A DNA stretch of 64,000 bases from an uncultured Gemmatimonadales bacterium (GTDB taxonomy: Bacteria; Gemmatimonadota; Gemmatimonadetes; Longimicrobiales; RSA9): assembly GCA_963783305.1 (NCBI GenBank), contig CAWAMW010000007.1:320001-384000 (forward strand), read 5' to 3'. Shown piece after piece: positions 1 through 64,000 of this stretch (its first letter is position 1; each line of letters opens with the position of its first letter). A program made the translations under genes and the position numbers. The notes below the pieces were generated by a model that was not told the DNA's origin, ran no database searches, and worked only from the letters and a program-made list of their open reading frames with translations.

Positions 1-248
1 TACACTACCGCCCAGGGGTACATGAACATCATCTCCATCTCGAAAGCGATGAAGAGGAGGGTCATGGAGTAGTAGCGGACGTGGTAGCGGCTCCAGGCGT
101 GGGTCGCCGGCTCGCCACCACCGAGGAAAGGCGCGGCCTGCGGGTCGGTCCGCGGTCGGCGGTCGAGCCGGTCGAGCACCACCTGCACGGCCACGGCGAG
201 AGCCATGGGCGTCACGAAAAGCACGAGCAGTGCGGCCAGGGTAGTCAT
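1..248 (-). CDS. nuoA: NADH-quinone oxidoreductase subunit A-like protein (partial, runs off left edge)
   Basis: Not in the ORF track. Manual translation from ATG at 248 gives MTTLAALLVLFVTPM...PFLGGGEPATHAWSRYHVRYYSMTLLFIAFEMEMMFMYPWAVV, matching the NuoA pattern VRFY..A.LF..FD.E..F..PWAV. Confidence 0.85.
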   Translation of the reverse strand, partial: MTTLAALLVLFVTPMALAVAVQVVLDRLDRRPRTDPQAAPFLGGGEPATHAWSRYHVRYYSMTLLFIAFEMEMMFMYPWAVV

Positions 249-399
249 GACGCGGTCCGGCCCCGCAGAACCCACGCCAGCATCACGGACAAGGACGGAA
301 CCCGGCCGTCGGCGAGCACCCTGCCCGTGGCCGTCGTGGCGAGCCCCCTTCCGGGGTCTTTACTCAGATCGCGTCATACGACTCCGCGGCTCCGCCCGG

Positions 400-538
400 C
401 CGGGCGAAAACGCCCGGAACGCCGCACGGTACCGCTCGAGCTCCACGCCGATTCGCGCGCCCGGATCTCCTCGTGGTGCGCGCCCAGCGCCCAGTACTCG
501 AGGAACAGCCGCGTATGCTCCGGCTGGTGCGACTGCCG
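400..538 (-). pseudogene. Relic of the C-terminal domain of a TetR-family regulator, frameshifted, with no HTH
   Basis: Reads HQPEHTRLFLEYWALGAHHEEIRAR, then after a 2-nt shift in a (GC)n run near 452-461 continues IGVELERYRAAFRAF; codon usage is coding-like. Confidence 0.55.
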
Positions 539-588
539 CGTCTGCGCCGCTTCGGTCCCGCTGGACGTGCGGTGGGACGTGCGCCCTC

Positions 589-640
589 TATTGACCAATT
601 GGAAAGTAAGTACTATGTTGAACTTTCCGAGTGGTCAATA
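589..640. promoter_or_regulatory. 19-bp inverted repeat pair (TetR-type operators) overlapping a sigma70-like promoter
   Basis: TATTGACCAATTGGAAAGT (589-607) matches the reverse complement of ACTTTCCGAGTGGTCAATA (622-640) at 17/19; TTGACC-N17-TATGTT lies at 591-619 on +. Confidence 0.7.
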
Positions 641-712
641 GGCCAGCACCGACCGCTCATCACCACTGGCGATCCGCGCCGGTCGGCTCCTCCCTCTCTG
701 AAGGGATCGCAC

Positions 713-3700
713 ATGAGGACCTCACGAGTGTCGCAGGACGCTTCGGTTGTTGGAGGCCGGGGGGCGACCTGGAGGCGGCCATCGCTGGTGGTGGGGATCG
801 GGGCATCGGCGGGGGGTCTGAAGGCGCTGCAGCAGTTCGTGGAGGCGGTGCCGGCGGACAGCGGGCTGGCGTTCGTGGTGATCCTGCACCTGGATCCGAC
901 GCGGGAGAGCCGGATGGCGGAGCTGCTCCAGGACCGGGCGGCGATCCCGGTGACGCAGGTGGTGGGGCCGACGAGGGTGGCCGCGGATCACATCTACATC
1001 ATTCCGCCGGGCCATGATCTGGCGATGATCGGGGACAGCGTGGTGCTGCGGGATCGCGGGGAGCGAGCGGATCACGCGCCGGTGGATCTCTTCTTCCGCA
1101 CGCTGGCGGAGGCGTTCGGCGCGGACGCGGTGGGGGTGGTGCTGTCGGGCACCGGCGGCGATGGAACGGCTGGAGTCCGCTACATCCGTGGTGCGGGCGG
1201 GATCACGGTGGCGCAGTCGCCGGAAGACGCCGAATACGATGCCATGCCGGTGAGTGCCATTGCTACGGGTCTGATCGACCTGGTGCTGCCGTGCGGGGGC
1301 ATGACGGGGGAGCTGATCCGCCTGAGCCGGAAGCAGTCGGGCGTTGGGAACGAGGCGTCGGGATCCCCGGAGACGGCGAGTGAGACGGACGCGGGGCTGG
1401 CGGCGATCTTCGCGGCGTTGAGGAGCCGCACGGGGCACGATTTCAGCCTGTACAAGCGATCAATGGTGCTGCGGCGCCTGGACCGGCGGCTTCGTTTCAA
1501 CAACGTGGACGCCCTGGCGGACTACGTTCCGCTGCTGGAATCGGATGCGCGGGAGGGTCAGGCGCTGCTGGGTGACTTCCTCATCTCGGTGAGCAGCTTC
1601 TTCCGTGACGGCGAGGAGTTCGAGGCGCTGGCCCGCCTGGTGCCCGCGCTGTTCGTGGGCAAGGAGCCGGGCGAGACCGTGCGGGTCTGGGTGGTGGGGT
1701 GCGCGACGGGGGAGGAAGTCTATTCGGTGGCGATGGTGCTGGCGGAGCATGCGGCGACGCTCCTCGATCCGCCGGAGCTTCAGATCTTTGCCACCGACAT
1801 CGACGAGAAGGGGTACGGGTGGGCCCGAGCGGGGCTCTACACGGCCGCGGCCGTGGCGAACGTGGAGCCCGAGCGGCTGCAGAAGTTCTTCACGAAGGAG
1901 CCGGGTGGGTACAGGATCGCAAAGTCGCTGCGGGAGCGGGTCCTTTTCGCGGGTCACAACGTCCTCCACGATCCGCCTTTCTCGCGCATCGACCTGATCA
2001 CCTGCCGGAACCTCTTCATATATCTGAGGCCGGAGGCGCAGGAGCGCGTGCTGGAGACGTTCCATTTCGCGTTGCGGCCTGGGGGGATGTTGTTTCTGGG
2101 CACGTCGGAGTCGGCGGCGGACTCGGGGTTGTTCGACAAGACCGATGGCGGCGCGAACCGGATCTACCTGCGGGGTGCCGCACCGAGGCGAGCGCCTCCG
2201 CGTGTTTCGGCGGCGGACCCGCAGCGGACCGGGGGGAGCCCGGTGACCTCGCCGGGGGGTGCGAAGGCGACGGGCGCGTCAGGGGAGCGGTTCTCGTATG
2301 GCGCGCTGCACCTCCGCATGCTGGAGGAGTATGCCCCGGCCAGCGTGATCGTCGACGAGCGGTTGAACGTGGTGCACCTGTCCGCGGGTGCCGGGCGGTT
2401 CCTCCACCTGCGGGCGGGGGAGCCGAGCCACAGCCTCCTGGGACTGGCTCGAGAGGATCTGCGGCGCGTCCTGCGCACGGCGCTGCACAGGGTCTTCAGG
2501 GACAGGGTGCCGATCACACGGCGGATCCAGATGGAGGTGGACGGAGCCCGGCGGCCGGTGACGGTGCGCATTCGTCCTTCTCCCGAGGACGGTGCAGCAG
2601 GCCGCTTCGCGCTGATCGTGTTCGAGGCCCACATCGGGTCGGTCGCCGCCCCGGTCAACGAGGCGGAGGGCGAGCCGGATCCGGCCGAGATCGAGTTGGA
2701 GGACGAGCTCCGGGTGATGCGGGATCTGCTGGAGTCGAGCAACCTGGAGCATGACCGGACGATGTCGGAGCTGCAGACGGTCAATGAAGAGATGCAGTCG
2801 GTGAACGAGGAGCAAAGGGCGGCGACCGAAGAGCTCGAGACCGGCCGGGAGGAGATCCAGTCCATCAATGAAGAACTGACCACGATCAACCAGGAACACC
2901 AGAGCACCATCGAGGAGCTGAAGCGGACGAACGCGGACCTTCAGAACCTGATCGAGTCGACCGAGATCGGTACGATCTTCCTGGACCGTTCGCTGCGCAT
3001 CCGGCGCTTCACTCCCATGGCGGCCGCACTCTTCAACTTCGTCGACGCGGACAGGGGTCGATCGCTCTCCGACATCACGCATCGCCTGCGCTACCATTCC
3101 CTGCAGAGCGATGTATCCGACGTGCTCGAGTCGCTGGATCCCATCGAGCGGGAGATGCAGAGTGAAACGGGGGACCCCTATATCGTCCGCATCAGGCCGT
3201 ACCGCTCCATGGACGGGGATTACGACGGCGTGGTCCTTACGTTTTTCGACAATACGGCGCAGCACGACGCGCGGGAGCGGCTGCGGAAGGCGACGCGAGT
3301 GGCCGAGGCGGCCAATATCGCGAAGGGGACCTTCCTGGCCACGATGTCCCATGAGTTCCGCACGCCGCTGAACGCCATCCTTGGCTACGCGGACCTGCTC
3401 CAGAGCCTCGGTCCCCTGAGCCAGGATCAGGAGATGAAGGTCGGCAGGATCAAGGCGGGGGCGTGGCATCTGGCGGCCATGATCGACGATATCCTGAGCT
3501 TCGCGAAGCTGGACGGAGGGTACGAGGAGGTGCACCCGGAGCCCATGGACGCGCGGCTGATCGCGCGGGAGGCCGGGGCGCTGGTGGAGCCGGCGGCGAC
3601 TGCGAAATCGCTGGCCTTCGTCGTGGACGTGCCCGACGAACCGCTGGAGCTGACCACGGACGTGGACAAGGCGCGACAGATCCTGGTCAACCTGTGTGGC

Positions 3701-4015
3701 AACGCGGTGAAGTATACGGATGAGGGCGAGATCCGGCTGGAGGTGCGGGCCGAAACGGGTGGCACGGCCGGCGCGCGCGGGGTGGACGGGGTGGCTTTCG
3801 TCGTACGCGATACGGGGGTGGGCATCGCGCCGGAGCATCATGAGCGGATCTTCGAGCGGTTCTGGCAGGTGGACGGCGCCTCCCCCCGGGCGGCGGGCGG
3901 CCTGGGGATCGGCCTCGCCGCGGCCCGGGAGTACGCCCGGCTGCTGGGGGGGGATGTGAGCGTGGAGAGCGTGCCAGGCGGGGGCAGCACCTTCCGGCTC
4001 TGGCTGCGCCGATGA
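713..4015 (+). CDS. CheB methylesterase/CheR methyltransferase/PAS/histidine kinase fusion
   Basis: CheB triad motifs GASAGG, ILHLD, GTGGDG; CheR motifs GCATGEE, ATDID, CRNLFIY; coiled coil; PAS; H-box MSHEFRTPL, N-box NAVKY, G-boxes DTGVGI and GLGIGL. Confidence 0.95.
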   Translation: MRTSRVSQDASVVGGRGATWRRPSLVVGIGASAGGLKALQQFVEAVPADSGLAFVVILHLDPTRESRMAELLQDRAAIPVTQVVGPTRVAADHIYIIPPGHDLAMIGDSVVLRDRGERADHAPVDLFFRTLAEAFGADAVGVVLSGTGGDGTAGVRYIRGAGGITVAQSPEDAEYDAMPVSAIATGLIDLVLPCGGMTGELIRLSRKQSGVGNEASGSPETASETDAGLAAIFAALRSRTGHDFSLYKRSMVLRRLDRRLRFNNVDALADYVPLLESDAREGQALLGDFLISVSSFFRDGEEFEALARLVPALFVGKEPGETVRVWVVGCATGEEVYSVAMVLAEHAATLLDPPELQIFATDIDEKGYGWARAGLYTAAAVANVEPERLQKFFTKEPGGYRIAKSLRERVLFAGHNVLHDPPFSRIDLITCRNLFIYLRPEAQERVLETFHFALRPGGMLFLGTSESAADSGLFDKTDGGANRIYLRGAAPRRAPPRVSAADPQRTGGSPVTSPGGAKATGASGERFSYGALHLRMLEEYAPASVIVDERLNVVHLSAGAGRFLHLRAGEPSHSLLGLAREDLRRVLRTALHRVFRDRVPITRRIQMEVDGARRPVTVRIRPSPEDGAAGRFALIVFEAHIGSVAAPVNEAEGEPDPAEIELEDELRVMRDLLESSNLEHDRTMSELQTVNEEMQSVNEEQRAATEELETGREEIQSINEELTTINQEHQSTIEELKRTNADLQNLIESTEIGTIFLDRSLRIRRFTPMAAALFNFVDADRGRSLSDITHRLRYHSLQSDVSDVLESLDPIEREMQSETGDPYIVRIRPYRSMDGDYDGVVLTFFDNTAQHDARERLRKATRVAEAANIAKGTFLATMSHEFRTPLNAILGYADLLQSLGPLSQDQEMKVGRIKAGAWHLAAMIDDILSFAKLDGGYEEVHPEPMDARLIAREAGALVEPAATAKSLAFVVDVPDEPLELTTDVDKARQILVNLCGNAVKYTDEGEIRLEVRAETGGTAGARGVDGVAFVVRDTGVGIAPEHHERIFERFWQVDGASPRAAGGLGIGLAAAREYARLLGGDVSVESVPGGGSTFRLWLRR

Positions 4016-5193
4016 CCGCTCCACAGGTGGCGGCGATGCCGGAGGTCATGGCCGGCGCCGCTCCCGCACGGGCGGAGATCCTGACTCAGGGAGGGAACCT
4101 GATCGTCGTGTTGGCTGGCGACTGGCGGCTGGAGGCGGAGGCGCCGCGGTTCGAGGAACTCCTGGACGCCGGACCCGCCGCGGGGGCGGCCGGCGGGACC
4201 ATCGCGGCCGTCCGCTTCGACAGCAGCGCGCTGGGGGCGTGGGACAGCAGCCTGCTGGTGTTCCTGCAGCATGCCCACGGGTACTGCGAAGCACGGGAGC
4301 TGGATCTCGATGACTCGGGGCTGCCCGAACCGATCACGAGACTGCTTGCCCTGTCCAGGGCGGTGCCGGAACGCGAGGCAGCGCCGGACCCGCCCCGGGT
4401 CTCTCGGCTCGCCCGGCTCGGGAATGCCGGCATCTCCGCGTGGGACTCGGGGCTGGACGCCGTCACGTTCACGGGCCAGGTGACGGACAGCGTGATCCGG
4501 CTGCTGCTGCGCCGGGTCCGGATGCGATGGCGTGACTTCTGGGTGGTGGTGCAGACGAACAGCTCGGGCGCGTTCCCCATCGTCACGCTCATCGCCATCC
4601 TCATCGGCGTGATCATCGCCTTCCTGGGTGTGGTGGTCCTGCGGCGGTTCGGCGCCGGGTACTACGTGTCGTATCTGGTCGGGTACGGCATCCTGCGGGA
4701 GATGGGCGCGCTGATGACCGGCATCATCATGGCGGGGCGGACGGGCGCCGCGTTCGCCGCCGAGCTGGGCAGCATGAAGATCACCGAGGAGATCGACGCG
4801 TACACAACCCTCGCCATCTCACCCATCGACCACCTGGTGCTCCCCCGCGTTCTCGGCCTCCTCGTGATGATGCCGCTGCTCGTGATCTACGCCGATTTCA
4901 TCGCCATTGGGGGCGGGATGCTCGTAGCCATCGGGCTCCTGGACCTGACGCCGACCCAGTTCGTGGGTGGTCTGCTGTCCGTGGTCACCCTCTCGGACGC
5001 CGTGCTCGGCGTCTTCAAGGGCGGCGTTTTCGGCCTCATCATTGGCCTTGCCGGATGCATGAAGGGACTCCAGACCGGCTCGGACGCCGGGGCGGTGGGT
5101 CGGTCGGCCACGTCGGCGGTGGTGCTGGGCATCACGCTGATCATCGTGGCCAACGCGCTGATCGACTGGCTCGCGGTCCTGGTACACGTATGA
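4012..5193 (+). CDS. mlaE: MlaE-family ABC permease with N-terminal STAS-like domain
   Basis: WDSS STAS-like N-terminus; REMGALMTGIIMAGRTGAAFAAELGSMKITEEIDA; ATGA overlap with the upstream gene. Confidence 0.92.
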   Translation: MTAPQVAAMPEVMAGAAPARAEILTQGGNLIVVLAGDWRLEAEAPRFEELLDAGPAAGAAGGTIAAVRFDSSALGAWDSSLLVFLQHAHGYCEARELDLDDSGLPEPITRLLALSRAVPEREAAPDPPRVSRLARLGNAGISAWDSGLDAVTFTGQVTDSVIRLLLRRVRMRWRDFWVVVQTNSSGAFPIVTLIAILIGVIIAFLGVVVLRRFGAGYYVSYLVGYGILREMGALMTGIIMAGRTGAAFAAELGSMKITEEIDAYTTLAISPIDHLVLPRVLGLLVMMPLLVIYADFIAIGGGMLVAIGLLDLTPTQFVGGLLSVVTLSDAVLGVFKGGVFGLIIGLAGCMKGLQTGSDAGAVGRSATSAVVLGITLIIVANALIDWLAVLVHV

Positions 5194-5987
5194 CCGCCGC
5201 CCAGCTCGCCGGCGCCGGGCGCGGGGCCCCCGGGCCGCCCACCATCGAGGTGAGCGATCTGATGATGATGTACGGGTCGCTCCTCATCATGAAGGAGCTG
5301 ACCTTCTCGGTCACCAAGGGTGAGGTCTTCGTCATCATGGGCGGGAGCGGGAGCGGGAAGAGCACGCTGTTGAAGCACCTGATCGGGCTCAAGGACCCGG
5401 CGCAGGGCAGGATCCTGTTCCACGGTGAGGATTTCGGCGGGGCGGCCCCGGAGGAGCGGAAACGAATGCTTCGCAGGATGGGCGTCCTCTACCAGAACGG
5501 CGCCCTTTGGGGCGGTCTCACCCTCGGGGAGAACGTGGCGCTGCCGCTGGAGGAGTTCACCGCGCTGGACGCCCGGGCCATCGGCGAGGTGGTGGCCCTG
5601 AAGCTGGCGCTGGTGGGGCTCAGCGGGTACGAGGAGTTCTATCCCGCGGCGATCAGTGGCGGGATGCGGAAGCGCGCGGCTCTGGCCCGGGCCATCGCGC
5701 TGGATCCGGAGGTGGTCTTCTTCGACGAGCCGTCGTCCGGCCTGGATCCCATCAGCGCCAGCCGGCTGGACGACCTGATCCTGGAGCTGAAGGCGAGCTT
5801 CGGCACCACCATCATCGTGGTGACCCACGACCTGGCCAGCATCTTCAGGATCGCCGACCGGGCGCTGTTCCTGGACATCGGAGCCAGGACCATGACGGCC
5901 CTCGGCAGCCCCGCAGAGCTGCGGGATGACCCGCCGAGCGAGCAGGTCCACCAGTTCCTCACCCGCAGCAGCGAAGGCGCATCATGA
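5190..5987 (+). CDS. mlaF: MlaF/Mkl-family ABC ATPase
   Basis: Walker A GGSGSGKS, signature ISGGMRKR, FFDEPSSGLDP, VTHD; ATG at 5190 overlaps the mlaE stop. Confidence 0.92.
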   Translation: MTAAQLAGAGRGAPGPPTIEVSDLMMMYGSLLIMKELTFSVTKGEVFVIMGGSGSGKSTLLKHLIGLKDPAQGRILFHGEDFGGAAPEERKRMLRRMGVLYQNGALWGGLTLGENVALPLEEFTALDARAIGEVVALKLALVGLSGYEEFYPAAISGGMRKRAALARAIALDPEVVFFDEPSSGLDPISASRLDDLILELKASFGTTIIVVTHDLASIFRIADRALFLDIGARTMTALGSPAELRDDPPSEQVHQFLTRSSEGAS

Positions 5988-6970
5988 GCATCCGCGCGAA
6001 TCCCACGGCCATCGGGTCGTTCCTGATCGGCGGCCTGGTCCTGCTGGTAGCGGGGACGGCGACGCTGGCGTCCACGGCCTGGTTCGACGAGAGGTCCACC
6101 TTCATCAGCTTCTTCGAGGAGTCGGTGAACGGCCTCGAGAATGGCGCCCCGGTGAAGTTCCAGGGCGTGCCCGTGGGGAATGTGACCGGGATGCGGATCC
6201 AGATCGACGAGCGCGACAAGACGTTCCAGGTCCCCGTGGAGTACGAGATCGACCTCACCCGCCTGAGGAACCAGACGGGGACCTTCGTCGACCTGGACGA
6301 AAGCGGCGTGCTGGAACGCCAGATCGCCGACGGCCTCCGCGCACAGCTGCAGATGGAGAGTATCGTCACCGGCCAGCTCTACATCGAGCTCAGCTACCGC
6401 ACCGACCCGGCGCCGCCGGAGCTGGAAGAGCGGCGCACCCCCTGGCCGGAGATTCCTACCTCGCCGTCCCTCCTGGCGGCGCTGGGCACCGGCGCGGGCA
6501 GCCTCGTGGCCGACATCCTCAGGGTGCTCTTCCAGGTCAATGAGATGCTGGCCGAAATCGACATGCCCCAGATCAACGAAGCCGTGATGGCGTCCGCGGA
6601 AGCGGTGGAAGGGCTGGTCGCGGGGCCGGAGCTCCAGGCAGCCCTCGAGCAGCTGCCGGGCCTGACGGCCCAGGCCAACCGGACCATGGAGGAGCTGGGA
6701 CGCCTCGCCGTGAACGCGGACGCCGCCATCGCGCCGATCCAGCTCCAGCTGGAGGGGACGGCCACGGAGCTGACGGCCACCCTCGAGGTCATGCGCAGGA
6801 CGCTGGAGGAGACGCACGGTCTGCTATCCACCGACTCCGGGCTCGGCTACGAGCTCCAGGAGACGCTGACCAGCCTCAGGGAAGCCGCGGACGCGCTCAA
6901 CCTGCTCGTCACCTCCCTCGAGCAGAACCCCGACATGCTGTTGCGCGGCCGGAAGCCGCCGGAGAACTGA
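5984..6970 (+). CDS. mlaD: MlaD/MCE-domain (PqiB-like) protein
   Basis: N-terminal TM, SVNGLENGAPVKFQGVPVGNV, coiled-coil C-terminus ending LEQNPDMLLRG. Confidence 0.9.
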   Translation: MSIRANPTAIGSFLIGGLVLLVAGTATLASTAWFDERSTFISFFEESVNGLENGAPVKFQGVPVGNVTGMRIQIDERDKTFQVPVEYEIDLTRLRNQTGTFVDLDESGVLERQIADGLRAQLQMESIVTGQLYIELSYRTDPAPPELEERRTPWPEIPTSPSLLAALGTGAGSLVADILRVLFQVNEMLAEIDMPQINEAVMASAEAVEGLVAGPELQAALEQLPGLTAQANRTMEELGRLAVNADAAIAPIQLQLEGTATELTATLEVMRRTLEETHGLLSTDSGLGYELQETLTSLREAADALNLLVTSLEQNPDMLLRGRKPPEN

Positions 6971-6972
6971 TC

Positions 6973-7686
6973 ATGAACTGGAACGTGGCACGAAGCGCAT
7001 CTCTCGCGGTCCTCGGGGTGCTGATCCTGGCCATGATGCCGGGGTGCTTCAGCCTGGGGCGTACCTCCCCAACGGTGGAGCAGTACGTGATCGGGGGAGC
7101 CGAGCCGGCCGCCGCGGTGGGGCCCGTTCCCGGGGTCGACGGTGTGGCGGTGGGCCTGCGGGGGATCGATCTCGCCCCCTACCTCGCGACGCGCGCCATC
7201 GTGGTGCGGCGCGGGAGCCATGAGGTCGTGACGTCCGACTACCACCGGTGGGGCGAGGACCTCGCCGAGGGCATCAACCGGGCACTCGCCCGGCACCTGG
7301 CCGCGACGGAGTCGTTCCGTGCGGTGGATGTGGCGCCGTGGCCGGTTCGTACGTCGTACGACTACGTGGTCCGGATCCACATCACACGGTTCGAGGGCGT
7401 GGTGCCCGGGGCGACGTCTCCGACGGCGGGAGCGGCTGCCGGAGCAGGGGAGGGAGCGTCCCACGTGGGCGCCTCGTGGGAGATCATCCGGCAGCAGGAC
7501 GGGACGGTGCTCGCCCGCGGAGCTACGGAGCACGTGGAGGAGGGCTGGGTGGTAGGTGATTACGCAGCCCTCGTCGCCCTCCTGGATGAGGGGCTGGCCG
7601 TGCTGGCCCGTGAGGTGACGGCAGCCATTCGGGGGCTGGCGGTGAAGGCGGCGGACGCCAGCCGGACCGGCGCTGACCGGCGATGA
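6973..7686 (+). CDS. PqiC-family ABC transport auxiliary lipoprotein
   Basis: Lipobox MPGC; LAPYL..., YHRWGEDL motif; position downstream of the MCE gene. Confidence 0.85.
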   Translation: MNWNVARSASLAVLGVLILAMMPGCFSLGRTSPTVEQYVIGGAEPAAAVGPVPGVDGVAVGLRGIDLAPYLATRAIVVRRGSHEVVTSDYHRWGEDLAEGINRALARHLAATESFRAVDVAPWPVRTSYDYVVRIHITRFEGVVPGATSPTAGAAAGAGEGASHVGASWEIIRQQDGTVLARGATEHVEEGWVVGDYAALVALLDEGLAVLAREVTAAIRGLAVKAADASRTGADRR

Positions 7687-8891
7687 GCGAGCTCCCACCC
7701 GTTCACCGCCGCAGGCTCGAGAGCGTGTCGTTCCTGGCTCTCGTCATCATCACGTCGGCGGTCTTCTTCTGGATGATCCGGGCCTTCATCTGGCCCGTCT
7801 TCTGGGCCGGGATCCTGGCAGTGCTGTTCCACGGGATCCACACCCGGCTGGTGACCGCGTGCCGCAACAGGGCCACGCCGGCCGCGCTCCTCTCCATGCT
7901 GGCCGTGGTGATCTTCGTGGTGCTGCCCTTCGCGCTGGTGGGCGGGGCCATCGCGCGGCAGGCGCTGCTGCTGTATCGCGGCATCGCCTCCGGGGAGATC
8001 AGCGTGCAGGGGCCCATCGACATGCTCGAGCGTTCTCTTCCCGCGGTCTCGGGGTTCCTCCGTCGTTACGGCGTCGATCTGGCCCAGCTGCGGGTCTCGG
8101 TGCAGGAGCTGGCGGCCTCGGCTACTCAGATCGTGGCGACGCGCGCCCTAAGCGTGGGCCAGGACGCGCTGACGGCCACGCTCCTGTTCGTCCTCATGCT
8201 CTACCTCCTGTTCTATTTCTTCCGGGATGGCGCCTCGATCGTAGCGCGGATCGTACACGTCCTTCCGGTGGGTGAAGAGCGCAGGATCCGACTCCTGCTG
8301 AAGTTCACCCAGGTGGTACGGGCCACGGTGAAGGGCAACCTGATCGTGGCCGTGGTCCAGGGCGGACTCCTCACCCTGCTCTTCTGGATCATCGGGATCC
8401 AGACCGCCCTGTTCTGGGGCGTGGTGACGGCGGTGCTCTCCCTCCTCCCCGCCGTTGGCGCCAGCTTCGTATGGCTACCCGGTGCGGCCATCATGTTCGC
8501 TACGGGTCAGGTGGGTCAGGGCGTGGTTGTGCTGCTCGGGGGGGTAGTGATCACGGCGGCGGAGAACGTCCTTCGACCCGTCGTCATCGGCCGGGACACG
8601 CAGATGCCCGATTACCTGATCCTCGTTTCCACGCTCGGCGGCATCATGGTTTTCGGGCTGGCCGGTTTCGTGGCCGGGCCGGTCATCGCCGCGCTCTTCC
8701 TGGTGCTCTGGGAGCTGTTTGCCGAGGAATACGGGCGAGCCGATGGTAGACGGGACCTGCTGGGCGGCGTGGCCTCAGGCCCGCCCAGCGTGACAGAGCG
8801 GCCGCAAGCTCCAGCCGTAGACACAGACGGCGCACCGCTACTGGAACAGACCGAGCGGACACCACACCAGTCCGTCGACCGGACCTACTGA
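7683..8891 (+). CDS. AI-2E family (PerM/YdiK-like) transporter
   Basis: Multi-TM protein with AVVQG, LLPAVGAS, ENVLRP and STLGGIMVFGLAGFVAGPV motifs. Confidence 0.9.
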   Translation: MSELPPVHRRRLESVSFLALVIITSAVFFWMIRAFIWPVFWAGILAVLFHGIHTRLVTACRNRATPAALLSMLAVVIFVVLPFALVGGAIARQALLLYRGIASGEISVQGPIDMLERSLPAVSGFLRRYGVDLAQLRVSVQELAASATQIVATRALSVGQDALTATLLFVLMLYLLFYFFRDGASIVARIVHVLPVGEERRIRLLLKFTQVVRATVKGNLIVAVVQGGLLTLLFWIIGIQTALFWGVVTAVLSLLPAVGASFVWLPGAAIMFATGQVGQGVVVLLGGVVITAAENVLRPVVIGRDTQMPDYLILVSTLGGIMVFGLAGFVAGPVIAALFLVLWELFAEEYGRADGRRDLLGGVASGPPSVTERPQAPAVDTDGAPLLEQTERTPHQSVDRTY

Positions 8892-8928
8892 ACGGACCGA
8901 GCGGCAACGACAATGCGCGAGCTTCGAA

Positions 8929-8944
8929 TGGCAGAGAGTTTGCC
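8929..8944 (+). promoter_or_regulatory. sigma54 -24/-12 promoter of the cytochrome c gene
   Basis: TGGCAGAGAGTTTGCC with exact GG-N10-GC spacing, about 65 nt before the ATG at 9011. Confidence 0.7.
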
Positions 8945-9010
8945 CTCCTGCTGGCGGGGTGCGCCCTGAGACGGGTGAGACTCTGAGAGCCCATGACAGG
9001 AGAGGATTTC

Positions 9011-9589
9011 ATGACGTCGGGAACAGTGGTCGGAGCCGTGGCGGTGGCGATGATCCTCGGTGCGTGCGATGGACGGGGCGACGTGCCGACGCCGAAGGAC
9101 GATGTGCCCGTGCCCACGGAGGAAACGGCGCGTGGAGAAGGGGTGGCGCCGCCGTCCGGGAATCGGCCCGACGCGGGGTCGGGTCGGGGCATGCCCATGA
9201 GTGGCGGCATGGGGGAGATGCAGGGGCGGATGATGGGCGGCGGATCGCCGGAAGACGCGCCGGAGGCAAATGCCGCGGAGGCCAGCACCGCCGGCTGTCC
9301 GGACGTGACCCAGGAGCTCGCCGATCGCGGGCGGGAGGTCTACGCCGGGGCCGGCAACTGCTTCACGTGTCACGGCGGGGACGCCGCAGGCTCACCGCTG
9401 GCGCCGGACCTGACGGACGGGGAATGGCTCAACGTGGACGGGACCTACGGATCCATTCTCGCGGTGGTCCGGGAGGGAGTGGCCCAGCCGCAGCAGTTCC
9501 CCGCGCCCATGCCGGCGATGGGAGGCGCGAACCTGTCCGAGAATCAGCTCTGTGCCGTGGCAGCCTACGTCTATTCTCTGAGCCACTGA
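9011..9589 (+). CDS. Monoheme cytochrome c lipoprotein with Met-rich linker
   Basis: Lipobox LGAC; GMPMSGGMGEMQGRMMGG linker; CFTCH; APDLTDGEW; axial Met in PMPAMGG. Confidence 0.9.
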   Translation: MTSGTVVGAVAVAMILGACDGRGDVPTPKDDVPVPTEETARGEGVAPPSGNRPDAGSGRGMPMSGGMGEMQGRMMGGGSPEDAPEANAAEASTAGCPDVTQELADRGREVYAGAGNCFTCHGGDAAGSPLAPDLTDGEWLNVDGTYGSILAVVREGVAQPQQFPAPMPAMGGANLSENQLCAVAAYVYSLSH

Positions 9590-9701
9590 AACGGAGTCGC
9601 CCCGCGCCCACGGCAGCCCCCGCGCCGCCCGCTCGAGGACATCAGCTCGGCGGAGACGCGGCTCCGTGCACGCGACTCGCCGTGCAAGGGGTGAAGACCG
9701 C

Positions 9702-9734
9702 TTAATCCGAAGTTCATCCGGAACTCACGCGGTG
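9702..9734 (+). promoter_or_regulatory. 11-bp-period direct repeats, candidate OmpR/PhoB-family response regulator site
   Basis: TTAATCCGAAG / TTCATCCGGAA / CTCACGCGGTG, about 60 nt upstream of the Ig-lipoprotein start. Confidence 0.45.
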
Positions 9735-9795
9735 GACGCTAGACTACAGTCGGCAACCAACGGGTCGGTCCTTTTGTAAAGGTGGAGTTGAGATG

Positions 9796-10767
9796 ATGAC
9801 AGGACGAACGGGGAGGATGCTCACGCTGATGGGCGCCGTGGCGGTGGGTATGGGGGCCTGCGACGACACGACAACGATCGAGCCGGAGACCACGCTGCTG
9901 AGCGTGGCGCCCGCTGCGGGGGCCGTGGACGTGGCGACCGACGCACCGATCGAGGTGACGTTCGACCGGCCGATGGGCGATCACGCGACCGACTACGCGG
10001 ACCTTCACCGCGGGGACGTGAACGGCCCCATGGTGGGAGGCGAGTGGAGCATGCAGTCGGGTGGAATGACTCTGCACTTCACGCCCCACGAGCCGCTGGA
10101 GCCGGGCACCGAATACACGCTGCACCTGGGCGGCGGGATGATGGATGCCGACGGGCATCCCGCGGATATGGAGAGCCACGGCACGTCCATGGGCGGCATG
10201 TGGGCCGATGGTGGGATGATGTCCGGCGGCATGGGCTCGCACATGGGCAATGGCTGGCAGGACAAGAACGGCAGCTATGGAATGGTCTTCAGCTTCACGA
10301 CGGCCGGGACGGCAGCGACCGCGCTGGTGGCGGTGGCGCCGCAGGGCGGGGATACCGGGGTGGACCCGACGGCACCGGTCGTCGTGACGTTCAACCACGC
10401 CATCGATCCGGCCATGGCCGAGTACGCGGCGCTGCATGAGGGCGATGTGACGGGTCCGGAAGTGCCCGGGACATGGACGCTCTCCGAGGACTCGACGCAG
10501 CTCATCTTCACGCAGGATGAGCCGCTCAAGGCGGGGACCCGGTACACCATCCACCTGGGCGGAGGGATGATGGACGCCGAGGGGCACCACGTGGACATGG
10601 ATGAAAACGGCACCCACATGGGCGGCGAGTGGGCCACCGGCTCCATGATGGGCGGGGGCATGAGCGGCGGCATGAGCGGCGGCGAGCACAACCACATGGG
10701 GCAGGGGTGGGAGCATCCTGACAATGGCAGCTACGGGATGATCTTCACCTTCACGACTGCGGCATAG
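9796..10767 (+). CDS. Lipoprotein with two tandem Ig-like (Big_5-type) domains, each with a Met/His/Gly-rich segment
   Basis: Lipobox MGAC; two repeats of about 145 aa (V.P..G...V....PI.VTF...; F.P.EPL..GT.YT.HLGGGMMDA.GH; NGSYGM.F.FTTA). Confidence 0.85.
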   Translation: MTGRTGRMLTLMGAVAVGMGACDDTTTIEPETTLLSVAPAAGAVDVATDAPIEVTFDRPMGDHATDYADLHRGDVNGPMVGGEWSMQSGGMTLHFTPHEPLEPGTEYTLHLGGGMMDADGHPADMESHGTSMGGMWADGGMMSGGMGSHMGNGWQDKNGSYGMVFSFTTAGTAATALVAVAPQGGDTGVDPTAPVVVTFNHAIDPAMAEYAALHEGDVTGPEVPGTWTLSEDSTQLIFTQDEPLKAGTRYTIHLGGGMMDAEGHHVDMDENGTHMGGEWATGSMMGGGMSGGMSGGEHNHMGQGWEHPDNGSYGMIFTFTTAA

Positions 10768-10874
10768 CCGCTGAGGGCGGAGACCGCAGTAGACGGGGAT
10801 CCCGTCGCGCTATGCCGCGAAGTGGTTGCTGACCGTACTTGACCGGCGCACTTTGCCGCGGGCACCTTCGGACC

Positions 10875-11759
10875 ATGGCAAGTCTCCCGCCCGATCCGTC
10901 CATACCAGACGGTCCGTGGACGCCATCCTCTCCCCGTCCATGGGACGTCGCGCGCCACTACGATGAGCTCGACTCCTACTACCGCGACCTCTGGGGTGAG
11001 CACGTGCACCACGGCTTCTGGCGACGCGGCGCCCGGTCGCTGCCGGAGGCCACAGATGACCTTATCCGCCAGGTGGTCGACCGCGGGGGCATCCCGGATG
11101 GAGCGGTCGTCTGCGACGTGGGATCCGGCTACGGGGCAACGGCGCGGTTCCTCGCCCGCGAGATGGACGCCCGCGTCACGGCCGTCACCATCTCCGCCGT
11201 CCAGCACGCGGCCGCCCTGGCCGCCCCGCGCGTCGCGCCGGCCCCGGACTACCGCCTGGGCGACTTCATCGAGAGCGCCCTTCCCACCGCTTCCTTCGAT
11301 GCGGCCATCGCCGTGGAGTCGCTGTCCCACATGCCGGACCTCCCCGCCACGCTCCGGGAGGTCCGAAGAATTCTGCGCCCCGGCGCCCCCTTTGTCGCCT
11401 GCGTCTGGCTCGCCGGCGACCACGTCTCAGGATGGCGAACGCGCCACCTCCTGGAGCCGATCCGCCGGGAGGGCCGTCTCGCCCGGCTGTGCTCCGCGGA
11501 CGAGCTGGAGGCGGAGCTCCGCGCCGCCGGCTTCCGTACCGAGAGCTTCGACGATATCTCCGGGGATGTGAGACGGACCTGGAGCGTCGTCGTCGGCAGG
11601 GTCCTCGGGCGGCTGGCTCGGGACCGGGAGGCGCGGCGGGTAGTCGCGGCCGGCGGAGAGGCCGTCTTCGCCCGAACGGTCGCCAGGATCTGGCTGGCCT
11701 ACCGGGTCAACGCCATGCGATACGGCGTCTTCACAGCACGCTGCCCTGGTGCCCCCTGA
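10875..11759 (+). CDS. Class I SAM-dependent methyltransferase (tocopherol/sterol methyltransferase-like)
   Basis: HYD...LWGEHVHHGFW, CDVGSGYG, FDAAIAVESLSHMPD, LRPG. Confidence 0.88.
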   Translation: MASLPPDPSIPDGPWTPSSPRPWDVARHYDELDSYYRDLWGEHVHHGFWRRGARSLPEATDDLIRQVVDRGGIPDGAVVCDVGSGYGATARFLAREMDARVTAVTISAVQHAAALAAPRVAPAPDYRLGDFIESALPTASFDAAIAVESLSHMPDLPATLREVRRILRPGAPFVACVWLAGDHVSGWRTRHLLEPIRREGRLARLCSADELEAELRAAGFRTESFDDISGDVRRTWSVVVGRVLGRLARDREARRVVAAGGEAVFARTVARIWLAYRVNAMRYGVFTARCPGAP

Positions 11760-12471
11760 CACGGATGGCCGTGCCGCCGTCACGTTTGGCACGCAGCACG
11801 ACCGCGCCGAGCGCGAGTAGACCCGTGAGCAGCATGACCCACGTGGAGGGCTCGGGCACCGTCGCGGTGGCCGCAGTGAAGTTCGCCTCGAAGTGGAGGT
11901 CCGGGCCCTCGTAACTCGCCCACGGGCTGGTGGTCCAGTCGGCCGTGTTCTCACCGTTGTTCAGGAAGACACTGGTCCCGCCGCCGTACTCGTCGCTCGT
12001 CGCGGTCTCCCACTGAATTCGTCCCGTGCCGGAGAGACCCGATGTGCTCAGGAAGAGCGCGTAGACGTTCCCGGGAACGACCGACAGTCCGCCGGTTCCG
12101 AACGCGTACTCCGTGAAAGGGGTGGAAGGCGTCGCGTCGTGGGTGAACACGCCGCTCGTGTAAAGGGCCGGACCGGCCGCCATCGAGCCGTTCCATGCGT
12201 ACACGTACGCCATGAACGAGAGACTCGGCGTGGACGGCTCCGGGAAGTTCGTGGAGGTCCGTCCGAGCCAGAACGAGAAGCTATTGAGGATGTTGTCGGT
12301 GGGTGCCGTGATCGTCTGCCCGTAGGTCTGCGTGTTCGGCTTCCCCCAGGACTGGATTATGCCGCCACCGCCGGCTCCGATCGTCGTCTGGGCGGCTGCG
12401 GGGGTCACGACGGCAACGGCCAGCGCGGTCACCAGGGAGAAGAGCCTTCGTGATCTCGACGGGGAGTTCAT
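11731..12471 (-). CDS. PEP-CTERM sorting-domain surface protein
   Basis: Signal peptide ending AAAQ, Thr/Ser/Gly-rich body, VPEPSTWVMLLTGLLALGAVVLRAKR; GGAGG RBS before the ATG at 12471. Confidence 0.9.
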   Translation of the reverse strand: MNSPSRSRRLFSLVTALAVAVVTPAAAQTTIGAGGGGIIQSWGKPNTQTYGQTITAPTDNILNSFSFWLGRTSTNFPEPSTPSLSFMAYVYAWNGSMAAGPALYTSGVFTHDATPSTPFTEYAFGTGGLSVVPGNVYALFLSTSGLSGTGRIQWETATSDEYGGGTSVFLNNGENTADWTTSPWASYEGPDLHFEANFTAATATVPEPSTWVMLLTGLLALGAVVLRAKRDGGTAIRVRGHQGSVL

Positions 12472-12661
12472 GGGAGCCTCGGAATTGGGAGGGATGTCAG
12501 CGAAGCAACTTGTTACTATACGCAGGATCCACGCCCGGTGGTCTGTGTGGGAGCAGGACGTCGTGGAGTGGACGCGCAAGTTCGCCATGGCGTGGCCGGC
12601 TCCGGAGCGACGTACCACAAGCCTCGCGCGGTCGCGGGATCGGCCGGTCGCCGGCAATCCG

Positions 12662-12677
12662 GGGCGCAATCCTTGCT
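12662..12677 (+). promoter_or_regulatory. sigma54-like promoter upstream of the small protein at 12741
   Basis: GGGCGCAATCCTTGCT, GG-N10-GC with TTGC. Confidence 0.55.
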
Positions 12678-12740
12678 CGCCGTTTGTCCACGGGCGGTCG
12701 TCGCGCCGCACCGCTCCTCCCTCGTATCGGAGAGTCCGCC

Positions 12741-12962
12741 ATGAAGAAGAGTGAACTCGTACAGGTCGTCGTGGAACGAGCCGGGATCTCGGAGGATCAG
12801 GCCGAAAAGGCCGTCAACGTCGTGCTCGAGCAGTTGAAGACGAGACTACCGGCCCCCGTGGCCGGCCAGATCGACAGCTTCCTTGAGGGCGACGGGGGAA
12901 AGGCGGGCGGCACGGACGTGGGAGACATTGCCAAGCGGGCTGGAGGCCTGTTCGGGAAGTAG
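12741..12962 (+). CDS. Small DUF2267-like protein with HU-like N-terminal helices
   Basis: MKKSELVQVVVERAGISEDQAEKAVNVVLEQLKTRLPAPVAGQID...GGLFGK; GGAG RBS. Confidence 0.75.
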   Translation: MKKSELVQVVVERAGISEDQAEKAVNVVLEQLKTRLPAPVAGQIDSFLEGDGGKAGGTDVGDIAKRAGGLFGK

Positions 12963-12996
12963 AGTAGAGCAAGACCCCCTTCGCTAGGGTGTAAGC

Positions 12997-13674
12997 ATGG
13001 CTGATCATCAGCAGTTCTGCCCTGTAGCCCTGACGGCTGAGGTCATCGCGCGCCAATGGACGCCGCTGGTGCTGCGCGAGCTCCTGCTCGGCAGCGTCCG
13101 GTTCAACGAAATACATCGCGGGGTCCCGCGAATGTCGCGGACGCTCCTGTCCACCCGACTCTCGGAGCTGGAGTCGGCGGGGATCGTGGAGCGACGCGCG
13201 GCTGGCGAGCACCCGGAGTACCACCTGACGCGTGCGGGTCAGGCTCTGGAGCCGATCATCATGCAAATGGGCGTGTGGGGCAAACGGTGGCTGAAAATGG
13301 AGCTGACTCGCGACCACCTGGACGTCCCGTACCTGATGTGGGAGATCCAGCGCCGCGTGGACGAGGCCGCGCTTCCTCGGTCGAAGGTGGTCATCAGGTT
13401 TCACTTCACGGACGCCCGCGAGGAGTACCGCCATTTCTGGCTCGTTCTCGAGCGCGATGCCGTAGACCTCTGCCTGGACGATCCCGGTTTCGACTGCGAT
13501 CTCCGGCTCACGTGCGAGGTCCGGACGCTGGTCGACGTCTGGCTCGGCGACGACGAGTTGAGCGCTGCGCTGCGGGAGCGAAGGGTTCGGCTGCGCGGCC
13601 CGCGCGACCTCCGCCGCCAGTTTCCGGACTGGCTCGGCCTCAGCCTGATGGCAGGGGTCGAACGGCAGGCGTAG
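12997..13674 (+). CDS. HxlR-family winged-helix regulator with C-terminal SCP2-like domain
   Basis: QFCPVA...WTPLVLRELL.G..RFNEIHRGVP.MSRTLLS.RL; C-terminal DLCLDDPGFD. Confidence 0.9.
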   Translation: MADHQQFCPVALTAEVIARQWTPLVLRELLLGSVRFNEIHRGVPRMSRTLLSTRLSELESAGIVERRAAGEHPEYHLTRAGQALEPIIMQMGVWGKRWLKMELTRDHLDVPYLMWEIQRRVDEAALPRSKVVIRFHFTDAREEYRHFWLVLERDAVDLCLDDPGFDCDLRLTCEVRTLVDVWLGDDELSAALRERRVRLRGPRDLRRQFPDWLGLSLMAGVERQA

Positions 13675-13694
13675 CGCCCCGACGCCGGCGCGGC

Positions 13695-15080
13695 TCAGTG
13701 AATGGCCGGACGTATGTTCTGGTTGAGACGGAAGAGGTTGTCCGGGTCCCAGCTCGCCTTGATCCGGGCGAGCCGGTCGTAGGCGGCGCCGTAGTTGTCC
13801 CGGACGCGGGCCTGGTCGTCGGGCGCGGCGTAGTTGGTATAGCCACCGGCGTGCCCGGAGTACGGGTGGATTGCGGAGTAGTAGTCGCGCACCCACGCGG
13901 TCACCTCGTCGCCCGCCGCGGGATCCTCCCATGCGCCGACGATGACGGCGGCGAGGCGGGCGTCCCGGAATCCAAAGGCGGTAGCGTCCTCCGGCACGTC
14001 GTGCACCGCGCCGTCCATCGGATAGAGGTGCATCGTGCAGAGCGGATTGGGGGTCCGGGCACCGAACTCGGCGTGGGCGGCCACGGCGTTTTCGTCCAGC
14101 TCAGCTACGAAGTCGGATTTCCAGTACTGCGAGAGGCCCGGGGGCAGGGCGTCGTCGAAGAGCCGCTGGAGCTCCGGGTAGGGTAGCTCCGTCACGTGCT
14201 CGCCGATCACCGGTCCCGCCTCGCGAATGGGCTGGAAGACCTCCGCGGCCCGGGCCGGGTCGCCGCACCAGGAGACCATCACCAGACAGATCGGTTTCCC
14301 CTGCTTCTCCTCCGGAATGAACGGCATGGGTGGCGCCAGCGTGACGGCGGCGAATCCGCCGAGACCCCGCGGCGCAGTCTTCAGGTATTCACCCCAGAAA
14401 GCCAGCACGTCCCGTGTGGCCGCCGCATCGAACGCCATGGGGCCGGCGACCAGCGTGCTCACGGGGTGCAGCTTGAACTCGAAGGAGGTGACGACGCCGA
14501 AGTTGCCCCCTCCACCGCGGAGCGCCCAGAAGAGGTCGGGATTCGTGGCTTCGCTGGCCACGACCGGCTCGCCGGCGGCGGTGACTACGTCCGCGGATAC
14601 CAGGTTGTCGCAGGTCAGCCCGTGGCGACGGCCGAGATAGGCGGAGATTCCGCCCCCGAGCGTCAGGCCGCCGACCCCGGTGGTGGAGAAGAACCCGGCG
14701 GGCGCGGCCAGTTTCCAGGCGTGGGTGGCGTGGTCCAGATCGCCGAGCAGGGCGCCGCCTCCCACGCGCGCCGTCCGCTGGTCCGGGTCCACCCGGACGT
14801 TGCGCAGGTTCGCCAGGTCGAGGACCACCCCGTCCTGGCAGACTCCATAGCCCGGTACGCTGTGCCCGCCGCCACGGACCGCCAGCGGCAGGTCGCGCTC
14901 CCGCGCCATCCTCACCGCCTCGATCACATCGGCGGTGTCCAGGGCGCGCACGATGACCTTCGGGTGCCGGTCCACCATGCCGTTGTAGACGGCTCGGGCC
15001 TCGTCGAACGCGGGGTGCCCCGGCTCCAGGACCTCCCCCCGGAACCCGGTCGTGCTCGTGTCCATCGTCCGTGTCGCCAT
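13695..15080 (-). CDS. FAD-binding oxidoreductase (BBE/VAO family, 6-hydroxy-D-nicotine oxidase-like)
   Basis: VRGGGHS (covalent-FAD His), TGVGGLTLGGG, DLFWALRGGGGNFGVVT, WDPDNLFRLNQNI; AAGGAGG RBS. Confidence 0.93.
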   Translation of the reverse strand: MATRTMDTSTTGFRGEVLEPGHPAFDEARAVYNGMVDRHPKVIVRALDTADVIEAVRMARERDLPLAVRGGGHSVPGYGVCQDGVVLDLANLRNVRVDPDQRTARVGGGALLGDLDHATHAWKLAAPAGFFSTTGVGGLTLGGGISAYLGRRHGLTCDNLVSADVVTAAGEPVVASEATNPDLFWALRGGGGNFGVVTSFEFKLHPVSTLVAGPMAFDAAATRDVLAFWGEYLKTAPRGLGGFAAVTLAPPMPFIPEEKQGKPICLVMVSWCGDPARAAEVFQPIREAGPVIGEHVTELPYPELQRLFDDALPPGLSQYWKSDFVAELDENAVAAHAEFGARTPNPLCTMHLYPMDGAVHDVPEDATAFGFRDARLAAVIVGAWEDPAAGDEVTAWVRDYYSAIHPYSGHAGGYTNYAAPDDQARVRDNYGAAYDRLARIKASWDPDNLFRLNQNIRPAIH

Positions 15081-15328
15081 GTGCCTCCTTTTCCTGCGTT
15101 CCCTCCGTGCGGTCATTGTAGGAGTGGCACAGGGCGACGATGACCTCAAGGACAGATTCTGGACCATGTCGGGGACCGTGGGTCGTCCTGCGGCTCAGCG
15201 ATGCGGCACTCCTCCTGGCACGGTCGCCCGCCGCGGGGCGACGTTGTCGCGAGCGTAGGGGACGTTCATATTCCGGCCCATGGGTCGTTCTATGAAGCTC
15301 GAGGGGTGGGGCCGAGCCGGACCCTCCG

Positions 15329-15901
15329 GTGGCTGAGTCCGGTGGCGGACTCTCGGTTGAGCAGCGGGCCCAGCTCCAGGCGGGTCGGGCGCGGCTGGGG
15401 CCGATCGAGCGCGCTGTCCGGTGGTCCACGCTCACTTTCTGGAGTCTCGGCGTCTTCGGCGCGCTGAGCGTGCTCTGGGGGCTGGTGTCAGGAGCCGGTG
15501 GCGTCGTGATGGGTGCGGTGCTGCTGGCGGTGGCCTGGAACGAGCGACGGGGGCGGGATCGGCTCCGGTCGCTCGACCCGCAGGGAGCCCGGATCCTGGG
15601 CTGGAACCAGGTGGTGCTGGCCGGCGTGCTCACCGTCTACCTGGGATGGACCATCGTGCGGGCCCGGACCGCACCGAGCCCGTCCGTCCGGGAGCTCGAG
15701 CAGCTGGTGGGGATGGATCCGGGGCTGGTGGCGGAGCTCACCACCACGGCCTACGGCGCGGTGATCGTAATCGTGGATATCGTCCAGGCGGCCATGGCCC
15801 GGTTCCATTTCCGGCGCGAGGGGCTGGCCGAGGCCCTCCGGCGGGAAGCGCCTGAATGGGTGCTCGAGGTCCTGGGTGCGTCCGGCTCCGCGGCGGGCTA
15901 G
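15329..15901 (+). CDS. Hypothetical membrane protein (about 4 TM)
   Basis: Hydrophobic segments and coding-like GC3; start uncertain. Confidence 0.65.
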   Translation: MAESGGGLSVEQRAQLQAGRARLGPIERAVRWSTLTFWSLGVFGALSVLWGLVSGAGGVVMGAVLLAVAWNERRGRDRLRSLDPQGARILGWNQVVLAGVLTVYLGWTIVRARTAPSPSVRELEQLVGMDPGLVAELTTTAYGAVIVIVDIVQAAMARFHFRREGLAEALRREAPEWVLEVLGASGSAAG

Positions 15902-16746
15902 CGGGGCGCCCGGACCCACCCCTTTGCGAGAAGGTCCCAGACGCCGAGAGCGCCGAGGAGCGCCAGGTTCGGGAAGAGCAGGGGGGCGAAGAGGGGCGGG
16001 CCGTAGATGACGCGCTCCCGGAGGGTGCCCCCCTCTTCCGTGATGGTGGGGTTGAGGTGCAGGAGGAATCCCACTACACCGGTGATGGCGGCCAGGGCAA
16101 GGATGCCGAGCGCCAGCTTGAGGTAGAGCGCCGGCGTGCGCAGGAATATCGGTATGATCAGCCAACCGACCGTGACCGCCGCCACGGCCACGGGCACCCA
16201 CTCGGTGGCGTAGAAGAACCCGTTCTGGGCGTGGTCGACGAGGGAGAGGACGAAGTTGCCGGTAAAGCCGCCCCAGGCGAGGAAGACGACCCACTGTCCC
16301 CACTCGAGGTGATCCGGCGGTGCGAGCCGGTTGAGGAGGAGGAGTAGACCGAGGCCGGTGAAGGCGAGGGGCGCCACGAAGGGGGCGGAGTAGACCAGCG
16401 AACGGAGCGTCATGACCTGGAAGAAGCTGCTCTCGAGGTGGAGCACGAGCCCGGACACGCCCACCAGGATCGCCGCGCCGCCCACCCCCATCCCCACCCA
16501 GAACCCGCCGCGCTCCTGGAACGAGCGGCCCGAGTCCCGCACCGGCCGACCGAGCACGAGGTTGGCGAAGACCGCTACGGCCCCCGCCACCGTGAAGACC
16601 ACCGGAATCCACTCCGCGAACTCGGCAAACTCGTTGACCGAGTGCGCCACCCAGATGTCGAGGACCAGGAACGACAGGTTCACGCCGATGAACAGCTCCA
16701 GGAGAAACGACCGGGAGCGGATCAGGTCGCGCCAGTGGCGGCGCAT
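15898..16746 (-). CDS. 8-TM membrane protein with internal duplication and 2 conserved His per repeat (putative heme-b partner of the octaheme cytochrome)
   Basis: Repeat 1 AHSVNEF/EWIP/GLVLH/YSAPFVAPL; repeat 2 DHAQNGF/EWVP/GFLLH/YGPPLFAPL; TGATG overlap with the upstream gene. Confidence 0.8.
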   Translation of the reverse strand: MRRHWRDLIRSRSFLLELFIGVNLSFLVLDIWVAHSVNEFAEFAEWIPVVFTVAGAVAVFANLVLGRPVRDSGRSFQERGGFWVGMGVGGAAILVGVSGLVLHLESSFFQVMTLRSLVYSAPFVAPLAFTGLGLLLLLNRLAPPDHLEWGQWVVFLAWGGFTGNFVLSLVDHAQNGFFYATEWVPVAVAAVTVGWLIIPIFLRTPALYLKLALGILALAAITGVVGFLLHLNPTITEEGGTLRERVIYGPPLFAPLLFPNLALLGALGVWDLLAKGWVRAPR

Positions 16747-18068
16747 CAGGAGCCCTCCCCGTCCGCCTCCCCCGTCGGCTGGGTGGTGAGCGGCGCAGCC
16801 GGGCTCGGTGTGGCCCCGGTGCCCGCGCGGTGCCCGGGCGCCCGTAGCTCTGCCGCCGCCTCCTTCAGCTCCACCAGCTTGTACAGGAGCTCGTAGTTGC
16901 CGTGCCACTGGACGAGGTCCGCGCCGCCCATGAATGCGCCGTGCTTCGTCGTGCGGCCGAAGTAGTGCCAGAAGTCGAAATAGGTGAACTCAATGGTTTC
17001 GTCGTAGGGCTCCGGCGTCAGCAGACCCTCGTCCCGGAGCCCCTGCATGATCGCCTGCGCCTCGCGCACTTTCTCGTTGGTGGCGACCACCACCTCCTCC
17101 GCACGCTCGTAGAACGATTCGGTGTGGCCCTCCGTATGGCAGTTCATGCACATGGACTTCATCTCCTGCTGCCCCTGCAGGTAGGTGGGCCGCTTCTCAC
17201 TCACCGCGGCGAAGAGCCAGTAGCTCAGCCGCTCCGTCACGTCGTGGGTAGGACTGAGACCCTCCAGCCCGCTCATGTGGCACGTGCTGCACGTAGGAAC
17301 CGGCATGTCCTCCACCGTCAGCTCCATGGGCTTCGCGGCCAGGTTCATCTCGTCTCCCTGGATCGCGAACAGGACCCCGTGCTTCGACTCCTCGTAGATC
17401 TCGATCTGCGAGTGGTCCGGACCCATGTGGCACTGCCCGCACGTTCGCGGCGTCCGCGCCAGCTCCACCGAGGCCATGTGCCGGGAGTGACACGCCGTGC
17501 ACGTCCCGATGCTCCCGTCGGGGTTCGGCCGCCCGATGGAGTGACACGCTTCACACCCGCTCGCGATGGCCGCCTCTCCCTCCAGAATCGCCAGGTCGTT
17601 CGGCGCACGGTCCACGGCGCCCGGGTGGAACTGTTCGGCAAAGGCCACCTGCTCGTCCGTGAACGGCTCCGGCCCCCGCACCGCCGCGAACGCCGGCGCC
17701 GCATGCCGGCTGCGCAGGAACTCACGGTACTGCGTCGCGTGACACTGATCGCAGTTCAGCGCTGTCACGCCACTCGTGATCATGAAGCCCCGGTGCTCCG
17801 TCCCCACCTGATCGCCCACCGGCTGATGACAATCCAGGCACGTCGTACCCACCTTCGCGTGCTGGCTCCGCTCGTACTCCGCCACGATGGCCGGTGTCTC
17901 GTCACGGTGGCACGAGGCGCACTTCCCCGACGCCCGCACCAGCTCAGCCGTCGGTTGAGCCACTTCCACATTCGGACGTCTGGAGTGGATCAGGAAGGCC
18001 GCCAGCAGGAGAGCCGTGGCCAGCAGGACCGCCGCAAAGATGGATCGAAAGAGTGTCATCTGCCTCAT
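16746..18068 (-). CDS. Octaheme cytochrome c of the hydroxylamine oxidoreductase (HAO) family
   Basis: Eight CxxCH motifs (CASCH, CLDCH, CDQCH, CEACH, CTACH, CGQCH, CSTCH, CMNCH); HAO-family motif CGQCHMGPDHSQIEIYEESKHG; N-terminal hydrophobic anchor. Confidence 0.92.
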   Translation of the reverse strand: MRQMTLFRSIFAAVLLATALLLAAFLIHSRRPNVEVAQPTAELVRASGKCASCHRDETPAIVAEYERSQHAKVGTTCLDCHQPVGDQVGTEHRGFMITSGVTALNCDQCHATQYREFLRSRHAAPAFAAVRGPEPFTDEQVAFAEQFHPGAVDRAPNDLAILEGEAAIASGCEACHSIGRPNPDGSIGTCTACHSRHMASVELARTPRTCGQCHMGPDHSQIEIYEESKHGVLFAIQGDEMNLAAKPMELTVEDMPVPTCSTCHMSGLEGLSPTHDVTERLSYWLFAAVSEKRPTYLQGQQEMKSMCMNCHTEGHTESFYERAEEVVVATNEKVREAQAIMQGLRDEGLLTPEPYDETIEFTYFDFWHYFGRTTKHGAFMGGADLVQWHGNYELLYKLVELKEAAAELRAPGHRAGTGATPSPAAPLTTQPTGEADGEGS

Positions 18069-18103
18069 CGCATCGATTGGTGTTGAACCCGTTGAGGGCC
18101 GCC

Positions 18104-18119
18104 TGCACACCTGATACCA
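18104..18119 (-). promoter_or_regulatory. sigma54-like promoter of the octaheme operon
   Basis: Minus strand TGGTATCAGGTGTGCA, GG-N10-GC, about 35 nt before the ATG. Confidence 0.55.
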
Positions 18120-18212
18120 GCGCGTGCACCGTCGGAGCTCTCCGCGTGCCGAGGCGGCGGCGAAGTCGTATTCTGCACGGGTCACGAACGATACTCAAGC
18201 CCGGAACTCAGG

Positions 18213-19565
18213 ATGCCGAACAGCCATGTCCGTCGACGCCTCCGCCGACCCGTCCGTCGACGGGCCCTCCGCTCGGTTTACGGCTCACTCTGCCGCTCCG
18301 TCCCCGGGGCGCTGCTTCTCTGCCTGTCGGTAGCGCTCCCCGCGGCCGCCCAGGAACCGGTGACGCTGATCCGTGCCGATAGGGTGTTCGACGGCCGCGA
18401 CATGCACGAAGGCTGGGCGGTTGCGGTCCAGGGGGAGCGGATCGTGGCGGTGGGGCCGGCCGCCGACGTGGAGGCCGGCGGCGCCACCGTCGTAGATCTT
18501 CCTGGCACCACGCTGCTGCCCGGCCTGATCGAGGGCCACAGCCACATGTTCCTGCACCCGTACGACGAGGTGGCGTGGAACGACCAGGTGCTCGTGGAGT
18601 CCCGGGCGGAGCGGACCATCCGGGCGGCCCGGCACGCGGAGGCCACGTTGCGGGCCGGCTTTACCACCGCGCGCGACCTGGGCACGGAGGGCGCTGGTTA
18701 TGCCGACCAGGGGCTGAAGGATGCGATCGAGAAGGGGGTGATCGTCGGACCCCGACTTCTCATTGCCACGAAAGCCATTGTCGCCACCGGATCGTACGGC
18801 CCCAGGGGCTTCGCTCCGGAGCTGGACATACTCCTGGGGGCCGAGGCGGCCGACGCCGCCGATCTCGTCCGCGTGGTGCGCGACCAGATCGGCCACGGGG
18901 CCGACTGGGTCAAGGTCTACGCCGACTACCGCTGGGGTCCCGGGGGCGCTGCCATGCCGACGTTCACGGAGGCGGAGCTGCGGACCATCGTGGAGACGGC
19001 CGCCAGCAGCGGCCGGAAGGTCTCCGCCCACGCGGCCACCGCCGAGGGCATGCGCCGTGCGACCCGCGCCGGGGTCGCCACCATCGAGCACGGCGACGGG
19101 GGCACCCCCGAGGTGTTCCGTCTCATGGCGGAGCGCGGGGTCGGCCTCTGCCCCACGCTGGCGGCCTCGTACGAGATCGCGCGATACGGCGGCTGGAACC
19201 CGGGAGCATCGCCCGAGCCCGCGCGGGTGCGGGACAGTCGAGCGTCGTTCGAAGCGGCGCTCGCGGCCGGCGTGCCCATGTGCCTGGGCGGCGACGTGGG
19301 CGTGTTCGACCACGGGGAGAACGCCCTCGAGGCGGAGCTGATGGTCCAATACGGAATGGAGCCGCTGGCCGTGCTTCGCGCCGCCACCTCCGGCAACGCG
19401 GCGATGCTCGACACCCCCGATCGCGGCACCATCGCGCCGGGCCAGCTGGCCGACCTGGTGGCGGTGGCGGGGGACCCGAGCACCGACATTGCTCGGCTGC
19501 GGCAGGTGCGCTGGGTGATGAAGGGCGGGCGGGTTCCCGCGTTCGAGCCGACGCCGGAGAGGTGA
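18213..19565 (+). CDS. Exported metal-dependent amidohydrolase (Xaa-Pro dipeptidase/imidazolonepropionase-like)
   Basis: Signal peptide ending AAAQ; PGLIEGHSH, GFTTARDLG, DWVKVY, AHA, TIEHG, GDVG, G.IAPG.LADLV; start uncertain. Confidence 0.9.
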   Translation: MPNSHVRRRLRRPVRRRALRSVYGSLCRSVPGALLLCLSVALPAAAQEPVTLIRADRVFDGRDMHEGWAVAVQGERIVAVGPAADVEAGGATVVDLPGTTLLPGLIEGHSHMFLHPYDEVAWNDQVLVESRAERTIRAARHAEATLRAGFTTARDLGTEGAGYADQGLKDAIEKGVIVGPRLLIATKAIVATGSYGPRGFAPELDILLGAEAADAADLVRVVRDQIGHGADWVKVYADYRWGPGGAAMPTFTEAELRTIVETAASSGRKVSAHAATAEGMRRATRAGVATIEHGDGGTPEVFRLMAERGVGLCPTLAASYEIARYGGWNPGASPEPARVRDSRASFEAALAAGVPMCLGGDVGVFDHGENALEAELMVQYGMEPLAVLRAATSGNAAMLDTPDRGTIAPGQLADLVAVAGDPSTDIARLRQVRWVMKGGRVPAFEPTPER

Positions 19566-19571
19566 CGCAGG

Positions 19572-19603
19572 GGCGGCCGGCCGATCGCAAACGGCCGGCC
19601 GCC
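19572..19603 (+). terminator. Perfect 12-bp GC hairpin immediately after the amidohydrolase stop
   Basis: GGCGGCCGGCCG-ATCGCAAA-CGGCCGGCCGCC; no U-tract. Confidence 0.5.
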
Positions 19604-19661
19604 GACCTTGCAGCGCCCTGGGGGCATGGTCCGGGGGACGCGAGATCTCGGGGTCTTGCAC

Positions 19662-19677
19662 TGGCGCGGCGCTTGCG
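19662..19677 (+). promoter_or_regulatory. sigma54 -24/-12 promoter of the EcsC-like gene
   Basis: TGGCGCGGCGCTTGCG, near-consensus, about 35 nt before the ATG at 19712. Confidence 0.65.
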
Positions 19678-19711
19678 CGTCATGGCGCCAAAACACAGCA
19701 CGGAGAGGACC

Positions 19712-20356
19712 ATGCGAGGAGGAATGCTCAGGCGGCTGTACGACCGGGTAAACGACGGGCTCCCGGTGCTTGGCACTCCCAGCGAGCTCGCCGCCCGCCT
19801 CCTCGAGGAAACCGGCAGTCCCGAGAATGCGGCGGATGCGGCGATCTCCCTCGCCACGGTCCTGGGCGGCGGGACGGGATTCCTGTTCGGCCTGCCGGGA
19901 TTCCTGCTCACCCCGATCACACTCCCGGCCAACATTGTGGGCGCGGCCGGCATCCAGCTCCACATGGCGGGCACGATCGCGGCCATCGGCGGACGCGACC
20001 CCAACGATCCCCAGGTCCGCGCCGAATGCCTGGCCTGCCTCGAGCAGAAGGTGGCACGACCGGGGCGAAACGAGCCACAGGAAGAGGTGGCCGTTCGTGC
20101 GGGGATCAAGATCCTCGAGCGGCTCGTCCGTCTGGCTGGCGAGCAGGCGGCGCGCGGGGCCGGCTGGGCGACCAGGCGTGTGCTCCTCCGCAGGATCGGC
20201 CGGCGCATTCCGGGGCTCGGAGGGATCATCGGTGCCGGATCCGATGGCCTCATGACCCGGCATGTGGGACGGTGCGCCCGAGACATGTTCCTGGGCCGCG
20301 ACCCGAGCTCGAGTCAGCCGATCTCCGGGGACCCCGGTTCCGGGCCTCGCTCCTGA
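19712..20356 (+). CDS. EcsC-family protein
   Basis: GF..GLPGFLLTPITLPANI...IQLHM...IAAIGG.D...P.V; IPGLGGIIGAGSD; GGAGAGG RBS. Confidence 0.75.
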   Translation: MRGGMLRRLYDRVNDGLPVLGTPSELAARLLEETGSPENAADAAISLATVLGGGTGFLFGLPGFLLTPITLPANIVGAAGIQLHMAGTIAAIGGRDPNDPQVRAECLACLEQKVARPGRNEPQEEVAVRAGIKILERLVRLAGEQAARGAGWATRRVLLRRIGRRIPGLGGIIGAGSDGLMTRHVGRCARDMFLGRDPSSSQPISGDPGSGPRS

Positions 20357-20434
20357 CCCGGCGGGGCCCGCATCCCGGAGCCAGCTACCGCGCGGGTCGG
20401 GTCGACAGGCGAGTGTCGCCGGCGGATCGAGGCT

Positions 20435-20848
20435 TCAGACGTCGAGCGCCTCGCACGCACGGTCGAACTCCTCCGGTCGGAGGTAGAGAATGTAGCCGTA
20501 GCTCTTCTCGCCGCTGGCGACGCCGGTGGAGGCGTACACGTTGACGCCCGCGCGATGGAGCTTCTCGTGGACCGACACCAACACCCCTGGTGCGTCCTTG
20601 CCCTGGACCAGGAGGGCGTGGTGCGGGCCCTCCAGGTCGAAGCCCGCCTGACGGCCCTGCTCCCTGAGCCGGGCGGGGTCATCGGGAAATATGCTGAGCT
20701 GGGTCTGGAGCATTCCCACGGGTATGGCCGTGAGCGCCAGCATGTTGACCCCAAGCTGATCCAGCGCGGAAAGGAAGCGGAGCGCTTCCCCCGGCCGGTC
20801 CTGCACGGTGGTGTAGTAGTACTCGACCCTGCGAACCTCGTGCGCCAT
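20435..20848 (-). CDS. Tandem ACT-like domain protein
   Basis: VQDRPGEA...L.QLGVNM and GKDAPGVL...LHRAGVNV; GGAGG RBS. Confidence 0.75.
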   Translation of the reverse strand: MAHEVRRVEYYYTTVQDRPGEALRFLSALDQLGVNMLALTAIPVGMLQTQLSIFPDDPARLREQGRQAGFDLEGPHHALLVQGKDAPGVLVSVHEKLHRAGVNVYASTGVASGEKSYGYILYLRPEEFDRACEALDV

Positions 20849-20962
20849 GGCTGCCTCCGTGGTCGGGAACCGTAGCCGGTGAGCCGAAGCCTGTAGTCCG
20901 AGCGGGAGGGGCACTTCAATATACGGGCTGGCGGAGCGGGCGTCAGGGACGATGACGGCCCT

Positions 20963-22891
20963 TCAGCGCGAGGCGTCGGGCAGCGGCCGGGTCAGGCTCT
21001 CCTGCGCCTCCCGGCGTTCCAGCAGCTCCGCCGTGAGGGGGAGGAGGTCCCGCTCGCTGAGAATTCCTACGAGCTTCCCGCCCTCGAGCACTGGCAGGCA
21101 GGAGAGGGAGTGCTCGCGCATGAGACGGATGGCGGCGGTCACGGGGGTGTCGGCGGGCATGGTCCGCGGGTTTCGCGTCATGATGTCCCGGATGGGGATC
21201 GCCTGCAGCTCGTCCAGGCGTCGGGTCCTGAGGAGGCGTAGGACGGCGCGATACGAGAGAATGCCGACGAGCTCCAGGTCCTGGTTCTCCACCAGGATCT
21301 GGCGGGTGCGCTCCCGGTCCATCATGAAGAGCGCCAGGTCCAGCGACTCGTCTTCCTGGAGGGTGAACAACCGGCTGGTCATGTACTGGTCGACCGTGGG
21401 GCCGATGGCGCCCGCCCACTCCTCGATCCGGGCCAGACCCCATTCGTGGACCGGCCGCCCGGTCTTCTGCCGGGCGATCAGCCCGGAGGTGAGGGCGGCG
21501 CAGCGCTCGGGGCGAGTGGCCGCCCCGGCCATGGCCGCAGCCGATTCCTCGAGCCAGCGGGAGCCGGTCCGGTTGCGGTGGACCCGCTGGTCGATGATGT
21601 GGAGGTAGCGGTCGGCCTCGTCGGGGTCCACACCGAGGGACCGGAGGCCGTCCCCGGCCAGCGGAATGAGTCGCTCGCGGATGAGAGCGCGAGCAGGGAT
21701 GCTCTCGCCGTCGATCCAGGCAAAGCCAGCATCGAGCCCCCGTCGGGCCGCGGCGAAGAAGTTGGCGCGGGCGTCGCTGAAGGCGAGCCGGTCGGCCAGG
21801 TCCGGGTAGTGGTCGGGACCGGCGACGACCAGGCCGAGCCAGAAGGCGGCATTGGCGATCTCGTCCACGACCGTGGGCCCCGCCGGGAGAGCACGGGATT
21901 CGATCCGGAGGTGGGGCCGTCCATCGATGACGCCGTAGCAGGGGCGGTTCCAGCGGTAGACGGTGCCGTTGTGGAGCTGGAGGCAGTGGAGCCCGGGGAT
22001 GCCGCCGGAGTCCAGAACGGCGAGGGAGTCCTCGCCCGGTTCGCGGGTGACGAGGGGTCGGAACCGGGTGATGTCCTCCTGGAAGAGCTCGACCACCGAC
22101 TCGCGCACCCACGCATCGCCGAAGCGGACACGGGGGGTGATCTCCCGCAGCGCCGGGGACGCCACGCGGGTGTCCATGGTCTGGCGGAAGACGGCGATGC
22201 GTGTCTCGGCCCAGAGCCGCTTGCCGAAGAGGAAGGGGGAGTTGGTGGCGGCGGCGAGGACGGGGGCGATCATCGCCTGGGCGGCGTTGTAGGCGCCGGC
22301 GAACTCCCGGGCGCCCACCTGGAGGTGGACCTGGAAGCTGGTGTTGCACGCCTCCAGCATCATGGAATCGTGCTCGATGCGGAGTTCGTCGGTGCCGGTG
22401 ATATGGAGGTGGAGGCGTCCGCCGGCGAGCCGCATGGTGGCGTCGTTGAGGGACCTGTAGCGGTCGCGCGGCGTCATGTTGGCGAGGGTCAGGTCGCGCT
22501 GGGCGAGGCAGGGAAGGATCCCGGTCATCGCCACGTCGGCGCCGAACCGCGCGGCGACCCGCTCCACGTCGGCGACCCGGCGGCCCAATTCGGCCTCCAT
22601 GGTGGAGAGCAGGCCGGGACCGGCCCGCACGGGCGGGAGGTTCACCTCGAGGTTGAAGCGCGCCAGCTCAGTGGTGACCCGGTCGTCGTGGATCTGGTCC
22701 AGGACCTCCATGGCGACGGGTGCGGGGCGGCGGCGAGCATCGACCAGCACCAGCTCCTGCTCCGCACCCACCCGGCGGACTCCCTCCTCGAGGAGCCCTT
22801 CCGCCAGGATCCGCTCGAGAGCGCGCAGGTCCTGGAGGAGTCCCCGCGTGAACGCGGCGGTGGAGCGGGACTCCTGAGGTGACTGTATCAT
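20963..22891 (-). CDS. Glutamate--cysteine ligase (GCS2) family protein with C-terminal CBS pair
   Basis: VGAEQEL, TELARFNLE, EACNTSFQVH, NSPFLFG, HNGTVYRWNRPCY, LRIESR; CBS motifs IMTRNP and LVGILSERD. Confidence 0.9.
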   Translation of the reverse strand: MIQSPQESRSTAAFTRGLLQDLRALERILAEGLLEEGVRRVGAEQELVLVDARRRPAPVAMEVLDQIHDDRVTTELARFNLEVNLPPVRAGPGLLSTMEAELGRRVADVERVAARFGADVAMTGILPCLAQRDLTLANMTPRDRYRSLNDATMRLAGGRLHLHITGTDELRIEHDSMMLEACNTSFQVHLQVGAREFAGAYNAAQAMIAPVLAAATNSPFLFGKRLWAETRIAVFRQTMDTRVASPALREITPRVRFGDAWVRESVVELFQEDITRFRPLVTREPGEDSLAVLDSGGIPGLHCLQLHNGTVYRWNRPCYGVIDGRPHLRIESRALPAGPTVVDEIANAAFWLGLVVAGPDHYPDLADRLAFSDARANFFAAARRGLDAGFAWIDGESIPARALIRERLIPLAGDGLRSLGVDPDEADRYLHIIDQRVHRNRTGSRWLEESAAAMAGAATRPERCAALTSGLIARQKTGRPVHEWGLARIEEWAGAIGPTVDQYMTSRLFTLQEDESLDLALFMMDRERTRQILVENQDLELVGILSYRAVLRLLRTRRLDELQAIPIRDIMTRNPRTMPADTPVTAAIRLMREHSLSCLPVLEGGKLVGILSERDLLPLTAELLERREAQESLTRPLPDASR

Positions 22892-22925
22892 CGTCCGACC
22901 CGATCGAGTGGCGCCGCTCCCGGCC

Positions 22926-23900
22926 TCAGCTCCAGCCGACGCCGCCCAGCTTGAAGAAGGCCGCCTCTTCCACGTACTCCTCCGTGAGGGCCGCCACCCG
23001 GGTTAGCTCCGCCGGGCCCATGGGTTCGAACGCAGTGGCGATGCGGACGTTCTCCTCGAGCTGAGTCACGGTGTCGACCCCGATGATGACCGTGCTGACG
23101 GGGTGCGACAGGACCCAACCCATGGAATCGCTCATGGTCCGCAGGCCGGTATCCCGAAAGATCCGTCCCCGGCAGGCCAGCTTCATGGCGATGACCCCCA
23201 TCCCCTTGCGATTCGCCAGCGGCAGAAGTTCGGTGGCGAAGGGGGTGAGGTGCGGATCCGTGGGGTTGAGGGCCAGGAGGATCGTATCGAAGTCGAAGCG
23301 CTCGAGGGCGTTCATGAGGGGAGCCGGGTCGTAGTGACCGGTGATCCCGAGGTTCTTCACGATGCCCTGCTCCTTCGCCTCGACCAGCGCGTCCATGGCG
23401 CCGCCGGGCGCGAAGATGCGGTCCACCTCGTCCTGCCGGGTGATGTTGTGGATCTGCCATAGATCCAGGTGGTCCGTCTGCAGAGACCGGAGGCTGTCCT
23501 CCAGGAGCCCCATGGACTCGTCCCGTGACCGGAGGTGCGTCTTCGTAGCCAGGAACACCTCGTCCCTGCGGGTCTTCATGACCTTGCCGATGTAGCGCTG
23601 GCTGATGCCGCGACCATAGGCCGCCGCGGTGTCGATGTAGTTGACGCCGAGGTCCAGCGCCCGGTGGATGATCTCCACCGCCTGCCCCTCGCGCCCGGGC
23701 TGCTCCAGCGTGGCCTGGCCGCCGAGGCTGAAGAGGCGGACCTGGTGACCGGTCGAGCCCAGCGGGCGGCTGGGCATGGGTCCCAGGGGCGCAGCGGGTC
23801 CGTGGGCCCGCAGGGGCGCCGCGGCGCCCACGGCGAGACCGGCGGCGCCGGCCGCGCCCAGCTTGAAGAAATCGCGTCGCTTCAGGTCACCGGCATCCAT
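22926..23900 (-). CDS. Aldo/keto reductase with twin-arginine signal
   Basis: KRRDFFK Tat motif; catalytic tetrad in DTAAAYG, ATKT and QIHN; LEENV. Confidence 0.9.
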   Translation of the reverse strand: MDAGDLKRRDFFKLGAAGAAGLAVGAAAPLRAHGPAAPLGPMPSRPLGSTGHQVRLFSLGGQATLEQPGREGQAVEIIHRALDLGVNYIDTAAAYGRGISQRYIGKVMKTRRDEVFLATKTHLRSRDESMGLLEDSLRSLQTDHLDLWQIHNITRQDEVDRIFAPGGAMDALVEAKEQGIVKNLGITGHYDPAPLMNALERFDFDTILLALNPTDPHLTPFATELLPLANRKGMGVIAMKLACRGRIFRDTGLRTMSDSMGWVLSHPVSTVIIGVDTVTQLEENVRIATAFEPMGPAELTRVAALTEEYVEEAAFFKLGGVGWS

Positions 23901-24042
23901 GGCTGCCTCCGGAAGGTGTGGTCGTGTACGGGCAGGGCCGGGGTCCAGTGGGATGGTGGTGGAGCGGCCGTCTGGGCGCAAGCTCGAGCCCGACCGGCGT
24001 GGTGCGGGACGGGCTCGGCGAGGGCGGTGATGGCGGTTTACC

Positions 24043-24666
24043 CTAGGAGGGCGGCCGCTGTCCCGTCAGCAGAAAGAGCGGGTACTCCCTCATCTCGCCC
24101 TGCCGTTCCTTGTGCATCACGTGGGCCGTGACCGCCTGAGCCCCCAGGAGTCCCAGCTGTTGCAGGCGAGAGACCAGCACGTCGCGGTCGAAACCCTGGT
24201 GCAGGTCGGGGTTTGGCGGATCGTGGAAGGTGCCATCCTCGGTGTCCAGGTCCGACAGCGCCAGCCAGCCCCCCGGCTGGAGGTGGTCCGCCAGAAAGCG
24301 CAGGACAGCGGTAGGATCCTGGACGTGGTGCAGCGTCATTGCGGAGGCGATCACGTCGTAGCGGCCGGGTAGTACCGGCGCCTCCGGATCGAAGCGGACG
24401 ACGCGCCCGGTGGTATGTCCTCCGGCCTGGAGCTTCCGCTCCACCTGCTGCAGCATGCCCTCCGACGGGTCGGCGAAGGTGACCGAAGCGACGTGGGGGA
24501 GGAGAAGGAAACCCAGCAGCCCCGTGCCGCTCCCGAAATCGAGGGCGTGGGTGTCCGGCCGCAGGGGCACCACTTCCCGGATCCGGCGGGCGATCGCCTC
24601 GGCCCGCCGGATCCGGTCGGGGCTCTGGTCCCAGCTCTCGGCCTTTTCGTCGAACTCGTGGCTCAC
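24043..24666 (-). CDS. Class I SAM-dependent methyltransferase
   Basis: FDEKAESWD, LDFGSGTGLL, MTLHHV, LQPGG, DLDTEDGTFH; GTGA overlap with the etfA stop. Confidence 0.88.
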   Translation of the reverse strand: MSHEFDEKAESWDQSPDRIRRAEAIARRIREVVPLRPDTHALDFGSGTGLLGFLLLPHVASVTFADPSEGMLQQVERKLQAGGHTTGRVVRFDPEAPVLPGRYDVIASAMTLHHVQDPTAVLRFLADHLQPGGWLALSDLDTEDGTFHDPPNPDLHQGFDRDVLVSRLQQLGLLGAQAVTAHVMHKERQGEMREYPLFLLTGQRPPS

Positions 24667-25631
24667 CGACTCGCCCGGATCTTCTCGGTCAGCACCGGGA
24701 GCAGATCCATCAGGTCGGCCACCACACCCACATTGGCCTCCTGGAAGATGGGGGCCTTCGGGTTCTTGTTGACGGCGAGCATCCACGGGTTGCCCTTGAT
24801 GCCGCCCATGTGCTGGAACGAGCCGCTGATGCCGAGGGCAAGGTAGACCTTGGGCTGGACGGTCTTGCCCGACGTGCCGACCTGCCGGGACGGGTCGAGC
24901 CACTTGGCGTCGACGATGGGGCGGGAACAGGACACCGCCGCCCCCATGGCCTCGCTCAGCTCCTCCACCAGCTCGAGGTTCTCCTGGTCCTCGATCCCGC
25001 GTCCCACGGAGACGAGCACCTCCTCGCGGGTGATGTCCACGTCGCCGACCTCGGCCTCGAGCACTTCCACGAACCTGCGGCGCGCGGTGACGCCGTCGGC
25101 GTCCGCAGACCGGTCCACCACCTCGCCGGCCGCAGCGCCGGCATCCGCGGCGGGGAAGGCGCCGGGGCGCACCGTGATGACCGCGCCGCTGGAGACATCG
25201 CAGCGGACGTGCGTCGAGACCTGACCGGTGAACTCCTGACGGACGACCTTCAGCGTGGTCCCATCCAGTCCACCCGCGCGCACGACATCGGGGACATACG
25301 GGGCTCCGAGCTTTACCGACAGCCCCGGCCCGAGGTCGATCCCGAAGGTGGTGTGGGGCAGCAGCACGATGGCTCCGGCGGGAAGCGCCTTCACGAGGAT
25401 CGGGCGCAGCAGCTCCGCGTTCGGATACGACAGCGGCTCCCCATCGAGCTTCCAGACCTCGCTGAAGGAGGCCGCCGCGTCCCGGGCCACCGCGTCCACA
25501 TCGGACCCGGCGACGATGGCAGTGGGCTGGCTTCCGGGGAACAGCTGCTGGGCGGCGGTCGCGAGCTCCAGGGTGGAGTCGTCGATCGTGCCCCCGGCGT
25601 GCGTGACGTAGACAAAGATTCTGGTGTCCAT
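24663..25631 (-). CDS. etfA: Electron transfer flavoprotein alpha subunit
   Basis: VSVGRG, CSRPIVD, QVGTSGKTV, ALGISGSFQHMGG, AVNKNPKAPIF. Confidence 0.95.
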   Translation of the reverse strand: MDTRIFVYVTHAGGTIDDSTLELATAAQQLFPGSQPTAIVAGSDVDAVARDAAASFSEVWKLDGEPLSYPNAELLRPILVKALPAGAIVLLPHTTFGIDLGPGLSVKLGAPYVPDVVRAGGLDGTTLKVVRQEFTGQVSTHVRCDVSSGAVITVRPGAFPAADAGAAAGEVVDRSADADGVTARRRFVEVLEAEVGDVDITREEVLVSVGRGIEDQENLELVEELSEAMGAAVSCSRPIVDAKWLDPSRQVGTSGKTVQPKVYLALGISGSFQHMGGIKGNPWMLAVNKNPKAPIFQEANVGVVADLMDLLPVLTEKIRASR

Positions 25632-26422
25632 TATCGGATCCCTCCCTGGGCCTTCAACAGAGCGACGACCTTCTCGGCCACCTCTTCGATGCTTCCCTCG
25701 ATCAGCTCGGCGCCGGCACCCTGCTCCGGAACGAAGTAGTCGACGCGCTTCACCTTCGCCCCCTCGGTCCCGACGCTCTCCGGGGCGAGGTCGAGCGCGC
25801 TGGCGTCCAGGACCGGGATGTCGATGGAGGCGACCTTCCGGATCCCCCGGATGCCGACGTAGCGGGGCTCGTTGATGCCCGTCTGGATCGAGAGCACGCA
25901 CGGCGTATCGATCTCGCTGATCTCCTGGCTTCCGCCCTCGATCTCCCGGCCGATGCGGAGCGAGCCGTCGCCGTTGGTCTCAATGAGGTTGACCACGGAG
26001 GCGTACGGCCAGTCCAGGAGGGCCGCCAGCATCCCGCCCACCTGCGCGGCGCCGTCATCGGCCTGCGCGCCGGTCAGGATCAGATCGTACTCTCCCTGCT
26101 TCGCGGCGGCGGCCAGGATCGTCGCGGTGCCGAGACCGTCGGAGCCCTCGAACGCAGCGTCACTCAGCAGGAGACCGCCGGACGCTCCCATCGCCATCTC
26201 CCGATAGACGACTTCTTCCCCTTCCGAGTCGTCGACGGAGACGATGGTCACGTCACCGCCGTCCCGCTCGACGATCCGGACGGCCTCCTCCACCGCGTAG
26301 TTGTCCCACTCGTTGACCGAATAGACCAGGTCATCACGCTGGATGTCTCCGCCGTCCGGTCCGACCTTGATCTCGTTCTCCGCCGGGTCCGGAACCCGTT
26401 TCACGCATACCAGGATGTTCAT
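25631..26422 (-). CDS. etfB: Electron transfer flavoprotein beta subunit
   Basis: MNILVCVKRVPD, NEWDNYAVEEA, TGAQADD, INEPRY; TAATG overlap with etfA. Confidence 0.95.
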   Translation of the reverse strand: MNILVCVKRVPDPAENEIKVGPDGGDIQRDDLVYSVNEWDNYAVEEAVRIVERDGGDVTIVSVDDSEGEEVVYREMAMGASGGLLLSDAAFEGSDGLGTATILAAAAKQGEYDLILTGAQADDGAAQVGGMLAALLDWPYASVVNLIETNGDGSLRIGREIEGGSQEISEIDTPCVLSIQTGINEPRYVGIRGIRKVASIDIPVLDASALDLAPESVGTEGAKVKRVDYFVPEQGAGAELIEGSIEEVAEKVVALLKAQGGIR

Positions 26423-26439
26423 GTCGCGCCTCGTTTCGT

Positions 26440-28497
26440 TCAGTTCTGAAGCTGTCGATCGATGAGCTCGACCAGGTCGATGGCTTCCATCTCGCCCTCG
26501 AGGCCGGCCACCTTGATGGCGTCCTCGATGTTCGTCAGGCAGTAGGGGCAGGCGGTGACGATGACGTCGGCGCCCGCGTCCCGGGCATGCTGCACCCGTA
26601 CCACGCCCATGCGCTGCTCCTCTATGGGCTCGTAGAAGAGCATCAGGCCCCCACCGCCGCAGCAGAAGGAGCGGTCGCGGCAGTGGCCGTCCATCTCGAC
26701 GCGCTTCAGGCCGGGGATGCCATCGATGGCCTGTCTCGGCGCGTCGTAGGTGCCGTTGTGCCGACCGAGATAGCAGGGGTCGTGGTAGGTGTACGTTTTC
26801 GACGAGTCCTCCAGCGGCGTCAGGGGGAGCCGTCCACCCGCGACGGCCTCCGCGATCAGCTCGCTGATGTGGCGGACGGGCGGCATGTCGGCGTAGTCGT
26901 GGCGCAGCGTGTTGAGCGTGTGCGGGTCGTTGACCACGATACTCCGCGCCTCCGACGCGCGGATGGACTCGGTGTTCTCCTCCTTCAGGATCTGGAAGAG
27001 CATCTCCTCGCCGAAGCGGCGGACGTCGTTGCCGCTGTCCTTCTCGTCCTTCCCGATCACCACGAAGTCGACGTCCCCCTTCGCGAGGACGCGGGCGGTG
27101 GCCTGCGCGATCTTCTGCATCCGGTCGTCGTAGGAGGTGACGCTGTCGACAAAATAGAGCGTCTCGGCGGTGTCGCCGTTCTCCACCAGCTTCACGGCCG
27201 CGCCGTTGTCGATGCCGTCCACCCACGCGGCGCGCTTCTTCTCGAGCTTGCCCCACGCGTTGCCACGCTTCTCGAGCGAGGCGAGCGGCTTCTGGATGGA
27301 CTGGGGCACGTTGCCCTCGTCCACCATGCCGCGGCGCAGGTCCACCATCTTGTCAATGTACTCGATCATGACGGGGCACTCCTGCTCGCACGCGCCGCAG
27401 GTGGTGCACGACCAGATCTCGTCCTCGCTGTAGATCCCGCCGATCAGGGGCGGGGACTCCGTGGAGGTCTGGCCGAGGATGGGGTAGTGCTCGAAGGCGT
27501 AGTCGCGCGCCTTGATGCTGATGAAGCGCGGGGAGAGCGGACGTCCCACGCGTGTGGCGGGGCAGTGGTCCGAGCAGCGGCCGCAGTCGACACAGCTGTA
27601 GAAGTCCAGCATGTGCTTCCACGTGAAGTCCTCGAACGTCCTGACGCCGAACGACTCGAGGTCGTCGAGGCCCTCATCGGACACGCCGTGGCGCACCGGC
27701 TTGACGTTGCCCCTCTCCAGCCGCATGAAGAACACGTTGAAGAGGGAGGTGATGACGTGGAAGTGCTTCCCGAAGGGGAGCAGGCAGAGGAAGAAAAAGA
27801 ACGTCAGGTCGTGGACGGTATAGGCGGCCAGGCCGATGGAGGCGAGCGTCGATCCGGCCGTTCCCGAGAGCCACGTCTCGAACGCCCACGTGAGCGTCAG
27901 CACGGTGGCGGCGTCCACGGCGGGGTCGGCGGCGAGCAGGCTGGCCTCGAAGAGGCTCTCGGAGAGCATGAGGATGGCGATCAGCCCGAGAACGAGCAGC
28001 GCCTCCGGGGTGTGGTCCTTGCCCAGCGTCTCCGGGACATCGTAGCGCCTCGGCTTGAAGAAGGCGCGCCGGATGGCGAGGATCACCACTGCCACGAACA
28101 CGGCGGTGGAGGCGTAGTCCTTCACGACGTCGTAGGCGACGCCGACGGCCCCATCGAGCCCGGGCATCCGGAACCCCGCGAAGATCCCGAGGAGCACGAG
28201 CTCCGTCGAGCGGATCGCCAGGACCAGGAAGCCGAGGAACACGATGATGTGGAGGACGCCCGCGAGCATGTAGCGCGGATGGCGCCACTGCGCGAGCCAG
28301 TACTTCAGGACCGCCGCCACGCGCTCGGGGATCCGGCCCGTTCGGGCGTCGGGCGCAGCGCGCCGCAGGGGCACCAGGCGCCGCGCCATCACCCACGCGA
28401 AGACGCCGATCCCCACCAGCGCGATCAGCAGGAACAGCAGGTTCGCCGGTAACCCGGCGATCGTCGCGGTCGCCGGGGAGAAGTGCTCCTGGACCAT
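26440..28497 (-). CDS. fadF: Membrane-bound Fe-S oxidoreductase (FadF/HdrD-like; ETF:(methyl)menaquinone oxidoreductase type)
   Basis: N-terminal TM domain with His residues (LHII, VHDL, KHFH); CVDCGRCSDHCP and CTTCGACEQECP; CCG domain YHDPCYLGR/FCCGGGGG/TACPYC. Confidence 0.9.
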   Translation of the reverse strand: MVQEHFSPATATIAGLPANLLFLLIALVGIGVFAWVMARRLVPLRRAAPDARTGRIPERVAAVLKYWLAQWRHPRYMLAGVLHIIVFLGFLVLAIRSTELVLLGIFAGFRMPGLDGAVGVAYDVVKDYASTAVFVAVVILAIRRAFFKPRRYDVPETLGKDHTPEALLVLGLIAILMLSESLFEASLLAADPAVDAATVLTLTWAFETWLSGTAGSTLASIGLAAYTVHDLTFFFFLCLLPFGKHFHVITSLFNVFFMRLERGNVKPVRHGVSDEGLDDLESFGVRTFEDFTWKHMLDFYSCVDCGRCSDHCPATRVGRPLSPRFISIKARDYAFEHYPILGQTSTESPPLIGGIYSEDEIWSCTTCGACEQECPVMIEYIDKMVDLRRGMVDEGNVPQSIQKPLASLEKRGNAWGKLEKKRAAWVDGIDNGAAVKLVENGDTAETLYFVDSVTSYDDRMQKIAQATARVLAKGDVDFVVIGKDEKDSGNDVRRFGEEMLFQILKEENTESIRASEARSIVVNDPHTLNTLRHDYADMPPVRHISELIAEAVAGGRLPLTPLEDSSKTYTYHDPCYLGRHNGTYDAPRQAIDGIPGLKRVEMDGHCRDRSFCCGGGGLMLFYEPIEEQRMGVVRVQHARDAGADVIVTACPYCLTNIEDAIKVAGLEGEMEAIDLVELIDRQLQN

Positions 28498-28516
28498 CAC
28501 GTCCTCCACCGGGGCC

Positions 28517-30334
28517 CTACCTGGCCCCGAACGATTCCTCGGGGATGTCGACGGTGACCGTGGTGCCCGAGAGGATCACCTCCATCTTCCCGAAGACCAC
28601 CGGGAGAATGGTCTGCGTGTAGAACTCCGCGCTCCTGATCTGGCCGTCGTAGAACGCCGCGTCCTTCGGCTTCGCGCCGGCCTCGAGCGCTTCGGCCGCG
28701 ATGCGCGCGCGCCACAGCAGCATCCAGCCGACGATGACGTCGCCGCAGACCTCGAGGAACGGGTGGGCGTGGGCCGCCGCGGCGGGGATGTTGCCGGTCA
28801 TGGCGGTCATGCCCAGGTGCCGGCCCACCTCTTCCAGGCGGATCAGCGCGCGCTCGATGGCGTCGGCCATGTCCGCGGTCCGGTCCGTGCCGGCTGCGGC
28901 GGCGGTCGTGGCCCGGATCTCGTCGGCGAGGTCGAGGATGGGCCGCCCGCCGTCCTGCCCGAGCTTCCGGAAGAGCAGGTCCATGGCCTGGATGCCGTTG
29001 GTACCCTCGTAGATGGGCGTGATCCGCACGTCGCGGAACAGCTGCTCCACGGGGTACTCCTTGATGTAGCCGTACCCGCCGTACACCTGCACGCCCAGGT
29101 CGCACACCTCGAGGCTGCGCTCGGTGGTGTAGGCCTTGGCGATGGGGATGAGGAAGTCGACGATCCCCTGGAACCGCTTCTGCTCGTCGGCATCGTCGGT
29201 GATGGCCATGCGATCGAAGCAGTGGGCGATATAGAGCGAGAGGCTCCGGAGCGCCTCCACGTACACCTTCATGTACATCAGCATCCGGCGCACGTCGGGG
29301 TGCCGGATGATGGGCACGCTCGGCGCATCCTTGTCGCGCATCTGGCGCAGGTCGCGTCCCTGGATCCGGGTGCGGGCGTAGTCGAGGGCGTACATGTAGG
29401 ACGCGCTGGCGCTGGCGAGGGCCTGGTCGCCCACCATGAGCCGGGCGTCGTTCATCATGAGGAACATCGAGCGCATGCCCTTGTTCGGCTCGCCCAGCAG
29501 AAGACCCCGGCACTGCCCCTTGCTGCCCAGCGCGATGGACGCCGTGCTGTTGCCGTGGATCCCCATCTTCTCCTCGATCCCGGTGCAGACCACGTCGTTC
29601 GGCTCGCCCATGCTGCCGTCCTCGTTCACCCAGATCTTCGGGACGATGAAGAGCGAGATGCCCGCCGTGCCGGCCGGAGCGCCGTCGATGCGCGCCAGCA
29701 CCGGGTGGATGATGTTGTCGGCCAGGTCGTGCTCGCCGGACGAGGCGAAGATCTTGTTCCCGACGATGGAGTACGTGCCGTCCTCGTTCGGCGTCGCCGT
29801 GGTCTGGAGGGCGCCCACGTCCGAGCCGGCCTCCGGCTCGGTGAGGAGCATGGTCCCGGTCCACTCGCCGGTGTACAGCTTCTTCAGGAAGAGCTGCTTC
29901 TGCTCGTCGGTCCCGAAGGTCTCGACGAGCTTTCCGGCGCCGTGGGTGAGGCCGGCGTACATGAGGAAGCCGAAGTTGGCCGCCTGCAGGAGGTTCGATG
30001 CCGCCGACGCCACCGATCGGGGCATGCCCTGGCCGCCCCACTCGGGGTCCTCGGTCATGGCCAGCCATTCCCCGTCCTTCAGGGCGCTCCACGCCTTGTG
30101 GAACGACTCGGGGACCGTCACGGCGCCGCTGTCGAAGCGGACCCCGATGCGATCACCATCGACCTGGGTTGGGAGGATCTCCTTGACCGCGAGCGTCCGC
30201 GCCTCGGAGATGACCAGATCGACCACCTTGCGGTTGAACTCGGCGAAGCGCTCGTGGTCGGCGAGCTTCTCGACCTTCAGCTGTTCGTGAAGGACGAAGT
30301 CTACGTCTCTGCGGTCGGCGAGAATCTGGGCCAT
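28517..30334 (-). CDS. Acyl-CoA dehydrogenase (long, about 600 aa class)
   Basis: TGTMLLTEPEAGSD, EEKMGIHG, QVYGGYGYIKEYPVEQ, IYEGTNGIQAMDL. Confidence 0.95.
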   Translation of the reverse strand: MAQILADRRDVDFVLHEQLKVEKLADHERFAEFNRKVVDLVISEARTLAVKEILPTQVDGDRIGVRFDSGAVTVPESFHKAWSALKDGEWLAMTEDPEWGGQGMPRSVASAASNLLQAANFGFLMYAGLTHGAGKLVETFGTDEQKQLFLKKLYTGEWTGTMLLTEPEAGSDVGALQTTATPNEDGTYSIVGNKIFASSGEHDLADNIIHPVLARIDGAPAGTAGISLFIVPKIWVNEDGSMGEPNDVVCTGIEEKMGIHGNSTASIALGSKGQCRGLLLGEPNKGMRSMFLMMNDARLMVGDQALASASASYMYALDYARTRIQGRDLRQMRDKDAPSVPIIRHPDVRRMLMYMKVYVEALRSLSLYIAHCFDRMAITDDADEQKRFQGIVDFLIPIAKAYTTERSLEVCDLGVQVYGGYGYIKEYPVEQLFRDVRITPIYEGTNGIQAMDLLFRKLGQDGGRPILDLADEIRATTAAAAGTDRTADMADAIERALIRLEEVGRHLGMTAMTGNIPAAAAHAHPFLEVCGDVIVGWMLLWRARIAAEALEAGAKPKDAAFYDGQIRSAEFYTQTILPVVFGKMEVILSGTTVTVDIPEESFGAR

Positions 30335-30370
30335 GTTGCCTCGGTTTTGGTTGAGCGGTTGTCCGCGTCG

Positions 30371-31537
<1,167 letters not shown>

Positions 31538-33796
31538 TTACCCCTCTTCCTTGACGGTGCCCGCAAACTCAACGGCCTCTTCCTGCTTCCCGGTCCCGCC
31601 GCCCCTCGGCTCGGCCGGGGTGTCCGAACCCGCTGCCTGGCCGGCTCCGTGGAACTGACCGCCTTCCTCGGCGAGCCGCATCATCTGCTCGGTCGGCTCG
31701 TAGAGCTTTCCGAGAGACTCGTACTTCCCGGCCGTCTCCACGAGCGCGCCGATCCCGACCGCATCGGCGTACCGGAATGGTCCGCCGCGGAAGGGCGGGA
31801 ACCCGAGCCCGTAGACCAGCGCGATGTCGACCTCCACCGGCGTATTGACGATGTCGTCCTCGAGGCAGCGGGAGCACTCGATGAGGAGCGGGAGCATCAT
31901 GCGGTCGATGATGTCCTGGTCGCTGATCGCAGCGCTGTGGTCCGCCCGGGCCAGCGGCTCGAGCAGTGCCTGCGCCTCCGGATCCACCGTCTTCTTCGGC
32001 TTCCCCTTCCTGTCGGGCACGTACGCGTAGAAGCCCTTTCCGTTCTTCTGCCCGAACCGCTCGGCCTCGAACATGGCATCGATGGCGGTACGGTCGGGGC
32101 TCGACATCCGGTCCGGGTATGCCTCCGCCATCACCGCGTTGGCATGGTGGGCCGTGTCGATGCCCACCACGTCCAGCAGGTAGGCCGGGCCCATCGGCCA
32201 GCCGAACTTCTCCATCACCGCATCGATCCGGAGGAAGTCCACCCCTTCGCTGACCAGCTTCATGAAGCCGGCGAAGTAGGGGAAGAGCACGCGGTTGACC
32301 AGGAAGCCCGCACAGTCGTTCACGACGACCGGCGTCTTGCCCATGGCCAGCGCGTATGCGACGGTCGTGGCGACCGCCCGCTCGCTCGACTCCTCGCCCC
32401 GGATGACTTCCACCAGGGGCATCCTGTGGACCGGGTTGAAGAAGTGCATGCCGCAGAAGTTCTCCGGCCGCTCCAGCCCTTCGGCGAGCCGAGTGATGGA
32501 GATCGTCGAGGTGTTGCTGGCCAGGATCGCCTCGTCCTTGACGTGGGCTTCGGCCTCCGCCAGCACCGACTTCTTGATCTTCTCGTTCTCCACCACCGCT
32601 TCCACGACGATGTCCACGTCCCCGAAATCGCCGTAGGTGAGTGTCGGGCGGATCCGGGTCAGGACATCCGCCATCTCGTCCGCGGTGATCTTCTCGCGGG
32701 ACAGCTGCTTCCCCAGAAGCTTCCGCGCCTCGGCCAGACCGAGATCGATGGCCTTCTCCGCGATGTCCTTCATCACGATGGGGACGCCCTCGGACGCCGA
32801 CTGGTAGGCGACCCCACCTCCCATGATCCCCGCGCCCAGCACCGCGGCCGACTCCACCTTCGGAGCGGTCGCCGCCATCTTCTTCGCCACCTTCTTCACG
32901 TACTGGTCGCCCAGGAAGATCGTGACGAGATTGGCGGCGGTGGGAGTCTTGGCCATCCGCGCGAACCCCTTCGCCTCCACCCTCAGCGCGTCATCGCGAC
33001 CCATCGTCGCCGACTGCTGAATCGCCTTGATCGCGGCGACGGGCGACGGGTAGTTCGGGCCCGCCTTGCCAGCGACGAAACCCTTCGCGGTCTCGAACGC
33101 CATCATGCTCTCGACCATGTTCAGCTTGAGCGGCGAGATCTTTTCCAGCCGGCGCCCCTTCCAGTCCCTCCGGCCCGCCATGGCCTGCTCGAGCAGATCC
33201 AGCGCGCCCTCCCGCAGCTTCTCCGGCGCGATCACCGCGTCCACCACACCCGTCTTCAGCGCCGTCTCGGCGTCGTACTGGCTGCCGCCAGCAATCCACT
33301 CGATCGCGTTGTCCGCTCCGGTGAGGCGGGAGAGCCGTACGGTGCCGCCGAATCCCGGGAAGATCCCCAGCTTCGTTTCCGGCACCCCGACCTTCGCCGT
33401 GGTGGCCATGACGCGGTAGCTGGTCGTGAGCGCGACCTCGAGTCCGCCGCCGAGCGCGACGCCGTTGATCGCCGTCACCGTCGGGAAATCGAAATCCTCG
33501 ATCGTCGAGAAAACCCGGTGCACGTCCAGGAGCCAGTCCACCAGCTGATCTTCCGCGTAGCTGAAGTAGTCCGTGAACTCGGTGACATCGGCTCCGACGA
33601 TGAAACCGTCCTTCCCGCTGGTCACAAGAAGGCCCCGCACGTCCTTGTCGGCGTCGAGGAGCGCCACCACCTCACCGAGCTCGTCCAGCGTCGCCCGGTT
33701 GAACTTGTTGACGGAATCACCCTGGAGATCGAACCGTAGCTCCACAATCCCGTTCTCGAGTTCGGAACACTGAATCGACTGCCCTTCGAACGTCAT
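31538..33796 (-). CDS. fadB: Fatty acid oxidation complex alpha subunit (enoyl-CoA hydratase/3-hydroxyacyl-CoA dehydrogenase)
   Basis: [53 protein letters not shown]. Confidence 0.95.
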
Positions 33797-33816
33797 GGGA
33801 GCCTCCGTTTGGCAAC

Positions 33817-33834
33817 TGAATGAGCGCTCATCAA
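33817..33834. promoter_or_regulatory. Palindromic operator upstream of fadB, similar to the FadR(YsiA)/TetR box
   Basis: TGAATGAGCGCTCATCAA with perfect core ATGAGCGCTCAT, about 20 nt before the fadB start. Confidence 0.7.
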
Positions 33835-34149
33835 GCGGCTGTTGGTCAGCCCGGTCGGCCGCCGCCGCGTCCAGATCGAGGCGAGGAGCCTCTACTGACC
33901 GTCCGGGCAATAACTCTATAACTGGGGTCCGCGCGGGGACCTGGCCAGAGGGGTTTCCCTTATTCTGATGCGGGGGAAGGGACTACGCCTCGCATGCGGG
34001 GTCCGAGAGGAGGGGGCCGTCGACCGGCGAGACGGGTCACCCTGGTCGGGAAGAGCGCCCCCGTCCTCGACGTCGTGCCCGCGGGATGGCAGCGGCGGGG
34101 GGGCTTCGATCAGTGCCGAGGCCGAGGCCCTGCTGATGCCGTCGTCCGG

Positions 34150-35061
34150 CTACGGTGAAGTGTCGCGCTTCTCCACCTCGATGGAGATGAAGTGAACCCG
34201 GCTGTTCCGGTCGCGTATCCGGCGCTCGATCCGATCCACCGCCTGGTCGATCTGCCCGGCATCGAGGTCCGGCCGGAACTCCAGATCCAGGTTGGCGAGG
34301 ATTGCATCCGGGCCGACGTGCATGGTGCGGATCCGTACGACGTCCTTCACGTCGTCATCCGAGATTGCGGCCTCCCGTATCTCGGCCACGTCCTCGGGCG
34401 TGCCCGCCTCGCCCACGAGCAGGCCTCGGCTCTCCCACGCGAGGACCCCGGCCACGACCATGAGGACCATGCCGATGAGCACCGATGCGCCCCCGTCGAA
34501 GTAGGGGTTGCCGAAGGTGGACCCCGCCCACACCCCCACCATGGCGATCACCAGCCCGGTCAGGGCGGCGGAGTCCTCGAGCAGGACGGCGAAGGCGGTG
34601 GGGTCCTTGGCGCGGCGGATGGCCGACCAGAGTCCGAACTCGCCGATGGAGCCCCGGAACTCCCGGTAGGCCACGAACAGCGCCGAGCCTTCGAACACCA
34701 TGGCGGCCGCGAGGACGATATAGCTGAGAGTGGGGTCGGAGATCGGGGACGGGTGGAGGAGGTGTTTGATCCCCTCGTAGATGCTCACGCCGCCGCCCGC
34801 GGCGAAGATGAGCATTGCCACCACCAGGCTCCAGAAGTAGACCTCCTTGCCGTAGCCGAACGGATGGTGCGTATCGGCGGTCCGCCGGCTGCGGCGCAGG
34901 CCCAGCAGGAGGAGGAACCCGTTCCCCGTGTCTACCAGCGAGTGGATCGCCTCCGACAGCATGGCGGAGCTGCCCGAGATCGCCGCGGCGATGAATTTGG
35001 TAATTGCGATGAGCGCGTTGCCCGCGATCGCCGCGTATATGGACTTTCGTCCGCCTGCCAT
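34150..35061 (-). CDS. Cation diffusion facilitator (CDF) transporter
   Basis: SEAIHSLVDT, HPFGYGKE, LEDSAAL, FDGGAS. Confidence 0.93.
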   Translation of the reverse strand: MAGGRKSIYAAIAGNALIAITKFIAAAISGSSAMLSEAIHSLVDTGNGFLLLLGLRRSRRTADTHHPFGYGKEVYFWSLVVAMLIFAAGGGVSIYEGIKHLLHPSPISDPTLSYIVLAAAMVFEGSALFVAYREFRGSIGEFGLWSAIRRAKDPTAFAVLLEDSAALTGLVIAMVGVWAGSTFGNPYFDGGASVLIGMVLMVVAGVLAWESRGLLVGEAGTPEDVAEIREAAISDDDVKDVVRIRTMHVGPDAILANLDLEFRPDLDAGQIDQAVDRIERRIRDRNSRVHFISIEVEKRDTSP

Positions 35062-35153
35062 GTGCCCCCTCGAGCCGATCGAATCCGCGGATAGTCGTGC
35101 GGGTGAATCGGCCCACGCTCTCCTGATTCCCCCCTGGTTCGGGCGCGGCAGAG

Positions 35154-35169
35154 TGCAAGGATCCGGCCG
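35154..35169 (-). promoter_or_regulatory. sigma54-like promoter upstream of the CDF gene
   Basis: Minus strand CGGCCGGATCCTTGCA, GG-N10-GC. Confidence 0.5.
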
Positions 35170-35254
35170 CGGGAGCGGCCTTGGACACGCGGCCGGCGCT
35201 ACGGCGACCCGCTCACTCGCCCGGCGCCGCGCGCTCAGGGTCCTCCCGATCTCA

Positions 35255-35494
35255 TCAGATCGCCTGCTCCGCGACGAAGACCTCGCCGTCCAGGTCGTCG
35301 AGCTTCCGCTGCATGTAAGCCCGAGCGTCCTGGACCGCCTGGTTGTAGATCTGTGGACCAATGGTGTCGAGAAAGAAGTCCAGCAGCAGCTCCGCCCGGA
35401 ACGCGCTCAACTCCTCTTCGAACTCCTGCAGATAGATCCCTCGCAGGCTCTCGATCATCCGGCCGCGCCGGTCGTCATCCAGTTTCAGCGACAT
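35255..35494 (-). CDS. DUF2164-family small protein
   Basis: F.AELLLDFFL..IGPQIYNQAVQDA motif. Confidence 0.85.
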   Translation of the reverse strand: MSLKLDDDRRGRMIESLRGIYLQEFEEELSAFRAELLLDFFLDTIGPQIYNQAVQDARAYMQRKLDDLDGEVFVAEQAI

Positions 35495-35624
35495 GCTGTA
35501 GGTTCGGGGTTCGGGTGCTGGGAGCAGGTCGGTGGCAACTCCGACAAACTAGGCGTGGGCGTGCCGTGGGGACAACGGCTAAGCCGGCCGCTCGAAACCC
35601 GCGGGTGGCGAACGAGTCGAGGGG

Positions 35625-36101
35625 TCACACGAGGTGGTAGAACGTCCCCAGGATAGCGCCGAATACCACGTGGGAAGCCAGCCCGAAGAGCGGCGTCCTC
35701 CGACCGTAGTTGAGGGCGAAGAAACCGGGCGGCTGGAGGGCGCGGCGGGCGGACGGCCCTTCGCGCTCCGTGGCCATCCGCGGGTGAATGGACGGCAGAA
35801 ACGGCATCAGGACCAGGACCACCCCCGAATGCACCATCCCCAGCAGCGCTCCGCTCCACCAGGACGCGTGGCCCAGGCTCTGGAACGCGGCCGCATAGCC
35901 GAAAGCGAAGATGTAGCCGTTGACGATGTGGATGCCGGCGCCCAGGAAGGGGGCGAGCCGACGGTTCGAGGTCACCATGGTGCCGAGGATGTAGGGCAGG
36001 CTCATGCGGGTCCAGCCGCGGAACATGGCTCCTTCCAGAAGGGTCGTCATGACGATGGTGGCGATCCCGCCCCAGATCAGCGTGTCCATGACGTTCACCA
36101 T
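35625..36101 (-). CDS. Conserved hypothetical 4-TM membrane protein
   Basis: WGGIAT, TRMSLPYILG, HIVNG, HPRMA, PPGFFALNYG..TP...HVVFG. Confidence 0.8.
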   Translation of the reverse strand: MVNVMDTLIWGGIATIVMTTLLEGAMFRGWTRMSLPYILGTMVTSNRRLAPFLGAGIHIVNGYIFAFGYAAAFQSLGHASWWSGALLGMVHSGVVLVLMPFLPSIHPRMATEREGPSARRALQPPGFFALNYGRRTPLFGLASHVVFGAILGTFYHLV

Positions 36102-36114
36102 TCCCGCGCCTCCT

Positions 36115-38019
36115 TCATGTCTGACCGGCCTCCGAAGCGGTAGCGGGCCGCGTCGTCTCCGGCGCCCGTGCCCGCTCGTCGGGTGCATCGCCGCGGGCGC
36201 GGGCGATCTCGACCGCGGCGGAGATGAGACCCACATGGCTGAACGCCTGCGGGAAGTTGCCGAGGAGCGCGCCGGAGCGCGGGTCCAGCTGCTCGGCCAT
36301 CAGCCCCACGTCGTTGGCGAAGGAGGCGGCATGCTCGAGAACCCGCTCCGCCTCATCGGTCCGGCGCTGCATCGCGAGCAGACGCGCCTCCCAGAAGCTG
36401 CACGCGTGAAATGCGCCCTCGCCAGGGGGGAGCCCGTCATCGTAGCGGTAGCGGTAGAGGAGGCCGTTGGACCCGAGCCGCTCCCGGACGCGGTCGAGGG
36501 TGGCCGTCATCCGGTCGCTGCCCGGCTCCGCGTACCCCATGACCCCCAGAAGGAGGAGTGCGGCGTCCACCTCGTTGGAACCGTCCCAGGCGACGTAGCT
36601 GTCCACCTCCGGGCTCCACGTGTTCTCCTCCACCCAGCGCCGGATCGCTTCCATCTCGCGCCTCACGACGCTGTGCGGGCGCCGGAGCCGGATGCGGCCG
36701 TCCAGGGCCAGGTCGAGGATGCAGCGGAGTGCGACCCAACAGAGCGCCCTGGAGTGGGTGTAGTGCCGCCGGGGGTCGGCCACCTCCCAGATCCCGTTGT
36801 CGGGCTCACGCCAGCTGTCGCACACCACCTCGGCCACCTGGCCGAGCAGTGCGGCCTCGCTGTGGTCGAGCTCGCCGCCCCGCTGAACGAACACCCATGC
36901 AGAACGAGCCACCTCGCCGTACAGATCGAGCTGAAACTGGTGCACCGCCCCGTTCCCGATCCGGACCGGACGCGACCCCCGATACCCGGCCAGGTGCTCC
37001 AGATCGGATTCTGGGCGATCGGTGCGGCCATGGACGTCGTACACGACCTGGAACTCGGGTGCGGTCAGCCGCGTGGCGCCCAGGAGCCAGCCCAGAAAGG
37101 CCTCGCCTTCTTCCGTGAACCCGAGGTGGAGGAGAGCCTCCAGGGTGAGGGAAGCATCGCGGAGCCAGCAGAAGCGGTAGTCCCAGTTCCGTACGCCGCC
37201 GGGGTCTTCCGGCAGCGAGGTGGTGGCCGCGGCCAGCATCGCGCCGGAGGGCGGGTAGACCAGGAGCTTCAGCGCCAGCAGGCTGCGGACGACCTGTTCG
37301 CGGTGGGGGCCCCTGTAGCTCGACCTGCTCACCCACTCCCGCCACCAGTCGCGCGTTTGGCCCAGCCGCTCGTCCGCCGCCGCGCCGAGCGGTGCCGCGG
37401 CCACCGGACCGGCGTGCTCGCTCGTCAGCGACAGGTAGGCCCGGTCGCCACAACGCAGCGTCGCGCGGCCGGTCCACGCCCCGGCGGAACCGGTTGGTTC
37501 GAGGGGGATGTCGGAGCGAAGCAGGAGGATGTCGGAGCCTCCCCCGAACTGGATCCCGAACCGCCCGGCACGCCGCGCATCGGGTGCCCGGCGACCGTAG
37601 TCGAAGCGGGGATCGCACAGCGTCTCGATCTCCACCTCGCCGGCGAGGCATTCGACCCGCCGCAGGATCTCGTGGTCGGCGGTGAGTCCGTCGCGGGCCG
37701 GGTGTAGACCCGTCAGGATCATGGCATCGGTGAGCCGGACCGTGCCGGTGTCGGTTCGGAAGGTGGTCTCGAGAACGTTGGTATCGGGCGCGTAACGGCG
37801 CTCCGACCGATAGTCGGCTACGGGCGCCACGCGGAACCGGCCGCCGCGATCAGTGTCGAGGAGCGCGCCGAATACGGAGGCCGAGTCGAAGCGCGGCAGA
37901 CAGTACCAGTCGATGGAACCGCCGCGGGAAACCAGCGCGGCCGTGCGGCAGTCGCCGATCACGGCATAATCGCCGATGTCCGGCTGATCGGTCCCGGCGC
38001 GCCGCTTCGCGTCCGTCAT
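36115..38019 (-). CDS. Glycoside hydrolase family 15 (trehalase/glucoamylase-like)
   Basis: [50 protein letters not shown]. Confidence 0.95.
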
Positions 38020-38041
38020 CGCGCTCCGCTCCCCCATGCGG

Positions 38042-41000
38042 TCAGCCGCGGTGGGTAAGGGCGTGACCGACCTTCCACGCCAACCAACCCGCGCCGACGC
38101 CCACCGCGAGCTTCGCGGCGGTGGGTACCCGAGCGCCGTCGGCGGTCCCCACATCAGACCCGGCGGCGGCCGGCAGACGTCCGGCACGCTCCATGGCCAT
38201 ATGGACCACCTCCGCCGGATGCAGTGGCCGGGGGAGGTGATTCTGCTCGATCATCTCCCGGCACGAGAAGCCGCCGGTGATCACGAGGGTGCTCGGCTCG
38301 GCGTTCCGCAGGGCGGGGAGGAGGACTCGTTCGCCACAGGCCTGAGAGACCTCGTAGTGCTCCTCTTCGAATCCGAAGGAGCCGGCCATCCCGCAGCAGC
38401 CGGAGTCCAGGACCTCGTAGTCGAGACCGAGGCGGTCGAAGAGCGCGGTCTCGGTGTTGAAGTCCAGGACCGATTTGTGGTGGCAGTGCCCGTGGACGAG
38501 GGCTTTCTCCCCCTCGAGCCGCCCGAGGTCCGCGTCCGAGGCGTGCTCGGAGAGGAATTCGGTCAGCAGGTATGTCTGCCTGGAGAGCCGCTTTGCGTCC
38601 TTGTCGTGGGGAAAGAGGTTCAGGAGCTCATCGCGCAGCGTGGACACGCAGCTCGGCTCCATGCCGATCACCGGTGTGCCCGCGCGGATCTCGTCGCGGA
38701 GCTCGTCCAGGATCTGCCGGAGGAGGTGCTTCGCCATCGTGAGCATGCCGTAGTCGTAGAGCGGTCGGCCACAGCAGAGCATCGCGCGCGGGATGACCGG
38801 CCGGAACCCCGCTCCCTCCAGGACCTCGACGGTGGTCTTCGCGATATCCGGATGAAAGAAGTTGTTGAACGTGTCGGGCCAGAGGAGCACCCGCTGCCCG
38901 TCCACGGTCGAGCCGCCGCGGCGGCGGAACCAGTCGCGGAAGGTCTCCTCGGCGAACTCCGGCATCTCCCGCTCGACCGCCACGCCGCCGATCTTCTTGA
39001 TCAGGGTGGAGAGGCCGGGCGCCCGGGCGGCCCGGTTCACGAGGCGCGGGGCGATCTGAGCGAGTCGGGCCCACCAGTGGATCAGGCCCATGGCGTAGGC
39101 GCTGCGGGGGCGCAGCCGGCCCTCGTAGTAGTGGGAGAGGAACTCGGCCTTGTAGGTGGCCATGTCCACGTCCACCGGGCAGTCGCCCTTGCAGCCCTTG
39201 CAGGCGAGGCACAGGTCGAGGGCCTCCTTCACCTCCTCGCTCTTCCAGCCGTCCTGGACGGTCTGGCCCCGCATCATCTCGTACAGCAGACGCGCACGTC
39301 CGCGCGTGGAGTGCATCTCCTCCCGTGTCACCATGTACGACGGGCACATCGTCCCACCGTCGTGGCGCCGGCACTTGCCGACGCCAACGCAGCGGATGGC
39401 GGCATTGTGGAAGGCGAAGTCGTCGTTCGGGAAGCTGAAGTGGGTGTCCAGCTCCGGCGGATCCCACTCCACGCCCAGGACGAGGTTCGAGTCGGGCGGG
39501 TACGCGTCGATCACCTTGCCCGGGTTCATCTTCCATTCCGGGTCCCAGATCCGCTTGAACTCGCGGAACGCCTCCATCAGCTCCTCGCCGAACATCTTCG
39601 GCAGGAGTGCGCCGCGGGCCTGCCCGTCGCCGTGCTCGCCGGACAGGGAGCCGCCGTACTTGAGCACGAGGTCGGCGGCGTCGTCAATGAAGGCGAGGTA
39701 GGTGTCGAGTCCTTCGCGGGTCTCGTAGTCGAAGTTGATCCGGCAGTGGACGCACCCCTGTCCGAAGTGACCGTAGAGGGCGGCCCGGTAGCCGTACTCA
39801 TTCATCAGGTCGCGGAACTCGCGCAGGTAGTCGCCGCAGTGCTCCGGCGCGACGGCCGCATCCTCCCAGCCCTCCCAGGTGGCATCCATGCCCGGGACGA
39901 AGGCGGTGGCTCCGAGGCCGGACTCGCGCACCTCCCAGACCTTCTGCTGCTCTTCCTTGTTCGAGATCAGACGCATCTCGCGCAGGTGCTCGCTGGTGCC
40001 CTCGATCTCCGCCATCGCGGCGCGGGCGCGCTCCTCCGCCTCCTCGACGGTATCGCCTCCGAACTCCACCAGCAGCCAGCCGTGCCCCTCGGGCAGGAAG
40101 TCCAGGTAGTCGGCGTGGAGCCCTTTCAGCTTCATGAAGTTGGGCAGGTTGTCGTCGATGCCTTCGAGTCCCAGCGGCTTGTGCCGGCTGATCTCCACCA
40201 CGTGGTCCGCGGCGTGGTAGATGTCGTGGTATCCGAGGATCAGGAGGACGCGCTCGGCCGGGTCGGGGATAAGCCGAACCTTCGCCTCCAGCACGATCAC
40301 CGCCGTGCTCTCGGTGCCCACCAGGGCGCGGGCTGGATTGAACTCGCCGTCGGGGAGCAGGGCAGGGAGGTTGTAGCCGGAGACGCGGCGCGGGATGTCC
40401 GGGAATCGCTCCCGGATCTGGTCCTGGTAACGTTCCCCCAGCTCCCGCAGGTCGCGGTAGATCTGGCCGCGTCGGCCGCCCGCCGCGATGATGCGCTCCA
40501 ACTCCTCGGGGTCCGTGGCCGCGACGGTCATCTCCTGGCCGTCGTAGGTGAGGATGCGGAGCTCGATGACCTGGTCCTCCGTCCGTGGACCAGGCCCGTA
40601 ATGCTCGGCCATGACCGAGTGGACGCCGCACGAGTTGTTGCCGATCATCCCGCCGAGGGTACAGCGGCTGTGCGTGGCGGGGTCGGGTCCGAACGTCAGG
40701 CCCTGGGACCCGGCGGCACTCCGCAGGTCGTCCAGCACGGTACCCGGCTGGACGCGTGCCCACCGCTCCTCGGCGTTCACCTCCAGTACGGCACCCATGT
40801 ACTTGGAGAAGTCCAGCACGACGGCCGCGTTGCAGCACTGGCCCGCCAGGCTGGTGCCCCCGCCGCGGCCCAGGATGGGCGCCCCGTGCTCGCGCGCGAG
40901 CCGAACGGTCTCCCGGACATCGTCATCGTCCCTGGGAATCACCACGCCGATGGGGACCTGCCGATAGCTGGAGGCGTCGGTGGAGTACATTCCCCGCGTG

Positions 41001-41131
41001 CCGCGGTCGAACCGCACCTCGCCCCGGATCACTTCCATCAGCGCCCGCTCGAGCCCCGTGGCCTCGATGGACGCCGCCTCGCCGGACGCGCTGGGGAGAC
41101 CTGGGGTGCCGGATCGAATGAGTGTGGACAT
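38042..41131 (-). CDS. FAD-binding and Fe-S-binding fused oxidoreductase (GlcD/GlcF, YdiJ-like)
   Basis: RGGGTSLAGQ, GGMIGNN, SGEHGDG, CVGVGKC, CLACKGCKGDCP, LCCGR, GCCGMAG. Confidence 0.92.
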   Translation of the reverse strand: MSTLIRSGTPGLPSASGEAASIEATGLERALMEVIRGEVRFDRGTRGMYSTDASSYRQVPIGVVIPRDDDDVRETVRLAREHGAPILGRGGGTSLAGQCCNAAVVLDFSKYMGAVLEVNAEERWARVQPGTVLDDLRSAAGSQGLTFGPDPATHSRCTLGGMIGNNSCGVHSVMAEHYGPGPRTEDQVIELRILTYDGQEMTVAATDPEELERIIAAGGRRGQIYRDLRELGERYQDQIRERFPDIPRRVSGYNLPALLPDGEFNPARALVGTESTAVIVLEAKVRLIPDPAERVLLILGYHDIYHAADHVVEISRHKPLGLEGIDDNLPNFMKLKGLHADYLDFLPEGHGWLLVEFGGDTVEEAEERARAAMAEIEGTSEHLREMRLISNKEEQQKVWEVRESGLGATAFVPGMDATWEGWEDAAVAPEHCGDYLREFRDLMNEYGYRAALYGHFGQGCVHCRINFDYETREGLDTYLAFIDDAADLVLKYGGSLSGEHGDGQARGALLPKMFGEELMEAFREFKRIWDPEWKMNPGKVIDAYPPDSNLVLGVEWDPPELDTHFSFPNDDFAFHNAAIRCVGVGKCRRHDGGTMCPSYMVTREEMHSTRGRARLLYEMMRGQTVQDGWKSEEVKEALDLCLACKGCKGDCPVDVDMATYKAEFLSHYYEGRLRPRSAYAMGLIHWWARLAQIAPRLVNRAARAPGLSTLIKKIGGVAVEREMPEFAEETFRDWFRRRGGSTVDGQRVLLWPDTFNNFFHPDIAKTTVEVLEGAGFRPVIPRAMLCCGRPLYDYGMLTMAKHLLRQILDELRDEIRAGTPVIGMEPSCVSTLRDELLNLFPHDKDAKRLSRQTYLLTEFLSEHASDADLGRLEGEKALVHGHCHHKSVLDFNTETALFDRLGLDYEVLDSGCCGMAGSFGFEEEHYEVSQACGERVLLPALRNAEPSTLVITGGFSCREMIEQNHLPRPLHPAEVVHMAMERAGRLPAAAGSDVGTADGARVPTAAKLAVGVGAGWLAWKVGHALTHRG

Positions 41132-41162
41132 CTGCCTTGCCGCTCCAGTCGGTGTCGGGGTC

Positions 41163-42272
41163 TCAATAGACCCGGTATTCCTCCGCGTCGCGCTCCTTCA
41201 GCTCCAGCCCGATCCCGGGGCGCCCGCGGTCGGGACGCAGCGTGCCGCCTTCGGGGGCCATGGTGCCATCGATCAGCAGGTCATCGATGCGCGCGTGGTC
41301 GTGGAAGTACTCCAGGTGGAGCACGCCCGGTGCCGCACAGCAGACGTGCACGTCCAGCTGCGGCGCCGTGTGGGCGGAGATGGGAGTGCTGAACGCGGCG
41401 CAGACTTCTGCCGCGCGCAGGAACCCCGTGTAGCCGCCGCACTTGATGGCGTCCGGCATCACCACGTCCGCGGCCTCTGCCTCGCACATCCGTCGGAAAT
41501 AGAAGACGTCCCAGCCGTACTCCCCGGCCGCGACGCGCATGCCGGCGGGAATCCTGGACCGGATCCAGCGGAGCCCCGCCAGGTCGTCGGAGCTCACCGG
41601 CTCCTCGAACCACGACACGCCGTGCTCGGCGAACCGCTGCGCCATCCCGATGGCCTGCGCTCGCGTATAGCCGCCGTTCGCGTCCACGAAGAGCTCGGGT
41701 CCGACGCCGATGGCTTCCCGCGCGGCGCGCACCCGCTCCGGGTCGCGATCCGGCTCCCGACCCACCTTCATCTTCACCCTGGGGATGCCCATCTCCACCC
41801 AGCCCGCAAGCTGCGCCTGGAGCCGCTCCACCGAATACGACGTGAACCCACCGCTGCCGTACACGGGACACTCGCTGCGGCGCGCCCCCAGGAGCACGCC
41901 GACGTTCGCGTCCAGCAGCTTGCCCTTCAGGTCCCAGAGCGCCACGTCCACCACTCCGATCGCCGACATGACCAGCCCCGGATGCCCGATGTTCCGCGTC
42001 TCGTGGAGCATCGCGTCCCACGCGCCCGCCGTATCCACCGCGTCCGTGCCCACCACCACCGCCGCGAGCTTCTCGTCGATCAGGCGCGCGCCCGCCGCGT
42101 CCACGAAGCCGTAGCCGAACCCGCGGACGCCTCCCGCCTCCACGTGCACCGTCGTCAACGTGGTCGAGCGCCACCGCAGCGTTCCGTCCGACTCGGGCTG
42201 CGTCTCCGTGGGAACCTTGTAGGCGCCCACCGAGAGCGAGTCGATGGCCACGCCGTCCGCGAGCCGCGCCAC
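41163..42272 (-). CDS. Mandelate racemase/muconate lactonizing enzyme (enolase superfamily) protein
   Basis: DVALWDLKGK, KMK, VDANG, WFEEP, AGEY, SAH, EYFHDH. Confidence 0.92.
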   Translation of the reverse strand: MARLADGVAIDSLSVGAYKVPTETQPESDGTLRWRSTTLTTVHVEAGGVRGFGYGFVDAAGARLIDEKLAAVVVGTDAVDTAGAWDAMLHETRNIGHPGLVMSAIGVVDVALWDLKGKLLDANVGVLLGARRSECPVYGSGGFTSYSVERLQAQLAGWVEMGIPRVKMKVGREPDRDPERVRAAREAIGVGPELFVDANGGYTRAQAIGMAQRFAEHGVSWFEEPVSSDDLAGLRWIRSRIPAGMRVAAGEYGWDVFYFRRMCEAEAADVVMPDAIKCGGYTGFLRAAEVCAAFSTPISAHTAPQLDVHVCCAAPGVLHLEYFHDHARIDDLLIDGTMAPEGGTLRPDRGRPGIGLELKERDAEEYRVY

Positions 42273-42278
42273 GCCAGG

Positions 42279-44087
42279 TCAGCCCACGCCCGGGATCCGC
42301 TCCGACACCGACGCCCACATCTCCTTGGCCGTCTGGCGGAAGATCCCCTTCATGTGCGGGTCGCCCTTCAGCATCGACTGCCAGAAATGGCGCGCCTGCT
42401 CGATGGAGATGTGGGGCGGGAGGGGCGGCACGCTGGGATCCGTAACGAAATCAATGACGGTGGGCCGGTCCGCTCTCAGCGCCTCCTGCCACGCCTGGGC
42501 GATGGACTCCGGACGCTCGACGCGGATGCCGTTGAGTCCGAGACGGGTGGCATAGTCGGCGAAGTGGATGTCGGGGAGGTCCTGGGTGATTTCGTATTCC
42601 GGGTCGCCGGCGAGGACGCGCTGCTCCCAGGTGACCTGGTTGAGGTCCTGGTTGTTGAGGACGCCGATGATGAGGCGCGGGTCCTCCCACTGCTCCCAGT
42701 ACTTGGCGATGGTGATGAGGCCGTTGATGCCGTTCATCTGCATGGCGCCATCGCCGACCATGGCGATGGTGGGGCGACCGGGCCAGCAGAACTTTGACGC
42801 GATGGCGTAGGGGACGCCGGGCCCCATGGTGGCCAGGTTGCCGGAAAGCGACGCCATCATGGACGGCTTCACCTTCACGTCCCGGGCCCACCAGTTGGCG
42901 GAGGAGCCGGAGTCGCAGGTGAGGATGACGTCGTCGGGGAGCCGCGATGACATCTCCCAGAAGACACGTTGCGGATTGATGGGATCCGCATCCGACATGG
43001 CGCGGTCCTCCATAATGCGCCACCACTCCTTCACGTCTTCCTCGACCTTCTCCCGCCAGCCGCGGTCGCTCTTCTTCTCCAGCATGGGGATCAGCGCCTG
43101 GAGCGTCTCCCTGGAGTCCCCGTGGAGGTTGACGTCCATGGGGTAGCGGAGCCCGAGCATGCGTCCATCGATGTCGATCTGGACACCCATGGCGGAGCCT
43201 TCCTTGGGCAGGAACTCGGAATAGGGGAAGCTGGAGCCGACCATGAGGAGGGCATCGCAGTCCTGCATGAGGTTCCAGCTCGGGCGAGTGCCCAGGAGTC
43301 CGATGGAGCCGGTGACGTAGGGCAGGTGGTCGTCGAGGGCGGCCTTTCCGAGCAGCGCCTTGGCGACGCCGGCGCCGAGCCGGTCGGCCACCTGCATGAC
43401 CTCCTCGGTGGCGCCGAGGGCGCCAGCGCCCACGAGCATGGCCACCTTCTCCGCCCCGTTCAGGATGTCGGCCGCGCGCTGGAGATCCTCGTCCTGAGGG
43501 ATGATCCGCGGGTGGCTGTAGCCCACGCCGGAATGGATGGAGCCGTGGTCGTGGGGCGGCTTCTCGATGGCGTCCATCTCGCCCACGTTGTTGGGCACGA
43601 TGATGGTGCAGACCGCGCGCTCGGCCTTGGCGATCCGCATGGCGCGGTCGACGAGGTGGCGCATCTGGGCGGGGTGGGAGCACATGTGGACGTAGTGCGG
43701 GGAGACGTCCTTGAAGAGGGTGATGAGGTCGACCTCCTGCTGGTAGTCGCCGCCGAGGGCGCGACTGTCCTGCTGGCCGACGATGGCCACGACCGACTGG
43801 TGGTCCATCTTGCCGTCGTAGAGGCCGTTGAGGAGGTGGATGGCGCCGGGCCCGGAGGTGGCGAGGCAGACGCCGACCTCACCGGTGAACTTGGAGTGGG
43901 CCGTGGCCATGAAGGCGGCCAGCTCCTCGTGGCGGGACTGGACGAACTCCATCTCGTGGTCCGTCCCCTCCGCGCCCTCGAGGGCGCCCATGATGGCGTT
44001 GATCCCATCGCCGGGGAAGCCGTAGATGCGGTTCACACCCCACTCGTGGAGGCGTTCGATCATGAAGTCGGCGACGGTCTTGCTCAT
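42279..44087 (-). CDS. Thiamine diphosphate-requiring enzyme (pyruvate oxidase family)
   Basis: FPGDGIN, RHEE, TSGPGAIHLLNGLYD, GDGAMQM...NN. Confidence 0.93.
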   Translation of the reverse strand: MSKTVADFMIERLHEWGVNRIYGFPGDGINAIMGALEGAEGTDHEMEFVQSRHEELAAFMATAHSKFTGEVGVCLATSGPGAIHLLNGLYDGKMDHQSVVAIVGQQDSRALGGDYQQEVDLITLFKDVSPHYVHMCSHPAQMRHLVDRAMRIAKAERAVCTIIVPNNVGEMDAIEKPPHDHGSIHSGVGYSHPRIIPQDEDLQRAADILNGAEKVAMLVGAGALGATEEVMQVADRLGAGVAKALLGKAALDDHLPYVTGSIGLLGTRPSWNLMQDCDALLMVGSSFPYSEFLPKEGSAMGVQIDIDGRMLGLRYPMDVNLHGDSRETLQALIPMLEKKSDRGWREKVEEDVKEWWRIMEDRAMSDADPINPQRVFWEMSSRLPDDVILTCDSGSSANWWARDVKVKPSMMASLSGNLATMGPGVPYAIASKFCWPGRPTIAMVGDGAMQMNGINGLITIAKYWEQWEDPRLIIGVLNNQDLNQVTWEQRVLAGDPEYEITQDLPDIHFADYATRLGLNGIRVERPESIAQAWQEALRADRPTVIDFVTDPSVPPLPPHISIEQARHFWQSMLKGDPHMKGIFRQTAKEMWASVSERIPGVG

Positions 44088-44153
44088 GGAGTTATCCGGG
44101 GATGGTGTGAGGGTCTGGCTGCGTTGGCGCGCTTCCGGTACCGCCGGGTCTGG

Positions 44154-44531
44154 TCATCGGACGGGGAACGCGATGGTGCTGATGAGGGCGTTCTCGGCCT
44201 GCCGCGAGTCCAGACGCGTGTGCTGGACGATGATCGGGACGTCCGACTCGATGACGCTGGCGTAGTCGGTGCCGCGGGGTACGGGCTCGGGGTCGTCCAG
44301 GTCGTTGAACCGGAGGTGTCGCGTCCGTCGGGCCGGGACCTCGACCTGGTAGGGGCCGACCGGCTCGCGGTCGGAGAAGTAGAGGGTGATGCGCACGTGG
44401 GCGTCGTCGTCGGAGGCGTTCAGGAGACAGGCCGTCTCGTGGGAGGTGAATGCCGGCTCGGGGCCGTTGCTCCAATCGGGAATGTAGCCTTCGGCGATGG
44501 CCCACACCCGTCTTCCTGCTGCCTCCCGCAT
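44154..44531 (-). CDS. Sensory rhodopsin transducer (ASRT/ASRAH domain) family protein
   Basis: WAIAEGYIP, SHETACLLN, VPARRTRHLRFNDL, SDVPIIVQHTRLDSRQAENAL. Confidence 0.9.
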   Translation of the reverse strand: MREAAGRRVWAIAEGYIPDWSNGPEPAFTSHETACLLNASDDDAHVRITLYFSDREPVGPYQVEVPARRTRHLRFNDLDDPEPVPRGTDYASVIESDVPIIVQHTRLDSRQAENALISTIAFPVR

Positions 44532-44648
44532 GGTGCCTCCGTGGCGGCGAAAACCTCCAGATCGGGCCGGAGCGATCATTGGATCGGAGGGCGTTCAGCG
44601 CTTTGCGGCAGCCCCGTTCCGAGCCCGTGTCGGTCGGCCAGAGGAGGC

Positions 44649-44664
44649 GGCAATATCCATTCCC
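44649..44664 (-). promoter_or_regulatory. sigma54-like promoter upstream of the ASRT operon
   Basis: Minus strand GGGAATGGATATTGCC, GG-N10-GC. Confidence 0.5.
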
Positions 44665-44828
44665 CGCGAGCGGGCCGCCGGCCGGTACCGGGGTGGGTTC
44701 CGTCGGCGCGGTGTGGTAGGCCGGCTGGCCGGAGTGAGCCGCGGTCGCTACCGTTGCCGCTCCGGTGAGCCCCCGGGCCCCACCGTGATGGTGGGACGCG
44801 CTCGAGCGAACGGGGCAAAGGGGCGAGG

Positions 44829-45797
44829 ATGTCAGAGGCAGCGGAAGGTGGGATCGGGCGCGGCCACGCGCGGGTGCTGCGGGCGGCCGCGGTCGTGACG
44901 TTCCTGCTGGTGGTGATGGGGGGTACGGTCTGCGTCACGGGCTCGACGCTCGGGTGCCCGGACTGGCCGGCGTGCTACGGCCGGCTGGTGCCGCCGGCCC
45001 GGGCCGATTCCATCATCGAGTACACGCACCGGTTCCTGGCGCTGCTCGCCGGCCCGCTCGTCCTGGCGGCGGCGGCTCTGGGGCTGTGGCGGGCCCGGGG
45101 GGCGCACTGGATCAGCCGGGCGCCCATCCTCGCCGTGGCCCTGTTCGCCGCCGTGGCGGTGTTCGGCGCGTTCGCGGTGCTGACGGGGCTGCCCCCGATC
45201 CTGGCGGCCGTGGACCTGGGCAGCGCGCTGATGGCTCTCGCGCTCCTCCTCGCCGCCGCCGAGACGGCGCGACTCGCGAACGCCCGGGGCGTCCGACCCG
45301 GCGGGCTCCGGATCGCAGGCCCAGTGGGGACCGCGGCCGCCGCCACGGCGGTCGCCGTGTTCTTCGTGCTGGTCCTGGGGGTCCTCGTGGCGGAGCCGGG
45401 ATCGATCGTCCGGTGCCTCGGCTGGCCGCTGTACGCGGGTGGCGAAGCGGTTGCCGCGACGCGAGCGGGGCTGCTCCAGCCGGTACGCCTCGGGCTCTCG
45501 GGCCTCGCCGTGGCCGGGGTGGTCCTGCTGCCGGTGCTCGCGTGGCGCGCGGGACCGGAGCACCGCGGGGCGGCGTGGAAGGCGACGGCGGCTGCCGGCC
45601 TCCTCGCGCTCGAGCTGCTCCTGGGCCTCCGCCTCGCCGCCGGTGGGGCGGGGAGCGCGTGGCTCGTTACGTACGTGGCGCTCGCCGCCGCGATCTGGAC
45701 TCAGCTGATCGTGCTGCTCGTGGATCTCGCGCTGCCGCAGCGGTCCGGAGCGGCTGCCGAGGCCCGGTCGGCCGAGGCGCCTGCGGGGGGCCAGTAG
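44829..45797 (+). CDS. ctaA: COX15/CtaA heme A synthase-family protein with degenerate His ligands
   Basis: GCPDWPAC loop, EYTHR, 8-TM layout; the other His positions appear substituted. Confidence 0.75.
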   Translation: MSEAAEGGIGRGHARVLRAAAVVTFLLVVMGGTVCVTGSTLGCPDWPACYGRLVPPARADSIIEYTHRFLALLAGPLVLAAAALGLWRARGAHWISRAPILAVALFAAVAVFGAFAVLTGLPPILAAVDLGSALMALALLLAAAETARLANARGVRPGGLRIAGPVGTAAAATAVAVFFVLVLGVLVAEPGSIVRCLGWPLYAGGEAVAATRAGLLQPVRLGLSGLAVAGVVLLPVLAWRAGPEHRGAAWKATAAAGLLALELLLGLRLAAGGAGSAWLVTYVALAAAIWTQLIVLLVDLALPQRSGAAAEARSAEAPAGGQ

Positions 45798-45815
45798 ATC
45801 GCTGAACGGGGGCGG

Positions 45816-46110
45816 GGAGCGAACGGTCGCTGCGCTCCCTGTCGATCGCTTCGGCCTGCGGCCTCGCTCGTCGATCTCCGCTGCGCTCCGTCTCTACTTC
45901 CACGTTTCGCCGCCACAGCCGGAAGGAAGAGCACACGCGCGTGCCCCGTCACAGCCGACGCCGCGCGCAGCGCGGTCGCCTCGCGCGAAGCGCGGGCGAT
46001 CGACCCCCCGCGCCCGCGGGGTCCTCGGGGAGCGAAGCGACCCCCGAGGATCGACCCCCGCGCCAGCGGGTCCCGAAGGGCGCGGAGCGACCGCAGGGAT
46101 CGACCCTCGA
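45816..46110. repeat. REP/BIME-like cluster of palindromic repeats between convergent genes
   Basis: GATCGACCC at 45998, 46049 and 46098 (period about 50) with GCG(A/G)AGCG-loop hairpins; the same motifs occur inverted at 45826-45889. Confidence 0.7.
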
Positions 46111-46220
46111 CCCACCTCCCCTCGGCATTTCCAGCCGCGCGCACGCGGCCGCGCGCACGCGCAAGGCGGCAGCGCCCGCCGTGGAGGCCCGGCGTGAAGA
46201 CGGCGTCGCGACCCGGCCGA

Positions 46221-46529
46221 CTAGGGCGTCGTCTGCTCGGGCACGGGTCGCGGCGTTCCCGGGCCGTCGATGGCCGGGCGGGTGGCGACATCGAGCGTGG
46301 CCAGGACGATGAGGAGAATGACGAGGAGCACGGCGACCGAGGTGGCGATATGGGCGGGCGTGCGCTGGTCGAGGAGGTGCATGAAGAAGAGGGCGATGAG
46401 GATCGCCTTGGTGGCGGCGATGGTGATGGCGACCGGTACGCCCCAGCTGCCGAGCGGGGCGAACGAGAGGCCGAAGGTCAGGCCCGTGAGGGCGAGGAGC
46501 GCGGCGAAGGTCAGGACGTAGCTCTTCAC
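46221..46529 (-). CDS. ctaF: Cytochrome c oxidase subunit IV
   Basis: YVLTFAALLALT..., IAATKAILIALFFMHL. Confidence 0.88.
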   Translation of the reverse strand: MKSYVLTFAALLALTGLTFGLSFAPLGSWGVPVAITIAATKAILIALFFMHLLDQRTPAHIATSVAVLLVILLIVLATLDVATRPAIDGPGTPRPVPEQTTP

Positions 46530-46537
46530 GGGTCCGG

Positions 46538-47245
46538 TCAGCGCATGAGGTAGAAGGCGGGCCAGACGAACAGCCAGACGATGTCGACGAAGTGCCAGTA
46601 CATGCCTCCGAGCTCGACGGGGGTGTGGTACGCGGCGTCGTAGTGGCGGCGCCAGCTCTGGACGGCGAGCCAGGACAGGATCACGATCCCGCCGGTAACG
46701 TGGACGGCGTGGAGCCCCGTGATGAGGTAGTAGAGGTTGAAGAACGCGCCCGCGCCCTGCTCCTGCAGCCCCTCGAAGTGGTAGTACCTGCCGGGCAGGA
46801 TCCCCTCCCGGATATGGCGCGCGTACTCCCAGAACTTGAGCACGAGGAAGACGACGCCGAGCCCGGCGCCTCCGGCGAGGAGCCCGGCCGTCGCCCGGGG
46901 CCGACCGTGTCGGGTGAAGTGGAGGGCGGTGGCGACGAGGAAGCTGGCGAGGAGCAGGACCACGGTCCCCGAGGAGCCCAGCCACAGGTTCGTATGGTGG
47001 GCGGCCTCCGCGAAGACCTCGGGGAAGGACGTGCGGTAGGAGGCGTAGAGGGCGAAGAGGGCGCCGAACATGAGGATCTCGCTGGCAATGAAGATCCACA
47101 TCCCGAAGTGGGCCGCGTGGGTCTGCCGGGTCATGTCCTCGAAGTGCTCCTCGAGGTGCGCGCCCGGCCCCTCCTCCGGCGCGCGGCGCACGCGGGCGGA
47201 GGCGGAGTGCAGGGTGTCGCCACCGGGAAGGCCGTCGCGGCTCAC
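46538..47245 (-). CDS. ctaE: Cytochrome c oxidase subunit III
   Basis: GMWIFIASEILMFGALF, ITGLHAVHV, GMYWHFVDIVW; GTGA overlap. Confidence 0.93.
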   Translation of the reverse strand: MSRDGLPGGDTLHSASARVRRAPEEGPGAHLEEHFEDMTRQTHAAHFGMWIFIASEILMFGALFALYASYRTSFPEVFAEAAHHTNLWLGSSGTVVLLLASFLVATALHFTRHGRPRATAGLLAGGAGLGVVFLVLKFWEYARHIREGILPGRYYHFEGLQEQGAGAFFNLYYLITGLHAVHVTGGIVILSWLAVQSWRRHYDAAYHTPVELGGMYWHFVDIVWLFVWPAFYLMR

Positions 47246-48876
47246 GCGTCCTCCTCCGCCCAGTAGTCGTGGGCCTCGCGGTTCCGGAAGTCGGGGGTGA
47301 TGGTGAAGTTGTGCGGTGGTGGCGGTGAGGGTGTGAGCCATTCGAAGCCGCGGGATCGCCACGGGTTGTCGCCGCTCACTGGCCCCTTCACGAGGGAGAC
47401 GATCAGGTAGCTCAGGATGAGCGACAGCCCGGCGGCGAAGGACCAGGAGCCCACGGTGGACACGGCGTGGAGGCTCTCGAACTCGGGGGGATAGTCGTGG
47501 AGCCGGCGCGGCATGCCGGCGTTGCCGAGGAGGAACTGGGGGATGAACGTGCCGAGGAACCCCATGAAGATGAACATTGCGCCGATCTTCCCGAGCGTCT
47601 CGTTGTAGAGCCGACCGAACATCTTCGGCCACCAGTAGTGGAGTGCGGCGAGGAAGGCGGTCATGGTGGCGCCCACCATGATGAAGTGGAAGTGCGCGAC
47701 GACGAAGTAGGTGTCGTGCCAGTGGACGTCGAGGGAAGTGGAGGCGAGCGCCACACCGGTGGTCCCGCCCACGCCGAAGAGGAAGAGGAACTCGAAGAAG
47801 TAGAGCATGGGTGTGTCCAGCGAGATGGACCCACCATAGAGCGTCCCTACCCACGAGAAGACCTTGATGGCGCTGAAGATGGAGACCCACATGGAGAGGA
47901 TCCCGAACGCGGCGCCGGCCGTGACGCTCATCCCTGACACGAACATGTGGTGGCCCCACGCCATGAAGCCGATGAACGCGATCCCGAGGGACGAGATCAC
48001 GAGGCCGCGGTACGTGTACGGGTTCTTCCGGCTGAAGGCGGAGACCACCTCGCTGATGACGCCCATCCCCGGCAGGATCATGATGTAGACGGCCGGGTGG
48101 GAGTAGAACCAGAAGAGGTGCTGGTAGATGAGCGGGTCGCCGCCGGTCCCGGGATCGAAGATGCCGAGCCCCCAGAGCTGATCCAGGACCACCAGCAGCA
48201 GGGTGATCCCGAGGACGGGCGTGGCCAGCGTCTGCATGATGGCGGTGGCGTAGATGGTCCAGACGAAGATCGGCAGCTTCCCCCACGTCAGGCCGCGGGC
48301 GCGCAGCGTGTGCGTGGTCACTACCAGGTTGATGCCGGTCATGATGGTGGACACGCCGAGCACGAAGACCCCGAGCCCCACCACCGCCACGTGGGAGAGC
48401 GTGTGGGTGGAGTAGGGGGTGTAGAACGTCCAGCCCGCGTCCACGCCGCCGGCCGCCAGACCGTAGAGGACGATGAAACCGCCGAGAAGGTAGACGTACC
48501 AGCTGGCCAGGTTGAGCCGCGGGAACGCGACATCCCGTGCGCCGATCATGAGCGGCACCATGAAGTTGCCGAACGTGGTCGGGATCGACGGAATCATGAA
48601 CAGCCATACCATGATGATCCCGTGGGCGGTGAAGAAGCGGTTGTACGTGCTCGCGCCCACGATGGTCTCGCCGGGGGTGAGCAGTTCCAGGCGGAGCAGG
48701 ATGGCGAAGGTGCCGCCGAGGGCGAGCATTGCGGCCGTGGAGATCAGGTAGAGGACGCCGATCCGCTTGTGGTCGGTGGTGGTGAGCCACGACCAGAGCG
48801 TCTTCTCGACGCCGAGGTACGACGGCCCGTGCGTCGTGGCCATCCGTGCGCCATGGCGGTCCACGGGCGTGCTCAT
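47242..48876 (-). CDS. ctaD: Cytochrome c oxidase subunit I, A2 type
   Basis: TTDHKRIG, TAHG, GWTFY, WFYSHPAVY, WGHHMF, VAHFH, MPRR. Confidence 0.96.
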   Translation of the reverse strand: MSTPVDRHGARMATTHGPSYLGVEKTLWSWLTTTDHKRIGVLYLISTAAMLALGGTFAILLRLELLTPGETIVGASTYNRFFTAHGIIMVWLFMIPSIPTTFGNFMVPLMIGARDVAFPRLNLASWYVYLLGGFIVLYGLAAGGVDAGWTFYTPYSTHTLSHVAVVGLGVFVLGVSTIMTGINLVVTTHTLRARGLTWGKLPIFVWTIYATAIMQTLATPVLGITLLLVVLDQLWGLGIFDPGTGGDPLIYQHLFWFYSHPAVYIMILPGMGVISEVVSAFSRKNPYTYRGLVISSLGIAFIGFMAWGHHMFVSGMSVTAGAAFGILSMWVSIFSAIKVFSWVGTLYGGSISLDTPMLYFFEFLFLFGVGGTTGVALASTSLDVHWHDTYFVVAHFHFIMVGATMTAFLAALHYWWPKMFGRLYNETLGKIGAMFIFMGFLGTFIPQFLLGNAGMPRRLHDYPPEFESLHAVSTVGSWSFAAGLSLILSYLIVSLVKGPVSGDNPWRSRGFEWLTPSPPPPHNFTITPDFRNREAHDYWAEEDA

Positions 48877-49967
48877 GGCGTGCTCCGGAGGGAGCGGATG
48901 TACTCCACCAGCGCCGCGGCCTGCGCGGGCGTGAGCCTGCCCTGGAAACTGGGCATGATGGGATCGAACCCTTCGACGATCTTCCGCTGCGGATCCATCA
49001 TCGACTCCGTCAGATACGCGGGATCGGCCACCACGGTGTCTCCGCCGCTCAGCGGGACGCGGGCGCCGTAGAGTCCCAGCCAGGTCGGGGCCAGGTGTCG
49101 GCTGCCATCGGTGGTGTGGCAGCTGAAGCAGCCTTTTTCGGCCGCGATCGCCTGGCCGCGGCCAGGCAGCGTGAGGCGGTTGGGGCCCACCGCGGCCCCG
49201 GGCGCGATCACCCCCGGCTCGCCCGCGGAGGGCTCCTCCGCGATGTCGGGCGGGTACCCCTCGAGCCAGCGGTCAAACCGGTCGGCCGGAAGGACCACCA
49301 CCTCCGCCCACATGCGGCCATGTCCGTCGCCGCAGAACTCCGCGCACATGAGACGGTAGCGCCCCGTCTCGACGGGCTCGAACCAGATGGACGTGTAGCG
49401 GCCCGGTACCGCGTCCTGCTTGATCCGGAACGCGGGGATGAACAGCGAATGGATGACGTCCCGGGACGTGAGGATCAACCGCACCGGCCGGCCCACGGGC
49501 AGGTAGAGGGTGCCCACGGACTCCGGCCCGCCCGGATAGCTGAATTTCCACACCCACTGCCGTCCGACGGCGTAGATCTCGACGGCGTCGTCGGGCGGGT
49601 CATAGCGCTCGCGATACTGGGAGAACCCGATCATCCACCAGAGCATGAACATGCCCAGGAGCGCGAAGGCGATACCGAGCTCGAGCCACGCCGGCGCCCG
49701 GATCTCCCGCGTGCGCGGCGCCTCGCCGTCGGTGGAGCGGCGTCGGTAGCGGAGTACGAACCAGGCGCTGGCGCCGATCACCACGAAGCCGATGGCCCAG
49801 AAGACGACGAACTCGAAGTAGTGGAGCGAGTCCAGCGACCGCGCGTGGGCGGAGGCCTGGGGTGGGAGCAGAAGGAGCCTGTGGAGGAGGTTGCCCGCGG
49901 CCCCGAGGAAGTCGGAGAGCGCCGACGGGGGCTCGGCCAGCACGGCGGGGAGCGGGTGCACTGTCAT
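48873..49967 (-). CDS. ctaC: Cytochrome c oxidase subunit II with fused cytochrome c (caa3 type)
   Basis: QWVW, DVIHS, CuA motif CAEFCGDGHGRM, C-terminal CFSCH and IMPSF. Confidence 0.95.
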   Translation of the reverse strand: MTVHPLPAVLAEPPSALSDFLGAAGNLLHRLLLLPPQASAHARSLDSLHYFEFVVFWAIGFVVIGASAWFVLRYRRRSTDGEAPRTREIRAPAWLELGIAFALLGMFMLWWMIGFSQYRERYDPPDDAVEIYAVGRQWVWKFSYPGGPESVGTLYLPVGRPVRLILTSRDVIHSLFIPAFRIKQDAVPGRYTSIWFEPVETGRYRLMCAEFCGDGHGRMWAEVVVLPADRFDRWLEGYPPDIAEEPSAGEPGVIAPGAAVGPNRLTLPGRGQAIAAEKGCFSCHTTDGSRHLAPTWLGLYGARVPLSGGDTVVADPAYLTESMMDPQRKIVEGFDPIMPSFQGRLTPAQAAALVEYIRSLRSTP

Positions 49968-50350
49968 GGCGCCGCCTGCGCACCACCGCTGCCCTCGGCG
50001 ATGAGCCGCATGGCCGCGGAGATGGGGATGCGCGCGAGCCCGCTGTCGATCTCCGACCACCCGTAGGCGTCGAGTGCCCGGCGACGGCGATCGCGGGCGG
50101 TCTCGGTGCTGGAGTCCTCCTCGATGAGCGTCGTGTTGAGCCGTCCGACTCGCGGCATGTCCCTCACCTCCTCGGTGCGCGGCGGCGTCCGGTCGGTGGA
50201 GAAGGCCGCTCCGGCGCCGCCCAGGACGGTGGCCCACCAGATCGCGGCCGCGGTGAGCAGGGCCACGACCGCGACGATGGCGCCGGCGCGCCGGCCGGGC
50301 ACGCGGTCCTCCTCCTGGAACAGGCCGGGGCGGCGCGGGGACTCACTCAC
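49964..50350 (-). CDS. actG: Alternative complex III subunit G-like single-TM protein
   Basis: Single TM, C-terminal YGW....RIPI..AM motif, position after actF. Confidence 0.7.
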   Translation of the reverse strand: MSESPRRPGLFQEEDRVPGRRAGAIVAVVALLTAAAIWWATVLGGAGAAFSTDRTPPRTEEVRDMPRVGRLNTTLIEEDSSTETARDRRRRALDAYGWSEIDSGLARIPISAAMRLIAEGSGGAQAAP

Positions 50351-51557
50351 GGCGGTAGTCGATGGAGGTGGCGATGCGCGGGTCGCGCCAGGCGACCACG
50401 GAGTGGCCGGCCAGGCGCCACGCGCCGAACGCGACCGCGGGTGCGGTGACGAGGAGCAGCGCGGCGGGGTCGACCCAGTGGAGCTGGAGGTCCCGGCGGG
50501 CGAGGGCGGGGACCACGAGCCAGAACATGTCGATGTAGTGCATCAGCAGCATCCAGGCGGCGACGACGGCGAGGGATGGGCCCTGCTGCTTGAGTCGATA
50601 CGAGAGGAGCGCGGCGAACGGGAGCAGGAAGTGTCCGATCGCCAGGATGATGAGGACGACGCCCCAGCCGCCGCGGAGCCGGTCCAGGTACCAGCCCACC
50701 TCCCGGGGCAGGTCGGCGATGTAGATCAGGAATCCCTGGGAGAAGGCGATGTAGGCCCAGAAAATGGTGAACACGAGGAGGAGCCGCCCCAGGGCGTAGT
50801 AGTGGCCCTCGGCCACCTCGTCGCCGATGAGGTCGGCGCGCTGCGCACCCCATGTGAGGAGCGTGAGCGCGGCCAGGCCGCCGTACATCCCGCCCGAGAA
50901 CCAGTACACGCCGAAGATCGTGGACAGCCACGTGGGGTCGAGGGACATCAGCCAGTCGACGGCCGCGAAGGTCATGGTCACGCCCGCGGCGACGAGCCCC
51001 GGGCCGCTGAGCCGGACGGCGCGCGCGGCGGGGGCGGCGTCGGGGTCGCGGTCCTGCCGCAGCGACCATCGTCGCAGCGCCCACGCGAGGGCGGTCCAGA
51101 CGGCGAAATAGACGATCGCGCGGATGAGAAAGAACGGGACGTTCAGGTACGCCGCCTTGCGACCGATGGCCTCCAGCTCCGGCTCGGTGAACCCCACGAC
51201 CGGCGGCACCCACGGGTAAAGCCGCGCCATGCCCAGGAGCACGGGCAGGAGGAGGAGTGCGAAGAGCGGCAGGGTGGCGGCCACGGACTCGGCGAGGCGA
51301 CGGATCACGACGAACCAGCGGGCGTTGGTGGCGTGGGCGATCAGCACCATGAAGAGGGCGCCGAGGGCAATGGAGAGGCCGTACGCGTACGCGGCCAGGT
51401 AGCTGAAGAGGGCCCGCTCGGGCGCGACGATCAGGGCCAGCACGAAGACGAGGGCCGCCGCGGCGGTCACGATCAGCGCGGGGGCGATCACGCCGCGCGC
51501 GCGCCGCAGCACCCGCGGCTCCGCGGCGGGGCCGAGCTTCGAGCGCGACCGGCTCAC
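50343..51557 (-). CDS. actF: Alternative complex III subunit F
   Basis: About 10 TM; RRLAE, YLNVPFF, DWLMSLDP.W.STIFG, FWAYIAFSQ. Confidence 0.92.
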   Translation of the reverse strand: MSRSRSKLGPAAEPRVLRRARGVIAPALIVTAAAALVFVLALIVAPERALFSYLAAYAYGLSIALGALFMVLIAHATNARWFVVIRRLAESVAATLPLFALLLLPVLLGMARLYPWVPPVVGFTEPELEAIGRKAAYLNVPFFLIRAIVYFAVWTALAWALRRWSLRQDRDPDAAPAARAVRLSGPGLVAAGVTMTFAAVDWLMSLDPTWLSTIFGVYWFSGGMYGGLAALTLLTWGAQRADLIGDEVAEGHYYALGRLLLVFTIFWAYIAFSQGFLIYIADLPREVGWYLDRLRGGWGVVLIILAIGHFLLPFAALLSYRLKQQGPSLAVVAAWMLLMHYIDMFWLVVPALARRDLQLHWVDPAALLLVTAPAVAFGAWRLAGHSVVAWRDPRIATSIDYRRE

Positions 51558-52270
51558 GGGCCACCTCCGGGAACGGCGGCGCGGAACGCCCGACGGACGG
51601 AGTCGGGGAGCGCGTCGAGGTCGGCGCGCTGCGCGAGCTGGAGTGCCCGCACGTACGCGACGACCGCCCAGCGGTCGAGCACGTCGAGCTCCGCCGCGTA
51701 CGACGGCATGAGCCCGTACCCCTCCGTGATCGCGGCGAAGATGCGCCCGTCCGGGGCCTCCCGCAGCTCCTCTCGGAGCAGGGAGGGGGGCGGCCGAAGG
51801 GACATGTTCCCGGCGACCGGTGTGCGGGCCTGCCCGTCGATCCCGTGGCAGACGGCGCAGAAGATCCCGAAGCGGTCACGGCCGCGCTGGAGATCATCCA
51901 TGCCGAGTCGGAGCGGGATCCGCTGCACGAAGGGCGCGCGCTCGCGCCGCGGACCCGCGGGGCCGGCGGTGGCGGCGGGGACGAGCACGAAACTGTCCGG
52001 CCGCACGCGCCCCGTGAGCATGGCCGCATCACCGATCGCGGCGGCGCGGTGCACCGTGCCCGAAGGTGGGTGGCGCATGACCATGGAGTCGGGGAACAGC
52101 GCGGCGCCCTCGTACGCCCTGAACGACCGCTGGTCGATCATGCGTTCGAAGCTCCAGGTGACCGGCTGATCCTGCCAGTCGCACCCGGCGAGGAGGGCCG
52201 CGGCGGCGAGGGCCAGGAGCGCCGGCCGGGGTGCCGGAACGCGCCGGAAACGACGGGCGCGGGCGCTCAC
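51554..52270 (-). CDS. actE: Alternative complex III subunit E (monoheme lipoprotein)
   Basis: Lipobox LAGC, M..Q, CAVCH, GLMPSY, RWAVVAYVRALQ. Confidence 0.92.
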   Translation of the reverse strand: MSARARRFRRVPAPRPALLALAAAALLAGCDWQDQPVTWSFERMIDQRSFRAYEGAALFPDSMVMRHPPSGTVHRAAAIGDAAMLTGRVRPDSFVLVPAATAGPAGPRRERAPFVQRIPLRLGMDDLQRGRDRFGIFCAVCHGIDGQARTPVAGNMSLRPPPSLLREELREAPDGRIFAAITEGYGLMPSYAAELDVLDRWAVVAYVRALQLAQRADLDALPDSVRRAFRAAVPGGGP

Positions 52271-52863
52271 GACTCCTCCGGCCGCAGGGGCACCACGGCA
52301 TCGTCGGCCCCGAGCCCGCCGGGGACGCGCTCCACGTGGAGCGCGCCGGCGCTCCTGAGGTCGCCGGCGGTGCGCTCGAACTCGAAGAGGGGGTCGCGCT
52401 CGTCGATGCCGAGGAAGAACGCGTCGTCGTTGACGCGATCAAAGCCGGGCACGTCGAAGAGCGGCTGCCAGAGCATGGGGAGGCGCGAGCCCACGATCAC
52501 GCCGAGGAAGGCGGCGATGGAGGCGAAGAGGATGGCGGTCTCGAACGTGATCATGACGTACGACGGGAACGGGTGCATCGGCCGTCCGCCCACATTGAGC
52601 GGGAAGTCGACGGTATTGGTCCACCACTGGATCCCGTAGCCAACGGCGGCGCCGAGCAGTCCCGCCAGGAGGGTGAAGAGCGGGATCCGTCCGCGGGGCA
52701 GCGCGAGGGCATCCTCGAGCCCCTCCACCTCCCAGGGGGCGAAGCCCTCCACCAGCGTGTAGCCGTGCCCACGCATTGCCGCCGCGGCGCTCTTCACCGC
52801 CTCGGCGGACTCGAACTCTGCGAGGACGCGGATCCTCATGACGTCCGGCGCCGAGCCCCTCAT
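52267..52863 (-). CDS. actD: Alternative complex III subunit D (DUF3341)
   Basis: AEF, FPLNVGGRP, ITFETAILF, DDAFFL. Confidence 0.9.
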   Translation of the reverse strand: MRGSAPDVMRIRVLAEFESAEAVKSAAAAMRGHGYTLVEGFAPWEVEGLEDALALPRGRIPLFTLLAGLLGAAVGYGIQWWTNTVDFPLNVGGRPMHPFPSYVMITFETAILFASIAAFLGVIVGSRLPMLWQPLFDVPGFDRVNDDAFFLGIDERDPLFEFERTAGDLRSAGALHVERVPGGLGADDAVVPLRPEES

Positions 52864-54233
52864 GGCCTCGCCCACAGGTCGCGGTCGCGCTCGTGCGCCA
52901 GCTGCTTGACCTCGTGGATGGGGATCCCGGGCACGAAGCGCAGGAAGAGGAGGAACAGGAAGAGGAACGTGCTCATGGAGCCCAGGAGGAGGCTCCAGTC
53001 CACCCACGTCGGCATGTACTCGTGCCAGCTGGACGGGAGGAAGTCGCGGTCCAGGCTGGTCACCACGATGAGGAATCGCTCGATCCACATGCCCGCGAGG
53101 ACCAGCGTGGAGGCGCCAAAGAGCACGACGCGGCTGTGGCGGGCGCGTCGGCTCCAGAACACCTGGGGCACGAGCCCGTTCAGGATGACGGTCGCCCAGT
53201 ATATGACCGGCCATTCGAGGGGGCGGTGGACGAGGTAGATGAACCGCTCGACGGGGTGGCCGGAGTACCAGGCCATGAAGCTCTCCATGAGGTAGGCGTA
53301 GAGCATGAGCGAGCCCATGACCAGGAGGAGCTTGGCGATCATGTCCAGGTGGCGGCGCGTGATCATCTCCTTCCACCCCATGAGGGAGCGGATGGGGATG
53401 AGCAGCATGGCCACGAGGGCGAGGCCGGAGTGGATGGCGCCCACCACGAAGTAGGGTGGGAAGATGGTGCTGTGCCACCCTGGCAGCTGCGCGATGGCGA
53501 AGTCCATGGACACGATGGAGTGCACGGAGACCACGAGCGGTGTGGCGAGCCCGGCGAGGAGGCCGTAGCCGATCTGGTATCGGCGCCAGTCGCGGGCTGC
53601 GCCGCGCCAGCCGAGGGCGAAGATGCCGTAGATCCGCGCCCGCCGGCGGGTCGGCGCGGCGTCGCGGGCGGAGGCGAGGTCGGGGATCAGGCCCAGGTAC
53701 CAGAAGAGGAGCGAGACGATGCCGTACGTGGCGATGGCAGCGGCGTCGTAGGGGAGGGAGCTGCGGAATTGCGGCCACACGCCCATGGTCGCGGGGTAGG
53801 GCAGGAGCCAGTAGGCGAACCAGGCGCGGCCCAGGTGCAGGACGGGGAACAGCATGGCCATGGCGATGGCGAAGAGGGTCATCGCCTCGGCCACGCGGTT
53901 GATGGAGCTCCGCCACTGCTGCTCGAGGAGGAGCAGGAACGCCGAGATGAACGTGCCCGCGTGCCCCAGCCCGATCCACCAGACGAAGTTGATGATGGCG
54001 AACGCCCACGCGACGGGGATGTTGTTCCCCCATACGCCGATGCCGCTGAAGATCGTGTAAGCCATGGCGCCGACGAAGCCGAGGGCGCCCATGCCGGTCA
54101 TCAGGAAGAAGAACCGGAACGGCAGCGAGGGTTTGGACCAGAGCGGTGAGAGGACGCGCGACGTGATGTCGTGGTAGCCGAGGTCGTCGCGGAGAACGGG
54201 GTCCGGGTCGAGGGACGGGGCGTCCTGTCTCAC
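52860..54233 (-). CDS. actC: Alternative complex III subunit C (NrfD family quinol-binding)
   Basis: GIGVWG, NFVWWIGLGHAGT, HLGR, LATPLVVSVHSIVSMDF, GWHSTIFPPYF. Confidence 0.95.
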   Translation of the reverse strand: MRQDAPSLDPDPVLRDDLGYHDITSRVLSPLWSKPSLPFRFFFLMTGMGALGFVGAMAYTIFSGIGVWGNNIPVAWAFAIINFVWWIGLGHAGTFISAFLLLLEQQWRSSINRVAEAMTLFAIAMAMLFPVLHLGRAWFAYWLLPYPATMGVWPQFRSSLPYDAAAIATYGIVSLLFWYLGLIPDLASARDAAPTRRRARIYGIFALGWRGAARDWRRYQIGYGLLAGLATPLVVSVHSIVSMDFAIAQLPGWHSTIFPPYFVVGAIHSGLALVAMLLIPIRSLMGWKEMITRRHLDMIAKLLLVMGSLMLYAYLMESFMAWYSGHPVERFIYLVHRPLEWPVIYWATVILNGLVPQVFWSRRARHSRVVLFGASTLVLAGMWIERFLIVVTSLDRDFLPSSWHEYMPTWVDWSLLLGSMSTFLFLFLLFLRFVPGIPIHEVKQLAHERDRDLWARP

Positions 54234-57200
54234 AGGGGCCGTTCCTCGGCTGCCCGCGCCCGCTGGCGCTGCGCCTCGTCCAGCTCCGGGTTCGGGTTCG
54301 AGATCCGGGCCAGGTACTGCGTCCGGGGCTTCGTGCCGAGCTCGTGCAGGACGCTGTAGATCCGCGGGTGCTCGCGGCTCCGTGAGACGGCGCTGTCGGG
54401 GTCCGTGAGCGATCCAAAGACGATGGCCTCCGTGGGGCACGCCGACTGGCAGGCCGTCCGGACGGCGTCGCGGGCGAGCGGCCGGCCCTCCCGGTCCGCC
54501 TCCCGCTCCGCGCGCCGGATCCGCTGGACGCAGTACGTGCACTTCTCCATCACGCCCCGCTCCCGCACGGTCACGTCCGGGTTCAGAACCAGCGTCTCCG
54601 GCGGCTCACGGTCGTTGTTGTAGTCGAACCAGTTGAAGCGCCGCACCTTCCAGGCGCAGTTGTTGGAGCAGAAGCGCGTACCGACGCAGCGCTGGTAGAC
54701 CATTTCGTTCAGGCCGTCTTTGGAGTGGACGGTGGCGTTGACGGGACAGACATACTCGCACGGCGCTTTTTCGCAGTGCTGGCAGAGCATGGGCTGATGG
54801 ACCACGTCGGGACGATCCGGCGGTCCCGTGAGATACCGGTCGATCCTCAGCCACTGCATCTCCCGGGACTGCAGGACTCCCTGCTTTCCCACCACCGGGA
54901 TGTTGTTCTCCGCCTGGCACGCCACCACGCAGACGGAGCAGCCGGTGCAGAGCGAGAGGTCGATGGTCATCGCCCACTGCTGCTCGCCGTCGAGGCCGGG
55001 GCCTTCATAGAGCGTCTCCACCCGGCCGCGGTGGTGGCGGGTGAACTCGGGCTCGCGGCGATACTCCTCCAGCGTGTGCTCGAGGACGATCTCCCGCCCC
55101 TCCATGGACCAGTGCGTCTGCGTGCCGGCGAGCTCCCGCCGCTCGGGCCGGCCATCCCCGTCGAGGACCCGGAGCACCGTCACGCCGGACAGGAGGAAGG
55201 GCGCGTCATGGGTGCGGAGACGGTAGGCGCTCACCCCGTGGCCCAGCGCCGTTTCCTCGGCCCCCTCCCGGCCGTAGCCGAGGTGGAGGGTGACCGCATC
55301 AGGGGCGTGGCCCGGGACGGGCAGGGCCGGGATCTCGAGGGCGCGGCCACCGTCCTCCAGGCGTACCACGTCGCCTTTCTCGACCCCGAGCCGGGCCGCT
55401 GTGACCGGCGAGAGCAGCGCGGCGTTCTCCCAGGTCAGCTTCGTGATCGGGTCGGGGAGCTCCAGGAGCCAGGCGTTGTTGGCGAAGCGGCCGTCGTAGA
55501 CGCGGGGGTCCGGGCGGATCGCGATTTCCACCACGCCGGCGGGGATCGGGGCGGTGCTGGCTGGCGGGTCGGGTGGGCCGGGGACGCCGTCCCCCCGTTC
55601 CCGGGGTGAAGGGGCGGCCTTCAGTCTCTCGGCGGAGATCCGGGTCTGGCGGTGGGCCCGCTCCCGCCGCGTCCGCAGCTGTCGCGTCAGCGAGTCCGCG
55701 TCGATGGCGGGGGTCGCGCGGACGGTCGGGGTGTCGCTGCCAGCGACCACGCCCGACCGGAGCGACTCGCGCCAGAGCTCCTCGAAATCCACAGCCGGGA
55801 CCGCCAGGACCTGCCGACGCCAAACCTCGCGCACCGCCGCGTCCGCCGGGACCGACTCCGCACCCGCGAACGCCCGGAGGATGTCGTCGACGGAATGGCC
55901 GTCGTAGAGGGGGCGAATGAGCGGCTGTATCGTGGAGAGGGTGCCGTCGTAGGCGCGGGTGTCCCCCCACGCTTCCAGGTAATGGGTGGTGGGCAGGTAC
56001 CAGTCGCAGAGCGCCGCCGTCTCGTTCTCATACAGTCCTCCGCAGATCGAAGTGCGGACGCCGCGGAGGGCGGCGGCGAAGTCCAGGTCCGCGGGGGCGG
56101 TGTAGGCGGGGTTGGAGTCGAGGACGACCAGCGTGTCCACTCGCCCGGCGCCCATTTCGCCGACCAGCGGACGGAGCCCGTGGGACGTCGATCCAGCTTC
56201 GTGGATAACCGGCTCCCCCAGGGTGACGGTGCGTCCGAGATTGCCCAATCGCTCGTTGATGACGTGAACCAGGGCGTGGACTTCCGGCGGCTGATGCGGC
56301 CCCGCGATGACCACGCCCGAGCGGGCGTATTCGCGCAGGTCGCGAGCCGCATGGCGGACCCAGTCGGCGGCGTCGGGCCCGAGCCCGGGCAGCGCCGCGG
56401 ACGGGTCGAGGATCGCCGCGTGGAGCGCCACCGCGATCCACTCGATCTCTGAGCTGCGCGCGGGGAGGTGATGGTCGGCGGTGGCCGCCGTGGGGTCCAG
56501 CATGGGGGCCGCGGCGTAGAGGCGGTTCATCGCGCTCCCTGGCCCATCGGGGCGCCGCGCGAGCGCGAAATGCCGGGCGTTCCGAATCCGAGCGGGGCCT
56601 TCGGCCAGGAAGTTCGACTCCAACGCCACCACGACGCGGGCGCGGCGGAAGTCGTGCCGCGGAACCAGGGGCCGTCCGAACGCGAGTCGCGCTCCCTCCA
56701 GCTCGGCCGTGCCGCCTGTGGGCGAAAAGAAGTGGAAGCGGGCTTCCGGAAGGCGCGAACGGATCGCATCGATCCAGTGGATCCGGAAGGGAGAGCTGGT
56801 GGGCTGGAGGAGGAAGTGAAGGCCGCGCCCTCCGGAGGGGACCAGCGGGGCGGACGCTCCGTCCGGCGGACGGGGGCCGTCCGGACCCTGCACAGCCCGG
56901 ACGAAGCGCCCCCAGCTCCGCGGCTGAGCGCTCTCCAGGATCAGCCGGCCGCGGTGGGGGTCGTAGAGCTGGAGGATCGAGGCCTGCTCGAACGGCCCCA
57001 GCGCCCCAAGGCTCGAGGGGTGGTCCGGGTTGCCCTCGACCATCACCGGCCGCCCCTCCCGGCTCTGGGCCAGCAGCCCGATCCCGTACCCGTCCAGCAC
57101 CATGGTCGTGGCGTATGCCAGCGGGATGCCAGGGGTCACCTCAGGGGGGCGGTGCACGTACGGGAGCACCGTGCCCACGGGGCGCTCGCAGGCCTGAAGG

Positions 57201-57382
57201 CCGGCCAGGGCGGCCGAAGCCCCCACGATCTTCAGGAACTCCCGCCGGGTGGTCCCGTCCGGCGCCCGGTCCGCCCCCTCCGGGAACTCCGGGCTGGCGC
57301 CGGCGAACCCGGCTCGCTCTTCCAGGCTGCGCCAGTAGCGGGGCGGGTGCGGGAGGACGGGGAGCTGGCCGGATCGGGTCAT
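54230..57382 (-). CDS. actB: Alternative complex III subunit B (molybdopterin-oxidoreductase-like plus Fe-S domain)
   Basis: YWRSLEE, Tat motif RREFLK, LQAC, EGNPDHP, DGRFANNAWL.ELPDP; CTGCSVCVVAC, CQHC..APC...CP, CVGTRFCSNNC, CTYC...CQSACP. Confidence 0.95.
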   Translation of the reverse strand: MTRSGQLPVLPHPPRYWRSLEERAGFAGASPEFPEGADRAPDGTTRREFLKIVGASAALAGLQACERPVGTVLPYVHRPPEVTPGIPLAYATTMVLDGYGIGLLAQSREGRPVMVEGNPDHPSSLGALGPFEQASILQLYDPHRGRLILESAQPRSWGRFVRAVQGPDGPRPPDGASAPLVPSGGRGLHFLLQPTSSPFRIHWIDAIRSRLPEARFHFFSPTGGTAELEGARLAFGRPLVPRHDFRRARVVVALESNFLAEGPARIRNARHFALARRPDGPGSAMNRLYAAAPMLDPTAATADHHLPARSSEIEWIAVALHAAILDPSAALPGLGPDAADWVRHAARDLREYARSGVVIAGPHQPPEVHALVHVINERLGNLGRTVTLGEPVIHEAGSTSHGLRPLVGEMGAGRVDTLVVLDSNPAYTAPADLDFAAALRGVRTSICGGLYENETAALCDWYLPTTHYLEAWGDTRAYDGTLSTIQPLIRPLYDGHSVDDILRAFAGAESVPADAAVREVWRRQVLAVPAVDFEELWRESLRSGVVAGSDTPTVRATPAIDADSLTRQLRTRRERAHRQTRISAERLKAAPSPRERGDGVPGPPDPPASTAPIPAGVVEIAIRPDPRVYDGRFANNAWLLELPDPITKLTWENAALLSPVTAARLGVEKGDVVRLEDGGRALEIPALPVPGHAPDAVTLHLGYGREGAEETALGHGVSAYRLRTHDAPFLLSGVTVLRVLDGDGRPERRELAGTQTHWSMEGREIVLEHTLEEYRREPEFTRHHRGRVETLYEGPGLDGEQQWAMTIDLSLCTGCSVCVVACQAENNIPVVGKQGVLQSREMQWLRIDRYLTGPPDRPDVVHQPMLCQHCEKAPCEYVCPVNATVHSKDGLNEMVYQRCVGTRFCSNNCAWKVRRFNWFDYNNDREPPETLVLNPDVTVRERGVMEKCTYCVQRIRRAEREADREGRPLARDAVRTACQSACPTEAIVFGSLTDPDSAVSRSREHPRIYSVLHELGTKPRTQYLARISNPNPELDEAQRQRARAAEERPL

Positions 57383-58029
57383 CGGTGGCACGTCGTGCAG
57401 TCGGTGCCCGGCGCCACGTCGTACTCGGCCATGAGGGCGGCGGCCAGCGAGTCCCGGTCGCCCTGGAAGGTCCACCCCGGCGTGGTGATCTCGGACCGGG
57501 GACGCAGCCGTGGGCCCGGGTCCCGGTGGCATTCCAGGCACCAGCCCATGGTCAGCGGCGCGACCTGAGTCACCCGCGCCTGCCGGTCGAGCCGGCCGTG
57601 GCAGCTCTCGCAGCCCACACCGTTCAGGACGTGGGCGGAATGGTCGAAATAGACGAAATCGGCCAGGGAATAGACGCGGGCCCAGGCCAGGGGCGCGCCC
57701 TCGAAGTAGCTCTCACGTACCGGCTCCAGGAGAGGGCTGTCGTTCCAGATCTGGTTGTGGCAGTTCATGCAGAGGTCGGCGCCGGGGATGCCGGCGTACG
57801 GCGACCGGTCGGCGAGGGAGTGGCAGTAGAGGCAGTCCACGAGGTCATCCGCCACGTGGTGGCGGTGGTCGAAGGGCACCGGCTGCTCGGGTGCGCGGCC
57901 CACACCGGTGTTCCACGGGCTTCGAACATACCCCATGAGCGCGAGCGGGACCGCCAGGACCAGGAGCACGGCCGCTGCGATCGCCACCCGGAACGCATGG
58001 TTCGACCAACTGGGGAAGAGCGCCGGCAT
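57379..58029 (-). CDS. actA: Alternative complex III subunit A (pentaheme cytochrome c)
   Basis: TM anchor, QPVPFDH; five CxxCH (CLYCH, CMNCH, CESCH, CLECH, CTTCH). Confidence 0.95.
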   Translation of the reverse strand: MPALFPSWSNHAFRVAIAAAVLLVLAVPLALMGYVRSPWNTGVGRAPEQPVPFDHRHHVADDLVDCLYCHSLADRSPYAGIPGADLCMNCHNQIWNDSPLLEPVRESYFEGAPLAWARVYSLADFVYFDHSAHVLNGVGCESCHGRLDRQARVTQVAPLTMGWCLECHRDPGPRLRPRSEITTPGWTFQGDRDSLAAALMAEYDVAPGTDCTTCHR

Positions 58030-58186
58030 CTCCGTTCCGGAAAGGGTCGCCCCGCGACCGGGCCGGTCGCGGCGGACGCCGATTCGCGGCATGCAAGACA
58101 CGTGCAGCAGACGCCGATCGACGGGCGCCCGGAGCCGCCCGGTGGTATGTTCAGCGGCTCGTAATCCGCCAATCGGAGTCTGTCGA

Positions 58187-59509
58187 ATGCCCCGTACGTC
58201 GCCGTGGGCCCGAGCCCTTCTGTTCTCCTCCGCCGCCCTGGGTGTGAGCCTGGCGTCGTGCGCGCGGCCGAGCGAGCCGGCCCTGCCGGTCGCCGCCCCT
58301 GAAGCGCTGGGATTGTCGCCGAAGGTGCTCGAGCGCGCGGATTCAGTGCTCCGTGCGTTTGTCGACGCGGGGCAGGTGGGGGGGGTGTATGCGGTGATCG
58401 CGCGTGGCGGGCGAGTCGGATACGAGCGGACGTTCGGGTGGCGCGACGTGGGCGGGCGCGATCCGCTGCGCCGGGACGATGTCTTCCGGATCTACTCCAT
58501 GACCAAACCGATCACCGCCGTCGGGATGCTGCGACTGGTCGAGGAGGGGCGGGTGGCGCTGGATGACCCGGTCTCCCGCTACATCCCGGCCTTCGCGAAG
58601 GTAAAGGTATTCGCCGGGGGAACGGCCGCTGCGCCCCTGCTGGAGGAGCCTCGCTCCCCCATCACGATCCGGCAGCTGCTCAACCACACTTCCGGTCTTG
58701 CGTACGGACTCACCCGCTCGCCGGTGGACACGATCTTCGCCGCGGCGAAGCTGTACGACGCGGAGCGGACCCTGGAGGCGTTCACAGACTCCCTCGCCCG
58801 CGTGCCGCTCCTGTTCCATCCCGGCACGGCGTGGAGCTACAGCTCGGGACTGGACGTAGCCGGACGGGTAATCGAGGTCGCCTCGGGGCGGTCGCTCGAT
58901 CGATTCCTCGAGGAGGAGATCTTCCGCCCGCTCGGGATGCGAGACACGGCCTTTCGGATCCGGCCCGACATGCGAGACCGTCTCGCCACCGTGTACAGGC
59001 CGGGGGCGGGGGGCGAGCTCGAGAGGCTCGGCCCGGACGGGCTCATGGCCATGTTCGAGCCGGGTGCCCGGTTCTTCTGGGGCAGTGGAGGGCTGGTCTC
59101 GACGCCCGACGACTACCTCCGGTTCGCCCAGATGCTCCTGAACGGCGGCGCGCTCGGGGAGGCCCGGGTGCTCCGACCGGAGACCGTCGCCATGTTGACC
59201 GGCGACACGGTCCCGTTCCATCTGGGACGTCCCACGAACAGCATCCTCGAGGACCCCACCTACCGGTTCGGGCTGGGAGTGGCAGTGAAGGTCGACACCG
59301 TCGGCGCGCTGCGGCCCGGGCCCGCCGGCCTGTTTCGATGGTCCGGCTACCTGGGGACCTACTTCTGGATCGACCCGGTCAACGACATGATCGCCATGGT
59401 CTGGACGCAGCTGTCGCCCGGCTCCAGGTACCCGATCGAGGCGCGCTTCCAGGATCTCGTGTACGAGGCGCTGTCGCGCCGTGTCGGCTTTCCGGCCCCT
59501 GGCGTCTGA
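58187..59509 (+). CDS. Serine hydrolase, beta-lactamase/AmpC-esterase family lipoprotein
   Basis: Lipobox LASC, FRIYSMTK (SxxK), LLNHTSG, WSYSS, GSGGLVST, WSG. Confidence 0.92.
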   Translation: MPRTSPWARALLFSSAALGVSLASCARPSEPALPVAAPEALGLSPKVLERADSVLRAFVDAGQVGGVYAVIARGGRVGYERTFGWRDVGGRDPLRRDDVFRIYSMTKPITAVGMLRLVEEGRVALDDPVSRYIPAFAKVKVFAGGTAAAPLLEEPRSPITIRQLLNHTSGLAYGLTRSPVDTIFAAAKLYDAERTLEAFTDSLARVPLLFHPGTAWSYSSGLDVAGRVIEVASGRSLDRFLEEEIFRPLGMRDTAFRIRPDMRDRLATVYRPGAGGELERLGPDGLMAMFEPGARFFWGSGGLVSTPDDYLRFAQMLLNGGALGEARVLRPETVAMLTGDTVPFHLGRPTNSILEDPTYRFGLGVAVKVDTVGALRPGPAGLFRWSGYLGTYFWIDPVNDMIAMVWTQLSPGSRYPIEARFQDLVYEALSRRVGFPAPGV

Positions 59510-59599
59510 TCAGGGCCCGACGAGGACCACTCGCCGGGCTTCCGCGTCGAAGCTGATGGCGAAATCGCGGAGCGCGGCCGGGCCGATCTCCGTGGTTTC
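59510..59599 (-). pseudogene. Short gene relic resembling the C-terminus of a retropepsin-like aspartyl protease
   Basis: 29 codons [29 protein letters not shown] then TGA, with high GC3, filling the gap between the pgm and hydrolase stops. Confidence 0.45.
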
Positions 59600-61268
59600 A
59601 TGGGAGGTTGGCGGACCGGAAGGCCTCCTGCACCATCGATCGCGCCTCGTCCTGGATGCGGGCCAGGTGCTTCTCGTCCCGGAAGCTCTCCGCGTAGATC
59701 TTGTACACGTTCTCCGTTCCGGACGGCCGCGCCGCGAACCAGCCGTTCTCCGTCACCACCTTGAGACCGCCGATGGGCGCGTTGTTGCCGGGCGCCCGCG
59801 TCATCCGCTGGACGATCGGCTCTCCGGCGAGGTCGCGGGTCCCGATGGATTCGGGAGAGAGGGTCTTCAACGCCGCCTTCTGCTCGGGCGTCGCCGGGGC
59901 GTCGATCCGCTGATACACGGGGGTTCCGAATCGCTCTTCCAGGTCGTGGTAGATCTCGGCGGGATCCCGGCCGGTGACCGCGAGGATCTCGGCGGCGAGC
60001 AGGGCGAGGAGGATGCCGTCCTTGTCGGTGGTCCACGGGGACCCGTCGTGGCGCAGGAAGGTGGCGCCCGCGCTTTCCTCACCGGCGAAGGCGACGTCGG
60101 CGTTCATGAGCCCCTCGACGAACCACTTGAAGCCGACGGGCACCTCGACCAGGGGTCGACCGAGGTCCCGGGCCACGCGATCGATCATGGAGCTGGAGAC
60201 CAGCGTTTTGCCGATGCCGGCGTCCGAGGGCCAGTCGGGTCGGTGCTGGAAGAGGTACCAGACGGCGACGGCCAGGTAGTGGTTCGGGTCGAGCAGTCCG
60301 CCCGTGGGGGTGACGATCCCGTGGCGGTCGGCGTCCGGGTCGAGCCCGGCGGCAACGTCGAAGCGGTCCCGGAGCCCGATCAGCCCGGCCATGGCATAGG
60401 GTGAGGAGCAGTCCATCCGCACCTTCCCGTCGCGGTCCAGCGGCATGAAGGAGAACGTGGGGTCGACGTCTTTGTTCACGACCTCGAGGTCGAGACCGTA
60501 GCGTTCCGCGATGGGCTCCCAGTAGTCGACGGAGGAGCCGCCCATGGGGTCCACGCCAATGCGCAACCCGGACGCGGCGATGGCGTCCATGTCGAGGACC
60601 GACGCGAGCTCCTCGATGTAGGCGGATCGCAGGTCCACCTCCCGGGTGGTGCGGGCCGCTCTCGCCGCCCGGAGCGAAAGCCGCTCGCCCCCCGGGGCGC
60701 CTGAGTCCAGCAGCTCGTTCGCCCGCTCCTCGATGGCGGACGTGGTCTCTCCGGCGGCGGGTCCCCCGTGGGGCGGGTTGTACTTGATCCCTCCGTCCTC
60801 CGGCGGATTGTGCGACGGCGTGAGGATCAGCCCGTCCGCGCGCCCCGCACCGGCGGCACCCGCCGCCCCGCCCGAGTGGTTCGCCCGGAGGATCGCGCGG
60901 GATATGACCGGCGTGGGTGTGAACGGGGAGGCACCGTCCAGCCGGAGCTCCACACCGGCACCGGCCAGGACCCCCACGGCCACCTCGAAGGCCTGCTCCG
61001 ACAGGGCATGTGTGTCCTTGCCGACGAACATGGGCCCGTCGATGCGCTCGTGCGCGCGATACTCGGAGATGGCGGTGGCAATGGACCGGATGTGCGCCTC
61101 GTTGAAGCTTCCATCGAGAGACGTGCCCCGGTGTCCCGAGGTGCCGAAGGACACCCGCTCCGCACGGACCGATGGGTCCGGCGTCCGATCATGGAACGCC
61201 GCGCGTAGCGCGCCAATGTCCGTCTGACGATCGGGGGGCGTCGGTTCGGCCTGCGGGTCATTGCTCAT
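59598..61268 (-). CDS. pgm: Phosphoglucomutase
   Basis: [44 protein letters not shown]. Confidence 0.96.
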
Positions 61269-61424
61269 GAAGGCGCGCTCTCCTGCGTCGGGGTCCTCGT
61301 GGTTCGAGTGCGGCCCAGGCGATGCAAGTTCCCGCCCGTGCGCCCCCGGTGCAACGCCGGCGACGACCCGGCGGCGGGTGCGTGTGAAACGGGTGTTGTG
61401 GGTGAGGGTGAAGCGTGACGAGGG

Positions 61425-61440
61425 TGGAACGATTACTGCG
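61425..61440 (+). promoter_or_regulatory. sigma54-like promoter upstream of the Rho-N-domain small protein
   Basis: TGGAACGATTACTGCG, GG-N10-GC. Confidence 0.5.
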
Positions 61441-61506
61441 CGGGAAAGGGGTGCGAGGCGGCAGCGTTCCTGTCGCCTTTTGTCGTAATTCCAGCAGGGG
61501 GTCAAC

Positions 61507-61764
61507 ATGCCGAAGAACCACGGATCGAGCGTAAAGGACGACGAACAGTACGAGGCGCTGCGGGAAGAGGGCGCCAGCAAGGAGAAGGCGGCCCGGATCG
61601 CGAACTCCGGCTCGCGGTCGTCGACGGGGAAGAAGGGCGGGAACGCCAGCCAGTACGAGGACCGTACCAGGGACGAGCTCTACGAGAAGGCGAAGGAAGT
61701 GGGCATAGAGGGCCGGTCGGACATGACGAAGGACGAGCTGATCGACGCCTTGCGGAACCACTGA
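61507..61764 (+). CDS. Small protein with Rho termination factor N-terminal-like domain
   Basis: [56 protein letters not shown]. Confidence 0.88.
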
Positions 61765-61827
61765 CTCCGGTATACGGGTTTCCGTTGAGGACGAGGCGTT
61801 CGCCGAGCGCCTGGAGGTCCCCCGCAC

Positions 61828-62154
61828 GTGGAGTCAGATGAGGCATACGGGAGCCGACGCGCCGTGCGGCTGATCGCGACGCGGAAATCCGAGCAGAACC
61901 ACCGGGCCATCGACCCGTGGACCGTGGTGCACGTGTCCGCGGGTCTCGCGCTGGGGCTGATGGACATCGACCGTGGGAAGGCGCTGGCGCTGGCGGTGGG
62001 GTACGAGCTCGCTGAGCAGGTGTTCGAGCGTCGGCCGTGGGGCAGAGAGCTGTTCAAGACGTCCGGTCCCGAGATCCTGCCGAACGCGGCCGTGGACCTG
62101 GCGGTGTTCTGGGGAGGGCACGTACTCGGTACGCTGTGGAACGCCACGGAGTGA
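61828..62154 (+). CDS. Hypothetical small membrane protein (start may be GTG at 61864)
   Basis: DPWTVVH...YELAE...E...NAAVD pattern of small His/Glu membrane proteins. Confidence 0.65.
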   Translation: MESDEAYGSRRAVRLIATRKSEQNHRAIDPWTVVHVSAGLALGLMDIDRGKALALAVGYELAEQVFERRPWGRELFKTSGPEILPNAAVDLAVFWGGHVLGTLWNATE

Positions 62155-64000
62155 CCACGAGACGGGCGGCCCGTGGAAATCGGCTTCGCCGGGCGCTTGG
62201 CGCGCTGCTGGCGGCCCTTCCTCTGGTGCCGGGGGTCGGCGTGCAGGCGCAGGAGGCGAGCACGCCCCAGTCCGCGGACTCCACCCTGGTGCTCGCGCAC
62301 CCCGAGCTGGTGGTGCGGGCACTGCGCGCACCGGTCGCGGCGGCCGAGCTTCCCTATGCGGTGACGGTCCGGCGGCCCGCGCTCGACGCGTCAAGCGCGG
62401 GCCTGAGCCTCGCCGGGGAGCTCCGAGCGGTTCCGGGGCTCCAGGTGCAGAGCCGGTACAACGACGCGCTGGGAGAGCGGATCGTCATGCGCGGCTTCGG
62501 AGCGCGGGCGCAGTTCGGAGTGCGGGGCATCCAGGTCCTGGTGGACGGGGTCCCCGCCACCATGCCGGACGGTCAGACCACGCTCAGCCACCTCGACCTC
62601 TCGTTGCTCGAGCGGGCGGAGGTCCTGCGCGGTCCCGCCGCGGCGGCGTACGGAAACGCGGCCGGCGGCGTGCTCCTGCTGAGCACCCGGCCTCCCCCCT
62701 CGGCGGGGTTGCGACAGGAGGTGGAGGTGGTCGGTGGAGAGGGTGACCTGTTCCGGCTCCGGTCCACCACGGCCGGGGGCGGGGGAGGCGCGGGCTGGAT
62801 CGTCTCGGCCACGCGGGAGCGGCGCGACGGGTACCGGCCGCACTCGGGCACCGAGCGCTACCAGGGGACCGGGCGACTGGACGCGTCCATGGCGGGTGGC
62901 TTCCTGCGGGTCGTAGCGCACGGGGTATCGTACGACGCGGACAATCCCGGCTCCCTCACGCTGGAGCAGTACTTGGCGGAGCCTCACCAGGCGCAGGGCT
63001 ACAACGTGGCGCAGCGGACGGGTGAAGAGGGGCTGCACGGCCAGGTGGGCGCCACGTGGGAGGCGGCCACGGGGATCGGCCAGCTGGAGGCCACGGCCTA
63101 TGCGGTGGCTCGCACCCTCGACAACCCGATTCCGCCCGCTTTCATCGACCTGGAGCGGCGGGTCGGTGGCGCCCGCGTCCTGCTGAGGAGCGGGGGCGGC
63201 GAGGGTCGGGCATCCACCGGTGGCACGGACGCGGACCGGCAGCCTGTGAGCTGGGCTGTCGGCCTGGAGGCCGCGGTGCAGAGGGACGACCGGCAGAATC
63301 ACGAGAACGTGGACGGGCGGCGCGGAACCCTCACTTTGGATCAGGGGGAGCGGGTGAGCAACGTCGCGGTGCACGGGCAGGCCCTGGTGCCGATCCTCCC
63401 CCCGCTCGGCGTGTTCCTGGGCGCGCGCTATGACCGGATCTCGTTTGCCGCAGACGACCACTTCACCGAAGCGGGCGATCCCGACGATTCGGGTCGGCGG
63501 ACGATGCACGCCGTGAGTCCGACCGCCGGGCTCCGGCTGGACGTCGCGCGGGGCGTGTCATTCTTCGGGAACGTCAGCACCGCGTTCGAGACGCCGACCA
63601 CCACCGAGCTGGTGAACCGCCCGGACGGGTCCGGCGGGTTCAATGCGGAGGTGGACCCTCAGCGAACGATCTCGTACGAGATCGGCACCCGCGCGGAGAT
63701 TGCGCCGATGTTTCGGTTCCAGGCGAGCGCCTATCACGCCCGCGTGACGGACGCGCTGATCCCCTTCGAGGTGGCCACGGCGCCGGGGCGGCAGTATTTC
63801 CGCAACGCCGGCGGGGCGGTACACGAGGGGCTCGAGCTGCTGGCGGAGGTACGCACGAGTGTGGTGGAGGTATTGGGCGCGGTGAGCTGGACGGAGGCCG
63901 GGTTCACCGCCTACGAGGAGGGTGGACGATCCTTCGATGGCAACGCGGTCCCGGGTGTACGCCCGTGGACGGTGGGGTTGGTGGCCAAAGCGCGACCGAC
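62151..64000 (+). CDS. TonB-dependent receptor, YncD/PqqU-like (partial, runs off right edge)
   Basis: Not in the ORF track because it has no stop. From GTG at 62151: signal peptide, ELVVRA TonB-box-like segment, plug RGFGARAQFGVRGIQVLVDGVPATMPDGQ, EVLRGP...YGNAAGG, later TAFETPTTTEL. Confidence 0.92.
   Translation, partial: MTTRRAARGNRLRRALGALLAALPLVPGVGVQAQEASTPQSADSTLVLAHPELVVRALRAPVAAAELPYAVTVRRPALDASSAGLSLAGELRAVPGLQVQSRYNDALGERIVMRGFGARAQFGVRGIQVLVDGVPATMPDGQTTLSHLDLSLLERAEVLRGPAAAAYGNAAGGVLLLSTRPPPSAGLRQEVEVVGGEGDLFRLRSTTAGGGGGAGWIVSATRERRDGYRPHSGTERYQGTGRLDASMAGGFLRVVAHGVSYDADNPGSLTLEQYLAEPHQAQGYNVAQRTGEEGLHGQVGATWEAATGIGQLEATAYAVARTLDNPIPPAFIDLERRVGGARVLLRSGGGEGRASTGGTDADRQPVSWAVGLEAAVQRDDRQNHENVDGRRGTLTLDQGERVSNVAVHGQALVPILPPLGVFLGARYDRISFAADDHFTEAGDPDDSGRRTMHAVSPTAGLRLDVARGVSFFGNVSTAFETPTTTELVNRPDGSGGFNAEVDPQRTISYEIGTRAEIAPMFRFQASAYHARVTDALIPFEVATAPGRQYFRNAGGAVHEGLELLAEVRTSVVEVLGAVSWTEAGFTAYEEGGRSFDGNAVPGVRPWTVGLVAKARP

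What the first reader, a model, noticed from the sequence alone, without database searches (positions are those of the whole stretch)
15898..18119. Two-gene module: octaheme HAO-family cytochrome plus an internally duplicated 2x4-TM His-bearing membrane protein
Seen in sequence: a membrane-anchored protein of about 440 aa with 8 CxxCH and the HAO motif CGQCHMGPDHSQIEIYEESKHG is coupled by a TGATG overlap to a 282-aa membrane protein. That protein has two similar 4-TM units, each with H..N.F, EW.P, G..LH and Y..P..APL, i.e. two intramembrane His per unit. A sigma54-like box precedes the pair. Established: characterised HAO/octaheme systems use c554/cM552, NrfH/NapC-type cytochromes or soluble partners, and none is encoded here. 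Inference: the membrane protein is an undescribed diheme-b quinol-interacting subunit, giving a minimal quinol:nitrite/NO/hydroxylamine reductase in an organism with no nitrifier markers in this window.
Basis: partly seen in the sequence, partly recalled or inferred. Interest (0 to 1): 0.85.

Follow-up and report, generated by a model that had tools for sequence, protein, structure and literature searches.

The report
New membrane partner for octaheme cytochrome
Two overlapping genes encode an eight-heme protein of the hydroxylamine-oxidoreductase family and an unannotated eight-helix membrane protein with four invariant histidines; the pair stays together across many bacterial phyla, and the membrane protein likely binds heme and passes electrons from membrane quinol to the enzyme, which probably reduces nitrite, nitric oxide or hydroxylamine.

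Summary
The module is real. The octaheme (8 CxxCH) is HAO-family; its nearest solved relative is IhOCC, 4QO5. The 282-aa partner has no Pfam, NCBIfam or PDB family and folds as two 4-helix units. Its four His are kept in 120 of 120 close homologues and sit on the predicted outer face. Coupling is strict: 79 of 80 partner loci carry the octaheme just upstream, and 20 of 20 near-orthologous octahemes in 603 genomes have the partner. Sister octahemes carry cytochrome b, NrfD or a NapC-type protein in that slot (7 of 13). Distant homologues sit beside GMC flavoproteins, where the His face looks flipped inward. Against: 30 of 31 single-unit homologues pair with a non-redox HhH protein. Heme binding, quinol chemistry and substrate are untested; the sigma54 box is unsupported. 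Best reading: a new heme-b quinol-dehydrogenase subunit for a reductive octaheme (0.6). This scan found the same pair earlier on other DNA.

The parts
16746..18068 (-). Membrane-anchored octaheme cytochrome c of the HAO family (440 aa from ATG 18068, 437 aa from ATG 18059); 8 CxxCH; D215-H216 after the sixth CxxCH, M377 and W385 invariant in 48 of 48 (numbering from 18059)
   Evidence: (PF13447, E 2e-29)
17973..18050 (-). N-terminal hydrophobic helix of the octaheme followed by a conserved R-P; predicted uncleaved membrane anchor (limits approximate)
   Evidence: sequence; same F..VF...R-P pattern in homologues; lack of cleavage is inferred
16744..16748 (-). TGATG stop/start overlap coupling the two genes
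15898..16746 (-). 282-aa membrane protein, two 4-helix units; invariant H35, H103, H172, H230, also N23, D30, G96, G99, D171, E182 and two P-x-x-A-P motifs
18104..18119 (-). sigma54-like GG-N10-GC site; present, chance-level by one score and not conserved, so not counted as a functional part

Best explanation
The two genes encode a tightly co-inherited pair in which the eight-helix membrane protein likely binds one heme b per four-helix unit between two histidines near the outer face, likely oxidises menaquinol, and would pass the electrons to the membrane-anchored octaheme, which probably reduces nitrite, NO or hydroxylamine in the periplasm. Shown: the genes, their overlap, the 8 CxxCH, HAO-family membership, invariance of the four His, and the one-to-one co-occurrence. 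Inferred: topology (positive-inside rule), bis-His heme between helices 1 and 3 of each unit, the quinol site (conserved D30, E45, D171 and E182 beside the His are candidates), direct contact, reductive direction and substrate. With all His on one face the step would not move charge across the membrane, as for NrfH/NapC (recalled). The role would be nitrite ammonification or NO/hydroxylamine detoxification in a host without NrfA or Hcp.
For: His invariant in 120 of 120 close homologues; both His present in 245 of 245 unit domains from four branches, domains chosen by a profile hit. 79 of 80 partner loci have the octaheme directly upstream; the 80th has only 2 bases upstream. No third gene recurs outside related Poribacteria. 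20 of 20 octaheme loci at E<1e-100 in 603 genomes of three phyla have the partner adjacent; 3 are the seed genomes and 1 is the unpublished G479. Of 13 hand-picked sister octahemes (36-43% identity), 7 lie in a run of genes with cytochrome b, NrfD or a NapC/NrfH-like protein, 3 lie beside a quinol-type NO reductase and 3 near NapA-like genes. A distant branch lies directly before gluconate 2-dehydrogenase subunit 3 plus a GMC flavoprotein in 3 genome loci and 5 of 5 plasmid loci fetched (of 19 hits); those partners have no CxxCH in the 5 plasmid loci checked. There the His-face loops are K/R-rich (4.5 and 4.0 against 2.4 on the other face) and the partners show no signal peptide by eye. In the octaheme branch the His-face loops are K/R-poor (1.8 and 1.5 against 4.8 and 2.4), so the His face seems to follow the partner's side. 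Invariant G96 and G99 lie one and two turns below H103. The host has MenD and NirK over cut-off and a NapA-like gene below cut-off; NrfA and Hcp were not found in a 96% complete genome. W385 aligns to F in IhOCC and, weakly, to W in the Tyr-less Kustc0458.
Against: 30 of 31 single-unit homologues keep both His yet pair with a helix-hairpin-helix protein, not a redox enzyme, and 3 two-unit homologues from the phylum of G302 have no redox gene seen nearby (one precedes a CDF transporter). So the His pair does not by itself mean quinol chemistry. The best fold match is a soluble Bacillus metalloprotein (3D19, Z 16.2, rmsd 3.6, 239 aligned, 5% identity), and conserved Asp/Glu beside the His would also suit a non-heme metal site. 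No coordinates were available, so His-His distances were not measured. The topology flip rests on 8 partly related sequences and a charge count. One GMC locus (L113) has a c-type cytochrome gene upstream on the same strand. The cross-link region of Nitrosomonas HAO did not align, and invariant Y389 and near-invariant Y366 exist. No nitrogen-cycle gene recurs beside the pair, and sulfur substrates have been proposed for other HAO-family proteins (PMC9213671, passages).
Confidence: 0.6

Rival explanations
1. The membrane protein binds a non-heme metal or handles heme, and acts as an assembly, maturation or anchoring factor for the octaheme rather than as an electron conduit.
For: Invariant N23, D30, E45, D171 and E182 cluster with the His. 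The top fold match is a soluble metalloprotein, and copper-storage bundles also appear. Outer-face His plus Trp resembles heme-handling proteins (recalled).
Against: The GMC-branch partners carry no c-heme motif to mature. Sister octahemes fill the slot with quinol-reacting subunits. The fold scores are near what helical bundles reach by arrangement alone (notes).
Confidence: 0.18
2. The two-His unit is a general heme or metal sensor or carrier fold; here it senses or moves a substrate or product for the octaheme.
For: Single-unit homologues pair with HhH proteins in 30 of 31 loci, and one two-unit homologue precedes a CDF transporter.
Against: No signalling domain is attached, and no fused 540-2000 aa form was found, which is weak evidence. 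No regulator recurs beside the pair. The polar residues cluster at one face instead of lining a path through the membrane.
Confidence: 0.1
3. The wiring is to the quinone pool, but the chemistry differs: the octaheme oxidises its substrate and reduces quinone, or works on a sulfur compound.
For: The GMC branch would run towards quinone reduction (inferred). The Tyr test against Nitrosomonas HAO was inconclusive. HAO-family proteins outside the characterised clade have unknown functions, and a sulfur role was proposed for one (PMC9213671, passages).
Against: W385 aligns with non-Tyr residues of IhOCC and Kustc0458. Tyr-less HAOs reduce nitrite (PMC8042395, discussion read). Sister octahemes neighbour Nap, NO reductase, Rrf2 and RIC-like genes.
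Confidence: 0.12

Closest known systems
IhOCC, octaheme cytochrome c of Ignicoccus hospitalis (PDB 4QO5)
   Same: Best solved match of the octaheme (E 2.7e-34 single sequence; 5e-52 profile); aligns through the C-terminal G-x-x-M-x-G-x-D region.
   Different: IhOCC is 521 aa with D-P-D where ours has G-P-D-H; no partner of this family was tested or is known to me for it.
Reverse-HURM of Nautilia profundicola (Tyr-less HaoA plus NapC/NrfH-type cM552) and epsilon-Hao
   Same: Proposed quinol-fed nitrite reduction by a Tyr-less octaheme in an organism without NrfA (PMC3701875, passages).
   Different: The quinol-side partner there is a tetraheme c cytochrome; here it is a CxxCH-free eight-helix protein. 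Nautilia also uses Hcp, which was not found in this genome.
Kustc0458/0457 (HAOr) of Kuenenia stuttgartiensis (PDB 6H5L)
   Same: Tyr-less octaheme that reduces nitrite to NO (PMC8042395, discussion read); matches at E 5e-18.
   Different: Its partner is a diheme c cytochrome in the anammoxosome, not a polytopic membrane protein.
Four-helix membrane b-type cytochromes (cytochrome b/b6, b561, NarI/FdnI) and NrfD
   Same: His on helices 1 and 3 of a four-helix bundle with nearby Gly resembles their heme sites (recalled); such proteins occupy the same gene slot beside sister octahemes.
   Different: No sequence match. Each bundle has two His on one face instead of four spread across the membrane, and the bundle is duplicated.
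Gluconate/fructose dehydrogenase complexes (flavoprotein, small subunit, triheme cytochrome c anchor; recalled)
   Same: A distant branch of the membrane family sits directly before subunit 3 and the GMC flavoprotein.
   Different: No triheme cytochrome c subunit is annotated in that position, and the partners show no signal peptide by eye.

Membership tests
HAO octaheme family | Eight CxxCH motifs with HAO-type sequence | tested here: met
   8 motifs; PF13447 102.9 bits against a cut-off of 21.9; all 8 PDB hits are HAO-family
HAO octaheme family | Distal Asp-His pair aligned with that of Nitrosomonas HAO (catalytic role recalled) | tested here: met
   GPDH aligns to GVDH; D215 and H216 invariant in 48 of 48
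HAO octaheme family | Homotrimer with a heme ring | not testable with these tools
   Three copies exceed the 1000-residue limit of the complex tool
Oxidative HAO / hydrazine dehydrogenase | Tyr-heme cross-link (P460) | tested here: inconclusive
   The Nitrosomonas alignment stops before the Tyr region. W385 aligns to F in IhOCC and, weakly, to W in Kustc0458. HDH model 85 bits against a cut-off of 900.
Oxidative HAO / hydrazine dehydrogenase | c554/cM552 genes in the cluster | tested here: not met
   No recurring second multiheme gene in 80 loci
Oxidative HAO / hydrazine dehydrogenase | Ammonia monooxygenase in the genome | tested here: inconclusive
   No AmoA match, but no control genome matched either
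Reverse-HURM / epsilon-Hao module | NapC/NrfH-type tetraheme quinol dehydrogenase as partner | tested here: not met
   The partner has no CxxCH and no NapC match
Reverse-HURM / epsilon-Hao module | Nitrite or hydroxylamine reduction | not testable with these tools
   Needs an enzyme assay
Membrane b-type cytochromes (cytochrome b/b561/NarI) | Sequence match to a curated family | tested here: not met
   None above cut-off for the protein; no consistent family over 66 unit sequences
Membrane b-type cytochromes (cytochrome b/b561/NarI) | Same fold as a solved member | tested here: inconclusive
   Four-helix up-down bundles; the listed matches are generic bundles
Membrane b-type cytochromes (cytochrome b/b561/NarI) | Invariant His pairs in membrane helices | tested here: met
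   120 of 120; distances not measured
Membrane b-type cytochromes (cytochrome b/b561/NarI) | Bound bis-His heme b that reacts with quinol | not testable with these tools
   Needs spectroscopy and turnover assays
sigma54 promoter | Strong -24/-12 match conserved in relatives | tested here: not met
   7 of 10 letters, reached by 15% of random windows; not kept in the closest loci

The most novel reading that the evidence does not exclude
The 4-helix two-His unit is an undescribed superfamily of quinone-reacting b-type cytochromes, a plug-in adaptor that was duplicated and recruited twice: facing outward to feed quinol electrons to an octaheme N-oxide reductase in at least eleven phyla, and flipped inward to take electrons from cytoplasmic GMC flavoproteins. 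The pair would give Poribacteria, Gemmatimonadota, Acidobacteriota and Planctomycetota an overlooked NrfA-independent route for nitrite or NO reduction.
Probability: 0.4. Interest if true: 0.85.

Novelty: new variant of a known kind. Interest (0 to 1): 0.68.

Why it matters
If right, it adds a new family of quinol-reacting membrane cytochromes and a two-gene nitrite/NO/hydroxylamine reductase that marker-gene surveys miss or misread as nitrification. It sits in abundant uncultured lineages: 27 of the 80 loci fetched are Poribacteria, and the tool estimates about 1300 matching stretches in GTDB. It also gives a minimal, directly testable case for the open question of what HAO-family proteins outside nitrifiers and anammox bacteria do and how they are wired to the respiratory chain (PMC9213671, passages).

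Tried and rejected
Complex prediction of octaheme plus membrane protein plus two hemes: no answer, score 0.01 against a mark of 0.32; not evidence either way. RNA runs: none was listed for the pair. Fold searches: Foldseek gave nothing at E<=0.001, and no b-type cytochrome is among the 50 rows listed by VIA-align for the whole protein or one unit; a missing row does not exclude the fold. Protein atlas: only unnamed clusters and no named hit for unit 2. Fusions: none among 540-2000 aa proteins, weak evidence. Longer hits P0267 and P0202 look like frameshifted read-throughs of the two genes, and P0122 carries an unrelated C-terminal extension (by eye). Shorter hits (30-134 aa) match parts of the protein at 37-69% and may be cut fragments; their context was not examined. 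The sigma54 box was rejected as a conserved element; an FNR/CRP-like pattern occurred upstream in only 2 of 73 loci. A third conserved gene was sought and not found. Pairwise identities of the two proteins correlate only moderately (Spearman 0.44, 89 loci) and kinship confounds this, so it is not used as support. The metagenome scan with distant members did not run, so the neighbours of P0175-P0263 are unchecked. Literature: no listing described this membrane family in searches. These cover open-access PMC and bioRxiv only; the primary epsilon-Hao and IhOCC papers were not read, and no supplements were opened. [quoted passage not shown]
Full report
Observation. Both genes are as described. The octaheme gene (minus strand, ATG at 18068 or 18059, stop 16748-16746) has 8 CxxCH, the quoted motif and one N-terminal hydrophobic helix. 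The membrane gene (16746-15898, 282 aa) starts inside that stop codon. Its halves align at 29% over 105 residues, E 4e-9, and AlphaFold2 gives eight long helices in two units, mean pLDDT 91.5. The sigma54-like site exists but is weak: 7 of 10 consensus letters, reached by 594 of 4000 random windows, and not kept in the closest loci. A pattern fitted to it occurs upstream in 0 of 71 relatives.

The octaheme. It matches PF13447, and all eight PDB hits are HAO-family, IhOCC 4QO5 first. In 48 aligned homologues all heme motifs, D215-H216, M377 and W385 are invariant. The family definition and the role of the Tyr cross-link come from PMC8042395 (passages and the discussion read). W385 aligns with F of IhOCC and, weakly, with W of the Tyr-less Kustc0458, but the Nitrosomonas alignment ends before its Tyr region. 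From memory the Nitrosomonas Tyr falls at about this position; that is recalled, not shown. The reductive type is therefore likely, not proven.

The membrane protein. It has no family above cut-off in Pfam or NCBIfam and no PDB relative. At least 1227 homologues were found; the few named ones are 'hypothetical'. H35, H103, H172 and H230 are kept in 120 of 120 close homologues, with N23, D30, G96, G99, D171 and E182. In 25 sequences down to 28% identity three His are invariant and H35 is at least 90% conserved. The His end helices 1, 3, 5 and 7. The loops after them average 0.35, 1.2, 0.02 and 1.4 K+R, against 3.1, 3.8, 1.5 and 2.2 for the other face, so all four likely face the periplasm, where the octaheme would sit. 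One heme per unit between the parallel helices 1 and 3 is the simplest reading, but no coordinates were available to measure it. Fold searches returned generic helical bundles; the best is a soluble Bacillus metalloprotein (3D19, Z 16.2, rmsd 3.6, 239 aligned, 5% identity).

Co-occurrence. Of the best 80 of 541 confirmed GTDB loci, 79 have the octaheme directly upstream; the other has 2 bases upstream. Record titles span at least eleven phylum-level groups, and 27 of 80 are Poribacteria. The nearest records are Longimicrobiales, so the host is probably Gemmatimonadota (inferred). No third gene recurs beyond close kin. The reverse test used 603 genomes from three phyla. All 20 octaheme loci at E<1e-100 have the membrane gene adjacent: 7, 6 and 7 per phylum; three are the seed genomes, one partner looks frameshifted (G510) and one genome is unpublished (G479), leaving 19 of 19 without it. 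No weaker octaheme hit (E 8e-84 or worse) had a partner match beside it. The distribution is patchy, about 2-5% of sampled genomes. The one other genome of the same genus lacks the pair and carries a sister octaheme with a NapC/NrfH-like protein (L148). Kin are not independent, so no statistic is given.

What fills the slot in sister clades. I fetched 13 hand-picked second-tier octahemes. Seven lie in a run with a known quinol-reacting type of protein: cytochrome b, with a Rieske gene confirmed in two (L144, L147, L150, L153), NrfD (L146, L151) or NapC/NrfH-like (L148). Three lie beside a quinol-type NO reductase (L142, L143, L145; two scanned, one by likeness) and three near NapA-like genes (L144, L147, L161). 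L152 has Rrf2-like and RIC-like neighbours, and L149 was not resolved. This is the main argument that the unknown protein does the same job.

A wider superfamily. The profile also finds three other branches. (i) Two-unit proteins directly before gluconate 2-dehydrogenase subunit 3 and a GMC flavoprotein, with a thiamine-diphosphate enzyme upstream: 3 genome loci and 5 of 5 plasmid loci fetched out of 19 hits. That canonical gluconate dehydrogenases use a cytochrome c subunit as quinone link is recalled; one search found no paper with all terms. (ii) Single units of about 150 aa, 30 of 31 beside an HhH protein; four weaker hits had no locus and were not examined. (iii) Three two-unit proteins from the phylum of G302 with no redox neighbour seen, one before a CDF transporter. 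Both His are present in 245 of 245 unit domains; these were selected by a profile hit, at least two loci were fetched twice, and L125, L128, L129 and repeat fetches of the same places were left out. In branch (i) the His-face loops are K/R-rich and the partners show no signal peptide, the reverse of the octaheme branch. This suggests that the His face follows the partner enzyme, but it rests on 8 sequences. Branches (ii) and (iii) count against a purely redox role for the fold.

Host context. The genome (96% complete) has NirK, RpoN and MenD over their cut-offs, a NapA-like gene below cut-off with FeS and NrfD-type neighbours, and an untyped heme-copper/NO-reductase family gene. NrfA (the only hit was the octaheme itself), Hcp and NosZ were not found. 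The AmoA search was uninformative.

Mechanism. Most likely, menaquinol is oxidised near the outer face by the membrane protein through bis-His heme b, and electrons pass to the anchored octaheme, which reduces nitrite, NO or hydroxylamine (0.6). Rivals: metal-binding or assembly factor (0.18), other direction or sulfur substrate (0.12), sensor or carrier (0.10).

Comparison and novelty. It would work like the reverse-HURM module of Nautilia (PMC3701875, passages) but is not a member, because the partner is not a NapC/NrfH cytochrome. The octaheme is a new member of a known family; the membrane protein belongs to no curated family. No description of it appeared in the listings of searches, which cover open-access papers only. 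Other papers seen: PMC8940962, PMC9213671, PMC6896113, PMC11492766 and PMC4429474 as passages; bioRxiv 10.64898/2026.07.28.741245 as abstract; no supplements. Earlier notes of this scan report the same pair on other genomes. They were read after the analysis above and are not independent evidence; the few lines shown do not mention the sister-clade replacements, the GMC and single-unit branches or the topology contrast. Verdict: real, new variant of a known kind, interest 0.68.

Noticed in passing
L089-L110, L122, L133-L136, L140, L141, L164, L165: A single 4-helix two-His protein (about 150 aa) next to a helix-hairpin-helix protein that appears to have a signal peptide, in 30 of 31 loci; an unannotated two-gene module of its own, common in the host's phylum.
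   Followed up: partly
L087, L088, L132, L111-L115: Operon of a thiamine-diphosphate enzyme, often an enolase-like gene, the four-His membrane protein, gluconate 2-dehydrogenase subunit 3 and a GMC flavoprotein; present in cultured Nitrobacter, Bradyrhizobium, Methylocystis and Komagataeibacter, so easy to test.
   Followed up: partly
L154:4200-5204, L155:5125-6186, L156: Two-unit homologues from the phylum of G302 with all four His, beside outer-membrane beta-barrel-like genes and in one case a CDF transporter; no redox gene seen.
   Followed up: partly
L142, L143, L145: Sister octahemes downstream of a quinol-type NO reductase and a short cupin-like gene (Rrf2 regulator upstream in L143 and L145); L142 has two octahemes in tandem.
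   Followed up: partly
L168 (G000:C17:487000-498000): NapA-like gene below the family cut-off, flanked by an eight-CxxCH protein, an FeS protein and a DsrP/NrfD-type protein.
   Followed up: partly
G000 contigs C2, C15, C16, C17: The genome is rich in multiheme proteins, several with 11-17 CxxCH.
   Followed up: no
window 8993-10767: A monoheme cytochrome c followed by a lipoprotein-like protein with two Ig-like (Big_5) domains and Met/His-rich stretches, possibly copper-related.
   Followed up: no
window 15329-15901: Convergent 190-aa hydrophobic ORF with no family match; its stop overlaps the membrane gene's stop by 4 bases.
   Followed up: no
window 11731-12711: ORF ending in a PEP-CTERM-like sorting motif (motif name recalled), probably starting near 12470.
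   Followed up: no
window 20963-22891: Glutamate-cysteine ligase family 2 domain fused to two CBS domains.
   Followed up: no
window 473-7686: CheB/CheR-PAS histidine kinase followed by an MlaE/ABC/MlaD transporter operon; ordinary.
   Followed up: no
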